The translations under genes and the position numbers were made by a program. The notes under the pieces are model-generated. The model ran no database searches, was not told the origin of the DNA, and saw only the letters and a program-made list of their open reading frames with translations. From Alphaproteobacteria bacterium (lineage in GTDB: Bacteria > Pseudomonadota > Alphaproteobacteria > JBKEAR01), in NCBI GenBank assembly GCA_047972425.1, contig JBKEAR010000022.1, positions 8,371 through 72,370 of the forward strand: 64,000 nucleotides of DNA. The letters run 5' to 3'. The first letter of the stretch is position 1. Every line of letters begins with the position of its first letter. Positions 1-64,000 of this stretch are shown one piece after another.

Positions 1-1326
1 TGGGATAATACCTAAATAATCAAGTAATGATCCAGTTGCTGCTAGGAGGCGATAACGATTATAAATAACCGAGTACTTACCTTCAATTAGGTTAGAATGG
101 GCAACAAATAAATCATTTTCGGCTTGTAAAACATCTAATAAGTCACGGGTGCCAGCATCAAATTCTTCACGATATGTCGCAACAACTTCTTTGGCATATT
201 GTACTTCATTGGTTAAAGCTTCAATCCGAACATCAGTACGAAGGAGCAAATCCCATGTTTTTTTCACTTCTTCAACCGCGGTACGTTCTGTGCCTTTCAT
301 AATTTCAATTTTTTCATTTACACGGTTACGATATTCACTATTACGGGCTTCTCTAATTCCGCCTGTATAAACATCCCAATTCATTACCAACATAGCCGAT
401 GCATTTCTATCTGTGCCTGTATCACCACCAGCATTGCTTGAAAGGCCAGCTTCTAGCTCAAAGTCGAGTGTTGGATAAAAAGAGGCCTCGGTTGCTTTAA
501 GCTCAGCTTTTGATACATCAATATCAGCTTTTGCATATTGAACTGTGGGGTTTTTAATAACAGCTAAATTAACGGCTTCATCTAAAGTAGATGGAATATC
601 AGAGCGTTTAATTGTTGGTTTTACTAAATTGCCCGGTTTACGACCAACTAAATTTTCAAACGAAATCGCTTGTGATTCAAGCTCTTGAGAAATCAAAGTA
701 TATGTATCTTCGGCACGAGACAAGCGAGAATTGGCTTGTGCAACATCAGCAGCCGATGCTGTACGGCTACCTAAACTACTCACTTGATCCACAATTGCTC
801 TATGAGTAGCAACATTTTGTGCGGCTAAATCTAATGTTTCTTGTTGGCGCAAAATCTCTAAATAAGCATAAGCAACCTGAACACCAATAAATTCAGAGCG
901 TTCTTTTAACCGGATTGCAGAGGCATCAACTCGTGCAGCTTGGCGTTGTTTTTCCGACTTTCTATCTCCACCATCAAAGATATTTTGGGTTAATTTCACG
1001 CTTGCATCTGAGCGCCATAATTGTGACGAACCCGAATCATACATGTGCTGGTCATCACCAGTAACCATTGCTGTGGAATAACGTGCACCATCAGCGTCAA
1101 CAACTTCCCATCCGGTATCAGCAGAGACTGAAACCTGCGGACGAGAACGACCATATGCTTGGCGTAATTCATCGTAAATTGCAGCAATATTTGCACGGCT
1201 TTCGTGGATGGAAGGATTGGTTCGGATAGCGTAATCAATTGAGTCTGTCAATGTTTCCGCAAAGGAATGAGCTGTCGCTAATGTTCCGACTGCAATGGAT
1301 GTTAATAAAAGATACTTTAACTTCAT
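1..1326 (-). CDS. tolC: TolC-family outer membrane channel (LapE/AggA-like), 3'-truncated by window edge
   Basis: Not in the ORF track because it has no stop inside the window. Manual translation from ATG at 1326 (after GAGGGG) is open to base 1: signal peptide MKLKYLLLTSIAVGTLATAHSFA-ETL, then LTQNIFDGG, SFYPTLDFE, WDVYTGG and YREEFDAGTRDLLDVLQAENDLF, all OEP/TolC motifs. Divergent from T1SS genes. Confidence 0.92.
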   Translation of the reverse strand, partial: MKLKYLLLTSIAVGTLATAHSFAETLTDSIDYAIRTNPSIHESRANIAAIYDELRQAYGRSRPQVSVSADTGWEVVDADGARYSTAMVTGDDQHMYDSGSSQLWRSDASVKLTQNIFDGGDRKSEKQRQAARVDASAIRLKERSEFIGVQVAYAYLEILRQQETLDLAAQNVATHRAIVDQVSSLGSRTASAADVAQANSRLSRAEDTYTLISQELESQAISFENLVGRKPGNLVKPTIKRSDIPSTLDEAVNLAVIKNPTVQYAKADIDVSKAELKATEASFYPTLDFELEAGLSSNAGGDTGTDRNASAMLVMNWDVYTGGIREARNSEYRNRVNEKIEIMKGTERTAVEEVKKTWDLLLRTDVRIEALTNEVQYAKEVVATYREEFDAGTRDLLDVLQAENDLFVAHSNLIEGKYSVIYNRYRLLAATGSLLDYLGIIP

Positions 1327-1580
1327 GTCTGCCCCTCTAGCAAGATTTTATATAATAATTTTAATTATATAACACTTTTAAGTGGTGTAAAATTATAATT
1401 CATTTATTATTATAATCTGTATATTCTTTCACTAATCTATATATAAACCATTGTATGTTCAATAGAAAAATAAATAAAATACATTAAAAATTAGTAAATA
1501 AAATTATAAATATAAAAAAATAAATATATATCAATAGTTTTTATTACTTATAAAAATATGGATATATTTTTCTGTTTTAC

Positions 1581-1604
1581 TATAGTTGCATAAATACAAC
1601 TATA
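1581..1604. promoter_or_regulatory. Inverted repeat TATAGTTG-N8-CAACTATA, candidate operator between tolC and the ABC gene
   Basis: Perfect 8-bp arms in the AT-rich divergent intergenic region; regulator unknown. Confidence 0.4.
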
Positions 1605-1778
1605 AAAAAGACAAATCAGTCTTTTCTTATAAAATATATTCTCTAAAATCCAAGCAATCATAATTTTGAAAAATCATACATTATAAATTATATAAATTAT
1701 TGAATAATGTTAATATATCTTTTATAAGTTAATTTCAAGACTATATATATTTAATAAACATGTATTATATTAGGACTA

Positions 1779-4262
1779 ATGATGGATCGAAAAACGGAAG
1801 AACGCCAACATTTAGAAGAGAATGCACTTAAAGAGCAAAAAACTGAATCTGAAGATGCATTATCCGGTCAGGATGTACTTAATGCAATTAAATCGGGGGC
1901 AAATATAAATCCTGAAGCATTACAAAAGTTTAGTCAGCAAGGTCAAGGAGCCGAGCAAAAAGTAATTGATGATAGTTGGCAATTAAAAAGTTCGGATATC
2001 AATGAAGATGCGCAAGATCCACTGGTTAGTTGTTTAGTGGGAATAACGCGCCTTTACGGGCGGCCATTAACTGCCGATTCAATTAAATCGGGATTACCTG
2101 TTGATCCAAATGGTATGACACCCGCAGAGTTTGTTCGTGCTGCAGATAAAATTGATTATTCCGCACGTGTCGTTCGCAGAAAATTATCGGAAGTTTCAAG
2201 CTATCTATTACCGGCTGTTTTAATGTTGCGTGACCGTACAGCTTGTATATTAACATCAAAAAATGATACGGAAGCTGAAATTATAATTTCAGAATCTGGT
2301 GAGGGAAGTACAGTTATACCCTTAGCCGAGCTTGAAGAACGCTATATTGGCCATGCAATATTCATTAAACCGTTATTTAAATATGATCGCCAAAATGATG
2401 AAAAAAAAGATGAGCAACTTTTTCATTGGTTTTGGGGAACATTACGAAAATTTTCCAAAACATATTCGCAAGTGGCAATTGCATCAATCCTAGTGAATAT
2501 GATGGCTATTGCCGCATCATTATTTTCTTTAACCGTTTACGATCGTGTTATACCCAATATTCAGAACCAAAGTGCGTTTAGCACTTTATATATGCTCTTA
2601 GTTGGTATGGGTTTTGTCGTTATGTTCGACTTTATTCTGAAAACATTAAGGGGATATTTTGTTGATAATGCCGGTAAACGTGCCGATGTATTGCTTTCGG
2701 CAAAATTGTTTGAGCAAGTTTTATCGATGAAAATGCTCGCACGCCCTGGGTCATCAGGTGGGTTTGCATCGCGAATGCGTGAATATGAAACCTTAAGAGA
2801 GTTTTTTACATCCGCAACAATGATTGCACTGATTGACCTACCATTTATTTTTATTTTCTTGTTTGTTATTAATATGATTGGTCATCAAATCGTTTATGTG
2901 CCTCTTGTTGCTATTCCGCTTGTTATCGGTTTAGGACTATTGGTTCAGTTTCCGCTCCGTGCGCAAATTGAAAAAATGCAACAACAAACTAATCAAAAAC
3001 AAGGTATATTGGTAGAAACTATCCAAGGGTTAGAAACGGTAAAAGCCTTAGGTGCAGAAGGGCAAATGCAAAGAGAGTGGGAAAAATTTGTGGGTGAGTC
3101 TGCTCGTTCTTCGCAAAGGGCTCGGTTTATTTCGCAAATGGGTGTGAATTTAGCGATGTCCATTCAGCAACTTGTCACGGTTGCGGTTGTTACCGTTGGG
3201 GTCTATTTGGTTTCTAAAGGCGAAATTACCATGGGGGTAATTATTGCCTGTTCAATTCTGGTTGGCCGAACAATGGCACCTCTTGCACAAATAGCGGGGT
3301 TATTACAACGGATGCATCAGAGTTTAAACTCATTAAAACATTTAAATGAGATTATGAATTTACCCACAGAACGCCCGAAAGGAAGGGAGTTTTTAAGTCG
3401 TCCGGTTAAAATAGGTGAAATTGAATTTAAAGATGTGACATTCTCTTATCCCGAAGCCGCTATTCCGGCATTAAAAAATGTATCTTTCAAAATTCAACCT
3501 GGCGAAAGAGTTGCATTTTTAGGTCCTATAGGATCCGGTAAATCAACAGTTGCAAAATTGATTATTGGACTATATGAGCCCTCTGAAGGTGCGGTATTGT
3601 TGGATGGTACAGATGTTAGGCAAATTGACCCTGCGGATATTCGCCGAAGTGTGGGGACAGTATTGCAGGATGTTTTGCTCTTTCATGGTTCGGTTCGCGA
3701 AAATATCGCAATGAGTGCCCCTTATGCCGATGATGCAATGATTTTAAAGGCAGCAAAAATGTCGGGAGCTGATGACTTTATTTCGCAACATCCCCATGGT
3801 TATGGCATGCAAGTTGGTGAGAAAGGCAATAACCTTTCGGGTGGGCAAAGGCAGTCTATTGCTCTTGCCAGAGCTTTATTGACGGATCCGAAAATATTAT
3901 TGTTAGATGAGCCAACCTCAATGATGGATATGGCTAGCGAACGACAATTTGTTGAAAGATTAAAACGCTCTTTCCATGATAAAACCCTTATTGTTATTAC
4001 ACATCGGCCTTCACTTTTTCAAGCCGTCGATAGGCTTATTGTCCTAGGCCAAGGGGAAGTTAAAGCTGATGGTTCGCGGGAACAAATACTCAACCAATCG
4101 CGCCGGGCTGCACAAGGGGGAAACCCAGCACGTAGGCAAAATATTATTAGTGACGCCCAGCAGAAGGCAATGAAAAAACCGCAAGCCTCAACCCCAGATG
4201 CATCTGTAAAGAAAACAATTGTGCAACCACAAATAACACCAATAAAAAAAGAGGGTGAATAA
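1779..4262 (+). CDS. Type I secretion ABC transporter/permease (LapB/LssB family, C39-like N-domain)
   Basis: DPLVSCL...GLP C39-like domain, VYDRVIP transmembrane region, Walker A GPIGSGKST, signature LSGGQRQ, Walker B LLLDEPT, ITHR. Confidence 0.95.
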   Translation: MMDRKTEERQHLEENALKEQKTESEDALSGQDVLNAIKSGANINPEALQKFSQQGQGAEQKVIDDSWQLKSSDINEDAQDPLVSCLVGITRLYGRPLTADSIKSGLPVDPNGMTPAEFVRAADKIDYSARVVRRKLSEVSSYLLPAVLMLRDRTACILTSKNDTEAEIIISESGEGSTVIPLAELEERYIGHAIFIKPLFKYDRQNDEKKDEQLFHWFWGTLRKFSKTYSQVAIASILVNMMAIAASLFSLTVYDRVIPNIQNQSAFSTLYMLLVGMGFVVMFDFILKTLRGYFVDNAGKRADVLLSAKLFEQVLSMKMLARPGSSGGFASRMREYETLREFFTSATMIALIDLPFIFIFLFVINMIGHQIVYVPLVAIPLVIGLGLLVQFPLRAQIEKMQQQTNQKQGILVETIQGLETVKALGAEGQMQREWEKFVGESARSSQRARFISQMGVNLAMSIQQLVTVAVVTVGVYLVSKGEITMGVIIACSILVGRTMAPLAQIAGLLQRMHQSLNSLKHLNEIMNLPTERPKGREFLSRPVKIGEIEFKDVTFSYPEAAIPALKNVSFKIQPGERVAFLGPIGSGKSTVAKLIIGLYEPSEGAVLLDGTDVRQIDPADIRRSVGTVLQDVLLFHGSVRENIAMSAPYADDAMILKAAKMSGADDFISQHPHGYGMQVGEKGNNLSGGQRQSIALARALLTDPKILLLDEPTSMMDMASERQFVERLKRSFHDKTLIVITHRPSLFQAVDRLIVLGQGEVKADGSREQILNQSRRAAQGGNPARRQNIISDAQQKAMKKPQASTPDASVKKTIVQPQITPIKKEGE

Positions 4263-5593
4263 TGGCTGAGTGGACACAAGATGATTTATATTCTGATGAT
4301 TCATCTCAGATAGCAAGAACACCACCAACAGCCGGTATTGCCATTATGATTGTTGGCATAATTGTTATCACCGTAGCGAGTCTATGGATGCATTTTGCCC
4401 AATTAGATATTGTTACGCATGGGTCAGGGCAAGTTGTACCAACTTATGGTGTGCCTGAGTTACAAAATAATGAGGGAGGAATTGTTGATGAAATTTTTAT
4501 ACGTGAAGGTGATACTGTTCAAAAAGGGGATCCAATTATTCAATTAATTAATCCGACGATAATTTCTAATTTGGATCAAGCTCAGGCACGTAAAAATGTT
4601 TTGGATTTACAACTTAAGAGCGTAAGTGCAGAATATCAGAATTTGGATGAGATTAATTATACCGATGAAGAAAAAAATGCATATCCATTCGTTGTTGCGC
4701 GCCAAGAACAAGCATTTGAGATACGAAAACAGCTATTTAAAAATACGCAAGAGATTGCCAATGCCCAATTACAGCAAGCCTTGGCTGACAAACAAATTTT
4801 AGATGCAAAGTTATCGGGATTATTAGAGCAGCAAGAGTCATTGCAAAAAGAAGCTGCAATTATTTTTCCACTTGTTGATAAAGGTACGTTACCAGCTGTT
4901 CAGGGTGTGAATTTACAACAACAAGTATCTGAAATTCAAAATGAAATAGCCATTGAAGAGTCAAGGATACCAGAGGTTGATAGTGCAATTGCAGAAGCGC
5001 AGCAAAAAATACGGGAAACAGAGCAAAGATGGGTAAGAGAAGTTGCCGAAAAAATTTCTGCTTTACGTGGTGAGGTTGACCAAGTTAATGAGCGGATTAT
5101 AGGGGCACAAAATGCAGTAGAGCGCTCTTTGATGACTGCAGATGAAGATGGTATTATTAAAACACTTAATGTTAGTTCAATTGGCGATGTTGTTAAGCCC
5201 GGTGAAACCGTTGCGGAGCTTGTGCCATTAGGAGAAAAGCTTTTAATTGAAGCACAGCTAGAACCAAAAGATAGGGGGCAAATTACCCAAGGGGCATTAG
5301 CGAATGTAAAAATTACAGCATATGATGCTTCAATTTTTGGTTCTATTCTTGGTGAAGTTGTGGCAATTTCTCCCGATACAATTCAGGATGAGCGAAATCC
5401 CGATAGAAAATATTTTACTGTTACAGTAAGTACAGAAAAGGATTACCTAGTTGATAATCGAACAGGTAAACATTTACAAATTATTCCGGGAATGGCAGCA
5501 AGTGTTGATATTCGTACGGGCGCACTTTCTGTTTGGGATCGGATGTTAAGGCCCTTTAAGAATATACTCAGTGAGGCAGGGAAAGAAAGTTAA
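4262..5593 (+). CDS. HlyD-family T1SS periplasmic adaptor (MFP) 1
   Basis: N-terminal TM helix, GGIVDEIFIREGDTVQKGD lipoyl half, coiled coil, VKITAYDASIFGSILGEVVAISPD, IIPGMAASVDIRTG; TAATG overlap with the ABC gene. Confidence 0.93.
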   Translation: MAEWTQDDLYSDDSSQIARTPPTAGIAIMIVGIIVITVASLWMHFAQLDIVTHGSGQVVPTYGVPELQNNEGGIVDEIFIREGDTVQKGDPIIQLINPTIISNLDQAQARKNVLDLQLKSVSAEYQNLDEINYTDEEKNAYPFVVARQEQAFEIRKQLFKNTQEIANAQLQQALADKQILDAKLSGLLEQQESLQKEAAIIFPLVDKGTLPAVQGVNLQQQVSEIQNEIAIEESRIPEVDSAIAEAQQKIRETEQRWVREVAEKISALRGEVDQVNERIIGAQNAVERSLMTADEDGIIKTLNVSSIGDVVKPGETVAELVPLGEKLLIEAQLEPKDRGQITQGALANVKITAYDASIFGSILGEVVAISPDTIQDERNPDRKYFTVTVSTEKDYLVDNRTGKHLQIIPGMAASVDIRTGALSVWDRMLRPFKNILSEAGKES

Positions 5594-5596
5594 TTG

Positions 5597-7045
5597 ATGA
5601 AAATATTTAATAAATCAACTGTCGATAAAGTAAATAAAAAGTCCTCTGATCAAGACTTTTATAGTGAAACAGTTTCAGCATCTATTTCGGGCCCAACACC
5701 CTTTGCCATTATAGTTTTGTGGATTATTGCCGCTATCATTTTTGTGTTAATACTATCTTCTATGATTATTTCGCGTAATACCGAGGTAATTGCCTTAGGA
5801 AAGGTTACACCAAGTTTAGAAATTCGTACCATAGAAAGTTTAGAACAAGGAATTGTAGAAACCATCAATGTGCGCGAAAATGAGCATGTTGAAAAAGGTG
5901 AGACACTTTTGCGTCTTTCTTTTAACTCGAGGCAAAGTGAATTAGCCGAGGCCATTGCACGGCAGTATGCGCTACTTGCTCGCTCGGAACGTATGGTTGC
6001 TTTACTAGATGAAACTGATTTTGTGGTCCCTGAGTTGTTAAGGGAGCAGGCACCAGTTGCCGTTGCCAATGAGACCTCTGTTTTTGATGCGACATTACAA
6101 GGTTTTAATGCCCAAAAGGATGTTTATATTTCGAGACTTGAGCAGAAAAAATCCGAAAAAGAATCAAAACTTGCAGAAAAGACAAAAACAACTGATGCTC
6201 TCAATTTAGCAACCGAAGAAAAAAATATTATCGAACCCCTTGTACAAAGGCGGGCACAACCAGAAATTAAGCTTATTCAGCGTGAGCGCGATGTTATTAT
6301 TGCACAATCCGATCTTAATATGATTGAGGCTACATTACCAAAAGTTGATGCCGCTATTGAACAATCGCAGGCTGAGCTGGACGAGGCTGTTATGCGGCAA
6401 AAAGAAGAAATATCTGATGAACTCACAGAGGTTTTGGCTGAGTTAGCAGAGCTTGATAAAAAAATTGAAGGCTATCAAGATACAATAGGGCGGCGAGATA
6501 TTCTTGCGCCAGTAAGCGGAATTGTTCAGAAATTATATGTCAATTCAATAGGAAATATTGCACTTGCAGGGGAACCACTTGTTGATTTAGTTCCTGATGA
6601 AGATAGCACATTAATTACAGTGAATATTAACCCGCAAGATCGGGGGCAAATTCAAGAATGTTTGTGGACAGAAATTAATATTACAGCTTTTGATATTGAT
6701 AAATATGGAACGATTTCTGGTTGGGTAGAGCGTATATCGCCGGACTCAATAAAAGATGAACGCGGTAGAGTATTTTTTGAGGCTGATATTCGCACAAATA
6801 TTACAGAAATTAAGCAGCCTAAATCAGATGAAATGCATCCGATTTCTGTTGGTATGGAGGCGAAAGTATTTATAAAGACGGGTGAACGTAGAATTTTAGG
6901 TTATGTTCTTAAGCCCTTAGCAAAAAATTTGAAGGGTTGGTCTAATCAAGAAGAAGCCGTTGCATCGGGCTTGTTTAATAATGATTGTTTGAAAACACGA
7001 AATGTTGATCCAGTTGATCCGGAAGAAGAGAATAATAATTCTTAA
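5597..7045 (+). CDS. HlyD-family T1SS periplasmic adaptor (MFP) 2
   Basis: TM helix, SLEQGIVETINVRENEHVEKG, ILAPVSGIV, ITAFDIDKYGTISGWVERISPDS, VGMEAKVFIKTGERRILGYVLKPL; start TTG 5594 or ATG 5597. Confidence 0.92.
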   Translation: MKIFNKSTVDKVNKKSSDQDFYSETVSASISGPTPFAIIVLWIIAAIIFVLILSSMIISRNTEVIALGKVTPSLEIRTIESLEQGIVETINVRENEHVEKGETLLRLSFNSRQSELAEAIARQYALLARSERMVALLDETDFVVPELLREQAPVAVANETSVFDATLQGFNAQKDVYISRLEQKKSEKESKLAEKTKTTDALNLATEEKNIIEPLVQRRAQPEIKLIQRERDVIIAQSDLNMIEATLPKVDAAIEQSQAELDEAVMRQKEEISDELTEVLAELAELDKKIEGYQDTIGRRDILAPVSGIVQKLYVNSIGNIALAGEPLVDLVPDEDSTLITVNINPQDRGQIQECLWTEINITAFDIDKYGTISGWVERISPDSIKDERGRVFFEADIRTNITEIKQPKSDEMHPISVGMEAKVFIKTGERRILGYVLKPLAKNLKGWSNQEEAVASGLFNNDCLKTRNVDPVDPEEENNNS

Positions 7046-7067
7046 ATTTAAGTGAATAGTATCATAT

Positions 7068-7103
7068 AAAAACCCTATCTCATGGAGATAGGGTTTATTT
7101 TTT
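7068..7103. terminator. Bidirectional intrinsic terminator between T1SS and dsbA
   Basis: AAACCCTATCTC-atg-GAGATAGGGTTT with A-run before and T-run after. Confidence 0.85.
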
Positions 7104-7123
7104 ATAGATAAAAAGTGATATTA

Positions 7124-7849
7124 TTATTTAAGTTGCTGCTCAACAGATTGTTTAATCGTATCGTAACCAACAGCACCCCGATAAATATCTGTTTTACCAA
7201 CAGCATAAAATGGTGTACCTTGAATATTTGCACCATCGGCAATATCTAAATTTTGGCTGATTACAGATGTAATAGCATCTTCTTGGGCAAGTTTACTAAT
7301 TTTATCCCAATCGCCCCCAAGAGATTTAATAAGATTTTCGATTGCCGTATCAGAAAGCTGGCTTTTAGCTGTCATAAGTTCGTTATGAAATTGTTCCCAT
7401 TGCTCCGGATATAATTGCCAAAAAGCGGTTGAATAAGCGGCAACTTGTCCTGAATAGTGACCAAGAATAGGAATGTTCACAATCTTAACTTGAAGCTCAG
7501 GGTGTTCTTTTGTTAATTTCAATAAATCAGGCCACATTAATTTACAATAGCCACATGCATAATCCATAAACTCAGTTAATATTAATTTAGGATCATCAAT
7601 ATTGCCAATAGCAGGGATATCCTTATTCGCATAAATATTATCTAAAGCCGTATTTAGATAAGCTTCTTGCGCGGCTATTTCTTTTTTTTGTAATGCAATT
7701 TGCATTTCAATTAGCATCTCAGGATTATCTAAAAGATATTCCCGAACAATATTTTGAACCTCGGTTTTATCCGCTGCATTCATCTCGGCATATACTGGTA
7801 TTGTCCCAAGCGAAAGCAAACATACAGAAATGGCTACGAGTTTTTTCAT
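7124..7849 (-). CDS. DsbA/Com1-like thiol-disulfide oxidoreductase
   Basis: Signal peptide, IVREYLLDNPE N-domain, EFMDYACGYCK (CxxC), cis-Pro loop IQGTP. Confidence 0.9.
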   Translation of the reverse strand: MKKLVAISVCLLSLGTIPVYAEMNAADKTEVQNIVREYLLDNPEMLIEMQIALQKKEIAAQEAYLNTALDNIYANKDIPAIGNIDDPKLILTEFMDYACGYCKLMWPDLLKLTKEHPELQVKIVNIPILGHYSGQVAAYSTAFWQLYPEQWEQFHNELMTAKSQLSDTAIENLIKSLGGDWDKISKLAQEDAITSVISQNLDIADGANIQGTPFYAVGKTDIYRGAVGYDTIKQSVEQQLK

Positions 7850-7870
7850 TATCTATGCTCCATTCAATTA

Positions 7871-10102
7871 TTATTTATTCCACCAACCCCGTTTTTTGGG
7901 TTGGCCGCTTTTTTCTTCTGCCTTTTTATTTGTTGTTACAGCAGGTTTTTGCACAGAAACAACAGGCTCAGCCTGTTTTTCAGTTTTGGCCGAAACAACA
8001 TTTTCTTCTTTATTTTGTTTTGGCTTTTCTGCTCGCCGGGTATTACGCGCCGGTCTGTTGCGTGTTTTTGCTGTGGGTTTTTTATTGTTATTTTCCGGTG
8101 TTTGTACAGGTAAACTTTCTGCTTTTTCTTCTTTTACTTCATTGGCTTGTCTTGGCTTTTTATGAGTATTCGTCACCGTTGTATCCGAAGTATTTTGCAG
8201 TTGTTGCTTCTCTGTATTGGTTTTTTCTTTATTTTGAACTGACTTATCTTCAATCGGAATATTGCGTGCAGCCTGATTTTGCGGTACATCATTCTGATTA
8301 TTTCGGTTAGGTCTTCTTCTTCTTCTGCGTTTGCGTTTATTTGTATTATCGCTCTGTGCAGCGGTTTCTTCTACCACCTCGGTTGTTTCAGTTGAAATCG
8401 TTTCATGGATAATAGGGGTATCATCATTGCTATCATTTGTTTGCGCAATCTTAATACGGTCAATCCGAAACTCTGTAGAATTTAAATTACTATCAGAGAT
8501 AATTGAAATACGAATATCATGCTCTCGCTCAATCTGATTAATCCATTCGCGTTTCTCATTAAGTATCCATAATGCAGATGCTTCATTGGTATAAACAAGC
8601 ATGGTTGAAAGTGACTTCATTAACTCGGCTTCAATACCGCGGATAACTTGTAAACCAGCAGCCTCAACCGACCATTTTATTCCGTTTCCGCTACAATGGT
8701 TACAAGGTGCAGTAACCGCCTCTAATAAAGATGGGCTTGTTCTTTGGCGCGAAAGTTCTAATAAACCAAATGGAGAGATATGCCCAACTTGCACCCGAGA
8801 GCGATCAATACTTAAAGCTTCACGTAAACGGCGCTCAACCATAGTTTTATGGCGGCTAACTTCCATATCAATAAAATCGATAACGACCAAACCAGCAAGG
8901 TTACGCAAGCGTAGCTGGCGTGCAACCTCTGTTGCGGCTTCAATATTGGTTGCAACAGCAGTATCTTCTACCGAGTTTTCTTTTGTCGATTTACCGGAGT
9001 TCACATCAACGGCAATAAGTGCCTCGGTTGGGTTAATAACTAAATAACCACCCGATGGCAAAGCTGCCTCGGGGGAAAGTAGCTGTTCAAGCTGCTTTTC
9101 TGTTCCCCAACGCTCAAATAATGGTACGCGCTTATCTTGATATTGGCGTAACTTATTAATACGGCTTGGGATTAACAAACTCATAAATTCTTTTGCTGTT
9201 TCAAAACCTTTAGAGCCAGCAATTAAAATTTCATTAATTTCTCTGGAGTACATATCCCGGATAGTACGTTTAATTAAATCCGCTTCTTCATATAATAAAG
9301 TTGGTACATAACTATTTAATGCTTTTGTGCGGATTGAACTCCATACCCGAAGGAGGTACTCGTAATCGCGTTGAATATCAAGGCGCGATTTTTGCGAGCC
9401 TGCGGTACGAACAATAACCGCCATATCCTCAGGCATTTGCAATGTTTTTAAAATATCGCGAAGTCTGCGGCGATCACTAACCGATGCAATCCGGCGAGAA
9501 ACACCACCAGTATGATTTGTATTTGGCATTAACACACAATATCGGCCTGCAACTGATAAATATGTTGTTAAAGCAGCACCTTTGTTTCCGCGCTCCTCTT
9601 TAACAACTTGTATCAGTAATATTTGCCGGCGTTTTAAAACATCTTGGATATTATAACGACGATGGGGCGGTAAATAATCATTATTACCATTAGATTTTGG
9701 CGCTTTTTCGATATCAATTTCTAATTCGTCATCATCCAAATCATCTAAGTCACTATCATCAGTATCTGTTGTTGGTGTTGTTTCCAAATCATCAAAATGA
9801 CTACGTTTTCTTTTGCTATCATAAAAAGCATCAATTTCTTTACGTTCGCTATCTGGGATTAGAAAATAATCCGGATGAATTTCAGAAAAAGGCAAAAATC
9901 CGTGGCGGTTTCCACCATATTCAACAAAGGCGGCTTGTAAAGAAGGTTCAATTCTGGAAATTCGTGCAAGATATATATTTCCCTTGAGGGGTTTTTTTGA
10001 TGTAACCTCTACTTCAAAATCTTCAATTTGGTTACCATCAATCAGTGCAACACGAGTTTGTTCTTGGTGGGTTGCATCCACCAAAATGCGTTTGGTTCCC
10101 AT
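7871..10102 (-). CDS. rne: Ribonuclease E
   Basis: KGNIYLARISRIEPSLQAAFVEYGGNRHGFL S1 domain, DVNSG, LRLRNLAGLVVIDFIDM, CxxC zinc link, Arg-rich disordered C-terminus ending KRGWW. Confidence 0.97.
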   Translation of the reverse strand: MGTKRILVDATHQEQTRVALIDGNQIEDFEVEVTSKKPLKGNIYLARISRIEPSLQAAFVEYGGNRHGFLPFSEIHPDYFLIPDSERKEIDAFYDSKRKRSHFDDLETTPTTDTDDSDLDDLDDDELEIDIEKAPKSNGNNDYLPPHRRYNIQDVLKRRQILLIQVVKEERGNKGAALTTYLSVAGRYCVLMPNTNHTGGVSRRIASVSDRRRLRDILKTLQMPEDMAVIVRTAGSQKSRLDIQRDYEYLLRVWSSIRTKALNSYVPTLLYEEADLIKRTIRDMYSREINEILIAGSKGFETAKEFMSLLIPSRINKLRQYQDKRVPLFERWGTEKQLEQLLSPEAALPSGGYLVINPTEALIAVDVNSGKSTKENSVEDTAVATNIEAATEVARQLRLRNLAGLVVIDFIDMEVSRHKTMVERRLREALSIDRSRVQVGHISPFGLLELSRQRTSPSLLEAVTAPCNHCSGNGIKWSVEAAGLQVIRGIEAELMKSLSTMLVYTNEASALWILNEKREWINQIEREHDIRISIISDSNLNSTEFRIDRIKIAQTNDSNDDTPIIHETISTETTEVVEETAAQSDNTNKRKRRRRRRPNRNNQNDVPQNQAARNIPIEDKSVQNKEKTNTEKQQLQNTSDTTVTNTHKKPRQANEVKEEKAESLPVQTPENNNKKPTAKTRNRPARNTRRAEKPKQNKEENVVSAKTEKQAEPVVSVQKPAVTTNKKAEEKSGQPKKRGWWNK

Positions 10103-10506
10103 ATGGGTTTCCTTAATTCTTATATAATTTTATAATTACTTTTTATATTCTCGTTTAATTTTTCCCAACATCAGCTGTCTTTTGCCTCAACCCATAAGGG
10201 AGGCATCATAGCCGGAGGAGCCAAATTAAATCGTAAACCCTAAAAAATAGAGTTAAATTATTATAACTCATTTATATATATACCTTCGAAATTAATATTT
10301 GCCAAGTTTTATATCATTTATTAACAGTTTTTTGCCGATTTTAGGATAAATTATTTACTATTCAGTGATTGCGTGAAAGTGTCATAGTTATAACAAATTT
10401 ATCCGCCATATTATCTTTAAAAAAAAGATGAAGCATGTTATATACAGTGATGTTTTATAGATAATTCAGTAATAATAAGCTTATTTAAGTAATGTAGGAC
10501 TTTATT

Positions 10507-13245
10507 TTGGCAAATAATAAAAAGAATTTCTCGGATAACGATTTTGATCCGTTTGAAGGTAATGAAGAAGAGGGTAATGGTAATGATTATGAAAATAGTT
10601 TTCATGTATATTCTGACGAACAAATACCATTTGCTAAAGAATATTCGGATTACAATATGTCTTCTCCTGAATTAGAGGAAGATATACTTTTTATGAATCA
10701 TCTATCAGATGATCCAGAAGAAACTATGGCAGAAGAAAAGGCTAAGCCTAAAAAAGAAAAAAAGCCAAAAACAAAATCAAAAATCAAAAAACATAATCCG
10801 TTTAGCGGGTTAATTTCGTGGATTTTAGATAGTATATCATGGGTGGTTGGGGTTGCTCTTTTAAGTATTTTACTTTTATTAATTGCGGGTATGCCATTTT
10901 ATCAAAAGGTAAAAACCGATGTATTATCCGAATATAATCCGGTAGAGACACTAAAGGGGCGGCATTATACAACAACATCAAAAATTTATGGTGATAATGG
11001 TGTATTATCTGAAATTGCCGAAGAAAATCGGTTTTATCTCCCTTTAAATAAAATTCCGATGCAAGTACAAAATGCATTTATTGCGACTGAAGACAGCCGA
11101 TTTTATGACCATTTTGGTGCGGACCCTAAAGGGATTATTAAAGCCGTATTAGAAACCGTTGTTGATGGTGATGGCAGGGGAGCTTCGACAATAACACAGC
11201 AGATGGTGAAAAATGAAGTTTTAACGCCAATTGATCCGCAAACAGGTCGAAAGTTAGAGGCCAAAACAACGATTGATAGAAAAATTAAAGAAATTGTGGC
11301 CGCAATCGAAGTCGAAAAATCTTTAACAAAACAACAAATTTTAGAGCAATATCTCAATGGTATTCTATTGGGGCGTTTTCAAACCTATGGGGTTGCTACA
11401 GCGGCACAATATTACTTTAATAAAGAACTACCCGATTTAACCCTTGCGCAATCCGCCTATTTAGCAGGAACACCCAAAGCGCCATCAAATTATGATATTT
11501 GGAGAAATCCGGAGCGGGGTGAAAGCCGTAAAAAAACAGTTATCAACCGCATGCTTGACGATGGATATATTACAAAAGAAGAGGCTGATGCCGCAAAAGA
11601 AGAGCCTTTAGTGCCACAGCGTGTTGCAAAGTCATCGAAGGTTCAATATGCAGGGTATTTTGCAGCGGCTGTTCGCCAAAATCTGTTGAATATATCTAAA
11701 AAACAAGGGTTTAATGAAGACGGATTGACTGTTTATACCACTATTAATTCCCAGCTTCAAGAATATGCTTATAATGCCCTAAGAAATGGTCTTGTTAATT
11801 ATGATCGCCGCCGTGGATGGCGAGGTGCAGGCCGAAATATTCCTTTAATTGATGAAAATGGTCGCCAAATTAATTGGATTGAACAATTAGATAATACAAA
11901 ACTTGTAGGAATTGGAGATTGGGAAAAAGCTATAGTCTTATCAATGGGCTCAAACCAAGCCACATTGGGCTTTGTCGATGGTTCCAACGGTGTTTTAGAT
12001 GCCGAAGGAATAAAATGGACTGGTCAATCATTATCGAAAGTTATTAAAGAAGGTGATATTGTTGCTGTAACGCTACTTGATCAAAATCGGTATGAGCTTC
12101 AGCAAATTCCGGCGGTATCTGGTGCTTTAGTTGCAATGGATCCAAATACAGGTAAAATATTAGCCCTACAAGGTGGTTTTGGTTACGATGCAAATGGCGG
12201 CGCTTATAATCGGGCAACTGATGCATGGCGGCAACCGGGGTCATCCTTTAAGCCTTATGTTTATTTGGCGGCGATGGAAAACGGATATACACCAGCAACT
12301 AATGTGGTGGATCAACCGATACGCTATGGCGATTGGGAGCCAAAGAACTATGGGGGTGATTTTAAAGGGCAAATGACTTTTAGAAGAGCATTATGTTTAT
12401 CCAGAAATACACCAACAGTCCAAATAGGTGAGGCTGTAGGTATGCCCAAGGTTGCAGATACAGTAAAACGCTTAGGTGTTATTACCAACGAAAAAGAACT
12501 TACAGCAATATCACAACAGCTTTCGGCAACATTAGGTTCGCAAGAAGTTACACCTTTGCGCATGGCGATGGGATATTCGCAAATTGTCAATGGTGGCCGC
12601 AAAATAACCCCAGCTTTAATTGATCGTATTCAAGATTTATCGGGTAAAATTGTTTATCGCCATGATAGCCGAGAATGTGCAACATGTAATCAAACGGATT
12701 ATGATGGTAGTGCCATGCCATATATTGCCGATGAACGTGAGCAAGTGCTTGACCCTATTGCAGCATTTCAGGTAGCAACTATATTAAGATGCGTGGTTAC
12801 AAATGGTACAGCAACTCGCGTTGGGCGAGAGCTTGATTTTCCGGTAGCAGGTAAAACGGGTACAACCAATGATGAAAAAGATGCATGGTTTGTCGGCTTT
12901 ACCCCCGATTTAGTTGTTGCGGTTTATGTTGGTTTTGACCAACCAAGAAAATTAGGGCGTGGAATGACCGGTGGGCAATTAGCAGCACCGATATTTATTG
13001 ATTTCATGCGTGAGGCTCTTAAAGGCCATGAAAAAACGCCATTCCGCGTTCCCGAAGGAGCAACAATGATGTATGTGAGTGATAGTGGTTGGCCAACTTA
13101 TAGTCGCGAAGGGCATTTAACGGCATTTAAACCGGGTACCGAACCTGTGAATGGCCCGCAGATGCTCAGCGGAGGCTCTGCTATGATTTATGATGATCCG
13201 TCATCAAATGGTGCTGTAACTCAGGCAACCGGTGGGTTGTGGTAA
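10507..13245 (+). CDS. mrcA: Class A penicillin-binding protein 1A
   Basis: Transglycosylase EDSRFYDHFG, GASTITQQ, RKIKE; transpeptidase QPGSSFKP, SRN, KTGT; TTG start after AGGA. Confidence 0.95.
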   Translation: MANNKKNFSDNDFDPFEGNEEEGNGNDYENSFHVYSDEQIPFAKEYSDYNMSSPELEEDILFMNHLSDDPEETMAEEKAKPKKEKKPKTKSKIKKHNPFSGLISWILDSISWVVGVALLSILLLLIAGMPFYQKVKTDVLSEYNPVETLKGRHYTTTSKIYGDNGVLSEIAEENRFYLPLNKIPMQVQNAFIATEDSRFYDHFGADPKGIIKAVLETVVDGDGRGASTITQQMVKNEVLTPIDPQTGRKLEAKTTIDRKIKEIVAAIEVEKSLTKQQILEQYLNGILLGRFQTYGVATAAQYYFNKELPDLTLAQSAYLAGTPKAPSNYDIWRNPERGESRKKTVINRMLDDGYITKEEADAAKEEPLVPQRVAKSSKVQYAGYFAAAVRQNLLNISKKQGFNEDGLTVYTTINSQLQEYAYNALRNGLVNYDRRRGWRGAGRNIPLIDENGRQINWIEQLDNTKLVGIGDWEKAIVLSMGSNQATLGFVDGSNGVLDAEGIKWTGQSLSKVIKEGDIVAVTLLDQNRYELQQIPAVSGALVAMDPNTGKILALQGGFGYDANGGAYNRATDAWRQPGSSFKPYVYLAAMENGYTPATNVVDQPIRYGDWEPKNYGGDFKGQMTFRRALCLSRNTPTVQIGEAVGMPKVADTVKRLGVITNEKELTAISQQLSATLGSQEVTPLRMAMGYSQIVNGGRKITPALIDRIQDLSGKIVYRHDSRECATCNQTDYDGSAMPYIADEREQVLDPIAAFQVATILRCVVTNGTATRVGRELDFPVAGKTGTTNDEKDAWFVGFTPDLVVAVYVGFDQPRKLGRGMTGGQLAAPIFIDFMREALKGHEKTPFRVPEGATMMYVSDSGWPTYSREGHLTAFKPGTEPVNGPQMLSGGSAMIYDDPSSNGAVTQATGGLW

Positions 13246-13262
13246 AAGGATAATATATAAAC

Positions 13263-14367
13263 ATGCGTGCAGAATTTGTTAATATAAGCGAAGATATCAA
13301 GCGATCAACTGAATTGCTAAGGGGGGCGCTTTGACTATGACCAAGCTGTTTTGCGCCTAGATGAACTGAATAGTTTAATTGAAGACCCCGATTTTTGGAA
13401 TGACGCAGCAAAAGCTAAAGATATCATGCAAGAGCGTAATCGGTTGGAATCTGGGATTCAGGCAGTTAATGAGCTTGAGCAAGGATTAAAAGATAATATA
13501 GAGCTTATTGAGCTTGGTGAGTTAGAAGGCGATGAGGAAATTATTTCTGAAGCCGGAGAAGCCTTAGAAAAATTAAAAGAAGTAGCTGATTTGGCAGAGT
13601 TTAATGCATTACTTTCGGGTGAGGCTGATCATTCTAATAGTTTTTTAGAGATACATTCTGGTGCGGGCGGAACAGAAGCCCAAGATTGGGTTGCGATGGT
13701 TTTGCGTATGTATATTCGTTTTGCGGAGCGCCATGGATATAATGTTGCTGTAATGGAAGAAAGTAGCGGCGATGAAGCTGGGTTAAAATCAGCAACAATT
13801 AAAGTTTCTGGCGAAAATGCTTATGGTTGGTTAAAGACCGAAAGCGGTGTGCATCGTTTAGTGCGTATTTCTCCGTTCGATTCAAATGCAAGGCGACATA
13901 CGAGCTTTTGCTCTGTTGGTGTGTATCCGGAAATTGATGATAATATTGAAGTGGATATTAAAGAAGAAGATGTGCGTGTGGATACGTATCGGGCATCAGG
14001 TGCGGGTGGACAGCATGTGAATAAAACGGAATCAGCCGTTCGGTTAACCCATGCACCAACAGGCATTGTGGTTCAGTGCCAAAATGATCGTTCGCAACAT
14101 AAAAACCGTGCGGCCGCATGGAGTATGTTGCGGGCACGCTTATATGAGTTAGAGTTACAAAAAAGAGAAGAAGCTGCAGCTGAGGAACATGCCCAAAAAA
14201 CCGATATCGGTTGGGGGCATCAAATTCGCTCTTATGTGTTACATCCTTACCAAATGGTGAAAGATTTACGTACAAACATCGAAACTTCTGATACGGGGGG
14301 GGTTTTAGACGGTAAATTAGATGCTTTTATTCAAGGGGCTTTGGCGCAAAAAGTTTATAAAACTTAA
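13263..14367 (+). CDS. prfB: Peptide chain release factor 2 (+1 programmed frameshift)
   Basis: ATG 13263 reads [23 protein letters not shown] then CTT TGA C; the +1 frame continues [12 protein letters not shown]; SPF and GGQ motifs downstream. Confidence 0.97.
13320..13335 (+). promoter_or_regulatory. RF2 autoregulatory frameshift site
   Basis: AGGGGG internal Shine-Dalgarno, 3 nt spacer, CTT-TGA-C. Confidence 0.95.
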
Positions 14368-14390
14368 AGCGCCGTAACCTTAATAAAAAG

Positions 14391-15542
14391 TTATTCTGGT
14401 AAAGCTTTCAGATAAATCTCTTTAGCCATTTTTGCATCAATTTTCTGATCTTCACCGATATTATATGGGTGCTGTAAACGTAAATTGGCAACCAATTCAT
14501 CAATTTGATCTTCGGTAACATAATCGGGTAAACGGATAGGCGAACCTAAGGCCATGAAAAAGGCCTCGATTTGTTGAACAACATCTTCCCCCTTGATTTT
14601 TCCACTCATGCCCAAAACCTCTTTTGTATAGGTTTTTAGTTTTGCTTCTTTAATATTCATGCGCACACGGAAAAGGGCAGGCATAATCATCGATAAACTA
14701 GCCCCATGGTCTATTCCATATTTGGCGGTTAATTCATGGCCAAGCATGTGGGTAGCCCAATCTTCATCTACCCCTAAACCCAATTGTTGGTTTAAAGCTA
14801 ATGTCGCGGTATACATTATCTGAGAGCGCAGATTATAATCCGTTGGGTTCGATACCAATAATAATCCGCATTCATGGAGTGTTTTTAATAAGGCCTCGGC
14901 CATATGGTCCTGAATAGGTGTGTCTTTTCGCACAACCATATATTGCTCCATAATGTGAACATAAGCATCAACAATTCCGTTTATTGTTTGTTTTAATGGG
15001 AGAGAATATGTTGTTTCGGGATCTAAAATAGCAAAATCAGGCCGAACAGCATCATTGTGAAAAGGTGTCTTTTTACCAAATTCTCTACGGGAGATAACTG
15101 CCGATGGATTAGACTCTGAGCCAGTAGCTGGTAATGTTAATATGGTTGATAATGGTATAGCCTTTGTGATGTTAGAGCCAAAAGCTTCCATAATTTCCCA
15201 TGGTTCACCTTCAAAAACCGCTGCTGCTGCAATAAATTTTGTTCCATCAAGTACCGAACCACCGCCAACTGCTAATAAGTAATCGATATTTTCATCCTTA
15301 ACTATTTTTACGGCTTTCATTAAGGTTTCATATTCTGGGTTGGGCTCTATGCCGCCAAATTCAGTAAAATCATGATTTTTTAAAGCCGATTTCACTTGAT
15401 CCATCACACCATTTTTAAAAATACTACCACCGCCATAAGTAATGAGTATTTTTTTATTTTTTGGTATTAAATTAGCAATTCGCGCAATTGTACCTTTACC
15501 AAATACAAGACGGGTTGGGTTATAATATTCAAAATTATACAT
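14391..15542 (-). CDS. Iron-containing alcohol/aldehyde reductase (YqhD/BdhA-like)
   Basis: NPTRLVFGKG, YGGGS, GGIEPNP, GGGSVLDGTK, ATGSE, DWATHMLGHELTA. Confidence 0.92.
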   Translation of the reverse strand: MYNFEYYNPTRLVFGKGTIARIANLIPKNKKILITYGGGSIFKNGVMDQVKSALKNHDFTEFGGIEPNPEYETLMKAVKIVKDENIDYLLAVGGGSVLDGTKFIAAAAVFEGEPWEIMEAFGSNITKAIPLSTILTLPATGSESNPSAVISRREFGKKTPFHNDAVRPDFAILDPETTYSLPLKQTINGIVDAYVHIMEQYMVVRKDTPIQDHMAEALLKTLHECGLLLVSNPTDYNLRSQIMYTATLALNQQLGLGVDEDWATHMLGHELTAKYGIDHGASLSMIMPALFRVRMNIKEAKLKTYTKEVLGMSGKIKGEDVVQQIEAFFMALGSPIRLPDYVTEDQIDELVANLRLQHPYNIGEDQKIDAKMAKEIYLKALPE

Positions 15543-15653
15543 TCTTCTCCTCCTTTCAAAAAAACTTATATCTCCAATATAGTCTTAGATAATCGACTTG
15601 TGAAGTCTATTAAAAATGTTTATATTATCCACAGATAATATAAGGATTACTTC

Positions 15654-17030
15654 ATGTTTGCTCAATATATTGAAAATGAAAAAAAAAGTATTTTAGAACG
15701 TTTATTTGAATGTTTGCGGATAGCAAGTATTTCGGCAGATTCACAATATAGAGATACATGTCTCAAACAAGCAAATTGGCTTATAGAGCTTTTTGAGCGT
15801 TGGGGATATCAGGCTGAGCTGTGGCAAGCGGATGTAGCCGATGGTTTACCGACCGTGTTTGCGCAAAATGAGCAAATAGATGGTCGCCCAACGATATTAT
15901 TTTATGGCCACTACGATGTGCAACCTGTTGACCCGATTACATTATGGGATAGCGATCCGTTTGAGCCGATTATTAAAGATAATTATATCTTTGCCCGCGG
16001 TGCTAATGATGATAAAGGGCAGCTATTTACATTTTTAGAAGCATTACATGCTTTTGATATTGTCGGAAATTCCCTTAATCTTAATATTAAAATTTTCTTA
16101 GAGGGAGAGGAGGAATCCGGTAGCCCGTCGTTAAAAGGGATACTAGATAGCCATAAAAATCAGCTTGCCTGCGATGTTGTTTTAGTGAGTGATGTTGATA
16201 TGTGGTCGCCAACCCAGCCGGCATTTACCACAATGCTTAAAGGTAAAGCGGCTTTTGAAGTTACGTTAACAGGTCCTATACGCGATTTACATTCAGGTTT
16301 ATACGGCGGCCCGGTCTCCAACCCAGCAGTAATTTTATCACGAATAATTGGTAAAATGTTCGATGATAATAATCATGTATTAATTCCCGGATTTTATGAT
16401 GATATTAAGGAAATAGATGCAAATATTAAACAAAATTGGGCACCGTTAAATGAACATCTCTTAAAAAACATGGCCGATGTCGGTATGACTGTTCCTGGAG
16501 GTGAGAAAGGTTATACAGCATTAGAGCAAAATTGGTGTCGCCCAACATTAGAGATTAACGGCTTAACATCGGGCTATCAAGGAGAGGGTGGTAAAACCAT
16601 TATTCCTTCTAAAGCCAGTGCAAAAATTAGTTGTCGGTTGGTTGAGGGGCAGGATCCTAATAAAATATTGAAATCATTTCATGAGTTTTTCCATAAACAT
16701 TGCCCTACAGATATTAAAGTTAATTTTGAAGGTGAAGCTGGTGCAAGAGCTTTTGTTGTGGATCATAATGATCCGTTTGTCCAAAAGGCAAAGAATGCTT
16801 TGGATGATATATTTAAAGATGAATGTTTGCTTATTGGTTGTGGGGCATCTATACCGGCTGCAATAGATTTAAAAGAAATAACCAATGCACCGATTATTTT
16901 GGGTGGTTGGGGGCAGCCATCGGATGCGATACATGCACCCAATGAAAATTATAGCTTAGGTCGATTTTTTAAAGGAATTGAGGGCTGGGGAGCCATTTTA
17001 CAAGCTTTTGAGAAGAAGGAAATTTTATAA
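15654..17030 (+). CDS. M20-family dipeptidase
   Basis: YGHYDVQP, ARGANDDKGQ, EGEEESGS, DLHSG, IHAPNE. Confidence 0.92.
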   Translation: MFAQYIENEKKSILERLFECLRIASISADSQYRDTCLKQANWLIELFERWGYQAELWQADVADGLPTVFAQNEQIDGRPTILFYGHYDVQPVDPITLWDSDPFEPIIKDNYIFARGANDDKGQLFTFLEALHAFDIVGNSLNLNIKIFLEGEEESGSPSLKGILDSHKNQLACDVVLVSDVDMWSPTQPAFTTMLKGKAAFEVTLTGPIRDLHSGLYGGPVSNPAVILSRIIGKMFDDNNHVLIPGFYDDIKEIDANIKQNWAPLNEHLLKNMADVGMTVPGGEKGYTALEQNWCRPTLEINGLTSGYQGEGGKTIIPSKASAKISCRLVEGQDPNKILKSFHEFFHKHCPTDIKVNFEGEAGARAFVVDHNDPFVQKAKNALDDIFKDECLLIGCGASIPAAIDLKEITNAPIILGGWGQPSDAIHAPNENYSLGRFFKGIEGWGAILQAFEKKEIL

Positions 17031-18173
17031 ATGACACCACAAATTAAACTTCAGAAAATGGCAGAATGTGCAGATAATTTTTTAAAAAATGATGTTTTCC
17101 CTAAATGGATTAATGAAGGTGTGTTTACCGATAATAGAGGCTTTGTAGAAGAGTTTGATTTAAAAACAGGAAAGCCAGCTTTACAATCTTTTCGGCGGTT
17201 ACGGGTACAAGGTCGGCAAACATGGGCTTTTGCGACTGCAGCAACAGCCGGATATGACCCAGAGAAAAATTTACAAGCAGCCAAATATGGTTGGCAAGCG
17301 ATTACAACACAATTTGCCCTTTCGGGTGGTGGTTTTATGCATTCGGTTGATGTAAACGGGCAGCCCCTTAATGAAGAATGTTTTTTATATGAGCAAGCCT
17401 TTGTTCTATTAGGTGCGGCAGGTCTATATGGAGCCACAAAAGATGAGCAATATTTAACCGAAGCTAAAAATTTATATAGCTGGATTAATGGAAATATGAA
17501 AGCTGAAGAAGGGTTTTATACAAGTTATGGCAACCCAACCGAACCACGCCAACAAAATCCGCATATGCATTTATTTGAAGCTTTAATGGAGCTTTATACC
17601 GTAAGTGATAATAAATATTGGTTAGATGAGGCTTCTAAAATTTACACTCTTTATCAAAAATATTTTTATGATTCCAAATATAAGCTATTGCGCGAATTTT
17701 TTAAAGCTGATTGGAAAGCTTACTACCCCATAAAAGGGGATAGTATTGAGCCCGGCCATAATTTTGAGTGGGTATGGTTACTCAACCATTACAGAAAATT
17801 AGCGCAAATAGATGATAAAACCAAAAATGATTTATATGCATTTGCCCTAAAAACAACCAATGATAATAGCTTTGGTTATGATGAATGTGACCCCAAAGGT
17901 AAAATTATTCGTAAAACATCGCGTTTATGGGTTCAGACCGAGGAACTTAAAGCCAATTTAGCTCAATATGAGGTTACTTCTGAAGATGTTTTTATTGAGC
18001 GTGCCGAACAATGCTTAGATAATATATTCACCTATTATTTAAGAGATAACGGATTATGGGGGGATCAGCTAGATGATAAGCTAAATGAGCTATCGGCTAT
18101 TACACCGGCGAGTACTTTTTATCATATCTATTTAGCTTTTGCCGAGGTTATGCGTGTAGCTAAGCTCAATTAA
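17031..18173 (+). CDS. AGE-family epimerase/isomerase (possible mannose-6-phosphate isomerase)
   Basis: RLRVQGRQ, LYEQAF, QNPHMHLFEA, EPGHNFEW, RLWVQTE, PASTFYH. Confidence 0.88.
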   Translation: MTPQIKLQKMAECADNFLKNDVFPKWINEGVFTDNRGFVEEFDLKTGKPALQSFRRLRVQGRQTWAFATAATAGYDPEKNLQAAKYGWQAITTQFALSGGGFMHSVDVNGQPLNEECFLYEQAFVLLGAAGLYGATKDEQYLTEAKNLYSWINGNMKAEEGFYTSYGNPTEPRQQNPHMHLFEALMELYTVSDNKYWLDEASKIYTLYQKYFYDSKYKLLREFFKADWKAYYPIKGDSIEPGHNFEWVWLLNHYRKLAQIDDKTKNDLYAFALKTTNDNSFGYDECDPKGKIIRKTSRLWVQTEELKANLAQYEVTSEDVFIERAEQCLDNIFTYYLRDNGLWGDQLDDKLNELSAITPASTFYHIYLAFAEVMRVAKLN

Positions 18174-19354
18174 TCATTAACTATTGGTAATTGTATACTC
18201 ACAGCAGCCTGAGCGGCTAGCCCCTCAGAACGGCCAGTAAACCCAAGTTTTTCGGTTGTTGTGGCTTTTACGCTAACCCTTGATACAGAAATATTCATAA
18301 TTTCGGCAATCTTTTTACGCATTTCATCGCGAATAGGGGTGATTTTGGGGCGTTCACCTATGATGGTTAAATCTACATTAATAATTTTTCCACCTAATTT
18401 ATTTAATCTTTCGCAGGCATAAATTAAAAATTGGTCAGAGGCTGCACCTTTCCATTGGTTATCAGAAGGTGGAAAATGAGAACCTATATCGCCATCGGCC
18501 ATTGCTCCAAATAGGGCATCGGTAATGGCATGGAGTGCCACATCGGCATCAGAATGGCCTTTGAGTGTTTTTTCAAATGCTAACTTTATACCTCCAAGCC
18601 ATAAATGATCACCTGTAGCAAAAGCATGAACGTCAAAACCTGTCCCTATACGTGTTTCATAAATCATCTCATATTCTCTTTCGTCTTTAGGTATATCATC
18701 GATATAAGTTATTTTTTTATTATCTTTGCTACCCATAATTGTCGCAATATCATAACCTTCGGCTTCAAAAATAGCGGCATCATCGGTGAATTGTTTACCT
18801 TTTTGGTTTTTATGTGCCGTATAAATTTCGGGCCAATGAAAGGCCTGTGGTGTTTGTGCACGCTTATAAAACTCACGCGGTATTGTACTTACAATGATAC
18901 CATCCTTTGTAACTTCCTTAATCGTATCGGTAATATCAAGGGTAGGGATAACGCCTAAGCAGTCCTTTAAGCGGTCTTGTAGGCGGTATAAAATATCATC
19001 ACTTATCCAAATACGAGCAGCATCGTGAATGTAAATATAATCAGGGTTGATATCTAAGTTTTTGATGGATTCTAAAGCACAATAAACAGAATCTTGGCGT
19101 TCCTTACCACCAAAAACAGGCGGTAATAAATTAGGTGCATCTTTTATTGCTTCATTATAATATTTTTGATGATCAGGATGAATAGCCACCAGAATCGCAT
19201 CAAAAAGACCGCTATCGTTTAGGCGATCAATCACATGGCGTAATATTACCTTGTTTTTATACATATAATATTGCTTGGGTAAACTATCACCAAAACGGCT
19301 TCCACTACCAGCAGCAACAAGGATTGCTATATTTTTATACAATTTTTTTTGCAT
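18170..19354 (-). CDS. ispDF: Bifunctional IspD/IspF
   Basis: AAGSGSRFG..PKQY, IHDAAR, QTPQAF; then GFDVHAF, GHSDADVALHA, VKATTTEKLGFTGR. Confidence 0.96.
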   Translation of the reverse strand: MQKKLYKNIAILVAAGSGSRFGDSLPKQYYMYKNKVILRHVIDRLNDSGLFDAILVAIHPDHQKYYNEAIKDAPNLLPPVFGGKERQDSVYCALESIKNLDINPDYIYIHDAARIWISDDILYRLQDRLKDCLGVIPTLDITDTIKEVTKDGIIVSTIPREFYKRAQTPQAFHWPEIYTAHKNQKGKQFTDDAAIFEAEGYDIATIMGSKDNKKITYIDDIPKDEREYEMIYETRIGTGFDVHAFATGDHLWLGGIKLAFEKTLKGHSDADVALHAITDALFGAMADGDIGSHFPPSDNQWKGAASDQFLIYACERLNKLGGKIINVDLTIIGERPKITPIRDEMRKKIAEIMNISVSRVSVKATTTEKLGFTGRSEGLAAQAAVSIQLPIVND

Positions 19355-19416
19355 TTACTGCCTATTTTCCAATCAAATGCTTGCCTTTTTTTGTGTTTTG
19401 CACGATATTTAATCAC

Positions 19417-20427
19417 ATGACAAAAAAAATGCAACTTAACAAAATAGAATTTGGTTCGGTTATCATCGAAAAACCCATATTACTTGCCCCTATGGCAGGT
19501 GTAACGGATAGACCGATGCGTAAAATCGTAAGAGATTACGGTGTTGGTCTATGTTATTCGGAAATGATTGCAAGTCAAGCAATGGTTCGTGCCAATGATA
19601 AAACATTAAAAATGTCGGAAGCAGCTGACGATGATGGACCACTGGCTATTCAGTTGGCAGGGAGTGACCCCAAAATTATGGCCGAGGCCGCAAAAATGAA
19701 TGCGGATCGGGGGGCGTGCCTAATTGATATGAATTGTGGGTGCCCTGTTAAAAAAATTGTTAAAGGCATTGCAGGCTCGGCATTATTACAGGATATCGAT
19801 TTGGCGGCACGTAATATAGAGGCTATGGTCAAGGCTGTGGATATTCCTGTAACAATAAAAATGCGTTTAGGCTGGGATTACGAAAATATTAATGCGGATA
19901 AATTAGCCTATTTAGCCCAAGAGGCTGGGGCATCGATGGTTACAGTACATGGTCGAACACGCCAACAATTTTATAATGGTACAGCAAATTGGCAAATGAT
20001 TAAAAAAGTTGTTGATGCAGTAAAAATTCCGGTTGTTGCTAATGGTGATATATTCACGCCACAAGATGCTAAAAAAGCTTTAGAAGATTCAGGAGCTGCC
20101 GGGGTAATGGTGGCCAGAGGCATATATGGTAAGCCATGGTTACCGGCTTATATCATCCATTATTTGGAGCGTGGTGAGATTTTAGAAGAGCCAGATTTAG
20201 CCCATAAATACAAATTGATACTCGCACATTTTGAAGCAATGGTTACACATTATGGTGATGTTGCTGGTGTACGGATGTCGCGAAAACATATGGGCTGGTA
20301 TTCAAAAGGATTACGGGAATCAGCCGATTTTCGCCGGCGCATCAATAAGTTAAAAGATGCAAATGAAGTGAGAGATGAGCTTCATCGGTATTTTGAGGAA
20401 CAATTAAACATGCAGGCAACCCTATGA
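19417..20427 (+). CDS. dusB: tRNA-dihydrouridine synthase B (NifR3)
   Basis: LAPMAGVTD, DMNCGCPVKK, TVHGRTR; precedes ntrBC; start moved to ATG 19417 (or 19429) to avoid overlap with ispDF. Confidence 0.95.
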   Translation: MTKKMQLNKIEFGSVIIEKPILLAPMAGVTDRPMRKIVRDYGVGLCYSEMIASQAMVRANDKTLKMSEAADDDGPLAIQLAGSDPKIMAEAAKMNADRGACLIDMNCGCPVKKIVKGIAGSALLQDIDLAARNIEAMVKAVDIPVTIKMRLGWDYENINADKLAYLAQEAGASMVTVHGRTRQQFYNGTANWQMIKKVVDAVKIPVVANGDIFTPQDAKKALEDSGAAGVMVARGIYGKPWLPAYIIHYLERGEILEEPDLAHKYKLILAHFEAMVTHYGDVAGVRMSRKHMGWYSKGLRESADFRRRINKLKDANEVRDELHRYFEEQLNMQATL

Positions 20428-21551
20428 CAATAAAAACAAAAGCTTGGTTAGAATCTGCCCTTTCTTCAGAGGATACGTTAGATGCGTTATCCGATGCTAT
20501 TTTGATTGTTGGTCCTCATGGAACGATAAGATGGGCCAATGTTGCTTCCGAAGGTCTGTTTCGGCTAAGCCGTGCCCGATTGTTAAATACTAAGTTGGTT
20601 GATTTACTTAATGAGGATCACCCAATTATAGCATTGTTACAACGCCATATTACTGAGGAAACAACAACAATGGCGCGGGATATTCAGCTGCATCCTAAAC
20701 ATACGCAATCGAGCCATTTGCTTGATGTTCAAATAATGCCCTTGCGTGGTGATGATTTGCAAACAAGGTATATTCTGACTTTACGCGAAAAAAATATTAA
20801 TGTTATTCGTACTTGGGACGAAAATGTAAAAGGTGAAAATCAGATAGAGCTTATGGCCTCTGTTTTAAGCCATGAAATTCGTAATCCTTTAGCCGGTATT
20901 CGCGGTGCCGCACAGCTTTTAAGTAAAAATTTAAATGATGATGATAAGCCTTTGGCAGACATTATTATTGAGGAAGTGGATCGGATTAATCGTTTTATTG
21001 AGCAGTTACAAGAGGCTGATTTTAATAAAAATGAATTTGCCCCGATAAATATTCACAAATCATTAAATGTTGCCATTCGTAATTTACGTTCGCTCTTTGG
21101 GGATCAGTTTTATATTGCCGAGGATTTTGACCCATCATTACCCGAAGTTTACGGACATGAAGATAGTTTGATACGTATGTTCATTAACATTGCCCGCAAT
21201 GCAGTAGAAGCCTTACCAGAAAAAAATGGGCGTATTACTTTTAGGACCTATTGGAACCCCGGTGTTCGTTTTCGGCAAAACTCACAGTTAGCCAATAGTA
21301 CTTTACCACTTGTGGTCGAAATTGAAGATAATGGCATAGGTATTGCCAAAGAAATGCAAACGCGGATTTTTGATCCATTTGTCACAAGCAAAAAGAATGG
21401 AAGTGGCTTAGGTTTGGCACTTTCATCAAAAATTATGAGTGAACATCACGGTTTTATTGAATGTGATAGCAAACAAGGACGCACCCGATTTATTATGCGT
21501 TTTCCTATTTACCAACCCGGAAAAGAAGTAAGAGAAAATAATGCAACGTAA
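20424..21551 (+). CDS. ntrB: Nitrogen regulation histidine kinase NtrB
   Basis: PAS domain, HEIRNPLAGIRGAAQLL, FDPSLPE, EDNGIGI, FDPFVTSK..GSGLGL. Confidence 0.93.
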   Translation: MTIKTKAWLESALSSEDTLDALSDAILIVGPHGTIRWANVASEGLFRLSRARLLNTKLVDLLNEDHPIIALLQRHITEETTTMARDIQLHPKHTQSSHLLDVQIMPLRGDDLQTRYILTLREKNINVIRTWDENVKGENQIELMASVLSHEIRNPLAGIRGAAQLLSKNLNDDDKPLADIIIEEVDRINRFIEQLQEADFNKNEFAPINIHKSLNVAIRNLRSLFGDQFYIAEDFDPSLPEVYGHEDSLIRMFINIARNAVEALPEKNGRITFRTYWNPGVRFRQNSQLANSTLPLVVEIEDNGIGIAKEMQTRIFDPFVTSKKNGSGLGLALSSKIMSEHHGFIECDSKQGRTRFIMRFPIYQPGKEVRENNAT

Positions 21552-22998
21552 AGCCAATATTATCATTGCCGATGACGATAGTGCTATTCGGACTGTCATA
21601 GCAAGAGCCTTAGTCCAAGAAGGATATAAGGTCGATACCGTATCTACTGCAGCTATGTTATGGCAAAAGGCCATGCGTGGAGAAGGTGATGCTATTGTGA
21701 CCGATGTTGTTTTGCCCGATGGTGATGGTATCGATATTTTATCGCGTATCCATCGGCATCGTCCGGAGGTTCCGGTGATTGTTATTTCGGGGGAATCGAC
21801 ATTGCAAACAGCGGTTCGGGCAACGGATGAGGGTGCATTTGAATATATCCCAAAGCCATTTGACCTTAATGATATTATTGATGCCGTTAATCGGGCAATG
21901 GAAATAGAAGAAATTGAAGTTTCGGAAATGCCTGTGAGTAAAAAAGAGAAATCTCCTAAACTCATTGGGCGCTCTAAAGCGATGCAAGATGTTTATCGTA
22001 CTATTGCGCGGGTTGCACGAACAAATCTCTCTGTATTAATCACGGGTGAATCGGGTACAGGTAAGGAACTTGTTGCGCAATCTTTACATGAATATGGCCC
22101 AAGGGTCGAAAATCCATTTATTGCCGTAAATATGGCGGCAATTCCTCATGATTTAATCGAAAGTGAGCTTTTTGGCCATACTAAAGGGGCTTTTACTGGG
22201 GCAACAAGCTCTTCACAAGGTCGGTTTTCCCAAGCGCAGCATGGTACATTATTTCTAGATGAAATCGGCGATATGCCGCTCAATGCCCAAACTCGATTAT
22301 TGCGGGTTTTGCAAGAGGGAGAATTTCGTCCCATTGGTGCAGCCAATACAGTAAAAACCGATGTGCGTATTGTTGCGGCAACCCATCGTAATTTAAATGA
22401 CTTGGTGCGCCAAGGATTGTTTAGGGAAGATTTACTTTATCGCCTTAATGTTATTCCGCTTCATATTCCGCCTTTGCGGGATAGGCCAGAGGATATTAAA
22501 GAATTGACCCATCATTTTTTAGAACAAGCAGGCCATGATGGTTTACCCGTAAAAATTATCAATGAAGATGCTTTGGAGCTATTAACACGTTATCATTGGC
22601 CGGGGAATGTAAGAGAGCTAGAAAATATGGTGCGCCGTATTGCTGCTTTACATCCGGATCCGATTATTAATACCCATACAGTTCAAGAAGCTTTTGGGCA
22701 AAAAATGGGTGAGATGATAAATGATGCTCGCGGAAACCAACCATTATCGCAAATTAAAGAAAATTTATCCGAGGCGGTGGATCGTATACTTTCGGGTTGG
22801 TTTGATGCTCATGGTAATCAACCGATGACCCCCGGTTTATATGGTCGTGTATTGCGCGAGATTGAGAAACCACTTTTACGGTTAACTTTAGAATATACAA
22901 AAGGGAACCAAAGTGAGGCTTCGGAAATTTTGGGTATTAACCGCAATACTTTAAGAAAAAAACTTAAAGAACTCGATTTAAATGCTAAAGGGCAGTAA
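21541..22998 (+). CDS. ntrC: Sigma54 activator NtrC
   Basis: Receiver domain, GESGTGKE, GAFTGA, WPGNVRELEN, Fis HTH LGINRNTLRKK. Confidence 0.96.
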   Translation: MQRKANIIIADDDSAIRTVIARALVQEGYKVDTVSTAAMLWQKAMRGEGDAIVTDVVLPDGDGIDILSRIHRHRPEVPVIVISGESTLQTAVRATDEGAFEYIPKPFDLNDIIDAVNRAMEIEEIEVSEMPVSKKEKSPKLIGRSKAMQDVYRTIARVARTNLSVLITGESGTGKELVAQSLHEYGPRVENPFIAVNMAAIPHDLIESELFGHTKGAFTGATSSSQGRFSQAQHGTLFLDEIGDMPLNAQTRLLRVLQEGEFRPIGAANTVKTDVRIVAATHRNLNDLVRQGLFREDLLYRLNVIPLHIPPLRDRPEDIKELTHHFLEQAGHDGLPVKIINEDALELLTRYHWPGNVRELENMVRRIAALHPDPIINTHTVQEAFGQKMGEMINDARGNQPLSQIKENLSEAVDRILSGWFDAHGNQPMTPGLYGRVLREIEKPLLRLTLEYTKGNQSEASEILGINRNTLRKKLKELDLNAKGQ

Positions 22999-23002
22999 TA
23001 GC

Positions 23003-25213
23003 ATGAATATTTTAAAAAAGCTTGCTCTTAATCGACCAACACGTATTTTAGCACTTTGCTTAGGTGTTATGATTGCCTTAACAACCTATGCGACTTTAAG
23101 AGAATTTTCGAGCTTTGATCTCAATAATATTGCCTCGCGCCATTCCTATTTAATGCGCCTTTTATTCATCGATATTGGGCTAATATTTATTTTGGCCTGC
23201 ATCATATTTTATCGGCTCTGGCAAATATATTTAAATATGAAGAAAAAACAGCCGGGTTTTATTATTCGTTATAAATTAACCATGCTTTTTGGCGTTTTAG
23301 CTGCATTACCTGCTGTTGCTATTGCTATATTAGCCGGCATATATATTCATACCAGTTTACAGGGGTGGTTTAATGAGCGCATATCAACGGCCATTAACGA
23401 ATCTTCGGCTGTTGCACAAGCTTATTTAGAAGAACATCAACGCACAATTTTAGGTGATGCAGCCTCATTATCACAAACGATGGAGGCTCAATTAGAGCGA
23501 AGTTATCAGCGCCGGCGCTCAACTTTTATGAATGCAAGTGAAATCAAAAATGCGATTGCAAATGATATTAATTTGGCATTATCTAATCAATCGGCAGATA
23601 AAAAAATTACCGAGGCTGTTGTTGTTGATGATTCTGGCGATGTGATATTTCGTTCTTTTCAGACGTTAATTTTTGGACGTATTGATATACCCGAAGATAT
23701 TTTTTTAAAAGCCGACCAAGGTCAGTCGATTATTTTAGATAATCGGGCAAATGAGCGCCGTGTTCGGGCTTTAATAAAATTACCAAACTCTATTGATACA
23801 TTACTGGAGCGTAAAAGCTACTTACTCATTGGTCGCCCAATTGATGCCGAGGTGCTTAACCATGTTACCAATACGCAATCGGCAACAGCAGAATATAATT
23901 TACTTGAAAATCAAAGGGTTAGAACACAAAATATTTTAATTTTATTATATGCGATTATTGCATCTATCTTTTTATTGGCTTCATTATGGTTTGGTATGTT
24001 GATTGCAGGGCGAATTTCGCGCCCGATTATTGCTCTTATTCAGGCTTCTCGCGCCGTATCGGCAGGGGATTTAGATGCACAAGTGGTTGTTCGTGATACA
24101 AAAGATGAAATTAAACTTTTAGGCGATAGCTTTAATGATATGACCGCCCAATTAAAAAGCCAGCAACTGAGTTTATTAACCACCAATGCAGAGCTAGAAG
24201 AAAGGCGGCAGTTTATTGAGACGGTTTTAACAGGGGTTTCGGCGGGTGTTATTTCAACTGATGAAAATAATAATATTACCTTAGTAAATCCACAGGCTGA
24301 AGAACTTTTGGATATTAAAGAACAAGATGCAAGAGGGCAAAATCTTTATACTCTAATTCCTGAATTTTCACTTTTATCAAATATGCAAGGAACAACCGAA
24401 ATTACGGTGAGTCGCAAAAATCAAACGCGAATATTACAATGCCAAATTACGGTGGAAGATGTTAATAATGTAATTACCGGGTATATTATTACATTTGATG
24501 ACATCACCAGTTTACAAGCAGCGGAGAGAAAAGCTGCATGGTCTGGGGTTGCCCGCCGAATTGCCCATGAAATTAAAAATCCTTTAACGCCCATCCAGCT
24601 TTCGGCCGAGCGTTTACAACGACGTTATACCAAAATAATTGATCCGGATGATGAAGTTTTTGAACTTTGTCTTAAAACAATAATTCGCCAAGTGGATCAG
24701 ATTGGCCGTTTGGTTCAAGAATTCTCATCATTTGCCCGTTTACCTGAGCCTTTGTTGAAACAACAAAATATTAATATGATTATTAAAGGAATTTTTGAGC
24801 TTGAAAAACAACGGGATCATTTGGTGGATATGCAACTTAATTTGCCAAGTAATGATATTACTGGAAATATTGATGAAGGGCTTATAACACAAGCATTAAC
24901 AAATTTATTGAAAAATGCATCAGAAGCAGCTCTTTCAAATAACCCTAATGGACAAGCAAAAGTATATATTTATCTTGATGACATACAATCGGATAATTTT
25001 TTTGATATTATCATCGAAGATAACGGTGCGGGGTTTCCCGAAAACGACCGTAACCGTGTGCTTGAACCATATGTTACCACCAAAAAAGAAGGGACGGGAT
25101 TAGGGTTAGCAATTGTACAAAAAATTATTAATGACCATGGTGGTGAACTCTTATTAGATGATAGTAAAAAATTAAAAGGCGCAAAGGTTATATTGCGTTT
25201 TCCAAAAAACTGA
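23003..25213 (+). CDS. ntrY: Sensor histidine kinase NtrY
   Basis: TM helices, WFNERI, HAMP, PAS, AWSGVARRIAHEIKNPLTPIQLSAERL, GTGLGL; ATG 23003 preferred. Confidence 0.94.
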   Translation: MNILKKLALNRPTRILALCLGVMIALTTYATLREFSSFDLNNIASRHSYLMRLLFIDIGLIFILACIIFYRLWQIYLNMKKKQPGFIIRYKLTMLFGVLAALPAVAIAILAGIYIHTSLQGWFNERISTAINESSAVAQAYLEEHQRTILGDAASLSQTMEAQLERSYQRRRSTFMNASEIKNAIANDINLALSNQSADKKITEAVVVDDSGDVIFRSFQTLIFGRIDIPEDIFLKADQGQSIILDNRANERRVRALIKLPNSIDTLLERKSYLLIGRPIDAEVLNHVTNTQSATAEYNLLENQRVRTQNILILLYAIIASIFLLASLWFGMLIAGRISRPIIALIQASRAVSAGDLDAQVVVRDTKDEIKLLGDSFNDMTAQLKSQQLSLLTTNAELEERRQFIETVLTGVSAGVISTDENNNITLVNPQAEELLDIKEQDARGQNLYTLIPEFSLLSNMQGTTEITVSRKNQTRILQCQITVEDVNNVITGYIITFDDITSLQAAERKAAWSGVARRIAHEIKNPLTPIQLSAERLQRRYTKIIDPDDEVFELCLKTIIRQVDQIGRLVQEFSSFARLPEPLLKQQNINMIIKGIFELEKQRDHLVDMQLNLPSNDITGNIDEGLITQALTNLLKNASEAALSNNPNGQAKVYIYLDDIQSDNFFDIIIEDNGAGFPENDRNRVLEPYVTTKKEGTGLGLAIVQKIINDHGGELLLDDSKKLKGAKVILRFPKN

Positions 25214-25255
25214 ATAAAATAATAGAATAAAACACAATAAATCGAGAGAGGCTCA

Positions 25256-26656
25256 ATGGCTTTAGAAATTCTTATAGTTGATGACGAAGACGATATTCGT
25301 TTTTTAACTGCAGGTATATTAGAAGATGAAGGTTATGAAACAAGAGAGGCAGCCAATGACAAGGCGGCTCTTGATGCTATAAATTATCGCCAGCCTCATT
25401 TAGTTTTATTAGATATTTGGCTAGAAGGCAGCCGTTTAGATGGTTTGGGTATTTTAGATGCTATTAAAAAAGATAATCCTGATTTACCCATTTTGATGAT
25501 GTCTGGCCATGGGAATATTGAAACAGCGGTTGATGCGATTAAAAGGGGTGCTTACGACTTTATTGAAAAGCCGTTTAAATCAGACCGATTACTTCTTTTG
25601 GTGGATAGAGCATTGGAAAACGCAAGATTAAAGCGTGAAAACAAGGAATTAAAAAAGCAAAATGCATTTACCAGTGAACTTATTGGTGATTCGTTAAAAA
25701 TGCGCCAACTTAAAAGCCTTATTCAGAAAATTTCTCCCACGAATAGCCGCATATTGATTAAAGGGCCCGCAGGCTCGGGTAAAGAGATTGTAGCGCGCTC
25801 TATTCATGAAGCCTCGTTGAATACCGAAGGTTCATTTGTTATTGCAAGCTGTGCAAATATGGTACCCGAAACATTAGAAGAAGAATTATTTGGTATTGAA
25901 GGCGATGATAATCATCCGGCAAAAATTGGCTTGTTAGAGCAAGCTCATAAGGGAACTTTATTGCTTGATGAAGTAGGGGATATGCCCTTAGAAACACAGG
26001 CAAAAATCACACGATTATTGCAAGACCAAACTTTTTATCGCATTAATGGAACGCGCCCAGTTTCGGTAAATGTTCGGATTATGGCTTCAACAACCCAAGA
26101 CCTAGCAGAAAAAATAACACAAAATAAATTTCGGGAAGATTTATATTATCGATTAAATGTTGTACCAATTGAAATTGCACCTTTGAAAGATAGGCGTGAT
26201 GATGTAATTAAACTTGCCGATTATTTCTTAGCGATGATTACAAGTAACTTATCAAGTGCAATTACTGGTTTTTCAGATGATGCCAAAACAATATTACAAA
26301 GTTGGGATTGGCCGGGAAATGTACGAGAACTTAAAAATTTAATTGAGCGTGTTGTTATTATGGCAACAGATAATGACAATAATGAAATTACAGCCGAAGT
26401 GTTGCCCGAGGAGATTAAAAATAGTGATCGGATAAAGTCTGTTGGTGAAACCTATCAGGAACTCATAACAAAACCGTTAAGAGAAGCCAGAGAAGAGTTT
26501 GAAAGACGATATTTAGAAACTCAGCTTATTCGGTTTAATTATAATATTTCGAGGACAGCGAGTTTTATTGGCATGGAGCGCTCTGCATTGCATCGGAAAA
26601 TAAAAATGCTTGGCTTAACAAGTGAAGATAAAACCAACGATGATGATAATGAATAG
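25256..26656 (+). CDS. ntrX: Response regulator NtrX
   Basis: LDIWLEGSRLDGL, AAA+ domain without GAFTGA, GMERSALHRK. Confidence 0.95.
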   Translation: MALEILIVDDEDDIRFLTAGILEDEGYETREAANDKAALDAINYRQPHLVLLDIWLEGSRLDGLGILDAIKKDNPDLPILMMSGHGNIETAVDAIKRGAYDFIEKPFKSDRLLLLVDRALENARLKRENKELKKQNAFTSELIGDSLKMRQLKSLIQKISPTNSRILIKGPAGSGKEIVARSIHEASLNTEGSFVIASCANMVPETLEEELFGIEGDDNHPAKIGLLEQAHKGTLLLDEVGDMPLETQAKITRLLQDQTFYRINGTRPVSVNVRIMASTTQDLAEKITQNKFREDLYYRLNVVPIEIAPLKDRRDDVIKLADYFLAMITSNLSSAITGFSDDAKTILQSWDWPGNVRELKNLIERVVIMATDNDNNEITAEVLPEEIKNSDRIKSVGETYQELITKPLREAREEFERRYLETQLIRFNYNISRTASFIGMERSALHRKIKMLGLTSEDKTNDDDNE

Positions 26657-26669
26657 AGGATAAAAATAT

Positions 26670-28058
26670 ATGAAAGTTATTATTGGTGGTGCAGGGGAAG
26701 TTGGATCTTCAATTGCGCGTTATTTGGCAGAAGAAGATAATGAAGTAACAATCATTGATCAAGATCCGCAACTTGTAGCAAGCATATCGGGCTCAACAGA
26801 TATAAGAGCTGTAAGAGGGCATGCAGCGCTTCCTGAAACATTAGAGAATGTTGGTGTAAAAGATGCCGATATCGTCATTGCAGTTACACCATCGGATGAA
26901 GTAAATATGGTCATTTGTCAAATGGCGCACTCGTTATTTAATGTTCCGGTTAAAATTGCCCGTATTCGTGAGCAAGGATATTTGGATCAGCGATGGTCGG
27001 ATATTTTTCGATCTGACCATATGCCGATTAATCATGTAATTTCTCCTGAAACTGAGGTTGCCCATGCGTTTGTTGAGCGGCTTCGGGTTCCGGGCGCAGG
27101 TGATGTATTTTCTTTAGCAAGAGGGAAAGCACAATTAATCAATTTAAGACTAACAAATACATGTCCTGTTTTAAAAACACCGTTAAAGGAAATTAGTCAG
27201 CTTTTCCCTGATCTTAATGTAACAATCATGGCTATTTTACGTGAAAATCAGCTAATTGTCCCTAAAACGGGGCAAGAAGAGCTATTGGTTGGGGATCAAA
27301 TTTATTTTGCGGTTGAGACTATTCAGCTTAATCGGGCACTCTCAGCTTTTGGTTATGAAAATGAGGAAACTCCGCGTATTTTAATAGTTGGTGGGGGCAA
27401 AGTTGGGTTGCGATTAGCTCAAAATCTTGCAAATGATATTCAACATAAAGTTCAAGTGAATATTATTGAATATGATAAAAAACGGGCTGTTGAAATTGCA
27501 TCGGAAGTTAAAGGTACATCTATTCGCGTTTATAACGGAGATGCGCTCGATTCGGAAATCCTCAAAGAAGCTTCAGCAGAAAATAGCCAAGCCATTGTTT
27601 GTGTTACCAATGATGATGAAACCAATGCCTTAGCATGTTTATTGGGTAAAAAGTTGGGTATACGTAATAATTTAGCACTGATTAATCGGGCGGGTTACGA
27701 TACTTTACTAACAAATATTGGTATCGATAGTGTTGTGATGCCACGCTCAATTACAGTAAGTTCTATTTTGCGTCATGTTCGTCATGGCCGAATAATTTCG
27801 GCACATGCCATTGCTCATGACCAAGGTGAGGTTTTAGAGGCTTTGGCTTTAGAAACATCAAATATTGTCGGCACCCCATTAAGAGATTTGGACTTACCCA
27901 AAGAAATTATTATTGGTGCTGTTATTAGAAATGGAGCGTTTATTCGTCCCCGAGGGAGTACGGTAATTAATGCCGAAGATCACGTTATTTTATTTGCAAC
28001 AAAAAAATCAATTCGTAAAGCAGAGCGCTTGTTTAGTGTAAGCCTAGAATGGTTTTAA
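26670..28058 (+). CDS. trkA: Trk potassium uptake NAD-binding subunit
   Basis: Two RCK_N/RCK_C pairs, GAGEVG, GGGKVG; synteny after ntrX. Confidence 0.95.
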   Translation: MKVIIGGAGEVGSSIARYLAEEDNEVTIIDQDPQLVASISGSTDIRAVRGHAALPETLENVGVKDADIVIAVTPSDEVNMVICQMAHSLFNVPVKIARIREQGYLDQRWSDIFRSDHMPINHVISPETEVAHAFVERLRVPGAGDVFSLARGKAQLINLRLTNTCPVLKTPLKEISQLFPDLNVTIMAILRENQLIVPKTGQEELLVGDQIYFAVETIQLNRALSAFGYENEETPRILIVGGGKVGLRLAQNLANDIQHKVQVNIIEYDKKRAVEIASEVKGTSIRVYNGDALDSEILKEASAENSQAIVCVTNDDETNALACLLGKKLGIRNNLALINRAGYDTLLTNIGIDSVVMPRSITVSSILRHVRHGRIISAHAIAHDQGEVLEALALETSNIVGTPLRDLDLPKEIIIGAVIRNGAFIRPRGSTVINAEDHVILFATKKSIRKAERLFSVSLEWF

Positions 28059-28070
28059 AAGGAGTTTATT

Positions 28071-28925
28071 ATGCCAAAATCACTCATTTCTTACGTTAAT
28101 GGGCGTTATATTTATAATCAGTTTGCCATGGTTCATATTGAAGATAGGGGCTATCAATTTTCAGACGGTGTTTATGAGGTTGTTTCATATATTAATGGCC
28201 AGTGGGTCGATTTAGATTGGCATTTGGATCGTTTAGAATATTCATTGAGCGAACTAAAAATAGATATGCCAATGAGCCGTAAAGTATTAGAAATTGTTAT
28301 TAATAACTTAATGAAAAAAAATAGGATAAGAAACTCTGCTTATGTTTATTTGCAAATTACCCGGGGTGTTGCACCCAGAAACCATGTTTTCCCTATTGTT
28401 TCACAACCTTCTTTGGTTATGACGGTTAAAAGATTTTATCCGCCGGCTTTAAATGATGCATATAAAGGAATAAAAGTGATTACAGGTCCAGAAATTCGGT
28501 GGGCTAGGCCAGATATTAAATCAGTTTCTCTATTACCCAATATCTTGGCCAAACAGGCAGCAAAAGAGCAGGGGGCAGATGAATACTGGTTCATCAAACA
28601 AGATGGAATTACAGAGGGCGGATCTTCAAACTCTTGGATTGTAACAAAAAATAATGAGTTAATTACGCATCCGAGTAATGGTGAGATTTTAAAAGGCATC
28701 ACAAGAAACCGAATTATAGAAATTGCAAAAGAACTTGGTTTAAACTTTGTTGAAAGAACATTTTCTTTAGAAGAAGCCTATGATGCGAAAGAAGCTTTTG
28801 TTTCTTCTTCAACAGCACTGATAAGACCTGTTGTGCAAATTGACGATAAAAAAATTGGTCAAGGTGAAGCAGGGCCAATAACAAAAAATTTAATTGCTCA
28901 ATTTTATGCTGCATTTGGATTATAA
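28071..28925 (+). CDS. dat: D-amino-acid aminotransferase (PLP fold IV)
   Basis: DRGYQFSDGVYEV, DIKSVSLLPN, TEGGSSN, ILKGITR. Confidence 0.92.
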   Translation: MPKSLISYVNGRYIYNQFAMVHIEDRGYQFSDGVYEVVSYINGQWVDLDWHLDRLEYSLSELKIDMPMSRKVLEIVINNLMKKNRIRNSAYVYLQITRGVAPRNHVFPIVSQPSLVMTVKRFYPPALNDAYKGIKVITGPEIRWARPDIKSVSLLPNILAKQAAKEQGADEYWFIKQDGITEGGSSNSWIVTKNNELITHPSNGEILKGITRNRIIEIAKELGLNFVERTFSLEEAYDAKEAFVSSSTALIRPVVQIDDKKIGQGEAGPITKNLIAQFYAAFGL

Positions 28926-28935
28926 AAAAGAAAAT

Positions 28936-28964
28936 TTGCAAGCAACCAAAAGCTTTGGTATTCT
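28936..28964 (+). promoter_or_regulatory. Sigma70-type promoter of hfq-hflX
   Basis: TTGCAA-N17-TATTCT with TG extension. Confidence 0.55.
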
Positions 28965-29020
28965 TAAAGAGTAAATAGGGAAATTGTTCCTCAATAAAAA
29001 TAATAAAAAGGAGCTCATCA

Positions 29021-29269
29021 ATGGGTGCAGAACGTAGCCAAAATGTTCAAGATGTTTTTCTTAATCAGGTTCGTAAGTCAAAAACATCAGTAACAATTTT
29101 TTTAGTTAATGGAGTCAAGCTACAAGGGATTATTACTTGGTTTGATAATTTTTCAATATTATTGCGCCGGGATGGGCATTCGCAATTGGTTTATAAACAT
29201 GCGGTATCAACTATTATGCCCAATGGGCCTGTTCAGCTTTATGATGAAGAACAAGGTGAAGATGAGTAA
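29021..29269 (+). CDS. hfq: RNA chaperone Hfq
   Basis: [26 protein letters not shown]. Confidence 0.98.
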
Positions 29270-29303
29270 TCAATATGTATGATGATAAGGTTGTTATGCT
29301 TTA

Positions 29304-30641
29304 ATGGCTAATAATAATTGCTTAATCATTCATCCAAGACTAAAAAAAAATAATTATAACCGATCCATAGAAAATGCGCTTGATGAAGCGGTAGGCTTGG
29401 CCGAAGCTATTAATTTGAATGTAGTTGAGGCCATAGCTTTTACATTAAGCAAAGTAAAACCCGCCACATATATTGGCGAAGGCCAAATAGAATATATAAA
29501 AAATAAGGCTGCCGAGTTTGAAGAACCTGAGGTTTTGATATTTGATGGTAGTCTTACTCCCAGTCAACAACGAAACCTAGAACGTGCTTTAGACCTTAAA
29601 GTTATTGATAGAACAGGTTTAATTTTAGAGATATTTGGCGAGCGTGCACAAACAAGAGAAGGGCGTGCGCAGGTTCAATTGGCCTCATTAAGCTATCAAC
29701 GCTCTCGGCTTGTTCGCTCATGGACACACTTAGAGCGGCAAAAAGGTGGGGCAGGCTTTATGGGTGGCCCGGGCGAACGGCAAATAGAGCTTGATAGACG
29801 AATGATTGATGACCAAATTGGGCGGATTAAAAAAGATTTAGAGCAAATAAAACGTACAAGGGATTTGCAAAGGGGTAAGCGAAAGCGCGTTCCTTGGCCG
29901 GTTGTTGCATTGGTTGGTTATACAAATGCTGGAAAATCAACATTATTTAATGTTTTAACTCAAGCAGATGTTATGGCCAAAGATATGCTGTTTGCAACAT
30001 TAGACCCAACAATGCGCGCACTCAAGTTACCAAGTGGAAAACAAATAATTTTAGCCGATACGGTTGGATTTATTTCGGACTTACCACACCAGCTTGTAGA
30101 AGCCTTTAAAGCAACATTAGAGGAGGTCACGCAGGCCGATTTGCTTTTGCATGTTATTGATGTAAGCGATGCAGATAATGAAGAATATCAAAACAATGTT
30201 TTAGAAGTTCTTGAAAATATAGGCATAGATGAAGCTGATCAAGAGAAGCATATAATTGATGTTTTTAATAAAATAGATTTATTAGATGCCGAAGAACGAC
30301 AACAAATGGTCAATAAATTTTCTGTAAATAGAGTGCAAAATAAGGTTGCAATTTCAGCCTATGAACGGCTTTATTTAGATAAATTGCTTACATTAATCGA
30401 TGTAAAACTGAGTGAGGATGAAGAAGAATATTCAATCCGGATACCGGCAGCCCAAGGCGAAATTATTGCATGGTTGCATGAAAATTCAGTTGTTTTAAGT
30501 TTACAATATAATGATGATGGCTGGGCAGAAATTTTAGGAACTATAAAACCTGAGAGGGCAAATAGACTTGCCGATATGCTTAAAAAAATTAATTTTATTT
30601 TGTCACCATCCATACAAAAAATTATAAAGAAATATTATTAA
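29304..30641 (+). CDS. hflX: GTPase HflX
   Basis: GPGERQIELDRR, VGYTNAGKST, LFATLDPT, DTVGFI, NKID. Confidence 0.97.
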   Translation: MANNNCLIIHPRLKKNNYNRSIENALDEAVGLAEAINLNVVEAIAFTLSKVKPATYIGEGQIEYIKNKAAEFEEPEVLIFDGSLTPSQQRNLERALDLKVIDRTGLILEIFGERAQTREGRAQVQLASLSYQRSRLVRSWTHLERQKGGAGFMGGPGERQIELDRRMIDDQIGRIKKDLEQIKRTRDLQRGKRKRVPWPVVALVGYTNAGKSTLFNVLTQADVMAKDMLFATLDPTMRALKLPSGKQIILADTVGFISDLPHQLVEAFKATLEEVTQADLLLHVIDVSDADNEEYQNNVLEVLENIGIDEADQEKHIIDVFNKIDLLDAEERQQMVNKFSVNRVQNKVAISAYERLYLDKLLTLIDVKLSEDEEEYSIRIPAAQGEIIAWLHENSVVLSLQYNDDGWAEILGTIKPERANRLADMLKKINFILSPSIQKIIKKYY

Positions 30642-30896
30642 ACCATTTAAATAACAACATAGATTGTTTTCAATTTATAAAATATTAGTATTCGATTCAA
30701 AAAAATTAAATGGTTAAACTAGTCCTGCGAATGATACAGAATATATTTACGCTCAGTAGATATGAAATCTTAGATTTAAAAATTTTTTAGATTAAATGGG
30801 ATAAATCTCAAAATATTTTTTGCTGAATATGAAACAGCATAATTAATTGCACTAATCATAATAATCATACTATAAATTTACCTTCAGCATCTATAT

Positions 30897-30924
30897 TTGA
30901 TGCATAATTTATATTATGTTAAAT
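30897..30924 (+). other. dif: dif site (XerC/XerD chromosome dimer resolution)
   Basis: TTGATGCATAA-TTTATA-TTATGTTAAAT versus E. coli GGTGCGCATAA-TGTATA-TTATGTTAAAT; XerD arm identical; non-coding gap between convergent operons. Confidence 0.88.
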
Positions 30925-31016
30925 TGTATAAAACATTATATATCAAATATATATTATATTTAATTTATTTTTGTATGTGATTTGTTCTTTTGGATCTACT
31001 GTGTTTAACCAAAATA

Positions 31017-31047
31017 ATAAAAAAGCTGCTTATTTATTAAGCAGCTT
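31017..31047 (-). terminator. Intrinsic terminator of the minus-strand operon
   Basis: AAGCTGCTTA-tttat-TAAGCAGCTT with a T-tract on the minus strand. Confidence 0.8.
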
Positions 31048-31073
31048 GAAATTAATTTTAATATAAAGAAAAT

Positions 31074-31850
31074 TTAAATCTGAATAATTTGTCCATCATA
31101 GACTGGTCGCATATTATCGGGTAATTTTTCTAATAGCTCATTATGATCTAAACTAAGCCCAATATGCGTAATCCAAATATGCTTGGGTTGAATATAATCA
31201 GCCCAATGGCGAATAATATCAAAATGTGCATGCGTCGGATGCGGCTTAAAACCAATCATGCCGACCATCCAATGCTGAACCCCTTTATATGCATTTAGTG
31301 CTTTTTTTGTAATTTCTACAACATCAGTTGTAAATGCAAATTGCTTATTAAATAAGATCCCGTATGAAGATGAAAAACCATGGCTCTGTTCAAAGAACTG
31401 GCAATTGATATCTGCAATATCATAATTATCGCCTGAATGTATAATATGTGGAACGAGCGTTGGTTTATAAAAATTCTTATTCTTTTCTATTTTATCAAAT
31501 ACCCAAGGAAAGCTGCCTGAAAGTCTTTCATAAGTATCCTTAGACATATATGCGGGTATTGAACTATCCATTAATCGGTTTAGGCTTCTTACATCATCTA
31601 ATCCGTGCGTATGGTCTGCATGGGCATGCGTATATATAATGGCATCAGCACGCTTAATATCGTTTGTGAGTAGTTGTTCTCTCAAATCTGGCCCTGTATC
31701 GACCAAAATTGATTTATCATACTCATTTTCAATATAAATCCCCGGGCGTAAGCGCTTATTTTTAGGATTATTTGGGTTGCATGCACCCCAACCAAATTCT
31801 ACGGCTGGTGTTCCTGTCGATCCTCCTGACCCTAAAACAGTAATTTTCAT
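31074..31850 (-). CDS. Metallo-beta-lactamase fold hydrolase (PhnP-like)
   Basis: LGSGGSTGTP, VDTGPDLREQ, THAHADHTHGLDD, HPTH. Confidence 0.92.
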   Translation of the reverse strand: MKITVLGSGGSTGTPAVEFGWGACNPNNPKNKRLRPGIYIENEYDKSILVDTGPDLREQLLTNDIKRADAIIYTHAHADHTHGLDDVRSLNRLMDSSIPAYMSKDTYERLSGSFPWVFDKIEKNKNFYKPTLVPHIIHSGDNYDIADINCQFFEQSHGFSSSYGILFNKQFAFTTDVVEITKKALNAYKGVQHWMVGMIGFKPHPTHAHFDIIRHWADYIQPKHIWITHIGLSLDHNELLEKLPDNMRPVYDGQIIQI

Positions 31851-31855
31851 TTTGC

Positions 31856-32635
31856 TTATGACCTTGCTTTTGTAAACAGATTATAAAAATTATTGCTTGT
31901 ATTTGAGGCAATCTCTTGAATAGAAACATTACGCTCTAATGCTAAACATTCTGCAGTTGATACCATGTAAGAAGGCTCATTTGTTTTTCCTCTATACGGT
32001 ATGGGTGCTAAGTATGGTGCATCGGTTTCGATTAAAATACGTTCGCTTGGTGCATCTTTTGCTACTTTTTTTATTTCAATAGCCGATTTAAACGTTAAAA
32101 TTCCCGAAAAAGATAAAAAAGCGCCAAGTTCTAAACAAGATTGAGCAAAAGCATAAGTTCCGCTAAAGCAATGAATGACCATATTAAAGTGACCATTATT
32201 AAGCTCATCTTTCAAAATGCGTAATGTATCGTTTTCGGCATTACGTGTATGAACAATTACAGGTAAATCCAATATTCTTGCTGCCGTAATATGGCGGCGA
32301 AATTGTTGCTCTTGTTGTTCTCTTGGGCTGTAATCGTAATAAAAATCAAGACCAGTTTCACCAACAGCTATAATTTTTTGATGTCTCTGAATATAATCAA
32401 CAAGTGGTTGTGGAGATGTTTCACTATCATCTTGTGCATTATGTGGATGTGTTCCCACAGCTTGATAGATAAAGTCATAAGGTTTGATCAAATCTAAATT
32501 TTCATCAAACTCTTCTTTTCGTGTAGCAATATTCAGCATAGCATCAATATTTGCTTTTTTTGCATTAGCAATTACATCGTCTATTTTGTTTTTTAATTGC
32601 TCGAAATTTAAATGACAGTGGCTATCAATAAACAT
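31856..32635 (-). CDS. tatD: TatD-family nuclease
   Basis: DSHCHL, GETGLD, HTR, HCF, ETDAPYLAP. Confidence 0.95.
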   Translation of the reverse strand: MFIDSHCHLNFEQLKNKIDDVIANAKKANIDAMLNIATRKEEFDENLDLIKPYDFIYQAVGTHPHNAQDDSETSPQPLVDYIQRHQKIIAVGETGLDFYYDYSPREQQEQQFRRHITAARILDLPVIVHTRNAENDTLRILKDELNNGHFNMVIHCFSGTYAFAQSCLELGAFLSFSGILTFKSAIEIKKVAKDAPSERILIETDAPYLAPIPYRGKTNEPSYMVSTAECLALERNVSIQEIASNTSNNFYNLFTKARS

Positions 32636-32643
32636 GAAAATCC

Positions 32644-34191
32644 CTATTCGTCTTTTATATAACGCGGAAATAACGGCTCGGGTTTATCCATAGCTAAACC
32701 AGCAGATAAGCACCCTTTTGTACCAATATTTTCAAAATTACGCTGATCATCAGAGATAGAAAGATAATCTAGCATTTTTTGTGCCGATTGTGGCATAATA
32801 GGTTGTAATAACAATGTAATATTACGGATAACCTCTGCAAGTACGCCTAATACAATATTCATACGTTCGGTATCGGTCTTTTTTAAGCTCCATGGTGCCT
32901 GAAAATCAATATATTGGTTTGCAGCCCGTATTAACTTCCAAATAGCCTCTAGCATTTCATGAAAAGCCTGAACATCAATTTTTTCCCTTGCTTCAATGAG
33001 TGTATTATTAACCATATTTAATAACTGCTTATCTTCTTCTGTTTGTGTATCATAAGCAGGAATATGAGCATCGCAATTTTTATAAATCATGGAAAATACC
33101 CGTTGAGCCAAATTGCCAAACTCATTTGAAAGCTCACTATTAATCCGGTTAGCAACAGATTCTCGAGAAAAATCGCCATCATTTCCGAAAGGAACTTCTC
33201 TGAGTAAAAAATACCGCATCTGATCTAAACCATATTCATGCACAATCTCAAATGGATCAATTACATTACCAATAGATTTTGATATTTTTTGGCCCTCATT
33301 TGTCCACCAGCCATGAGCAAATACACGCTTAGGCAAAGGTAAATCGGCTGCCATTAAAAATGCTGGCCAATATACAGCATGAAAACGGATGATATCTTTA
33401 CCAACCATATGAAGATTTGCAGGCCAAAATGCTTGATATTTTGGATTTTCTGTATCCGGGTATCCAACAGCGGTTAAATAATTTGTTAAAGCATCTAACC
33501 ATACATACATTACATGTTTTGGGTCTCCGGGTACAGGAATGCCCCAAGAAAAACTTGCACGGCTGACTGATAAATCCCGTAATCCCGAGCCCACAAAGCT
33601 TGTTACCTCATTACGCCGTGTTTTGGGCATAATAAAATCGGGGTGCGCATTATAATATTCTAATAATCTATCTTGATATTCGGATAATTTAAAAAAGTAG
33701 CTTTCTTCTTTTAGCCATTCAACTTCTGCTCCACTTTCTTTCGCATAGCGAATACCATCTCTTACTTCGGTATCACCTTCGGTATAAAAAGCCTCATCTC
33801 TTACGGCATACCAGCCTTCATAGGCACCTAAATAGATATCACCTTTCTCTATTAATGTTTCCCATAAGGCTTGTGCAGCTTTATAATGGCGTTTTTCGGT
33901 TGTACGAATAAAATCATCATTAGAGAAATTCATTAATTTTGTAAGCTCACGAAAGCGCATGGAAACTTCATCGGTAAAATCTTTAGGGCTTAGTCCCTTT
34001 TCTTTTGCCGCTTTTTCTACTTTTTGGCCATGTTCATCGGTTCCGGTAAGAAAAAAAACATCATAACCATCTAAGCGTTTAAAGCGAGCCAAAACATCGC
34101 AGGCCAAACTGGTATATGCATGGCCAATATGGGGTTTGTCATTAACATAATAAATGGGGGTTGTGATATAGAAATTTTTATTATTTTCCAT
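32644..34191 (-). CDS. metG: Methionyl-tRNA synthetase
   Basis: YITTPIYY, HIGH, GTDEHG, YVWLDAL, KISKS. Confidence 0.97.
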   Translation of the reverse strand: MENNKNFYITTPIYYVNDKPHIGHAYTSLACDVLARFKRLDGYDVFFLTGTDEHGQKVEKAAKEKGLSPKDFTDEVSMRFRELTKLMNFSNDDFIRTTEKRHYKAAQALWETLIEKGDIYLGAYEGWYAVRDEAFYTEGDTEVRDGIRYAKESGAEVEWLKEESYFFKLSEYQDRLLEYYNAHPDFIMPKTRRNEVTSFVGSGLRDLSVSRASFSWGIPVPGDPKHVMYVWLDALTNYLTAVGYPDTENPKYQAFWPANLHMVGKDIIRFHAVYWPAFLMAADLPLPKRVFAHGWWTNEGQKISKSIGNVIDPFEIVHEYGLDQMRYFLLREVPFGNDGDFSRESVANRINSELSNEFGNLAQRVFSMIYKNCDAHIPAYDTQTEEDKQLLNMVNNTLIEAREKIDVQAFHEMLEAIWKLIRAANQYIDFQAPWSLKKTDTERMNIVLGVLAEVIRNITLLLQPIMPQSAQKMLDYLSISDDQRNFENIGTKGCLSAGLAMDKPEPLFPRYIKDE

Positions 34192-34211
34192 TTTATTACT
34201 TATTCTCCAAA

Positions 34212-35306
34212 TTATAAATTAGATACTGCCAAAAGAAGCCGATGAAGTCCTGTTGTTCTATCGATATCGCCTGAGAGTAGCTGTTTTGATATTCTTATCG
34301 TTTTATCCCATAATTGCAACCATTCATCTAATGATTTTTGTGGGTCGTTATAAAATAACGCTTGAATTTCCTGCGGAAGCCCCTTTTGTGCTTGCCCAAC
34401 ATATAAGCAACCTGCTTGAATAAGGCGCAGCCATAATTCTATCATAAGCTCAAAATTTTGTTCTTCTTTATTCAAACGCCCTTTTTTTCCGTATTTAGCA
34501 CAAAATTTAGCTGTTTGAGATAAATTTTTAGCTCTGAGTTGCCCAAAAAGCTGATAAATATCACGCCATATCTCTTGCCCATCGGCCGAGAATAATTGTT
34601 GGGCTTTCCCTACCGCACCATCAGCCAACCAAAGTATGATATCGGTAATATCTTGCGGTAACTCAGCCCCCTCTTCATTTAATAATGCTCGCATATCTAA
34701 TTGATTTAATGGGGAAAAATCTAATTTTCGACAACGAGAAATAATTGTTGGTAACAATTTATCGGGATTATGAGAGATTAAAAAGAAAATTGTTTGCTTG
34801 GGCGGCTCTTCTAAAATTTTTAATATGGCATTAGCCGCATTAATATTCATTTCATCAATAGAATCGATGATAATCACCCGATAGCCATCATTATGTGTGG
34901 TCGAAAGCTGTTGATTAATTTGGCGGATAGCATCGACATTAATGAGCGATTGAAATTTACCGGTTTTGGCATCAATATTTCGTTGGATTGAAATAAAGTT
35001 AGGATTAGACTGCGCAAAATATTGTTTGATCTCTGGATTATCAAAAGAGATATCTAAATCAGCTAATGTTAATTGCTCACCATCTGTTTCCGATAACGAA
35101 AATAGATTTGACTGACTATTATCATCTGGTTGTCCATGGGTTAATATAAACCGTGCTAAATAGTGGGCAACCCCTGCCTTGCCAATAGCTTTTGTACCGC
35201 AAAATAGCCACGCATGGTGCAGTTTATTATGGTTCCATGCCGATAAAAAAGCATTAAGGGCATCATTATGACCAATGGGATGAAAGCTTGGGTAAATATT
35301 ATCCAT
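34212..35306 (-). CDS. holB: DNA polymerase III delta' subunit
   Basis: LHHAWLFCG..IGKA, AANAILKILEEPP, LLPTIISRC; between tmk and metG. Confidence 0.93.
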   Translation of the reverse strand: MDNIYPSFHPIGHNDALNAFLSAWNHNKLHHAWLFCGTKAIGKAGVAHYLARFILTHGQPDDNSQSNLFSLSETDGEQLTLADLDISFDNPEIKQYFAQSNPNFISIQRNIDAKTGKFQSLINVDAIRQINQQLSTTHNDGYRVIIIDSIDEMNINAANAILKILEEPPKQTIFFLISHNPDKLLPTIISRCRKLDFSPLNQLDMRALLNEEGAELPQDITDIILWLADGAVGKAQQLFSADGQEIWRDIYQLFGQLRAKNLSQTAKFCAKYGKKGRLNKEEQNFELMIELWLRLIQAGCLYVGQAQKGLPQEIQALFYNDPQKSLDEWLQLWDKTIRISKQLLSGDIDRTTGLHRLLLAVSNL

Positions 35307-35964
35307 TAAGTTTCTTTAAAATATAACCATCTATATAGTGATTGCAAATATCAATAATATCATTTGATATTACATCAATATCACGGTTGGCATCAATGAT
35401 TTTAAACCGGCTTTGATTTTGGGCTAAATCTAAATAGCCATTTCTGAGGCGTTCGTGAAAACTAATATCTAAATTTTCAAACCGGTCTTCTTTTAAATCT
35501 TTTTCATTCTCGCGTATATTTGCACGTTTCAGCCCGATTTGTGCCGGTATATCCAACAAAAAAGTCATATCAGGCTGAAAATCTCCTAAAATAAGTTGGT
35601 TTAATTGTTTGAGTTTAGATAAAGAAATGTTATGTCCATAACCTTGATAAGCGATTGTGGAATCAAAAAAGCGGTCGCATAATACCCATATTCCTTTAGC
35701 TAATGTGGGTTTAATTAAGCGCTCTACATGGTCATAACGGGCAGCATAAAATAATAAAATTTCACTCATTGGCTCCCACTGATTAACACCGCCAGAAACC
35801 AATAGTTTGCGGATTTTTTCACCACCTTCAGAGCCTCCGGGCTCCCGTGTAACAATATTATCAATATTATTTTGGTGCAGCCATTGCGATAATTTATGAA
35901 TTTGTGTTGATTTACCGGAGCCTTCACCACCTTCAAAACTAACAAAACAACCGTTTTTCATCAT
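35299..35964 (-). CDS. tmk: Thymidylate kinase
   Basis: FEGGEGSGKSTQ, TREPGG, CDRFFDSTIAYQG. Confidence 0.97.
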   Translation of the reverse strand: MMKNGCFVSFEGGEGSGKSTQIHKLSQWLHQNNIDNIVTREPGGSEGGEKIRKLLVSGGVNQWEPMSEILLFYAARYDHVERLIKPTLAKGIWVLCDRFFDSTIAYQGYGHNISLSKLKQLNQLILGDFQPDMTFLLDIPAQIGLKRANIRENEKDLKEDRFENLDISFHERLRNGYLDLAQNQSRFKIIDANRDIDVISNDIIDICNHYIDGYILKKLNG

Positions 35965-37134
35965 TTAATTCTTTTCTTTTTGGTTGCGCCAATATTTCCA
36001 ATTAAAGGCTAAACGTTGGCTATTGGTTAGCCCTTCTACATCATGGGCTGCTAAAAGTGGAATGCTTGCAACAACCTCATCGCTATCTTTTTGTTTGATG
36101 ATTATTTTACCTAAAGGCTGGTCTTCATATATAGGTGCAGGAACTGGCGATAGATATGTGATGAAACTTGTTAAATTTTGGGCTTGATCGCGGCTTAAAA
36201 AAAGGCGCACATCATTTTGCACCTTTAAATCAACCGATGGATTTTTACCCATCCATATCGGTATTGAAGCCACAATTTGGCCTTGTGTAAAAAACCAATT
36301 CCACTCAAAATTCTCATAGCCCCAATCTAAAAGTTTAGAGGCCTCATCAATACGCTCTTGTGCCGAATTTGTACCGGCAACGACCACCACCATTCTGCGC
36401 CCATTGCGCATTCCAGTTACTGTTACACAATATCCTGCATCATTGGTGTAACCAGTTTTCATGCCATCAACATCGGCTCTGTTTTGGATAAGCCAGTTTC
36501 GATTTTGCTGGGTAATTCCGTTAAATGTAAATTCTTTTTCGGAAAATAATGGAAAATATCCCGGAAAGTCAGTAATAATCCGATAAGTTAAAATTGCTAA
36601 ATCGCGTACACTCATTTTTTGGCCATCATCTGTTAGGCCTGATGCATTTGCAAAAAAGCCTTTAAGCCCCATTTCTTTAGCTTTTAATGTCATTAACTCA
36701 GCAAATTTTGGCTCAGAGCCAGATACTGCGGTGGCTAAAGTAATGGCTGCATCATTACCCGATGCAGTTAATAAACCATGAAGTAAGTCTTCAACAGCAA
36801 CTTCTTGCCCTTCATTTAAGCGCATAGATGAGCTATTTGAGCCAATACCGCCACGCTCAACAGCATCTTTGGAAACAATAAAGGTTTGATCCATAGTTAA
36901 TTCGCCTTTTTTCAAAAGGTCAAAAATAACATAGGCTGTCATCATTTTACTCATTGATGCGGGAGAAATTAATTGGTCAGCTTCTTTTTCATATAAAACG
37001 GAGTAATCATTGGTTAAATCGACAATAATCGCATTACGAGCCGATGTGGTTGGCTCCTCTGCCATAACACTAAACGATAATAGTAAAGAAAAAATAATAA
37101 ATATATTTTTAATTCTTTTTACGATTCCATTCAT
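35965..37134 (-). CDS. D-alanyl-D-alanine carboxypeptidase (PBP5/6 family)
   Basis: PASMSK, SGN, DGMKTG, PBP5 C-domain. Confidence 0.93.
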   Translation of the reverse strand: MNGIVKRIKNIFIIFSLLLSFSVMAEEPTTSARNAIIVDLTNDYSVLYEKEADQLISPASMSKMMTAYVIFDLLKKGELTMDQTFIVSKDAVERGGIGSNSSSMRLNEGQEVAVEDLLHGLLTASGNDAAITLATAVSGSEPKFAELMTLKAKEMGLKGFFANASGLTDDGQKMSVRDLAILTYRIITDFPGYFPLFSEKEFTFNGITQQNRNWLIQNRADVDGMKTGYTNDAGYCVTVTGMRNGRRMVVVVAGTNSAQERIDEASKLLDWGYENFEWNWFFTQGQIVASIPIWMGKNPSVDLKVQNDVRLFLSRDQAQNLTSFITYLSPVPAPIYEDQPLGKIIIKQKDSDEVVASIPLLAAHDVEGLTNSQRLAFNWKYWRNQKEKN

Positions 37135-37149
37135 TTGAATATATGCCTA

Positions 37150-37758
37150 TTAATCCGTATACCGGCTTGATCCTGAATCGGTTAAGGCAAGTACTTTATC
37201 GATAGAAGATTCATCTTCATTCATTTCAGCGTCCGAGCCTGATGCTGTTCTGATTAATGTAACCCTAACTTTTGCTGTTCCTGAGCCGTGCATATCAAGT
37301 TTTAGAGCGGCTTTTTTTGAAAGATCAATTATTCGGCCATGTGCAAACGGCCCCCGATCATTAATGCGAACAACAACGGATTTTCCGTTAGAAAGATTTT
37401 TAACGCGAACAACGGAGCCAATTGGAAGTGTTTTATGCGCGGCTGTTAACGCATTTTGGTTGTAGCGCTCGCCATTAGCAGTTTTTTTACCATGAAAACC
37501 AGGGCCATACCATGATGCAATCCCTGTTTTTGAGTAACTTTTAATATTCGGATTAACCTGATACTGGCGCCCTTTTACCGTATAGCTATATGGTTTTGTT
37601 CGTGTATTTTTTGTTTTTGCACCACTAGAAGAATTGGTTATTGTTGATAACTTTCCATCATTTGCGCAACCTGTTATTACAAAGCTGATTAGTGTAATAG
37701 AAACCACAGAAATAAGTTTTTTTATCACAGTCAAACTTTCCTTTTTGTTATTTATCAA
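37150..37758 (-). CDS. rlpA: RlpA-family lipoprotein (DPBB domain, no SPOR domain)
   Basis: Lipobox [33 protein letters not shown]; start uncertain. Confidence 0.9.
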
Positions 37759-37794
37759 ATGAGTTTATATATATTCAATACTAAGAGCAAGAAT

Positions 37795-38982
37795 TTATTT
37801 ATTCATGGATTGTATTTTTAAATATAAATTATGGCTTAAATAGCCATCATTGGGAATATTATTCTCTATTTGCCATTGTTTTAGGGCTAATCGGCTTTGG
37901 TATCCCCAATCTCCATCAATTGCTCCTTTATAAAATCCCATCTTTTTTAGTGTTGATTGTGTTTCGATAATTTGTTTTTTATTGACTTTTTGCCAATTTT
38001 TTTCTCTTTGATGAAAGAGCTCAGTATTGTTAGAAATATTATCGGCTAATAATCCAATAGCGAGTGCATAGCTTGTTGAATGGTTCCAAATCATAATGAT
38101 ATCAAAGTTAGAATATGTCATAAATGCTGGCCCGTCTGATCCTTGTGGGGCAATAATTGCTGCTTTTCTTTCATCATTAAGCAAAAATTTTTGGTTGTTT
38201 ACGGGCTTTATACCTAAATTTTTCCATTCAGCGATTGTTTTTTTATTGTTGCGCCCCCTTAAATCATAATCAAAATTTATTGGGAGAATAATTTCTTGTC
38301 CCCATGGCTCACCAGCCTTCCACCCTTCTCCACTTAAATAATGTGCAGCAGTTTCAAATGCATCTTTGTGGTTAGCAAAAATATCAATGTTATCATCACC
38401 ATCACCATCAATACGATATTTTTGTATTTTATTGGGTAAAAATTGTAAATGTCCCATAGCACCAGCCCAAGAGGATTGAGCATTGGCAGGTAAATAGTTT
38501 TGGCTGACTAAATCAATAAATATGTCGAGTTCTTGGGTGAAAAATTGGCTTCGGCGTTGATCACAACTCAGAGTAGCTAAAGCATCAATTGTCCGAATAT
38601 TACCTTGATAAGTTCCAAAATTTGTTTCCATTCCCCAAAATGCAATTAAATATGAGCCATCTATTCCATATTTTTGCATTAATATATCTAATTCTGGTTT
38701 GAGCTTTTTATATTCTGCATGTGCTTTTTCTACACGTTGGGCAGAATGCATGCGATCCAAATATTCATAGAAGCTATAGATAAATTCACTTTGTGTTCGG
38801 TCGTTCTGAATAATCTTTTCTTGGAATTGTGCTTGTTCAATCGTTGTTTTAATAATCGCTTCCGGTACACCTCTTTTTTGTAAGCTTTCCTGATATTGAG
38901 CTTTCCATTTATCAAAATTGCTACATTCTCCAAAGGCAGAAAACGAAACCATACTTAAAAGGATAAATATATTTTTATTCAT
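37795..38982 (-). CDS. Lytic murein transglycosylase (MltB/SltB family) with C-terminal PG-binding domain
   Basis: WGMETNFG, SSWAGAMGHLQFLP, DGDGD EF-hand, WNHSTSYA; AAGGAG RBS precedes ATG 38982. Confidence 0.92.
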   Translation of the reverse strand: MNKNIFILLSMVSFSAFGECSNFDKWKAQYQESLQKRGVPEAIIKTTIEQAQFQEKIIQNDRTQSEFIYSFYEYLDRMHSAQRVEKAHAEYKKLKPELDILMQKYGIDGSYLIAFWGMETNFGTYQGNIRTIDALATLSCDQRRSQFFTQELDIFIDLVSQNYLPANAQSSWAGAMGHLQFLPNKIQKYRIDGDGDDNIDIFANHKDAFETAAHYLSGEGWKAGEPWGQEIILPINFDYDLRGRNNKKTIAEWKNLGIKPVNNQKFLLNDERKAAIIAPQGSDGPAFMTYSNFDIIMIWNHSTSYALAIGLLADNISNNTELFHQREKNWQKVNKKQIIETQSTLKKMGFYKGAIDGDWGYQSRLALKQWQIENNIPNDGYLSHNLYLKIQSMNK

Positions 38983-39760
38983 TATGATTTTCTCCTTTGG
39001 GTATCCATTCATCGGTTCGACCTTGTAGATAATATGCGGTAAGGCCAGTAATTTCTCGTATGGCTAAGGAAATATTGTAAAATCTGGAACCGACACTAAA
39101 CCGATGAACTCGGTGATAATGTTGCCCTGATTGATAATCGACTGGCCATGCTTTTATATTTGCCCAGCCCGCTTTTCTAAATACACCAATGGAGCGCGGC
39201 ATATGCCATGCCGATGTCACTAAATACCAATTTTCGTTTGGTTGTGGTTGAAATTTTGCAAATGTATAGGCTGCATTTTCATAGGTTGTTGATGATTCTC
39301 CTTCTATAAGAACTTTATTGCCATCAAAACCAATAGCATTGAGATAATCTATAGCAAATTGCCCTTCACTCCCGTTTTTTCCTGCGCCAGTAAAAATTAT
39401 TTTGGCATTGGGGTAGTTTTTCATCAAAATAGGCATTTCGGTTATACGCTCAGCACGATCAGTAAATAATATTTCGCCACGTTCAGCACTATTAAGCGTA
39501 TCCACAACACCACCCAGAATAATAAAGCCATCAATATTATGGTTATCAGATGCAATTTCTGGCTTGGCGAAACGATCATCCAAATATTTTAATATCAGTT
39601 GGCCGGGGTCGAATATAATAATAGATAAAAAACCCAAAAAAGATATAAAGCCAAACAATAAAGCCAGTTTCTTTTTATTAAATAATATAAAAATTAGGCT
39701 CAAAAATAATATAATGAGCAATATTAAAATTGGGTCGCTTAAAAACCTTAGAAATTTCAT
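38975..39760 (-). CDS. YdcF/ElyC (DUF218) family membrane protein
   Basis: Two TM helices, IILGG, FTG, STTYENA, LVTSAWHMPRS. Confidence 0.9.
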   Translation of the reverse strand: MKFLRFLSDPILILLIILFLSLIFILFNKKKLALLFGFISFLGFLSIIIFDPGQLILKYLDDRFAKPEIASDNHNIDGFIILGGVVDTLNSAERGEILFTDRAERITEMPILMKNYPNAKIIFTGAGKNGSEGQFAIDYLNAIGFDGNKVLIEGESSTTYENAAYTFAKFQPQPNENWYLVTSAWHMPRSIGVFRKAGWANIKAWPVDYQSGQHYHRVHRFSVGSRFYNISLAIREITGLTAYYLQGRTDEWIPKGENHNE

Positions 39761-39845
39761 TTAAAAAACACCTTTATATTTTATTTAATTAATATATTTT
39801 ATAAATATTAATCATTTCTAACTTTTTGGATAAAACAGGTGAAAT

Positions 39846-40406
39846 ATGGCAGATTTATATTCTATTGAGGATCATCGGGGTGTTTTTAAACCCAAATTAG
39901 ATGCTGAATGTTATCTTGCGCCCAATGCACAAATTATTGGTAATGTCGAGGTGAAAAAAGGAGCAAATATTTGGTTTGGTGCTGTTTTACGCGGTGATAT
40001 TGAGCCAATTATGGTGGGTGAAAATAGCAATATACAAGATAACTCGGTTTTACATACAGAAAAAGATGCTGCATGTATTGTTAAAGATAATGTTACGGTT
40101 GGGCACTCGGTAACCTTGCATGGTTGCACAATTAATGATGGGTGTTTAATTGGTATGGGGGCTGTTATATTGAATAGAAGCGTCATCGGTAAAAATTGCC
40201 TTATTGGGGCTGGTGCGCTTGTTACAGAAGATATGATTATACCCGATAATAGCCTTGTTGTGGGTTTTCCGGCTAAAGTTATACGGCAATTATCAGATAA
40301 AGAAATTGAGGCTATGCACCAAAATACGGTGCGCTATATTGTGAATGGTCAAAATTATCAAAAAAATTTAAAAAAGTTAAACTCATCACTTGACAGTCAA
40401 GAATAA
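39846..40406 (+). CDS. Gamma carbonic anhydrase family protein
   Basis: AVLRGD, NIQDNSVLH, TVGHSVTLHGC hexapeptide repeats. Confidence 0.93.
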   Translation: MADLYSIEDHRGVFKPKLDAECYLAPNAQIIGNVEVKKGANIWFGAVLRGDIEPIMVGENSNIQDNSVLHTEKDAACIVKDNVTVGHSVTLHGCTINDGCLIGMGAVILNRSVIGKNCLIGAGALVTEDMIIPDNSLVVGFPAKVIRQLSDKEIEAMHQNTVRYIVNGQNYQKNLKKLNSSLDSQE

Positions 40407-40418
40407 ATACGGCATAAA
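40390..40418 (+). promoter_or_regulatory. Sigma70-type promoter of tRNA-Ser(UGA)
   Basis: TTGACA-N17-CATAAA just upstream of the tRNA. Confidence 0.65.
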
Positions 40419-40434
40419 CTTGCTAATCTGCTAT

Positions 40435-40522
40435 GGATGGGTGGCAGAGCGGTTGAATGCACCGGTCTTGAAAACCGGCAAGGGTAAGACCTTCGTGGGT
40501 TCGAATCCCACCCCATCTGCCA
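40435..40522 (+). tRNA. tRNA-Ser (UGA)
   Basis: GGATGGG acceptor, CCGGT-CT-TGA-AA-ACCGG anticodon arm, long variable arm, GGTTCGAATC, GCCA end. Confidence 0.97.
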
Positions 40523-40526
40523 ATAT

Positions 40527-40556
40527 AAAGCGTCGTTTTTAACGGCGCTTTTTTTG
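40527..40556 (+). terminator. Intrinsic terminator after tRNA-Ser(UGA)
   Basis: AAAGCGTCGTT-ttt-AACGGCGCTTT then a T-run. Confidence 0.8.
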
Positions 40557-40641
40557 TTTTTAATTTAATTTTTGCATATAAGAAATGATTATAAAAAAGC
40601 CCTATCATTAAAAGAGCTTTCGCAAGCTTATTTTTGCCTAC

Positions 40642-40829
40642 AAAAAACTCCCCAAAAAGGGAGTGTTTTTATGGCAGACAGGAAGGGATTGTGGCTCACT
40701 TTGTTCGCGCACGCCTTTGGCTCGAACCCAATCATTTTATCAAATGATAACGCTTCTAATCCTAGCTCACTTTCTCCCATAAAAAAACTCCCAATAAGGG
40801 AGTGTTTTTATGGCAGACAGGAAGGGATT
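40642..40829 (-). repeat. tRNA-Ser(GCU) 3'-end plus terminator duplication (139-bp period)
   Basis: 40657-40690 is identical to 40796-40829 (34 bp), including the last 19 nt of the tRNA; an ACTCCC/GGGAGT hairpin is present in both copies. Confidence 0.9.
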
Positions 40830-40903
40830 CGAACCCTCGAAGGGGCTACAAACCCCTTACTCCCTTAGCAGGGGAGCGCCTTCAGCCACTCGGCCACCTG
40901 TCT
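40811..40903 (-). tRNA. tRNA-Ser (GCU)
   Basis: Reverse complement AGACAGG..CTCCC-CT-GCT-AA-GGGAG..long variable arm..GGTTCGAATCC..CCTGTCT-GCCA. Confidence 0.96.
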
Positions 40904-40947
40904 AGAATTTGTATATTTTTATAAGGAATTTCCTTTCTTGTCAACTA

Positions 40948-41877
40948 TTATGTTCGCATTTTTTTTGCTTGCATAAGGATTGTTTCGAGTGTTGATTTTA
41001 GAACTGTAGAAAGCAGTAACCAATCTTTTCTTCTCACACTCCCACTACGCCATACAGTTGTTAATTCTCTTAATGGCGGAACATCATTTAAAGCGGCAAA
41101 ATGTAACTGGCTATGAGCCGATGTTTCGAATGGCACGGCAATTTGTGGGAGCAATGTGGCCGATGGCTGCCACGCAACCATTTGTAATAAAGTGGCAACG
41201 CCGGTTGCTTGCAAACGTTGTTCGGGCTGGTGGAGTTGATTACAGGCCGATAATGCGTGGTCTTTCAAACAATGGCCACTCTCTAATAAAATCATTTCTT
41301 CGCCAGTTATATCATCAAGAGTTAAAGTATTTGTATTACCCCATTTATGATCTTTTCCGCATGCAACAACCATATTTTCAGCCCCGATAACTTCATTCTC
41401 AAAGCCTTTGATATCCCAAGGTAATGCAATGAGACCCAAATCAATATTGCCGGATTCAAGCTCCGATAATACTTTATCTGTTTGTAACTCAGTAAGATGA
41501 ATCTTCACATTCGGGAAAGCTTCATATATTTTTGGCATTGCCTGCGGCAATAACCAAGGTGCAATCGTTGGGATAACCCCTAAACGAACAATACCTGATA
41601 ACGGTGCAGACAGTATTTGTGCTAAATCCACTAATTCTTCGGATGATGCAAGGATTTTTCGAGATCTTTTGACTACCTCTTCACCCACAGGTGTAAATAT
41701 AACTTTGCGCCCTGCTCTATCAATTAATGCAACATCTAGCAAGGTTTCAAGCTCTTGAATTGATGTTGAAAGTGCCGATTGACTAATAAAGCAAGCTTGG
41801 GCTGCTTTTGTAAAATGTCTTTCTTCATATAAAGCAATTAAATAACTCATTTGTCTTAACGTTGGTAATGCACGCAT
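40948..41877 (-). CDS. oxyR: Hydrogen peroxide-inducible LysR regulator OxyR
   Basis: LysR HTH, GVIPTIAPWLLP, redox motif LLESGHCLKDHALSAC (both Cys present). Confidence 0.92.
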   Translation of the reverse strand: MRALPTLRQMSYLIALYEERHFTKAAQACFISQSALSTSIQELETLLDVALIDRAGRKVIFTPVGEEVVKRSRKILASSEELVDLAQILSAPLSGIVRLGVIPTIAPWLLPQAMPKIYEAFPNVKIHLTELQTDKVLSELESGNIDLGLIALPWDIKGFENEVIGAENMVVACGKDHKWGNTNTLTLDDITGEEMILLESGHCLKDHALSACNQLHQPEQRLQATGVATLLQMVAWQPSATLLPQIAVPFETSAHSQLHFAALNDVPPLRELTTVWRSGSVRRKDWLLLSTVLKSTLETILMQAKKMRT

Positions 41878-42174
41878 ATGGTATCTTCTTTTTTTATCAA
41901 AATTTTAATTTTTATCTATTTTTATTATATATATTCATGATAAAAAATTACAATCTTTTTTTAATAATTATAAATTGCGCTTAAAAAACCAATACTAAAA
42001 ATGTGCAATAAAATGTAGTAATAATAATAACCAATAAATTTAGTGCGAATTAGTTGGAACATCTTCTAATATACTGATTTTTAATTCATCTTGAAATATT
42101 CAAATATGATGATATTATGCAAAGATTAGTGAGATTTTTGTGAATTAATAGATATATTTTGGGGATAAAAAAAG

Positions 42175-42357
42175 TTGGATCTAAAGCCAGAACGTAAATT
42201 ATTTTCAAATTTAGGTGTTATTGTTTTTATAAAGGTTATCATATTGTTAATGATACTTTTTTTTATCATGCCACCATCAAAACGCGAAAATGTTCGTGAT
42301 GAATTTGGTCTGTCTTATCACAATTATATGATTAATGTAACAAAAGCTCATATATAA
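42175..42357 (+). CDS. Small membrane protein upstream of cydA (CydP-like)
   Basis: TTG start after GGGG, single TM with IKVIILL motif, position directly before cydA. Confidence 0.6.
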   Translation: MDLKPERKLFSNLGVIVFIKVIILLMILFFIMPPSKRENVRDEFGLSYHNYMINVTKAHI

Positions 42358-42383
42358 CATAATAAAAAAAGGGATTTCTTATT

Positions 42384-44171
42384 ATGCTCGAATCAATTAC
42401 AGAGGTTGTTGCGTTATCGCGTATTCAGTTTGCTGCAACAGCCCTTTATCATTTTCTTTTTGTTCCAGTTACGCTTGGTCTTTCTACTTTGGTTGCGATT
42501 ATGGAAACTATCTATGTTCGCACTGGAAATAAAGCTTGGCGTGATGCAGCAAAATTTTGGGGGTTATTATTTGGGATTAACTTTGCTATGGGTGTTGCAA
42601 CAGGTATCCCAATGGAATTCCAATTTGGTACGAACTGGTCGGTATATTCTGACCAAGTTGGTGATATTTTTGGTGCCCCACTCGCAATTGAAGGCCTTAT
42701 GGCTTTCTTTTTAGAAGCTACATTTATTGGTATGTGGTTTTTTGGTTGGAATCGCTTAAGCAAAAAGGCTCACTGTGTTGTCGGTTGGCTTATGGCTTTA
42801 GGTGCAACTTTCTCGGCTATTTGGATTTTAATTGCAAATGGTTTTATGCAAAATCCAGTGGGTGGAGAATTAAACTTTTTGACTTCACGTGTTGAGATGA
42901 CAAACTTTTTACAGCTTGTTCTTAACCCTATTGCGCAAGCTAAGTTTGGCCATACAATTACAGGTGGTTATGTTTGTGGTTCCATATTTGTTTTAACGAT
43001 TTCTGCAATTTATCTTCTTAAAGGAAGAAACATCGGTTTTGCAAAACGCTCAATGACTGTAGCCTCAACTTTTGGCCTTTTGGCTCTTATCGTGAATATT
43101 TGGATGGGGCATAATGCGGGTGATTTAATTAACGAATATCAACCTGCTAAAATGGCTGCAACCGAGGCCGTGTGTGAACCAGAAGAAGGTTTAGCTGGAT
43201 TTAATGTTGCTGGTGTTATCGTAGAAAATATAAAAACTGGTGGTTCTTGTGAATTTAAAGGTCTACATATTCCTAAAGTTTTAGGTATGATTACAACATC
43301 AACATCTGCTAATGATGGTAGTGTATTCTCGGTAGAAGAAATTCATGAGGTTAATAAAGAACGTATCAAATCTGGTATTATCGCAGTATCAACAAAACAA
43401 GTTTTAAGTGATAAATATAAAGCCGCTGTCAAAATATATATGGATGATAGTAGCCATGACCGTACTGAGCTTGACCGTTTAGAAGAACAATGGATGATCT
43501 TTAGTGAAAATGCAAAAGAAGCCGGACGTTTGAACTTTGCAAATTATGCCCATGCATTACTTAAAGGTGATGCTGAAGCACAAGCAATAATTGATAATCA
43601 GATTGCAACATTAACCCAAGGTTTAACTGACCCTGATGTTATTACATATGCAGAAAATAAATATCATTATGGTTATGGTATGCTTTTACAAAAATATGTT
43701 GTTGATGTTACTCAAGCTGATGAAAGCATGATTGAGAAAGCTGTAAATGACACTGTACCATCGATTGCACCAAACTTTTGGGCATTTCGTATAATGGTTG
43801 GTTCAGGTTTCTTACTATTATTCTATCTGATTGTTGCAGTTGTTCTTGCACGTAAAGATGGATTCGAAAAATGCAGGAAATTCCTTGTTTGGGCAATTAT
43901 AATGTTCCCATTCCCATGGATTTGTATCGAAGCCGGATGGTTCTTAGCAGAATATGGGCGCCAACCTTGGGCTATTCAAGATTTATTGCCAGTGGTAAAA
44001 GCTGTATCTGCGCATCCACCATCAGATCTATGGATTTCTCTCGGAATGTTTGTATCTGTGTATTCAATACTCTTAGTCGTAGAGCTTTATTTAATGATTA
44101 AATATATTAAATTAGGTCCAGAAGGAACAAAACTCGAAAAAGTTTCTCCTGATGGCTATGAGAAAGCATAG
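42384..44171 (+). CDS. cydA: Cytochrome bd ubiquinol oxidase subunit I with extra-long Q-loop
   Basis: LSRIQFA, YHFLFVP, EFQFGTNW, KFGHT, QPAKMAATE, FRIMV, EYGRQPW; 595 aa. Confidence 0.97.
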   Translation: MLESITEVVALSRIQFAATALYHFLFVPVTLGLSTLVAIMETIYVRTGNKAWRDAAKFWGLLFGINFAMGVATGIPMEFQFGTNWSVYSDQVGDIFGAPLAIEGLMAFFLEATFIGMWFFGWNRLSKKAHCVVGWLMALGATFSAIWILIANGFMQNPVGGELNFLTSRVEMTNFLQLVLNPIAQAKFGHTITGGYVCGSIFVLTISAIYLLKGRNIGFAKRSMTVASTFGLLALIVNIWMGHNAGDLINEYQPAKMAATEAVCEPEEGLAGFNVAGVIVENIKTGGSCEFKGLHIPKVLGMITTSTSANDGSVFSVEEIHEVNKERIKSGIIAVSTKQVLSDKYKAAVKIYMDDSSHDRTELDRLEEQWMIFSENAKEAGRLNFANYAHALLKGDAEAQAIIDNQIATLTQGLTDPDVITYAENKYHYGYGMLLQKYVVDVTQADESMIEKAVNDTVPSIAPNFWAFRIMVGSGFLLLFYLIVAVVLARKDGFEKCRKFLVWAIIMFPFPWICIEAGWFLAEYGRQPWAIQDLLPVVKAVSAHPPSDLWISLGMFVSVYSILLVVELYLMIKYIKLGPEGTKLEKVSPDGYEKA

Positions 44172-44182
44172 AGGAGGAAAAC

Positions 44183-45370
44183 ATGGAATTTGAACTTTAT
44201 ACAATATTACGTCTTATTTGGTGGCTTTTGCTCGGTGTGTTACTCATTGGTTTTGCTATCATGGATGGATTTGACCTTGGTGTAGCATCAATGTTGCATT
44301 ATGTTGGCAGAAAAGATAGTGAACGCCGTGTTGTTATTAACACCATTGGCCCCGTTTGGGAAGGCAACCAAGTTTGGTTCCTTTTAGGTGGTGGTGCTAT
44401 TTTTGCTGCATTTGCACCGTTATATGCTTTAAGCTTTACGGGTTTTTATACAGCAATGATGCTCATTATTTTTGCGCTAATTTTACGGCCTGTTGGCTTT
44501 AAATTTCGCTCTAAAATCAATAACCCTAAATGGCGTGCAACTTGGGATTTTGGATTGTTCCTTGGTGGTTTAATCCCTGCCCTTGTTGCCGGTGTTGCTG
44601 TGGGTAATGTTATTTTAGGTGTGCCATTTGGTATATCGCCAGAGGATAGCTCGCGCCTTTTATATGATTATAAATTGGGTAATCTATTCTATTTGCTTTT
44701 TAACCCCAATGGATTCTTTATATTCACATTGCTTACAGGCTTAACATCGGTAACTATGTGTTTAATGCAAGGTGGTAACTATTTGGCTTTAAAAACCGAA
44801 GGTGTCATCAGTCAACGTGCAGCAACAGCGGGTCGTTTTGGTAACATTGTTGCTTTAGCATTGTTTGTTTTATGTGGTCTTTTAATTGCTACAGTCATTA
44901 AAGGCTATACAGTTGACCCTGAAAATATGAGACGCCTAAGCCAGTTACCTTCTATGCAATGGGGCTTTGTTGATACTGAGCGTAAAGCCGGCGCATGGAT
45001 GGCTAATTATAGCCGTTATCCATTATTCCTATTACCACCTATTTTGGCTATTTTAGGAATGGCTAGTAGCTATTTGTTTAATAAAAGAGAAGCCTTTGGT
45101 AAAGCCTTTGTTGCATCTTCGGTTGCAATATTCGGTATTATTTCTACCGTTGGAACAGCAATCTTTCCGTTTTTATTACCATCAAGCACTAACCCGAAAG
45201 ATAGCTTAACAATTTGGAATGCCTCAAACTCAGAAGGTACTTTGTTTGTAATGACAATATGTGCTTTGATCTTTGTACCCATCGTTTTAGCATATACAAG
45301 TTGGGTATATTACGAGTTACGTGGTAAAGTGACCGAAAAAGAAATATTATCTGATGGTCAAAGTTATTAA
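44183..45370 (+). CDS. cydB: Cytochrome bd oxidase subunit II
   Basis: MDGFDLG, GPVWEGNQVW, LRPVGFKFRSK, SLTIWNAS, YTSWVY. Confidence 0.97.
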   Translation: MEFELYTILRLIWWLLLGVLLIGFAIMDGFDLGVASMLHYVGRKDSERRVVINTIGPVWEGNQVWFLLGGGAIFAAFAPLYALSFTGFYTAMMLIIFALILRPVGFKFRSKINNPKWRATWDFGLFLGGLIPALVAGVAVGNVILGVPFGISPEDSSRLLYDYKLGNLFYLLFNPNGFFIFTLLTGLTSVTMCLMQGGNYLALKTEGVISQRAATAGRFGNIVALALFVLCGLLIATVIKGYTVDPENMRRLSQLPSMQWGFVDTERKAGAWMANYSRYPLFLLPPILAILGMASSYLFNKREAFGKAFVASSVAIFGIISTVGTAIFPFLLPSSTNPKDSLTIWNASNSEGTLFVMTICALIFVPIVLAYTSWVYYELRGKVTEKEILSDGQSY

Positions 45371-45381
45371 GGAGAAAATTA

Positions 45382-45546
45382 ATGGTTGAATTCTTACATT
45401 TATTTCATAGTTTTATAAGCAATCCTATCGTTACATTTCTTCTTGCAGGTTTTGGAACATGGATGGTTTTCATCATTGTTGCATCAACTATTTCGGTTAA
45501 TTCTGGAAAATGGATTGATCGTGAGTTAGAGAATGATCAACAATAA
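45382..45546 (+). CDS. 54-aa small membrane protein, CydX-like
   Basis: Below the ORF-track cutoff. AAGGAG RBS, MVEFLHLFHSFISNPIVTFLLAGFGTWMVFIIVASTISVNSGKWIDRELENDQQ; fills the cydB-ybgE gap; TAATG coupling to the next gene. Confidence 0.72.
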   Translation: MVEFLHLFHSFISNPIVTFLLAGFGTWMVFIIVASTISVNSGKWIDRELENDQQ

Positions 45547-45857
45547 TGAGTAAAATGCATATTTCAAATATCATAAGCATTTTATTGGTGCTTACAATCA
45601 TTGTTCTTTTTGTATTCGCAAGCCCATTTACCTTGGGTGAATATAAAGAAATTGCCGATGGCTATGCTATAAAAAGCAAACCCGTTGGTGCGTTAGAACG
45701 ATCTTTATTAATGCTTGCAGTAATGATGGTACCGGGAGCATTATGTTATGGCTTAGGATTACAAGTAAAATCCAAATGGGCAAAAATATTAATTAGCCCA
45801 TGGTTTACTTGGCCAATAATGTGCATAGGTATTGTTGGTGCACTTTATTTAAAATAA
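45546..45857 (+). CDS. cyd operon membrane protein, YbgE-like
   Basis: Three TM helices, GALCYGLG...KILISP pattern, last gene of the cyd operon. Confidence 0.7.
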   Translation: MSKMHISNIISILLVLTIIVLFVFASPFTLGEYKEIADGYAIKSKPVGALERSLLMLAVMMVPGALCYGLGLQVKSKWAKILISPWFTWPIMCIGIVGALYLK

Positions 45858-45887
45858 AAAAAAGAGGCTCAATTGAGCCTCTTTTTT
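45858..45887. terminator. Bidirectional terminator between the cyd operon and azoR
   Basis: AAAAAAGAGGCTCA-at-TGAGCCTCTTTTTT. Confidence 0.9.
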
Positions 45888-45894
45888 CGTTATA

Positions 45895-46512
45895 TTATTT
45901 TAAGATGTTTTTGATTTGCTCAGAGGCTTCATGAATGCCCTTATTGCGTGCCTCATCTCCCATATTTAGCCCTTGTGCCATAATATGTTTTTGATTGGTT
46001 AAGCCAAGCCAACCCATAATAGCAGCTACATATTGGCTATTCATGTTATATGCTGCAGCATCGCCATCATATGTACCGCCAAAGGCCGATACAATATATA
46101 ATGTTGTTTTATTGGGGTTTAATAAGCCTGTAGAAGAACCATCGGTATTATATTTAAAAGTCTCGTTTACCCGTACAATCTGATCAATCCATGTTTTTAG
46201 CTGTGCAGGAATCCCTAAGTTGTACATAGGTGATGATATAATAAGATGATCGGCATCTTTTACTTCATTAATAAGCTTATCGGATAATGCAACAATCTTT
46301 TGCTGTTCGGTCGTTCTATCTGCTGTTGCCGTATACCAAGCCGTTGCAACTTCCGGTGTAAAAAACGGATATGGCTTATTAACTACATCATAATAAACTT
46401 CTTGTGCATCGGGATATTTAGCTTTTAGACCATTGCGTAGCTCTAACGATAATTGGCGAGAAACCGATGGCATTGGGTTTGCTGAGCTATCAATGGATAA
46501 AATTTTTGTCAT
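45895..46512 (-). CDS. azoR: FMN-dependent NADH azoreductase/quinone reductase
   Basis: IDSS..SVSRQL, PMYNLGIPAQLKTWIDQIVR..TFKY, GGTY. Confidence 0.92.
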   Translation of the reverse strand: MTKILSIDSSANPMPSVSRQLSLELRNGLKAKYPDAQEVYYDVVNKPYPFFTPEVATAWYTATADRTTEQQKIVALSDKLINEVKDADHLIISSPMYNLGIPAQLKTWIDQIVRVNETFKYNTDGSSTGLLNPNKTTLYIVSAFGGTYDGDAAAYNMNSQYVAAIMGWLGLTNQKHIMAQGLNMGDEARNKGIHEASEQIKNILK

Positions 46513-46540
46513 TCTTAATCCTTATTTTAAATTTAACATC

Positions 46541-46557
46541 ACTTTTAAAAAGAAAGT
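46541..46557. promoter_or_regulatory. Palindromic operator ACTTT-N7-AAAGT upstream of azoR
   Basis: ACTTTtaaaaagAAAGT about 28 bp before the azoR start; same motif upstream of ygiD. Confidence 0.6.
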
Positions 46558-46657
46558 TTTGTTTTTATAAGAAAATTATAAAGTTAAGTCAATATGCTGA
46601 AACTCAAATAAATTTCATATCTTTCATCGGTATTTTAAATAATTGAGTGTTGCTATC

Positions 46658-47485
46658 TTATCTTTGATGAAAGATAAAAGATCGCATAGATATAGAACCT
46701 AAGTCCATACCTTCATTAAAAAAAGTTAACTTATCTGTAGGTTCGGCCAATCCTAAGCAATATAATGCAGGCATAAAATGGTCTGCTGTTGGGTGTGCCT
46801 TACGGAAAAGTGCTGAATAACGATCTATTTCGGCCAGTTTAGAGAAATTACGGTTTTCGATTGCTTGGGCTGTCATTTCATCAAACTCAATTGCCCAATC
46901 ATAGTTGCGGCCATCTGAGCGCATATCGTGTAGGTTATGGACTAAATTGCCACTACCAAGCACCAATACCCCTTTCTCTCTTAATTTTTTGAGCTTATGC
47001 CCAATTTCTAATTGTTCAGAAAAACTGCGCCTATAGTCGATTGACATTTGAAATACCGGTATATCCGCATTAGGATAAAGTAATTTAAGAACAGACCAAG
47101 CACCATGATCAAGCCCCCAATCATCAGTAGCATGTACATGTTCCGTCGCAAGCATATTAATAACTTCTTGGGCAATATCGGGTGCACCGGGTGCAGGATA
47201 TTGAACCTGAAATAATGCAGATGGGAAACCACCAAAATCATGAATTGTCGGTGGTGTTTTTTGTACATTTATAAATGTTTCTTTTTGGGTTATCCAATGG
47301 GCTGAAATACACAAGATAGCTTGTGGACGCGGCAATATTTGCCCTGCAAGTGCCCATCCTTGTGACCATTCACTATCATTAATAGCATTCATAGGGCTAC
47401 CATGGCCAATGAACATGATAGGCATTTTTTCCGATGGTTTTAAATGTTCCGAAAGTATTTGTAAATTCATTTGGGTTATTGGCAT
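46658..47485 (-). CDS. ygiD: 4,5-DOPA extradiol dioxygenase (YgiD/DODA, LigB family)
   Basis: FIGHGSPMNA, ISAHW, IHDFGGFP, WGLDHGAWSVL, GSGNLVHNL, HPTADHF. Confidence 0.92.
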   Translation of the reverse strand: MPITQMNLQILSEHLKPSEKMPIMFIGHGSPMNAINDSEWSQGWALAGQILPRPQAILCISAHWITQKETFINVQKTPPTIHDFGGFPSALFQVQYPAPGAPDIAQEVINMLATEHVHATDDWGLDHGAWSVLKLLYPNADIPVFQMSIDYRRSFSEQLEIGHKLKKLREKGVLVLGSGNLVHNLHDMRSDGRNYDWAIEFDEMTAQAIENRNFSKLAEIDRYSALFRKAHPTADHFMPALYCLGLAEPTDKLTFFNEGMDLGSISMRSFIFHQR

Positions 47486-47510
47486 AACTTTCCCCTTTAT
47501 TACATATGTA

Positions 47511-47527
47511 ACTTTAAAAACAAAAGT
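47511..47527. promoter_or_regulatory. Palindromic operator ACTTT-N7-AAAGT upstream of ygiD
   Basis: ACTTTaaaaacaAAAGT about 25 bp before the ygiD start. Confidence 0.6.
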
Positions 47528-47581
47528 AACCTATATATAATTTTATATTTACATAATTGCAAGCCATAAAATTAAGCGAAT

Positions 47582-47619
47582 AAAAAAAGAGCTTCATAAG
47601 GTTATAAAGCTCCTTTTTT
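47582..47619 (-). terminator. Probable terminator of gatCAB
   Basis: Imperfect stem GAGCTT.ATAA/TTAT.AAGCTC flanked by A- and T-runs. Confidence 0.55.
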
Positions 47620-47640
47620 CTTAGTTATAAAGTTTGTTAA

Positions 47641-49119
47641 CTAACCTAAAATTTTCTTCCGCAAAATTTCGTTTACGGCGGCGGGGTTAGCCTTGCCTTG
47701 GGTTGCCCGCATCACTTGGCCGACAAACCAGCCCAGCATTTTATCTTTACCCGCACGTATTTCCTCTACTTTATCCATATTGGCAGCCATAATTTCATCA
47801 ATAGCGGCTTCAATAGCACTGGTATCGGTAATCTGTTTAAGCCCTTTTTCTTCAACAATTTGTGCGGCTGATTTGTTGGGTTCAGCCACCATAAAGTCAA
47901 AGACATCTTTGGCAATTCGGTTGTTGATATCACCTTTTTCAATCAGGTCAATTAATTCACCGAGTTGCTCTGCCGTAATTGGGCTTTCTGTAATCTCAAT
48001 ACCCTCTTTATTCAACAAACCAAAAAGGCTGCCCGTAACCCAATTTACTGCAAGTTTCGGGTCACGTTGTGCTTTACCATTCTCATCAACTTTAGCAACT
48101 TCTTCAAAATAATCGGCACTTTGTTTCGATGCTGCTAATACGCCGGCTTCATAAGCCGAAAGCGCAAAATCATTAATAAAACGTTCCTTTTTCTCATCGG
48201 GTAGCTCTGGTAAAGAGTTTTTAATATTTTCTACATATTCCTCTGTAATCACAACCGGCAATAAATCAGGATCGGGGAAATAACGGTAATCATGGGCAAA
48301 CTCTTTAGAGCGCATCGAGCGTGTTTCACCTTTGGTTGGGTCTAATAGTCGTGTTTCTTGTACAACTTCGCCCCCATTTTCCCAAACTTCAACTTGGCGT
48401 TGGGCTTCAAGCTCAATTGCCATTTGGACAAAACGAATAGAGTTTACGTTCTTAATCTCGCATCGGGTTCTAAATTCTTCGCCTGCTTTACGTACCGAAA
48501 CATTCACATCGCAACGCATAGAGCCTTCATTCATATTGCCATCGCAAGTACCCAAATAACGGACAATAGAGCGTAATTTGGTTAAATAAGCCCCCGCTTC
48601 TTCGGGTGAGCGAATATCGGGGTCAGATACAATCTCCATTAAAGCAACCCCCGTACGGTTTAAATCGATAAATGAACGGCGTGGGTCTTGGTCATGTAAA
48701 GATTTACCGGCATCTTGCTCTAAGTGAATACGCTCAACCCCTACTGTTTTGGTCGAACCATCTTTAAGGTCTAAAATTACTTGTCCCTTCCCGACAATCG
48801 GGTGGTAAAGTTGCGAGATTTGATAACCTTGAGGTAAATCGGCATAAAAATAATTTTTACGGTCAAAGCGCGAATATAAATTAATCTCGGCTTTAATTCC
48901 TAAACCGGTACGCACCGCTTGCTCTACACAAAACTCATTAAGTACAGGCAACATGCCGGGCATTCCGGCATCCACAAAAGCAACTTGGTCATTTGGCTCG
49001 GCCCCAAAAGTTGTAGAGGCCCCCGAAAATAATTTGGCGTTTGAAATCACTTGGCAATGAACCTCTAGGCCAACAACAACTTCCCAATCGCCTGTTTCAC
49101 CTTGGATAATATAACTCAT
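47641..49119 (-). CDS. gatB: Asp/Glu-tRNA amidotransferase subunit B
   Basis: [41 protein letters not shown]. Confidence 0.98.
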
Positions 49120-49131
49120 ATTGCTCTACCC

Positions 49132-50598
49132 CTATCGTAATCTATGCGGAACTGCGCTAAAGTTTGCTGCATTTTCAATGGCTTTACCCACTTTTAACAC
49201 GGTAACCTCATCAAATTGTTTACCAATAATCTGTAAGCCTAATGGCAAGCCATCGCTATTTAAACCCGATGGAACCGACATTGCCGGTAAACCTGCCAAG
49301 CTAATCGGCACAGTAAACACATCATTTAAATACATGGTTACGGCATCTTTGGGGGCATTATCAATAGCAAAAGCCGCTGTGGGTGCTGTTGGTGTTAAAA
49401 TGGCATCTACTTTTTCAAAAGCTTTTTCAAAGTCTTGTTTAATAAGCCTTCTCACCTTTTGCGCACGAATATAATAAGCATCGTAAAAACCGGCCGATAG
49501 CACGTAAGTACCAATCATAATCCGTTTCTGAACCTCTTTGCCAAAACCTTTTTTACGGGTATTTAAATACATTTCATCTAAACTATCGCCGGCTACACGC
49601 AAACCATAACGTACGCCGTCATAGCGTGATAAATTGGCCGAAGCTTCTGCCGGTGCGATAATATAGTAAGTTGCTAATGCATATTGAGTATGGGGTAAGG
49701 AGATATCAACAATCTCTGCGCCCTGCTCTTTTAACCAAGCTGCTCCTTTTTCCCATTCTTTTTTAACTTCCTCGTTTAAGCCATCCACCATATATTCTTT
49801 GGGGATTCCAATTTTCATTCCGGCAATGCTACCATTAAGATTTTTTGCAAAATCAGGAACTTCTAAAGGAGCCGATGTACTATCTAATTTATCATGGCCA
49901 GCCATGGCATTAAGCATAATTGCAGCATCTTCTACAGACCTAGTCATAGGGCCAGCTTGATCTAACGATGATGCATAAGCCACAATACCCCAACGGGAGC
50001 AACGCCCATAAGTTGGTTTTAAGCCGACAATACCCGTATAAGCAGCAGGCTGGCGGATAGAACCACCGGTATCGGTACCTGTTGCCCCTAAAACAAGACC
50101 TGCAGCTATAGCAGCAGATGACCCACCCGATGACCCACCGGGTACAAGTTTTTCGCCATTAGGGCCTTGCCATGGGTTAATTGCCGCACCAAAATGCGGG
50201 TTTAATGTTGCTGAACCCATTGCAAATTCATCAAGGGTAAGTTTGGCAACTGAAACCGCGCCTTCAGCTTTCATTTTAGCCGTAACAAAACTTTCGTATT
50301 GCGGTTTAAAACCTTCTAAAATATGAGAGCCAGCTGTTGTTTGAATATTTTCTGTGGCAAATAGATCCTTAATCCCTACCGGAATACCTTCTAAAATCCC
50401 AATGTTTTCGCCTTTTGCACGGCGCTCATCCGATGCTTTGGCATCTTTTAATGCTTCATCAAAAGAATATGTAATTGCTGTATTTAAATCTTCATTTTGG
50501 TTAAAGGCGTCAATTGATTTTTGGGTAAGCTCTACCGATGAAAATTCTTTATTTTTAAGCCCTTCTAAGGCTTGTTTTATTGTTAATTTTGCAAACAT
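49132..50598 (-). CDS. gatA: Asp/Glu-tRNA amidotransferase subunit A
   Basis: Amidase signature [31 protein letters not shown]. Confidence 0.98.
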
Positions 50599-50885
50599 TA
50601 TTCCACCACCTTCGGTACTGTAAAGTAACCGTCTACTGCTTCTGGCGCATTGGCAAGAATTTTCAATTGTTTGCCACCATCGGTAATAATATCTTGGCGC
50701 ATAGGTTGGGTTAATTCTACAACCGATGCCAAAGGCTCTACATTATCTACATCGACTTGCTGTAGCTGTTCAATCCAGTCTAAAATCCCCGAAAGTTCAC
50801 CCGAAAGCCCTGCTAAATCGCTTTCATCAACTTTAATGCGAGACAAAAAGGCAATCTTTCTGACCTCATCTATTGTTAACGCCAT
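50598..50885 (-). CDS. gatC: Asp/Glu-tRNA amidotransferase subunit C
   Basis: [24 protein letters not shown]; GGAGG RBS favours ATG 50885. Confidence 0.96.
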
Positions 50886-51082
50886 CGGCATCCTCCATAA
50901 TTTTGGAAAAAATCATCAATAAATTATTTAAGCTAAGCAATTTACCACCCATTTAAAAGAGTTTCAAGCCAAAGCGAAAAAAATCATTGTCTTTATCCCA
51001 TAAGATTGACATTTATAAAGAAATGAGCGTATAAAGAACAAAACAGAAACATTTATAATCGGATGTTAAGGCTAAAAAAAAT

Positions 51083-51556
51083 ATGCCCATATTAAATCTT
51101 GATGACTTTAAAAATACCGCAGGAGATGATAGTAGCTTGCTTGCTCTCGATGTGGGAACCAAAACAATTGGTCTTGCAGTTTCATCAGGCTTGCGGATAT
51201 CAGCCAGTAGTTTAGAGACAATATTCCGAAAAAAGTTAAAACTTGATGCAGAAATTATATTTAAATATTACAATGAATACGAATGTAGCGGGTTAATAGT
51301 GGGTTGGCCGCTAGAGATGGATGGCACAGCTGGCCGGCGATGCCAAGGTGTTCGCGATTTTACATTGGCCTTATTAAATATATATGATGCCCCTGTATTA
51401 TTTGTTGATGAACGTATGAGCAGTGCTGAAGCTGAGCAATATATGATAGAAACATTGGATATGAGCCGGCAAAAACGCAAGAAAAATATCGATAAAATGG
51501 CGGCTCAGATTATATTAACAAATGCATTGATCTTATTAAAGAGGAGCGATATTTGA
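51083..51556 (+). CDS. ruvX: RuvX/YqgF nuclease
   Basis: LALDVGTKTIGLAVS, VGWPLEMDG, VDERMSS, IDKMAAQIIL. Confidence 0.94.
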   Translation: MPILNLDDFKNTAGDDSSLLALDVGTKTIGLAVSSGLRISASSLETIFRKKLKLDAEIIFKYYNEYECSGLIVGWPLEMDGTAGRRCQGVRDFTLALLNIYDAPVLFVDERMSSAEAEQYMIETLDMSRQKRKKNIDKMAAQIILTNALILLKRSDI

Positions 51557-52143
51557 TTATTCTATTTGCTTTATTGGGATATTTATTTGGCTCTATCCCG
51601 TTTGGATTAATTTTGGTAAAAGCTGCAGGTTTGGGCGATATTCGGGATATTGGATCCGGCAATATCGGGACATCTAATGTGTTACGTACTGGCCGTAAAG
51701 ATTTAGCTTTGGCTACCCTTATATTAGATGCCGCCAAAGGAGCCATAGCATTTGCGCTAACATATTGGATATTTAAGCAAAGTTACGATGTTGCGCTTAT
51801 AGCTGGCTTTGCCGCCGTTATTGGCCATAATTACTCTATATGGCTTAAATTTAAAGGGGGTAAAGGTGTTGCTACAAGTTTGGGATTATATTTAGTTGCA
51901 TCGCCTTTGGTAGCCTTTGTTACAATTATTATATGGCTGATTGTAGCCATTATCACCCGTATTTCATCCCTTGCGGCAATGACAGCCTTACTTGTTACAC
52001 CGTTTGTTGCTTATTTATATCATGATAAAACCCTTGCAATAGTTTCTTTTTTATTGTGGATATTATGTATGTTTCGGCATAAAGATAATATTAAACGGAT
52101 ATTAAATGGTACCGAAAATAAAATTGGGAGCAGTAAAAAGTGA
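51553..52143 (+). CDS. plsY: Glycerol-3-phosphate acyltransferase PlsY
   Basis: YLFGSIPFG, GSGNIGTSNVLR, FKGGKGVAT, RHKDNIKR. Confidence 0.96.
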   Translation: MIILFALLGYLFGSIPFGLILVKAAGLGDIRDIGSGNIGTSNVLRTGRKDLALATLILDAAKGAIAFALTYWIFKQSYDVALIAGFAAVIGHNYSIWLKFKGGKGVATSLGLYLVASPLVAFVTIIIWLIVAIITRISSLAAMTALLVTPFVAYLYHDKTLAIVSFLLWILCMFRHKDNIKRILNGTENKIGSSKK

Positions 52144-53258
52144 CCTTTAAAACGCAAGTGCTCTCAAATACCGAAAAATTAAATTACTTGCGCCTTATCC
52201 GCTCTGAAAATATTGGTCCTGTAACCTTTTTTAAACTGATGAACCATTTTTCATCGGCAGAGCAAGCTTTATTGCATGTTGAACAAATGGCAAAAAATGG
52301 TGGCAAAAAGAATTTTAAAGTTGCGAAAATAAAAAATATTGAAAAAGAAATACAATATGCCGAAGGGCAAAATATAAAAATAATTGCTTTTTGCGAACCC
52401 GAATATCCACCCCTTTTGCGGCATATTCATGACCCTCCCCCTATTTTATATGCAAAAGGACATATTGATATTTTACGAAAAAAGTCCTTTGCAATCGTTG
52501 GTGCCCGAAACGCCTCGTTACTCGGCAAAGAAACGGCCTTTCATATTGCAGCTGAAATGGGAAAGAACGGTGTTTCGATTGTATCTGGTATGGCTAAGGG
52601 GATTGATGCAAAGGCTCACGAGGGTGCGTTGCCTACAGGTACGGTTGCAGTGCTTGGTGGAGGCGTGGATGTTGTTTATCCGAAAGAAAATGCAAAATTA
52701 TATGAACATATTGCAGATGCTGGTGCAGTGATTTCCGAGGCTCCATTAAAAACACAACCTTTGGCAAAGCATTTTCCGCGGCGGAATCGGATAATATCGG
52801 GTATGTGCCGTGGTATATTGGTGGTGGAGGCAGCTAGAGCTTCGGGCTCTTTAATTACTGCAAATATGGCAATAGAGCAAGGCAGAGAAGTTTTTGCAAT
52901 ACCCGGCCACCCAAGTGATGAACGTACAAGAGGGCCTAATAAGTTAATAAAACAAGGGGCAATATTAACCGAAGAAGCAACTGATATTTTGGGTGTTATC
53001 AATGATATGCCGTTTGAGGCTCAAGCCATGCCGGCTTCTTTATTTGATAATAAAATACCAAAAAACCTTGACGAAGATATACTGAATAACTTACGTATTG
53101 AGATATTAGAGCTTTTAAGTCCAAGCCCGATAGATGTGGATGTTCTTATTCGGGAGCTCGATTGCCCATATGGGTTTTTGGCGCATATATTATTAGAGCT
53201 TGAGCTCGCCGGAAAGCTAGTTCATCACCCCGGAAATAAAGTGTCTATTATAAAGTAA
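52140..53258 (+). CDS. dprA: DNA processing protein DprA
   Basis: IVGARNAS, VSGMAKGID, FPRRNRIISG, SGSLITA, GREVFAIPG. Confidence 0.96.
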   Translation: MTFKTQVLSNTEKLNYLRLIRSENIGPVTFFKLMNHFSSAEQALLHVEQMAKNGGKKNFKVAKIKNIEKEIQYAEGQNIKIIAFCEPEYPPLLRHIHDPPPILYAKGHIDILRKKSFAIVGARNASLLGKETAFHIAAEMGKNGVSIVSGMAKGIDAKAHEGALPTGTVAVLGGGVDVVYPKENAKLYEHIADAGAVISEAPLKTQPLAKHFPRRNRIISGMCRGILVVEAARASGSLITANMAIEQGREVFAIPGHPSDERTRGPNKLIKQGAILTEEATDILGVINDMPFEAQAMPASLFDNKIPKNLDEDILNNLRIEILELLSPSPIDVDVLIRELDCPYGFLAHILLELELAGKLVHHPGNKVSIIK

Positions 53259-53356
53259 CTAAAAAATATTAGCTTTAATTTTATTGCATTTGGCTATATA
53301 GAATAGATTATTAAAAAATGCATATAAAGAATATTAAGAAAGAAAAGGCAAAGCGC

Positions 53357-55894
53357 ATGCAAGTAGTGGTTGTTGAATCTCCAGCCAAAGCAAAAACAAT
53401 TAATAAATATTTGGGTAAAGATTTTACAGTTCTTGCCTCTTATGGGCATGTTCGTGATTTACCGCCAAAAGATGGCTCGGTAGACCCCAATGATGATTTT
53501 AAAATGTTATGGCAGGTAGATGCCGGATCGAAAAAACAACTCAAAGCAATATCCGATGCCTTAAAAGGAGCGACGGACTTATGGCTCGCAACCGACCCGG
53601 ATAGAGAGGGAGAGGCCATTAGTTGGCATGTGTTGCAATATCTAAAAGAATCGAAAAAATTAAAAGATATTAATGTGCACCGTGTTGTTTTTCATGAGAT
53701 TACAAAAGATGCAATTTTAGAGGCCTTTAAACATCCCCGCCAAGTGGATGATGAAATGGTTGAGGCTTATTTGGCTCGGCGCGCCTTAGATTATTTGGTG
53801 GGCTTTAATATATCCCCCCTCTTATGGCGTAAATTACCGGGTGCAAAATCAGCCGGCCGGGTGCAATCGGTTGCATTGCGATTAATCTGTGAGCGTGAAA
53901 GCGAAATTGAAAATTTTAAGTCCGATGAATATTGGAGCGTTAAAGGCTTATTTAATACATTAAAAAATGAAGCTTTATCGGCAAATCTTATTCAGCTCCA
54001 TGGTAAGAAATTAGAGAAACTTTCTTTAGGGAATAAAAAAGCTGCAGATGGTGCCGTTGCTGCGCTTAAGGCCGGATTGTTTAAGGTTTCTAAGGTTGCG
54101 ACCAAACAAACAAAGCGTAACCCTTATGCGCCATTTATTACATCCACCTTGCAGCAAGATGCCAGCCGTCGTTTAGGGTTCTCGGCACGTAAAACAATGC
54201 AGGTTGCCCAAAAACTTTATGAGGGCATTAATATTGGCGGCGAAACCGTTGGTCTGATTACCTATATGCGTACTGATAGTGTTGTGCTTTCGGCCGATGC
54301 AATTAGCCAAACCCGTGGTTATATTGAAAAAAATTATGATAAACGTTATTTACCATCGGCACCACGGAGTTTTAAATCAAAATCCCGTAATGCGCAAGAA
54401 GCGCACGAGGCTATTCGCCCAACCTTGATTAACCGTACTGCCGAGCAACTTTCGCGTAGTTTGGATAACGACCAGTTGCGTTTATATGAACTTATTTGGA
54501 AGCGCACCGTTGCATCACAAATGGCACAGGCAATTATGGACCAGATGGAGGTTCAGATTGCATCGGCAGATAATCAAACGATTTTAAAGGCAACAGGTAG
54601 TGCTATTGCCTTTGATGGTTTTTTAAAGCTATATCGTGAAGCCAATGATGAAAATACCGATGAAAATGATACTTTGCTTCCTTATGTAAAAGAAGGCGAA
54701 ACCATTGATTTGCTTGATGTTGAAACCAATCAGCATTTTACTCAGCCTCCCCCTCGATATTCTGAGGCCAGTTTGGTAAGCAAGTTAGAAGAGCTTGGTA
54801 TTGGTCGGCCATCGACTTATGCATCAATTATCTCAGTATTACAAGATAGAGACTATGTGCGTTTAGAAAGCCGGCGTTTTATCCCCGAAGATCGCGGGCG
54901 GATTGTAACGGCATTTATGGAAAAATGGTTTGAGCGTTATGTTCAATATGATTTTACCGCCAATTTAGAAGAACAGCTTGATTTTATTGCTCAAGGTAAA
55001 GAGGAATGGAAAGCTGTACTCCGTGAGTTTTGGAAAGACTTTTACGCCAATATTGATGATTTAAAAGATTTAACGATTACGGAAGTTGTTGAAGCAATTG
55101 ATGATAAATTGGGCGAACATTTTATTGGAGAAGACAGAACCTGCCCCAAATGTACCATCGGTAAACTTGGATTAAAAATCGGCCGGTTCGGATCATTCAT
55201 CGGTTGTTCGCGTTATCCGGATTGTGATTATACAAGACCGCTCGCAAAAACAGATGACGAAGAAGTTGCGCAAGATATAAGCGATAACGAGCCAAAAGAG
55301 CTTGGTACGGACCCTGAGACAGGAAAAATTGTTCATCTTAAAAAAGGCCCTTATGGTTGGTATGTGCAGCTGGGTGAAAAAGAAGGTAAGGAGAAACCCA
55401 AGCGCGCATCACTCGGTAAAGGCAAGACACCTAATGATATAACTTTTGAGGCCGCATTAACGATGCTATCACTCCCAAGAGAAGTTGGGGTTTACCCAGA
55501 AACCGGTGAAATGATAACAGCCAATATTGGGCGGTTTGGCCCCTATTTAAATTGGGGGAAAAGTTACCTAAATTTAAAATCTGATGATGTATATACGATT
55601 GGTCTTAATAGAGCTGTTTCGTTAATTACAGAATCTGCTGCTCTTAAAGAGGGTAAAAAAATTGGTATTTTTAAGCCAACGGGTGAAGATATTTTGGTGA
55701 AATCCGGCCGTTATGGCCCTTATGTTGAGGCTGGGCAATTACGTGCCAGTTTACCTAGGGGTACAGATACCACCGAAGTAAGTGAAGAGCAAGCCAATGC
55801 TTTACTTATAGAAGCACAAAATAAACCAGCAAAACCAAAAGCAAAACCAAAAGCAAAAACAACACGCAAAAAAGCAAAAGCGAAAAAGGAATAA
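53357..55894 (+). CDS. topA: DNA topoisomerase I
   Basis: VVESPAKAKTI, ATDPDREGEAI, ITYMRTDS, GIGRPSTY, C4 zinc finger, C-terminal repeats; ATG 53357 after AAGG. Confidence 0.97.
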   Translation: MQVVVVESPAKAKTINKYLGKDFTVLASYGHVRDLPPKDGSVDPNDDFKMLWQVDAGSKKQLKAISDALKGATDLWLATDPDREGEAISWHVLQYLKESKKLKDINVHRVVFHEITKDAILEAFKHPRQVDDEMVEAYLARRALDYLVGFNISPLLWRKLPGAKSAGRVQSVALRLICERESEIENFKSDEYWSVKGLFNTLKNEALSANLIQLHGKKLEKLSLGNKKAADGAVAALKAGLFKVSKVATKQTKRNPYAPFITSTLQQDASRRLGFSARKTMQVAQKLYEGINIGGETVGLITYMRTDSVVLSADAISQTRGYIEKNYDKRYLPSAPRSFKSKSRNAQEAHEAIRPTLINRTAEQLSRSLDNDQLRLYELIWKRTVASQMAQAIMDQMEVQIASADNQTILKATGSAIAFDGFLKLYREANDENTDENDTLLPYVKEGETIDLLDVETNQHFTQPPPRYSEASLVSKLEELGIGRPSTYASIISVLQDRDYVRLESRRFIPEDRGRIVTAFMEKWFERYVQYDFTANLEEQLDFIAQGKEEWKAVLREFWKDFYANIDDLKDLTITEVVEAIDDKLGEHFIGEDRTCPKCTIGKLGLKIGRFGSFIGCSRYPDCDYTRPLAKTDDEEVAQDISDNEPKELGTDPETGKIVHLKKGPYGWYVQLGEKEGKEKPKRASLGKGKTPNDITFEAALTMLSLPREVGVYPETGEMITANIGRFGPYLNWGKSYLNLKSDDVYTIGLNRAVSLITESAALKEGKKIGIFKPTGEDILVKSGRYGPYVEAGQLRASLPRGTDTTEVSEEQANALLIEAQNKPAKPKAKPKAKTTRKKAKAKKE

Positions 55895-55896
55895 TA

Positions 55897-58203
55897 ATGG
55901 CTTATAGCCCGCTGCCACCGAAGAGTGATATTTTAGATTATATTAATGAACATAAAGATGGTGTTACAAAAACTTCACTTTCTCGAGCATTTAATTTATC
56001 ATCAGATGACCGCCGAAATCTTCGTTTTTTGTTAAAAGACTTAGAACAACAAGGGCAAATTATACGTGGTAAAAAAGGATTATGGCTGTCGGTTGAGAAT
56101 GCAGGTACTGATAATAAAATATCAATACCGATAACAATGCGTGTTGTAACAGAAAAACCATTATCCGGCCTAGTTTTAAATGATGATAATCAGGAAGAAG
56201 ACCCGTCTTTAGAAAATGAAGTGCAACTTTTAAAACGTAAAGAACTTACAGATATTTATGACCCGCAGTCACATTTTCGTAGTCTTAAAAAAGGTGACCA
56301 AATTTTGGCACAGCTTCAAACTAATGAAGAAGGTGGGACAAGGGCAAAAGTTATTAGTCGGCTAAATAAACAAAATAGCAGCTTTATGGCGATTTATCGT
56401 GATGAAGGTAGCTATGGCTTGCTCGACCCTATTCATAAATCGACACGTGAGGAATATATTGTCGCTAAAGATCAGAGCAACGGTGCAGAAGAAGGCGATT
56501 TAGTACAAGCAGAACCACTTCGGGGGAATAATAGCCGTGGTCAGCGCGGGGCAAAAAAAGCGCGCATTACTAAGGTATTAACATTTGACCGTAGCCCGTT
56601 AGCCTTAGATGAAATTGGTTTAATAGAGCATGATATACCGCAAGAATTTAGCGATAAAGCTCTTAAACAAGCCGAAGCTTTAGGGGAAGTTGATGATTAT
56701 AAACGCATCGACTTGCGCCATATCCCTTTTGTAACGATTGATGGTGCCGATGCTAAAGATTTTGATGATGCTGTATTTGCCGAGCCAGATAAAGATAACC
56801 CGGGCGCATGGCATGCAATGGTTGCTATTGCCGATGTAAGCTGGTATGTGCGCCCGAATACCACCCTTGATAATGCAGCATTAGAGCGCGGAAATTCGGT
56901 ATATTTGCCGGGTATGGTTGTACCCATGCTACCGGAGGTTTTATCTAACGGTTGGTGTTCGCTTAACCCCGATGTAAAACGCGGTGCTTTGGTATGTGAA
57001 ATGTGGTTGGATTCCCATGGGCATTTAACCCGTTATAAATTTTACCGGGCAATGATATGCTCTCAGGCGCGGTTAACTTATCGGCAGGTTCACCAGTTTT
57101 TAGAAGGTAATCAAGATAAGCTACCGCCAATCGATGCGGTAAGAGAATCGGTAAATAATCTCCATTCAGTTTGGATGTTACTTAATAATTTACGTATGCA
57201 ACGTGGCGCTCTTGCTTTAGAGAGCAGTGAGCGCAAAGTTGTTTTAGACGATGATGGCATGATTGCCGATATCCACCCTGCTGAACATTGGGAAAGCCAT
57301 GAAATTATCGAAGAATTTATGATTTTGGCAAATGTGGCTGCAGCCAAACAATTAGAGAAATCCGGTTATGCTAAAGAAAATTTATGCATGTATCGGGTAC
57401 ATGATAAACCCAATGCAGAAAAATTATCTATGCTCACCCCCCTATTTAGCTCTTTAGATATCCAAGTGAAAAAGCTCAATAATCCGCAACCAAAAGATAT
57501 CAATAATATTCTTATCCAAGCCAAAGAAAAAAAAGTAAGTGCTTTGGTATCTAAAGCCGTTTTACGTTGCCAATCTCAGGCACAATATTCTCCCCATAAT
57601 ATTGGCCATTATGGTTTGGCTTTAACTGAATATTGCCATTTTACATCGCCAATTCGGCGTTATCCAGATTTATTGGTGCATCGAGCCCTTGTTGATGCTT
57701 GTAACTTAGGCGAAGGTGGATTAGGTGAACATATCAGAAATTTTGATGAGTTAGGTGATCATTGTAATATGACGGAGCGCCGTGCTGTTTTATGTGAGCG
57801 CGATACAATGGATCGTTTAACAGCCCAGTTTTTAGCCCCCCATATTGGCGCAACATTTGAGGCAACTATTGATGGCATGAATAGAGCCGGTATTTTTGTA
57901 ACGCTTGATGATAGTGGTGCCTCAGGCTTTAGCCCGATGAGCCGCTTACCTATTGGGCGGTTTATTTATGATGAAGTACAATCGGTTGTATTAGAAACAA
58001 AAAGTCGCAAAGCATATAGATTAGGCGATGCTGTTTTAGCAAAATTGATTGAAGTTTCGGCCGCTGCGGGCTCAATGGTTTTTCAAATAGAGACCCCACC
58101 CAAACATTTAATATCTCGTCCAAAACAATCTCAAAATAGAGAAAATACAGGTTCAAAACGCCGAACATCAAGGCGCCCCACCAAAAAGAAAAACCGCAGA
58201 TAA
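55897..58203 (+). CDS. rnr: Ribonuclease R
   Basis: TIDGADAKDFDDA, IADVSWYV, IEEFMILAN, HFTSPIRRYPDL, S1 domain, basic tail. Confidence 0.95.
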   Translation: MAYSPLPPKSDILDYINEHKDGVTKTSLSRAFNLSSDDRRNLRFLLKDLEQQGQIIRGKKGLWLSVENAGTDNKISIPITMRVVTEKPLSGLVLNDDNQEEDPSLENEVQLLKRKELTDIYDPQSHFRSLKKGDQILAQLQTNEEGGTRAKVISRLNKQNSSFMAIYRDEGSYGLLDPIHKSTREEYIVAKDQSNGAEEGDLVQAEPLRGNNSRGQRGAKKARITKVLTFDRSPLALDEIGLIEHDIPQEFSDKALKQAEALGEVDDYKRIDLRHIPFVTIDGADAKDFDDAVFAEPDKDNPGAWHAMVAIADVSWYVRPNTTLDNAALERGNSVYLPGMVVPMLPEVLSNGWCSLNPDVKRGALVCEMWLDSHGHLTRYKFYRAMICSQARLTYRQVHQFLEGNQDKLPPIDAVRESVNNLHSVWMLLNNLRMQRGALALESSERKVVLDDDGMIADIHPAEHWESHEIIEEFMILANVAAAKQLEKSGYAKENLCMYRVHDKPNAEKLSMLTPLFSSLDIQVKKLNNPQPKDINNILIQAKEKKVSALVSKAVLRCQSQAQYSPHNIGHYGLALTEYCHFTSPIRRYPDLLVHRALVDACNLGEGGLGEHIRNFDELGDHCNMTERRAVLCERDTMDRLTAQFLAPHIGATFEATIDGMNRAGIFVTLDDSGASGFSPMSRLPIGRFIYDEVQSVVLETKSRKAYRLGDAVLAKLIEVSAAAGSMVFQIETPPKHLISRPKQSQNRENTGSKRRTSRRPTKKKNRR

Positions 58204-58220
58204 TTACTCCAAATACTGAG

Positions 58221-58252
58221 AAAAAGCACAATATTTATTGTGCTTTTTTTTC
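58221..58252 (+). terminator. Intrinsic terminator after rnr
   Basis: AAAAAGCACAATA-tt-TATTGTGCTTTTT then more T. Confidence 0.85.
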
Positions 58253-58405
58253 TGATAAAAATGTTCTTATTATAACTATCTCTATAGTTTAAAAATTTAA
58301 TATTTGTTAGAAATATTATTTGTAGATAAAAGATTATATTTTTCAACAAAGCAATAAGTTTGTGAGAAAGATAAAATAAGTATTGACTCCGATTTAAATT
58401 AATGA

Positions 58406-58435
58406 GAATATATATTCAATAAAGAATTAATATTC
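58406..58435. promoter_or_regulatory. Tandem palindromes GAATATATATTC / GAATTAATATTC, candidate operator of the sugar operon
   Basis: Two 12-mers 18 bp apart, between TTGACT (58383) and the GGAG RBS. Confidence 0.45.
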
Positions 58436-58452
58436 ATATTTGGAGTGGTAGT

Positions 58453-59454
58453 ATGAGTAATATTAAAAGCGATACGACTGTCGTTGAAAATTTAAATGCA
58501 AAATCGAACAAGCTATCAAATTTACTATCATTAGGTGGCGCAACTGGGCCTTTAATTGGCCTCATTCTTCTTTGTATCTTTTTAACTTTTGCAACAGATT
58601 CATTTTTCTCTATGCGAAATTTTTTAAATGTTCTTGATCAGATTACTGTTCTTGGCATTATGGCTGTCGGTATGACTTTTGTTATTCTTATTGCTGGGAT
58701 TGATTTATCTGTTGGATCTGTTCTGGCATTAGCAATGATGGTTTTAGGATACTTAAATGTATCTGTAGGTCTTCCGATGTGGGTTGCAATACCAGGTGCA
58801 TTATTCGCTGCATCTTTAGCAGGTTTTGCATCGGGTTTATGGATCACAAGATTTAATGTTCCACCTTTTATCGCAACTTTAGCAATGATGTCTATTGCCC
58901 GCGGAATAGCTAACATGATTACAAATGGTCAGCAAATTATTGGTTTTCCGTCTTGGTTTAATATGGCTGCTATTATTCGTTATGGTGGTTTTTTAACAAT
59001 GACTGTTGCCGTAATGCTTATAGTTTTTGTTATTGCTTGGATATTTCAACGTTATCGTTCAGAGGGGCGTTCATTATATGCCATTGGTGGTAGTCCTGAA
59101 GTTGCTCGCCTTGCGGGTATAAATGTAAAAAGAACAACAACACTTGTTTATACAACATCAGCTTTTCTTTCTGGTCTTGCAGGTATCATGTTAGCCGCTC
59201 GTTTAGATTCTGTTCAGCCTAGTTCTGGTGTAGCTTATGAGCTTGATGCTATTGCTGCGGTTGTCATTGGTGGTACTAGTTTATCCGGTGGCTCTGGTGG
59301 AATTGGTGGAACAATTGTTGGTGTGCTTATCATTGGTGTTCTCAGAAACGGACTTAATTTATTAGGTGTATCACCATTTGTACAAGCGGTAATCATTGGC
59401 TTTGTAATTGTATTTGCTGTTGCTGCTGAAACTTTTAAAGGGCGTAGCAAATAA
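58453..59454 (+). CDS. Sugar/polyol ABC transporter permease (RbsC family)
   Basis: GIDLSVGS, PPFIATL, GRSLYAIGGS.EVARLAGI, YELDAIAAVVIGGTSLSGG. Confidence 0.95.
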   Translation: MSNIKSDTTVVENLNAKSNKLSNLLSLGGATGPLIGLILLCIFLTFATDSFFSMRNFLNVLDQITVLGIMAVGMTFVILIAGIDLSVGSVLALAMMVLGYLNVSVGLPMWVAIPGALFAASLAGFASGLWITRFNVPPFIATLAMMSIARGIANMITNGQQIIGFPSWFNMAAIIRYGGFLTMTVAVMLIVFVIAWIFQRYRSEGRSLYAIGGSPEVARLAGINVKRTTTLVYTTSAFLSGLAGIMLAARLDSVQPSSGVAYELDAIAAVVIGGTSLSGGSGGIGGTIVGVLIIGVLRNGLNLLGVSPFVQAVIIGFVIVFAVAAETFKGRSK

Positions 59455-59533
59455 AATAAAGAAAAGGGACAAAACCCTTTTAAAACTTAACTTAATATTG
59501 AAAAATCGTTTAATTTGACGGAGGTAAATCAAA

Positions 59534-60469
59534 ATGAAAACGTTAAAACATATTTTACTAACATCAGCTTTTATTGCAGCTTCTATAGCTCCTAGTGCAA
59601 TGGGTGAAGTTAAAAAAATAGGCTTAGCTGTTCCGAACTTACAGGCTGACTATTTTAATCAAATTAAAATGGGTGTAGAAAAATATGCGGCTGAGCTTGG
59701 TATTGAAGTCATTACTGTAGATGCAAAAAATGATACTGCAACTCAAGTGAGCCAAGTACAAGATTTAATTACACAAGATATTGATGCCTTTATTTATGTT
59801 CCTGCGGGTGCAGCTGCGGCAACGGTTCCAACCCGTTTAGCTAAAGGTGCTGGTATTCCTGTTATTAATGTGGATCGCTTCCCTGAAACTGAACCAGGTA
59901 ATACATTTATTGCAGGTGAAAGTAAAAATTCATCTTACGAAGTTTGTAAATATATCATAGAAAAGGCTGGTGGTACTGGTGAAATGGCGATTATACATGG
60001 CCAAAAAGGTACAACACCAGAGGTTGATCGTTATGAAGGTTGTAAACGTGCAATTGATGAATATCCTGATGTTAAAGTTGTAGCCCAACAATGGACAGAA
60101 ATGTGGTCACCGAATGAAGGCTTCCAAGTAGCACAAAATATGCTCCAAGCTCATCCGAATATTAAAGTTATTTTTGCTCAAGCAGATGCAATGGCTATGG
60201 GTGCAGCTAAGGCAACAGACGTTGCTGGGCTGAGTGAACAAGTCATTATTGGTGGATATGATGGAGATACATCAGCTTTAGAATATTTGGCTAAAGGAGA
60301 AGGTCCATTTATTGTAACTGCCACACAACAAACACAAGCTATGGGGCGCTTAGCTGTTGATTCTGCCGTAAAAGCTGAAGCCGGTGAAGAAATTCCTGAG
60401 TTTCAGTTGACTGATGCTGTTATCACTACAAGTGAAAATGCACCAAAGTTTGTTGCAGAACATCCATAG
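59534..60469 (+). CDS. Sugar/polyol ABC substrate-binding protein (RbsB family)
   Basis: Signal peptide, IGLAVPNLQADYFNQIK, GIPVINVDR, DAMAMGA, GGYDG. Confidence 0.93.
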   Translation: MKTLKHILLTSAFIAASIAPSAMGEVKKIGLAVPNLQADYFNQIKMGVEKYAAELGIEVITVDAKNDTATQVSQVQDLITQDIDAFIYVPAGAAAATVPTRLAKGAGIPVINVDRFPETEPGNTFIAGESKNSSYEVCKYIIEKAGGTGEMAIIHGQKGTTPEVDRYEGCKRAIDEYPDVKVVAQQWTEMWSPNEGFQVAQNMLQAHPNIKVIFAQADAMAMGAAKATDVAGLSEQVIIGGYDGDTSALEYLAKGEGPFIVTATQQTQAMGRLAVDSAVKAEAGEEIPEFQLTDAVITTSENAPKFVAEHP

Positions 60470-60500
60470 TTAGTTAACAAGTAAAAGTTTGGAGAGAGTT

Positions 60501-61994
60501 ATGACTACAGATAAAACAACTCCCATTTTATCATTGCGTGATATTCGTAAATCTTATGGACCAACTGAGGTCTTACATGGTATTGATTTAGATGTTTATG
60601 CAGGTGAAGTCGTAGCTTTACTTGGCGAAAACGGTGCAGGTAAATCTACTGTATCTAATGTGATTTCAGGCACCGTTCCTGCCACTCTAGGTAGTATGAC
60701 GTGGTTAGGACAGCTTTATGCTCCTGAGAACCCAAGGGCGGCAATAGATTCTGGGGTTGGTATGATTCACCAAGAACTTCTTTTATTGCCACAGCTTTCT
60801 ATTGCAGAAAATATTTTTGTGGGTCGTTATCCAACAAAAGACGGACGTGTTAACCGTAAAGAGATGCAAGAGCGTGCGCATCGCGGATTACAGCGGTTGG
60901 GTTTAGATATATCGCCCAAAAGACTTGTAGATGGCTTATCAACAGCTAATCAACAGCTTGTAGAAATTGCCAAAGCTCTTACTTTAGATGCTAAATTACT
61001 CATTCTAGACGAGCCGACTGCTGCTTTAGGAACAGAGGAAACAAAGCTTTTGTTTAAACAAATTAGCCGTCTGAGAGAAGAAGGTGTAGGTATTATTTAT
61101 ATCTCTCATCGCTTAGAAGAGATTAAAAAAATTGCCGATCGTATTGTTGTGATGCGAGATGGTTCGGTTGTGCAAAATTTTGATACAGCAGACATCCCTA
61201 TTCGCACTATTGTGGAAAGTATGGTGGGTAGAAGCCTAGAACAAATATTTCCGCCCTTGGCAAAGCCACAAGATAAAATATTGTTAGAAATAAAAAACAT
61301 AACATCGTCAAATAATCTTTGCCGCGATGTAGATTTTTCTGTTCGCAAAGGTGAAATTTTTGGAATTGCGGGGCTTGTAGGAGCTGGAAGAACTGAACTA
61401 ATGCGTGCTATATCAGGTGCGGATCCAATAAAATCTGGGGAAATTATTATTGATGGTAATAGTGTGAATGTAAAATCACCCAAAAATGCGATTGATAGTG
61501 GTATGGTTCTTATTCCTGAGGATCGTAAGCTTCAAGGCCTTGTGGTATCTCAATCTATTGAAGATAATATTGCCTATGCAAATTTTGATAAAGTATCTTT
61601 TAAAAATTGGCTAACTGAAAAAGCTATTCGTGAATATTCTGATAAAGATATTAAACGCTTTCAGGTAAAAGGTCAAAGCCGACAAAAGGCTGATGAACTA
61701 TCGGGTGGTAATCAACAAAAAGTTGTGATTGCCAAATGGCTATCGCGTAATCCAAAGATCGTATTGTTAGATGAACCCACAAGAGGAATTGATGTTGGGG
61801 CACGTTCATCTATTTATGAAATCATTCATAGCCTCGCAGAGATGGGAGTTGCCGTTGTTGTTGTCAGTTCGGATTTAGAAGAAATTTTAGGTGTATCTAA
61901 CCGAATTATGGTTATGGCCGCAGGCAGACAAGCAGGAATATTAGATGCTGAAGAGGCAAATGATGTATCAATTATGGAGTTAGCAACAAGCTAA
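60501..61994 (+). CDS. Sugar ABC ATP-binding protein (RbsA family)
   Basis: GENGAGKST, LDEPTA, PEDRK, LSGGNQQK, DEPTRGIDVG. Confidence 0.95.
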   Translation: MTTDKTTPILSLRDIRKSYGPTEVLHGIDLDVYAGEVVALLGENGAGKSTVSNVISGTVPATLGSMTWLGQLYAPENPRAAIDSGVGMIHQELLLLPQLSIAENIFVGRYPTKDGRVNRKEMQERAHRGLQRLGLDISPKRLVDGLSTANQQLVEIAKALTLDAKLLILDEPTAALGTEETKLLFKQISRLREEGVGIIYISHRLEEIKKIADRIVVMRDGSVVQNFDTADIPIRTIVESMVGRSLEQIFPPLAKPQDKILLEIKNITSSNNLCRDVDFSVRKGEIFGIAGLVGAGRTELMRAISGADPIKSGEIIIDGNSVNVKSPKNAIDSGMVLIPEDRKLQGLVVSQSIEDNIAYANFDKVSFKNWLTEKAIREYSDKDIKRFQVKGQSRQKADELSGGNQQKVVIAKWLSRNPKIVLLDEPTRGIDVGARSSIYEIIHSLAEMGVAVVVVSSDLEEILGVSNRIMVMAAGRQAGILDAEEANDVSIMELATS

Positions 61995-62007
61995 TAAGGA
62001 GGAAAGA

Positions 62008-62790
62008 ATGAAACGTTTTGAAGGAAAAACAGCTGTAATTACTGGCGGTAATAAAGGTATTGGTTTTGCAATGGCTAAACGCTTTGCTGAGGAAGGGGCA
62101 AATGTGGTTATTGCATCTATTGAAGATCAAGTTTATCAAGCTGCGGAACAACTTAAAAAACAAGGTGCGAATGTTACTGGAGTTGTGTGCGATGTTTCAA
62201 ATAAACAATCCGTACAAGCATTATATAAAAAGGCTGAAAAGACTTATGGTCAGATTGATATCTCTGTACAAAATGCTGGTATTATTACCATTGCTAAAGT
62301 TGAGAATTTAACTGAAAATGAGTGGGATAAAACCTTAGAGGTTAATGCTAAAGGTGTTTTTTTATGCTGTCAGGAAGCTATACACTATATGCGTAAAAGT
62401 GGTAAAGGCGGTAGGCTCATTAATACAGCATCTGGGCAAGCGAGAGAAGGTTTTATCTACACTCCTCATTATGCAGCATCTAAATTTGCAGTTATGGGTA
62501 TAACGCAAAGCTTAGCTAAAGAAGTTGCATTAGAAAATATTACAATAAATGCGATTTGTCCGGGTATAATTGTTACGGATATGTGGGATTATAATGATCG
62601 TGTTTGGGGAGCTATGCTTGGTGATTATGCTCCTGGTGAGTTAATGGCAGAATGGGTTGAAGGTATCCCGATGAAGCGTGCAGGTGAAGGTAAAGATATT
62701 GCTGGAACCGTTGCTTTTTTAGCCAGTGAAGATGCTTCTTATATAACAGGTCAAACTATCAATATCGATGGTGGCCTTATTATGTCTTAA
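62008..62790 (+). CDS. SDR oxidoreductase (polyol dehydrogenase-like)
   Basis: TGGNKGIG, QNAG, HYAASK, CPGII. Confidence 0.92.
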   Translation: MKRFEGKTAVITGGNKGIGFAMAKRFAEEGANVVIASIEDQVYQAAEQLKKQGANVTGVVCDVSNKQSVQALYKKAEKTYGQIDISVQNAGIITIAKVENLTENEWDKTLEVNAKGVFLCCQEAIHYMRKSGKGGRLINTASGQAREGFIYTPHYAASKFAVMGITQSLAKEVALENITINAICPGIIVTDMWDYNDRVWGAMLGDYAPGELMAEWVEGIPMKRAGEGKDIAGTVAFLASEDASYITGQTINIDGGLIMS

Positions 62791-62812
62791 TTTATGTGGA
62801 GGAAATAAAAAT

Positions 62813-63604
62813 ATGAGAATTAAAGATAAATTAGATGCATCAAAGCTTTTTGATCTAACAGGTGAAGTCGCCCTTGTTACAGGAGCAGGTAGTGGTATTG
62901 GGCAAGCAATCGCTATTGGATTCGCACAATGTGGTGCTGATGTTGCTTGTTTAGACAAAAGAGATGATGGTGGTTTACAAGATACCGTAAATCAAATTAA
63001 AGTAATAGGCAGAAGAGCAATTGCTATTGCTGCTGATGTTACTTTAAAAGATAATTTAAATAACGCTGTATCTGAAACTGAAAATCAATTAGGGCTACTT
63101 TCTATTGCTGTAAATGCTGCGGGTATTGCCAATGCAGCCCCTGCTGAAGAAATGAGTGAAGAACAATATCAAACGTTAATGGATATTAATATGAAAGGTA
63201 TTTTCTTTTCTTGTCAAGCAGAGGCGAATGCGATGATGAAACATGGCAAAGGATCTATTATCAACATCGCCTCTATGTCTGGTGTTATCGTCAATCGGGG
63301 ATTAACTCAAATTCATTATAATGCATCTAAGGCGGGTGTAATCCATATGAGCAAAAGTATGGCAATGGAATGGGTTGATAAAGGGATTCGCGTTAATTCT
63401 ATCAGCCCTGGTTATACAGCAACACCAATGAATACCCGCCCAGAGATGGTGCATCAAACGAAAGAGTTTGAAGCTCAAACTCCTATGCAACGAATGGCAT
63501 CAGTAAATGAAATAGTGGGTCCTGCTATCTTTTTAGCAAGCAATGCATCGAGTTATTGTACAGGGGTAGACTTATTAGTAGACGGCGGTTTTGTGTGCTG
63601 GTAA
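62813..63604 (+). CDS. SDR oxidoreductase (polyol dehydrogenase/ketose reductase-like)
   Basis: TGAGSGIG, NAAG, ASMSG, HYNASK, SPGYT; GGAGG RBS before ATG 62813. Confidence 0.92.
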   Translation: MRIKDKLDASKLFDLTGEVALVTGAGSGIGQAIAIGFAQCGADVACLDKRDDGGLQDTVNQIKVIGRRAIAIAADVTLKDNLNNAVSETENQLGLLSIAVNAAGIANAAPAEEMSEEQYQTLMDINMKGIFFSCQAEANAMMKHGKGSIINIASMSGVIVNRGLTQIHYNASKAGVIHMSKSMAMEWVDKGIRVNSISPGYTATPMNTRPEMVHQTKEFEAQTPMQRMASVNEIVGPAIFLASNASSYCTGVDLLVDGGFVCW

Positions 63605-63667
63605 CGAGTTTATCATTACTGATAATTTGTATTAAATATAAATCGAATAGGTTGAAAAGAGGTTGTT

Positions 63668-64000
63668 GTGAATCCTTATAGTTTAGGTATAAAAGATCTA
63701 GAAAAAAAAGCACAAGCAATTCGGCGTAAAATTATTAATTTGAATGCCGAAAGCCCTGCCGGTGGACATACTGGTGCCGATTTATCGCAAGTGGAAATTG
63801 TAACGGCATTATATTTTAGAATATTAAACTGTTCACCCGATCGTTTAACGGATCCTGAACGTGACATATATATTCAGTCTAAAGGCCATGCTGCGGGGGG
63901 GTATTATTGTTGTTTGGCCGAGGCCGGATATTTTCCTAAAGAATGGCTGCCTACTTATCAACATGCAGATTCAAAATTACCTGGGCATCCGGTTAAACAT
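63668..64000 (+). CDS. Transketolase N-terminal (ThDP-binding) region, probably a split-type subunit, truncated at window edge
   Basis: Not in the ORF track. GTG 63668 after GAGG: VNPYSLGIKDLEKKAQAIRRKIINLNAESPAGGHTGADLSQVEI...RDIYIQSKGHAAG...SKLPGHP. Confidence 0.9.
   Translation, partial: MNPYSLGIKDLEKKAQAIRRKIINLNAESPAGGHTGADLSQVEIVTALYFRILNCSPDRLTDPERDIYIQSKGHAAGGYYCCLAEAGYFPKEWLPTYQHADSKLPGHPVKH

Follow-up and report, generated by a model that had tools for sequence, protein, structure and literature searches.

In the cytochrome bd oxidase of E. coli, the quinol is held and oxidised by Asp239, Tyr243 and Arg298, and a flexible lid in the periplasm (Glu259-Gly306) closes over it. These three residues have been reported to be catalytic and to be conserved only in oxidases with a long Q-loop (PMC13189123). 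Arg298 is described as belonging to the lid and forming a hydrogen bond with the quinone head (PMC13189123), and Asp239 and Tyr243 as acting at the quinol/aurachin site, where they line the quinone pocket (PMC13189123, PMC8585947).

The M. tuberculosis enzyme has a disulfide in its Q-loop, between Cys266 and Cys285, that is visible by cryo-EM (PMC8413341). Reduction of this bond was reported to bring activity down by up to 90%, and to do so reversibly (PMC11786768). The enzymes of M. smegmatis and C. glutamicum also have the Cys pair, and their lids are disordered in the structures (PMC11786768); a conserved pair is therefore no guarantee of an ordered, stapled lid. In the Pfam seed, the pair was reported in 30 of 561 sequences, all from Actinobacteria, and in each of these it is accompanied by Trp9 of TM helix 1, which is the menaquinone-9 site (PMC8413341; Safarian et al., 2021). 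The Q-loop disulfide has so far been treated as an actinobacterial signature.

The cydA gene and the class of its product

The cydA gene described here lies in a window of 64,000 nucleotides, which is the whole stretch of alphaproteobacterial DNA that was analysed. The gene and the sites discussed within it are, in window coordinates:

42384..44171, + strand, cydA, cytochrome bd oxidase subunit I, 595 aa, with an extra-long Q-loop (ORF, Pfam, PDB, Foldseek)
43110..43124, + strand, His243 to Asp247, the two end residues standing in place of E. coli Asp239 and Tyr243 at the quinol/aurachin site (alignment)
43173..43175, + strand, codon (tgt) of Cys264, the first lid cysteine, three residues past Glu261 (translation, alignment)
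43248..43250, + strand, codon (tgt) of Cys289, the second lid cysteine, which opens the second predicted lid strand within a clade-specific insert of 3-4 residues (translation, alignment, model)
43299..43301, + strand, Ser306, in place of E. coli Arg298 (alignment)
43416..43652, + strand, clade-specific Q-loop insert, residues 345-393 and 405-423, 68 aa in total, predicted to be helical (alignment)

CydA matches the Pfam family PF01654 (Cyt_bd_oxida_I) over its full length, with an E of 5e-152 and a score of 506.7 bits (cut-off 26.2), and covers all 418 profile positions (1-418). The top HMMER match among PDB chains is 6rko_A (E 6e-150). The AF2 model of the protein (pLDDT 90.2) has as its top Foldseek match 7ose_A (TM 0.94 by target), which is E. 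coli bd-II with a fully ordered Q-loop. His23, Glu103, Glu111, His190, Met471, Glu523, Lys256 and Glu261 of CydA align to E. coli His19, Glu99, Glu107, His186, Met393, Glu445, Lys252 and Glu257, respectively. The heme-ligand equivalents (His23, Glu103, His190, Met471 and Glu523) are invariant, as read, together with the other key residues, from alignments of 12 and 64 sequences, and the invariance of these ligands and of Lys256 and Glu261 indicates that the enzyme is under selection as an oxidase. The C-terminal Q-loop extension of about 60 residues, which is the qOR1 criterion, is present as well: the alignment continues through the extension of the E. coli enzyme, and CydA has a further 68 residues.

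Judged from its sequence, CydA serves as subunit I in a functional cytochrome bd quinol oxidase, within the E. coli-type long-Q-loop group but on a small and divergent branch of it. The scores of CydA against the NCBIfam equivalogs fall far short of the cut-offs (NF011677, 567 versus 968 bits; NF011609, 509 versus 1025 bits). In a quick LG+G4 tree, the clade carrying the Cys pair is sister to all 69 other sampled long-Q-loop sequences, a position that is tentative in view of a long-branch warning.

This clade comprises 14 sequences, 52-100% identical, in six 90%-identity clusters, which are the only basis of the clade profile. Over the Q-loop, the representatives of these clusters share 34-56% identity with the query, i.e., the CydA described here. 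A word-index search with residues 258-455 returned the query alone, and the Q-loop had one strong match in a library of 1.84 billion representatives (P0002, 7e-55), the next being at 1e-8. Searching longer proteins with the Q-loop profile gave no clusters beyond the known six, and no clade members were found in 400 genomes of the same class. A pattern scan of genome contigs, dominated by the conserved MEFQFGTN pattern, gave ordinary CydA only, and a metagenome scan gave, among the matches listed, only ordinary long-Q-loop genes. A partial match of 67% identity (G312) was rejected as a clade member, as it is an incomplete ordinary CydA.

The lid cysteines and the quinol site

The original prediction described a Cys pair in the Q-loop of this CydA, and the translation bears it out: the stretch reads as stated, with Cys264 and Cys289 among only six Cys in 595 residues. 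It further placed the first Cys at the M. tuberculosis offset, which agrees with the HMMER alignment to solved chains. Cys264 pairs with Cys266 of M. tuberculosis CydA (7nkz), its column is also Cys in M. smegmatis and C. glutamicum (7d5i, 8b4o), and the position is always three residues past the Glu of the conserved K-M-A-x-x-E motif. E. coli CydA was said to have no Cys here; indeed, the lid of bd-I has none and Trp260 occupies the Cys264 column. The proposed check of co-conservation in close homologues also turned out in favour of the pair, as both Cys are present in 14/14 clade sequences and absent from ordinary proteobacterial CydA. At the Cys264 column, the 217 other long-Q-loop CydA have Trp (208), Phe (8) or Leu (1), and the Cys289 column is a gap in 233/233 other CydA. 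A Cys between the conserved Glu and Pro occurs in only one of these 233, where it is single. Among the metagenomic matches listed, 0/79 long-Q-loop CydA have a Cys within 62 residues of the motif start. Only four columns between Glu261 and Pro297 are invariant in an 11-sequence clade alignment, namely Cys264, Ile279, Gly287 and Cys289, and the residues between the two Cys vary even among variants that are 94-95% identical overall. The low number of Cys in the protein and the invariance of the pair, despite Q-loop identities down to 34%, indicate that the lid Cys are more than a chance occurrence.

The pair shares several features with the M. tuberculosis type (7nkz, oxidised; 9fka, reduced). 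In both, the first Cys, at position +3 from the Q-loop Glu, takes the place of the Trp seen in other CydA, and the second Cys starts the returning lid strand, so that the pair brackets the N-terminal lid hairpin in a periplasmic loop adjoining heme b558. The label "mycobacterial-type", under which the pair was originally put forward, nevertheless does not fit. CydA is far less similar to this type than to the E. coli enzymes (E 2e-85 versus 6e-150; Foldseek TM by target 0.87 versus 0.94), and the Q-loop is extra-long in the clade, whereas it is short in M. tuberculosis. The position equivalent to Trp9 is Ile14 in the query (Ile 10, Thr 3 and one gap across the clade). The two Cys are 25 residues apart in the clade (31 in P0006), compared to 19 in M. 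tuberculosis, and the second Cys precedes the conserved Pro by 8 residues (9 in P0005) instead of 10. Counted from the I/V-P-x-V-L anchor in the HMMER alignment, Cys289 falls two columns off the second Cys of M. tuberculosis and M. smegmatis; the same lid hairpin is thus bracketed from a different column. The second Cys was covered by the full-length clade profile against the PDB, a 72-residue query having stopped short of it. Because the enzyme is of the long-Q-loop, E. coli-like kind, has Ile at the Trp9 position and differs in the position of the second Cys and in the spacing, the pair is best read as convergent. The host genome (93.7% complete) has a UbiA (TIGR01474, 334.8 bits, over the cut-off) and no match to MenA (TIGR00751), in a search for these two families. 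Hence, the host probably uses ubiquinol and not menaquinol.

Closest in sequence and fold are E. coli bd-I and bd-II (qOR1; 6rko, 7ose and the 9se4 series), with which the heme ligands, the Lys252 and Glu257 equivalents, the C-terminal Q-loop extension and the gene order cydA-cydB-small ORF-YbgE-like are held in common. Unlike these enzymes, the query has His, Asp and Ser for Asp239, Tyr243 and Arg298, besides Cys for Trp260. The Asp239 column is His in 14/14 clade sequences and Asp in 217/217 other long-Q-loop CydA, and the Tyr243 column is Asp in 14/14 and Tyr in 208/217. At the Arg298 column, the clade has Ser (12), Gly (1) or Ala (1), and 214 of the 217 others have Arg; around Ser306, at residues 301-310, the pLDDT of the model falls to 66. 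A further difference lies in the 68 extra Q-loop residues of the clade and in the lid insert with Cys289. The AF2 model predicts three helices in the region of the Q-loop insert (361-380, 385-394 and 397-411, pLDDT 84-98). No relatives of this insert were found outside the clade, and profile matches in the ESM Atlas and the PDB were all under meaningful levels. The lid itself is modelled as a helix (254-261), a coil (262-272) and a hairpin with strands 273-281 and 289-296, at a lid pLDDT of 87-89.

The cyd operon and its surroundings

The genes and other features around cydA are, again in window coordinates:

44183..45370, + strand, cydB, subunit II, 395 aa (Pfam PF02322, E 1e-94; TIGR00203 cydB, 384.8 bits, over the cut-off)
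45382..45546, + strand, 54-codon one-helix ORF in the cydX position, 12 nt past cydB (no Pfam or NCBIfam match)
45546..45857, + strand, 103-codon membrane ORF, weakly YbgE-like, last gene of the operon (Pfam PF09600 Cyd_oper_YbgE, E 0.0028, 18.4 bits, under the cut-off of 25.2)
45858..45887, no strand assigned, bidirectional terminator-like hairpin closing the cyd operon (stem of 13-14 bp, T tracts on both strands)
40948..41877, - strand, OxyR-like LysR regulator, divergent from cydA across an AT-rich spacer of ~500 bp (Pfam HTH_1 and LysR_substrate)
41892..47650, no strand assigned, 5.76-kb segment with cydA, cydB, two small ORFs, an azoR-like and a ygiD-like gene, absent between oxyR and gatB in a genome of the same genus (G001)
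7124..7849, - strand, secreted DsbA/ScsC-like thiol-disulfide oxidoreductase with a CGYC motif (Pfam DSBA and ScsC_N; signal-like N-terminus)

The start of the 103-codon ORF overlaps the stop of the 54-codon ORF. The latter was considered as CydX, and a 60-codon ORF upstream as CydP; both were rejected, as neither has a family match.

The original prediction suggested a disulfide-locked or thiol-redox-switchable quinol site and pointed to an OxyR and a DsbA-like oxidase encoded in the same window; neither neighbour supports it specifically. The best NCBIfam match of the LysR regulator is OxyR (NF008361, 233 bits, below the cut-off of 329). DNA matches of G001 end at window position 41891 and restart at 47651, with ~515 bp between them in G001, and that genome has no CydA. 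OxyR is therefore adjacent to cydA only because the cydAB-bearing segment sits between oxyR and gatB here, an arrangement that is not kept in the sister species. The DsbA-like gene is 35 kb from cydA and is the only DSBA-family gene over the cut-off genome-wide, for which reason it looks like a housekeeping gene. On this segment-indel and genome-wide evidence, both were rejected as dedicated partners of CydA.

Possible roles of the cysteine pair

The best reading of these comparisons is that Cys264 and Cys289 probably form a disulfide, evolved by convergence, and that this bond staples the Q-loop lid at a quinol site that has been rebuilt. The two Cys would be joined intramolecularly in the oxidising periplasm, and the bond would be made by the DsbA/DsbB system of the cell. 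The Q-loop is periplasmic in all solved homologues, and the host genome has a DsbB match (71 bits) and one secreted CGYC DsbA-like protein; a loop that is periplasmic by homology, together with these two proteins, makes a disulfide plausible. With the lid hairpin fastened in this way to the end of helix Qh1, the lid would be pre-ordered, independently of substrate-induced closure, and the bond would be the convergent counterpart of the actinobacterial Cys266-Cys285 staple. With less certainty, reduction of the bond might loosen the lid and lower activity, as reported for the M. tuberculosis enzyme. The lid fold of the AF2 model, in which Cys289 opens the second hairpin strand, counts in favour of the staple, as does its top fold match to bd-II with an ordered Q-loop. 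The shifted position of the second Cys and the different spacing count against it, and so does the placing of Cys289 at the predicted hairpin tip and of Cys264 nine residues ahead of the hairpin base. For the two Cys to come close in the model, the 262-272 coil would have to fold back along the hairpin.

It is quite possible that the disulfide forms but is purely structural, compensating for the enlarged and remodelled Q-loop, and neither regulates the enzyme nor senses redox state. As a rule, the disulfides that DsbA makes in the periplasm are stable and structural. In addition, the pair co-occurs with the 68-residue insert and with the loss of the lid-closing Arg, and the operon has no specific redox partner associated with it, the adjacency of OxyR not being conserved. 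However, in M. tuberculosis, whose enzyme is the one tested, reduction of the equivalent bond was reported to be reversible and to affect activity strongly (PMC11786768).

Two further explanations do without the intramolecular bond. Both Cys might join His243 and Asp247, which are specific to the clade, in binding a metal ion or other cofactor at the rebuilt quinol site. This His and Asp are invariant in all 14 sequences and replace Asp239 and Tyr243, which are described as quinone-pocket residues (PMC13189123), and Cys264 comes after the helix covering heme b558. Four invariant potential ligands thus come together in one lineage, and a Cys2-His-Asp site would fit equally. We consider this improbable, as known metal-site motifs are missing from the sequence, neither family nor structure matches point to a metal site, and an exposed Cys pair at a periplasmic location would be oxidised with DsbA and DsbB present. 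It is more improbable still that the Cys stay reduced as free thiols, either as a site reactive with quinones or electrophiles or as a bridge between CydA and another subunit or protomer. The 5.76-kb segment does hold an azoreductase-like and a DOPA-dioxygenase-like gene, both of kinds that deal with quinones or catechols. Such azoreductases act as NADH:quinone reductases. However, these azoR-like and ygiD-like neighbours are on the opposite strand, past the terminator. The YbgE-like ORF of 103 residues has two Cys, but they lie in hydrophobic stretches, and the 54-residue ORF in the cydX position has none. Exactly two Cys in a periplasmic loop, always retained together, fit a pair.

If the disulfide reading is right, a Cys pair that arose independently at this position of an E. 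coli-type scaffold would make lid stapling a recurrent solution and not a lineage quirk. A broader proposal, which we put forward only tentatively, is that the clade represents a separate bd subtype. Its quinol site would be rebuilt, with His and Asp for Asp and Tyr, no lid Arg, a Cys-Cys staple and three extra helices; its mechanism would be unlike that of E. coli, possibly with another donor or inhibitor profile, and it would be gated by the periplasmic redox state. If this were true, the clade enzyme would be a second redox-sensing terminal oxidase, of an origin independent from the actinobacterial one. As the clade has none of the three residues recently put forward as a catalytic signature for oxidases with a long Q-loop, it provides a natural test of that model: either it oxidises quinol in another way, or a disulfide-ordered lid makes Asp239, Tyr243 and Arg298 dispensable. 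The clade may also bear on inhibitor binding, because Asp239 is the hydrogen-bond partner of aurachin D.

Rebuilt quinol site of the CydA clade

The cytochrome bd oxidase encoded in the window has a subunit I, CydA, with six cysteines, two of which, Cys264 (codon 43173-43175) and Cys289 (codon 43248-43250), lie in the periplasmic Q-loop lid. This pair is real, as the translated sequence agrees with the original reading of it. The larger finding is that this long-Q-loop bd oxidase has a quinol site of a rare kind that has been rebuilt. The features concerned are listed below.

Features in the window
7124-7849: DsbA-like gene with signal-like N-terminus and CGYC, 35 kb from cydA
42175-42357: 60-codon ORF just upstream of cydA, TTG start, one hydrophobic helix
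42384-44171, + strand: cydA, 595 aa, whole-model match to Pfam PF01654
44183-45370: cydB, directly after cydA in order
45382-45546: 54-codon ORF with a single helix, placed like cydX 3′ of cydB, no family match
45546-45857: 103-codon membrane ORF in the ybgE position, weak YbgE match (PF09600, E 0.0028) below the cut-off
45858-45887: strong bidirectional terminator, end of the cyd unit

Among 5.8 billion proteins, the nearest to the window CydA are five 90%-identity clusters (P0002-P0006; 580-590 aa, 52-68% identity), beyond which identity drops sharply to ordinary CydA of ~510-530 aa at ~46%. Both lid cysteines are kept in all 14 sequences of the resulting clade (six cluster representatives and eight further cluster members). 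The residues between them vary even in variants that are 94-95% identical overall, and across the six cluster representatives, Q-loop identity to the window CydA reaches just 34-56%. From Glu261 to Pro297, the sole invariant columns of an 11-sequence clade alignment are Cys264, Ile279, Gly287 and Cys289. An alignment of 247 distinct CydA was composed of the 14 clade sequences and 233 others (114 further listed proteins plus 119 distinct sequences derived from loci); any lid cysteine occurs in just one of these 233, and it is single there. None of the 79 long-Q-loop matches listed from metagenomes has a cysteine in the first 62 residues counted from the motif start. Further clade members were found neither in a representative library of 1.84 billion proteins nor among 400 same-class genomes, and a Q-loop profile search yielded no new ones. 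Judged from these sequence searches, the clade is rare. Text searches on cytochrome bd Q-loop disulfides and cysteines, together with PMC5322542, gave no report of such a pair in proteobacterial Q-loops; alignments in the supplements to Safarian et al. (2021) and to a 2026 study may bear on the point.

That 2026 study, a cryo-EM and mutagenesis analysis of E. coli bd-I, describes Asp239, Tyr243 and Arg298 as catalytic, with conservation restricted to the long-Q-loop oxidases (PMC13189123), and a 2021 study describes Asp239 as the hydrogen-bond partner of aurachin D (PMC8585947). All three are replaced in the clade.

Residues at four E. coli CydA columns, in the clade (14) and in other long-Q-loop CydA (217)
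Asp239: clade His 14/14; others Asp 217/217
Tyr243: clade Asp 14/14; others Tyr 208/217
Arg298: clade Ser 12, Gly 1, Ala 1; others Arg 214/217
Trp260: clade Cys 14/14; others Trp 208, Phe 8, Leu 1

The heme ligands and Lys256/Glu261 are intact. The C-terminal Q-loop of the clade additionally contains two inserted blocks (residues 345-393 and 405-423; 68 aa, window 43416-43652), for which no relative was detectable in the PDB, the ESM Atlas or protein libraries. The window CydA falls well short of the NCBIfam equivalog cut-offs for both bd-I and bd-II. A quick LG+G4 phylogeny with 83 CydA, in which eight same-class short-Q-loop sequences served as the root, recovered the six-member clade (SH-aLRT 99) as sister of the other 69 long-Q-loop sequences (SH-aLRT 92). 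The apparent depth of this split is tentative, because long branches were flagged and the tree is only a quick one.

Comparison with solved enzymes

The pair had originally been called mycobacterial-type, a label that the comparison with solved enzymes does not support. Among PDB sequences, the window CydA is matched best by the two E. coli enzymes, bd-I (6rko_A, E 6e-150) and bd-II (7ose_A, 5e-141), whereas actinobacterial chains are far weaker (M. tuberculosis 7nkz_A, 2e-85; also M. smegmatis and C. glutamicum). In these alignments, Cys264 pairs with Cys266 of M. tuberculosis and with the equivalent cysteines of M. smegmatis and C. glutamicum, and the first cysteine is therefore at a homologous position; in E. 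coli, which has no lid cysteine, Trp260 pairs with it. A clade-built profile could be aligned through the whole lid with M. tuberculosis and M. smegmatis. The second cysteine of M. tuberculosis, Cys285, stands 10 residues before the Pro of a shared I/V-P-x-V-L motif, that of the clade 8 (9 in P0005), and the spacing between the cysteines is 19 in M. tuberculosis, 25 in the window CydA and 31 in P0006. The second cysteine thus occupies a different column, although the same hairpin is bracketed. Moreover, Trp9 accompanied the cysteine pair in all 30 such of 561 Pfam-seed sequences, according to Safarian et al. (2021; PMC8413341), while the clade has Ile or Thr at this actinobacterial position.

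An AlphaFold2 model of the window CydA, built from a 64-sequence alignment (mean pLDDT 90.2, pTM 0.90), was compared with solved structures by Foldseek, with E. coli bd-II (7ose_A, Q-loop fully resolved) at rank 1 (TM 0.94 by target) and M. tuberculosis at rank 5 (TM 0.87). The predicted lid (pLDDT 87-89) consists of a helix (254-261), a coil (262-272), two strands (273-281 and 289-296), the second opening with Cys289, and a helix (300-303). Confidence drops to 66 at residues 301-310, the site of the lost Arg; the Q-loop insert is modeled as extra helices (pLDDT 84-98).

Readings of the cysteine pair

A Cys264-Cys289 disulfide is plausible but unproven. By alignment, the M. tuberculosis pair, which is bonded in the solved structure, would show the same order of elements, i.e., Cys, coil, strand, turn and a Cys opening the next strand. 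Going by predicted secondary structure alone, the two residues would be neighbors only with the coil that follows Cys264 doubling back to the tip of the hairpin. The main alternative, a less probable one, is a Cys2-His-Asp metal site instead of a disulfide; a His and an Asp are, like both cysteines, invariant in the clade. The most economical account of the pair is a convergent disulfide, and we consider it somewhat probable that an intramolecular disulfide contributes to lid ordering. Such a bond would fasten the lid hairpin where the quinol-site helix ends, in an enzyme from which the E. coli-type lid-closing residues are gone, and could keep the lid ordered and closed-like without the Arg298-quinone contact. 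By analogy with M. tuberculosis bd oxidase, whose activity is reported to depend on the redox state of its disulfide (PMC11786768), activity could depend on the periplasmic redox state. If the disulfide forms and orders the lid, it is no less likely to be a simple structural staple than a switch.

Genome context of the cyd unit

The 5.76 kb between oxyR and gatB (window 41892-47650) contain cydAB and the two small ORFs together with genes that resemble an azoreductase and a 4,5-DOPA dioxygenase. The genus has one further genome (95% complete), in which gatB follows oxyR after about 515 bp and no CydA was found. The G+C content of the cyd genes (0.37-0.38) is similar to that of the window (0.38), and therefore composition cannot separate gain from loss. 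Quinone or catechol chemistry is common to all genes of the segment, for the azoreductase-like one presumably through a role in quinone reduction.

The neighboring oxyR and the DsbA-like gene had both been connected with the cysteine pair. Neither link is supported, since the oxyR-gatB junction exists without the cyd segment in the sister species, and the DsbA-like gene is distant from cydA and the only DSBA-family gene over the cut-off in its genome. For the latter reason, its product is most likely a general periplasmic oxidase. The same genome (93.7% complete) encodes one heme-copper oxidase, DsbB and UbiA above cut-off, and had no match for MenA. The match to UbiA, 4-hydroxybenzoate polyprenyltransferase (G000:C36:12767-13615), has one TAA within its span. 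No CydD exceeded the TIGR02857 cut-off in this genome (best 270 versus 435 bits), so the CydDC exporter, usually required for bd assembly, was not found with this query.

Elsewhere in the window (19324-30641), the order dusB-like, ntrB, ntrC, ntrY, ntrX, trkA, aminotransferase, hfq, hflX was observed; the order ntrBC-ntrYX-trkA-hfq-hflX is typical of Alphaproteobacteria and supports the class assignment of the host, an alphaproteobacterium. CydA from several same-class genomes also pair closely with CydA of other Alphaproteobacteria. The 60-codon ORF had no Pfam or NCBIfam match and could be an open frame arisen by chance in AT-rich DNA; its place is the cydP position of some bacteria. The 54-codon ORF is without the N-terminal Trp known from E. 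coli CydX. This Trp contacts CydA Asp239, as described in PMC13189123, and its partner is likewise replaced in the clade.
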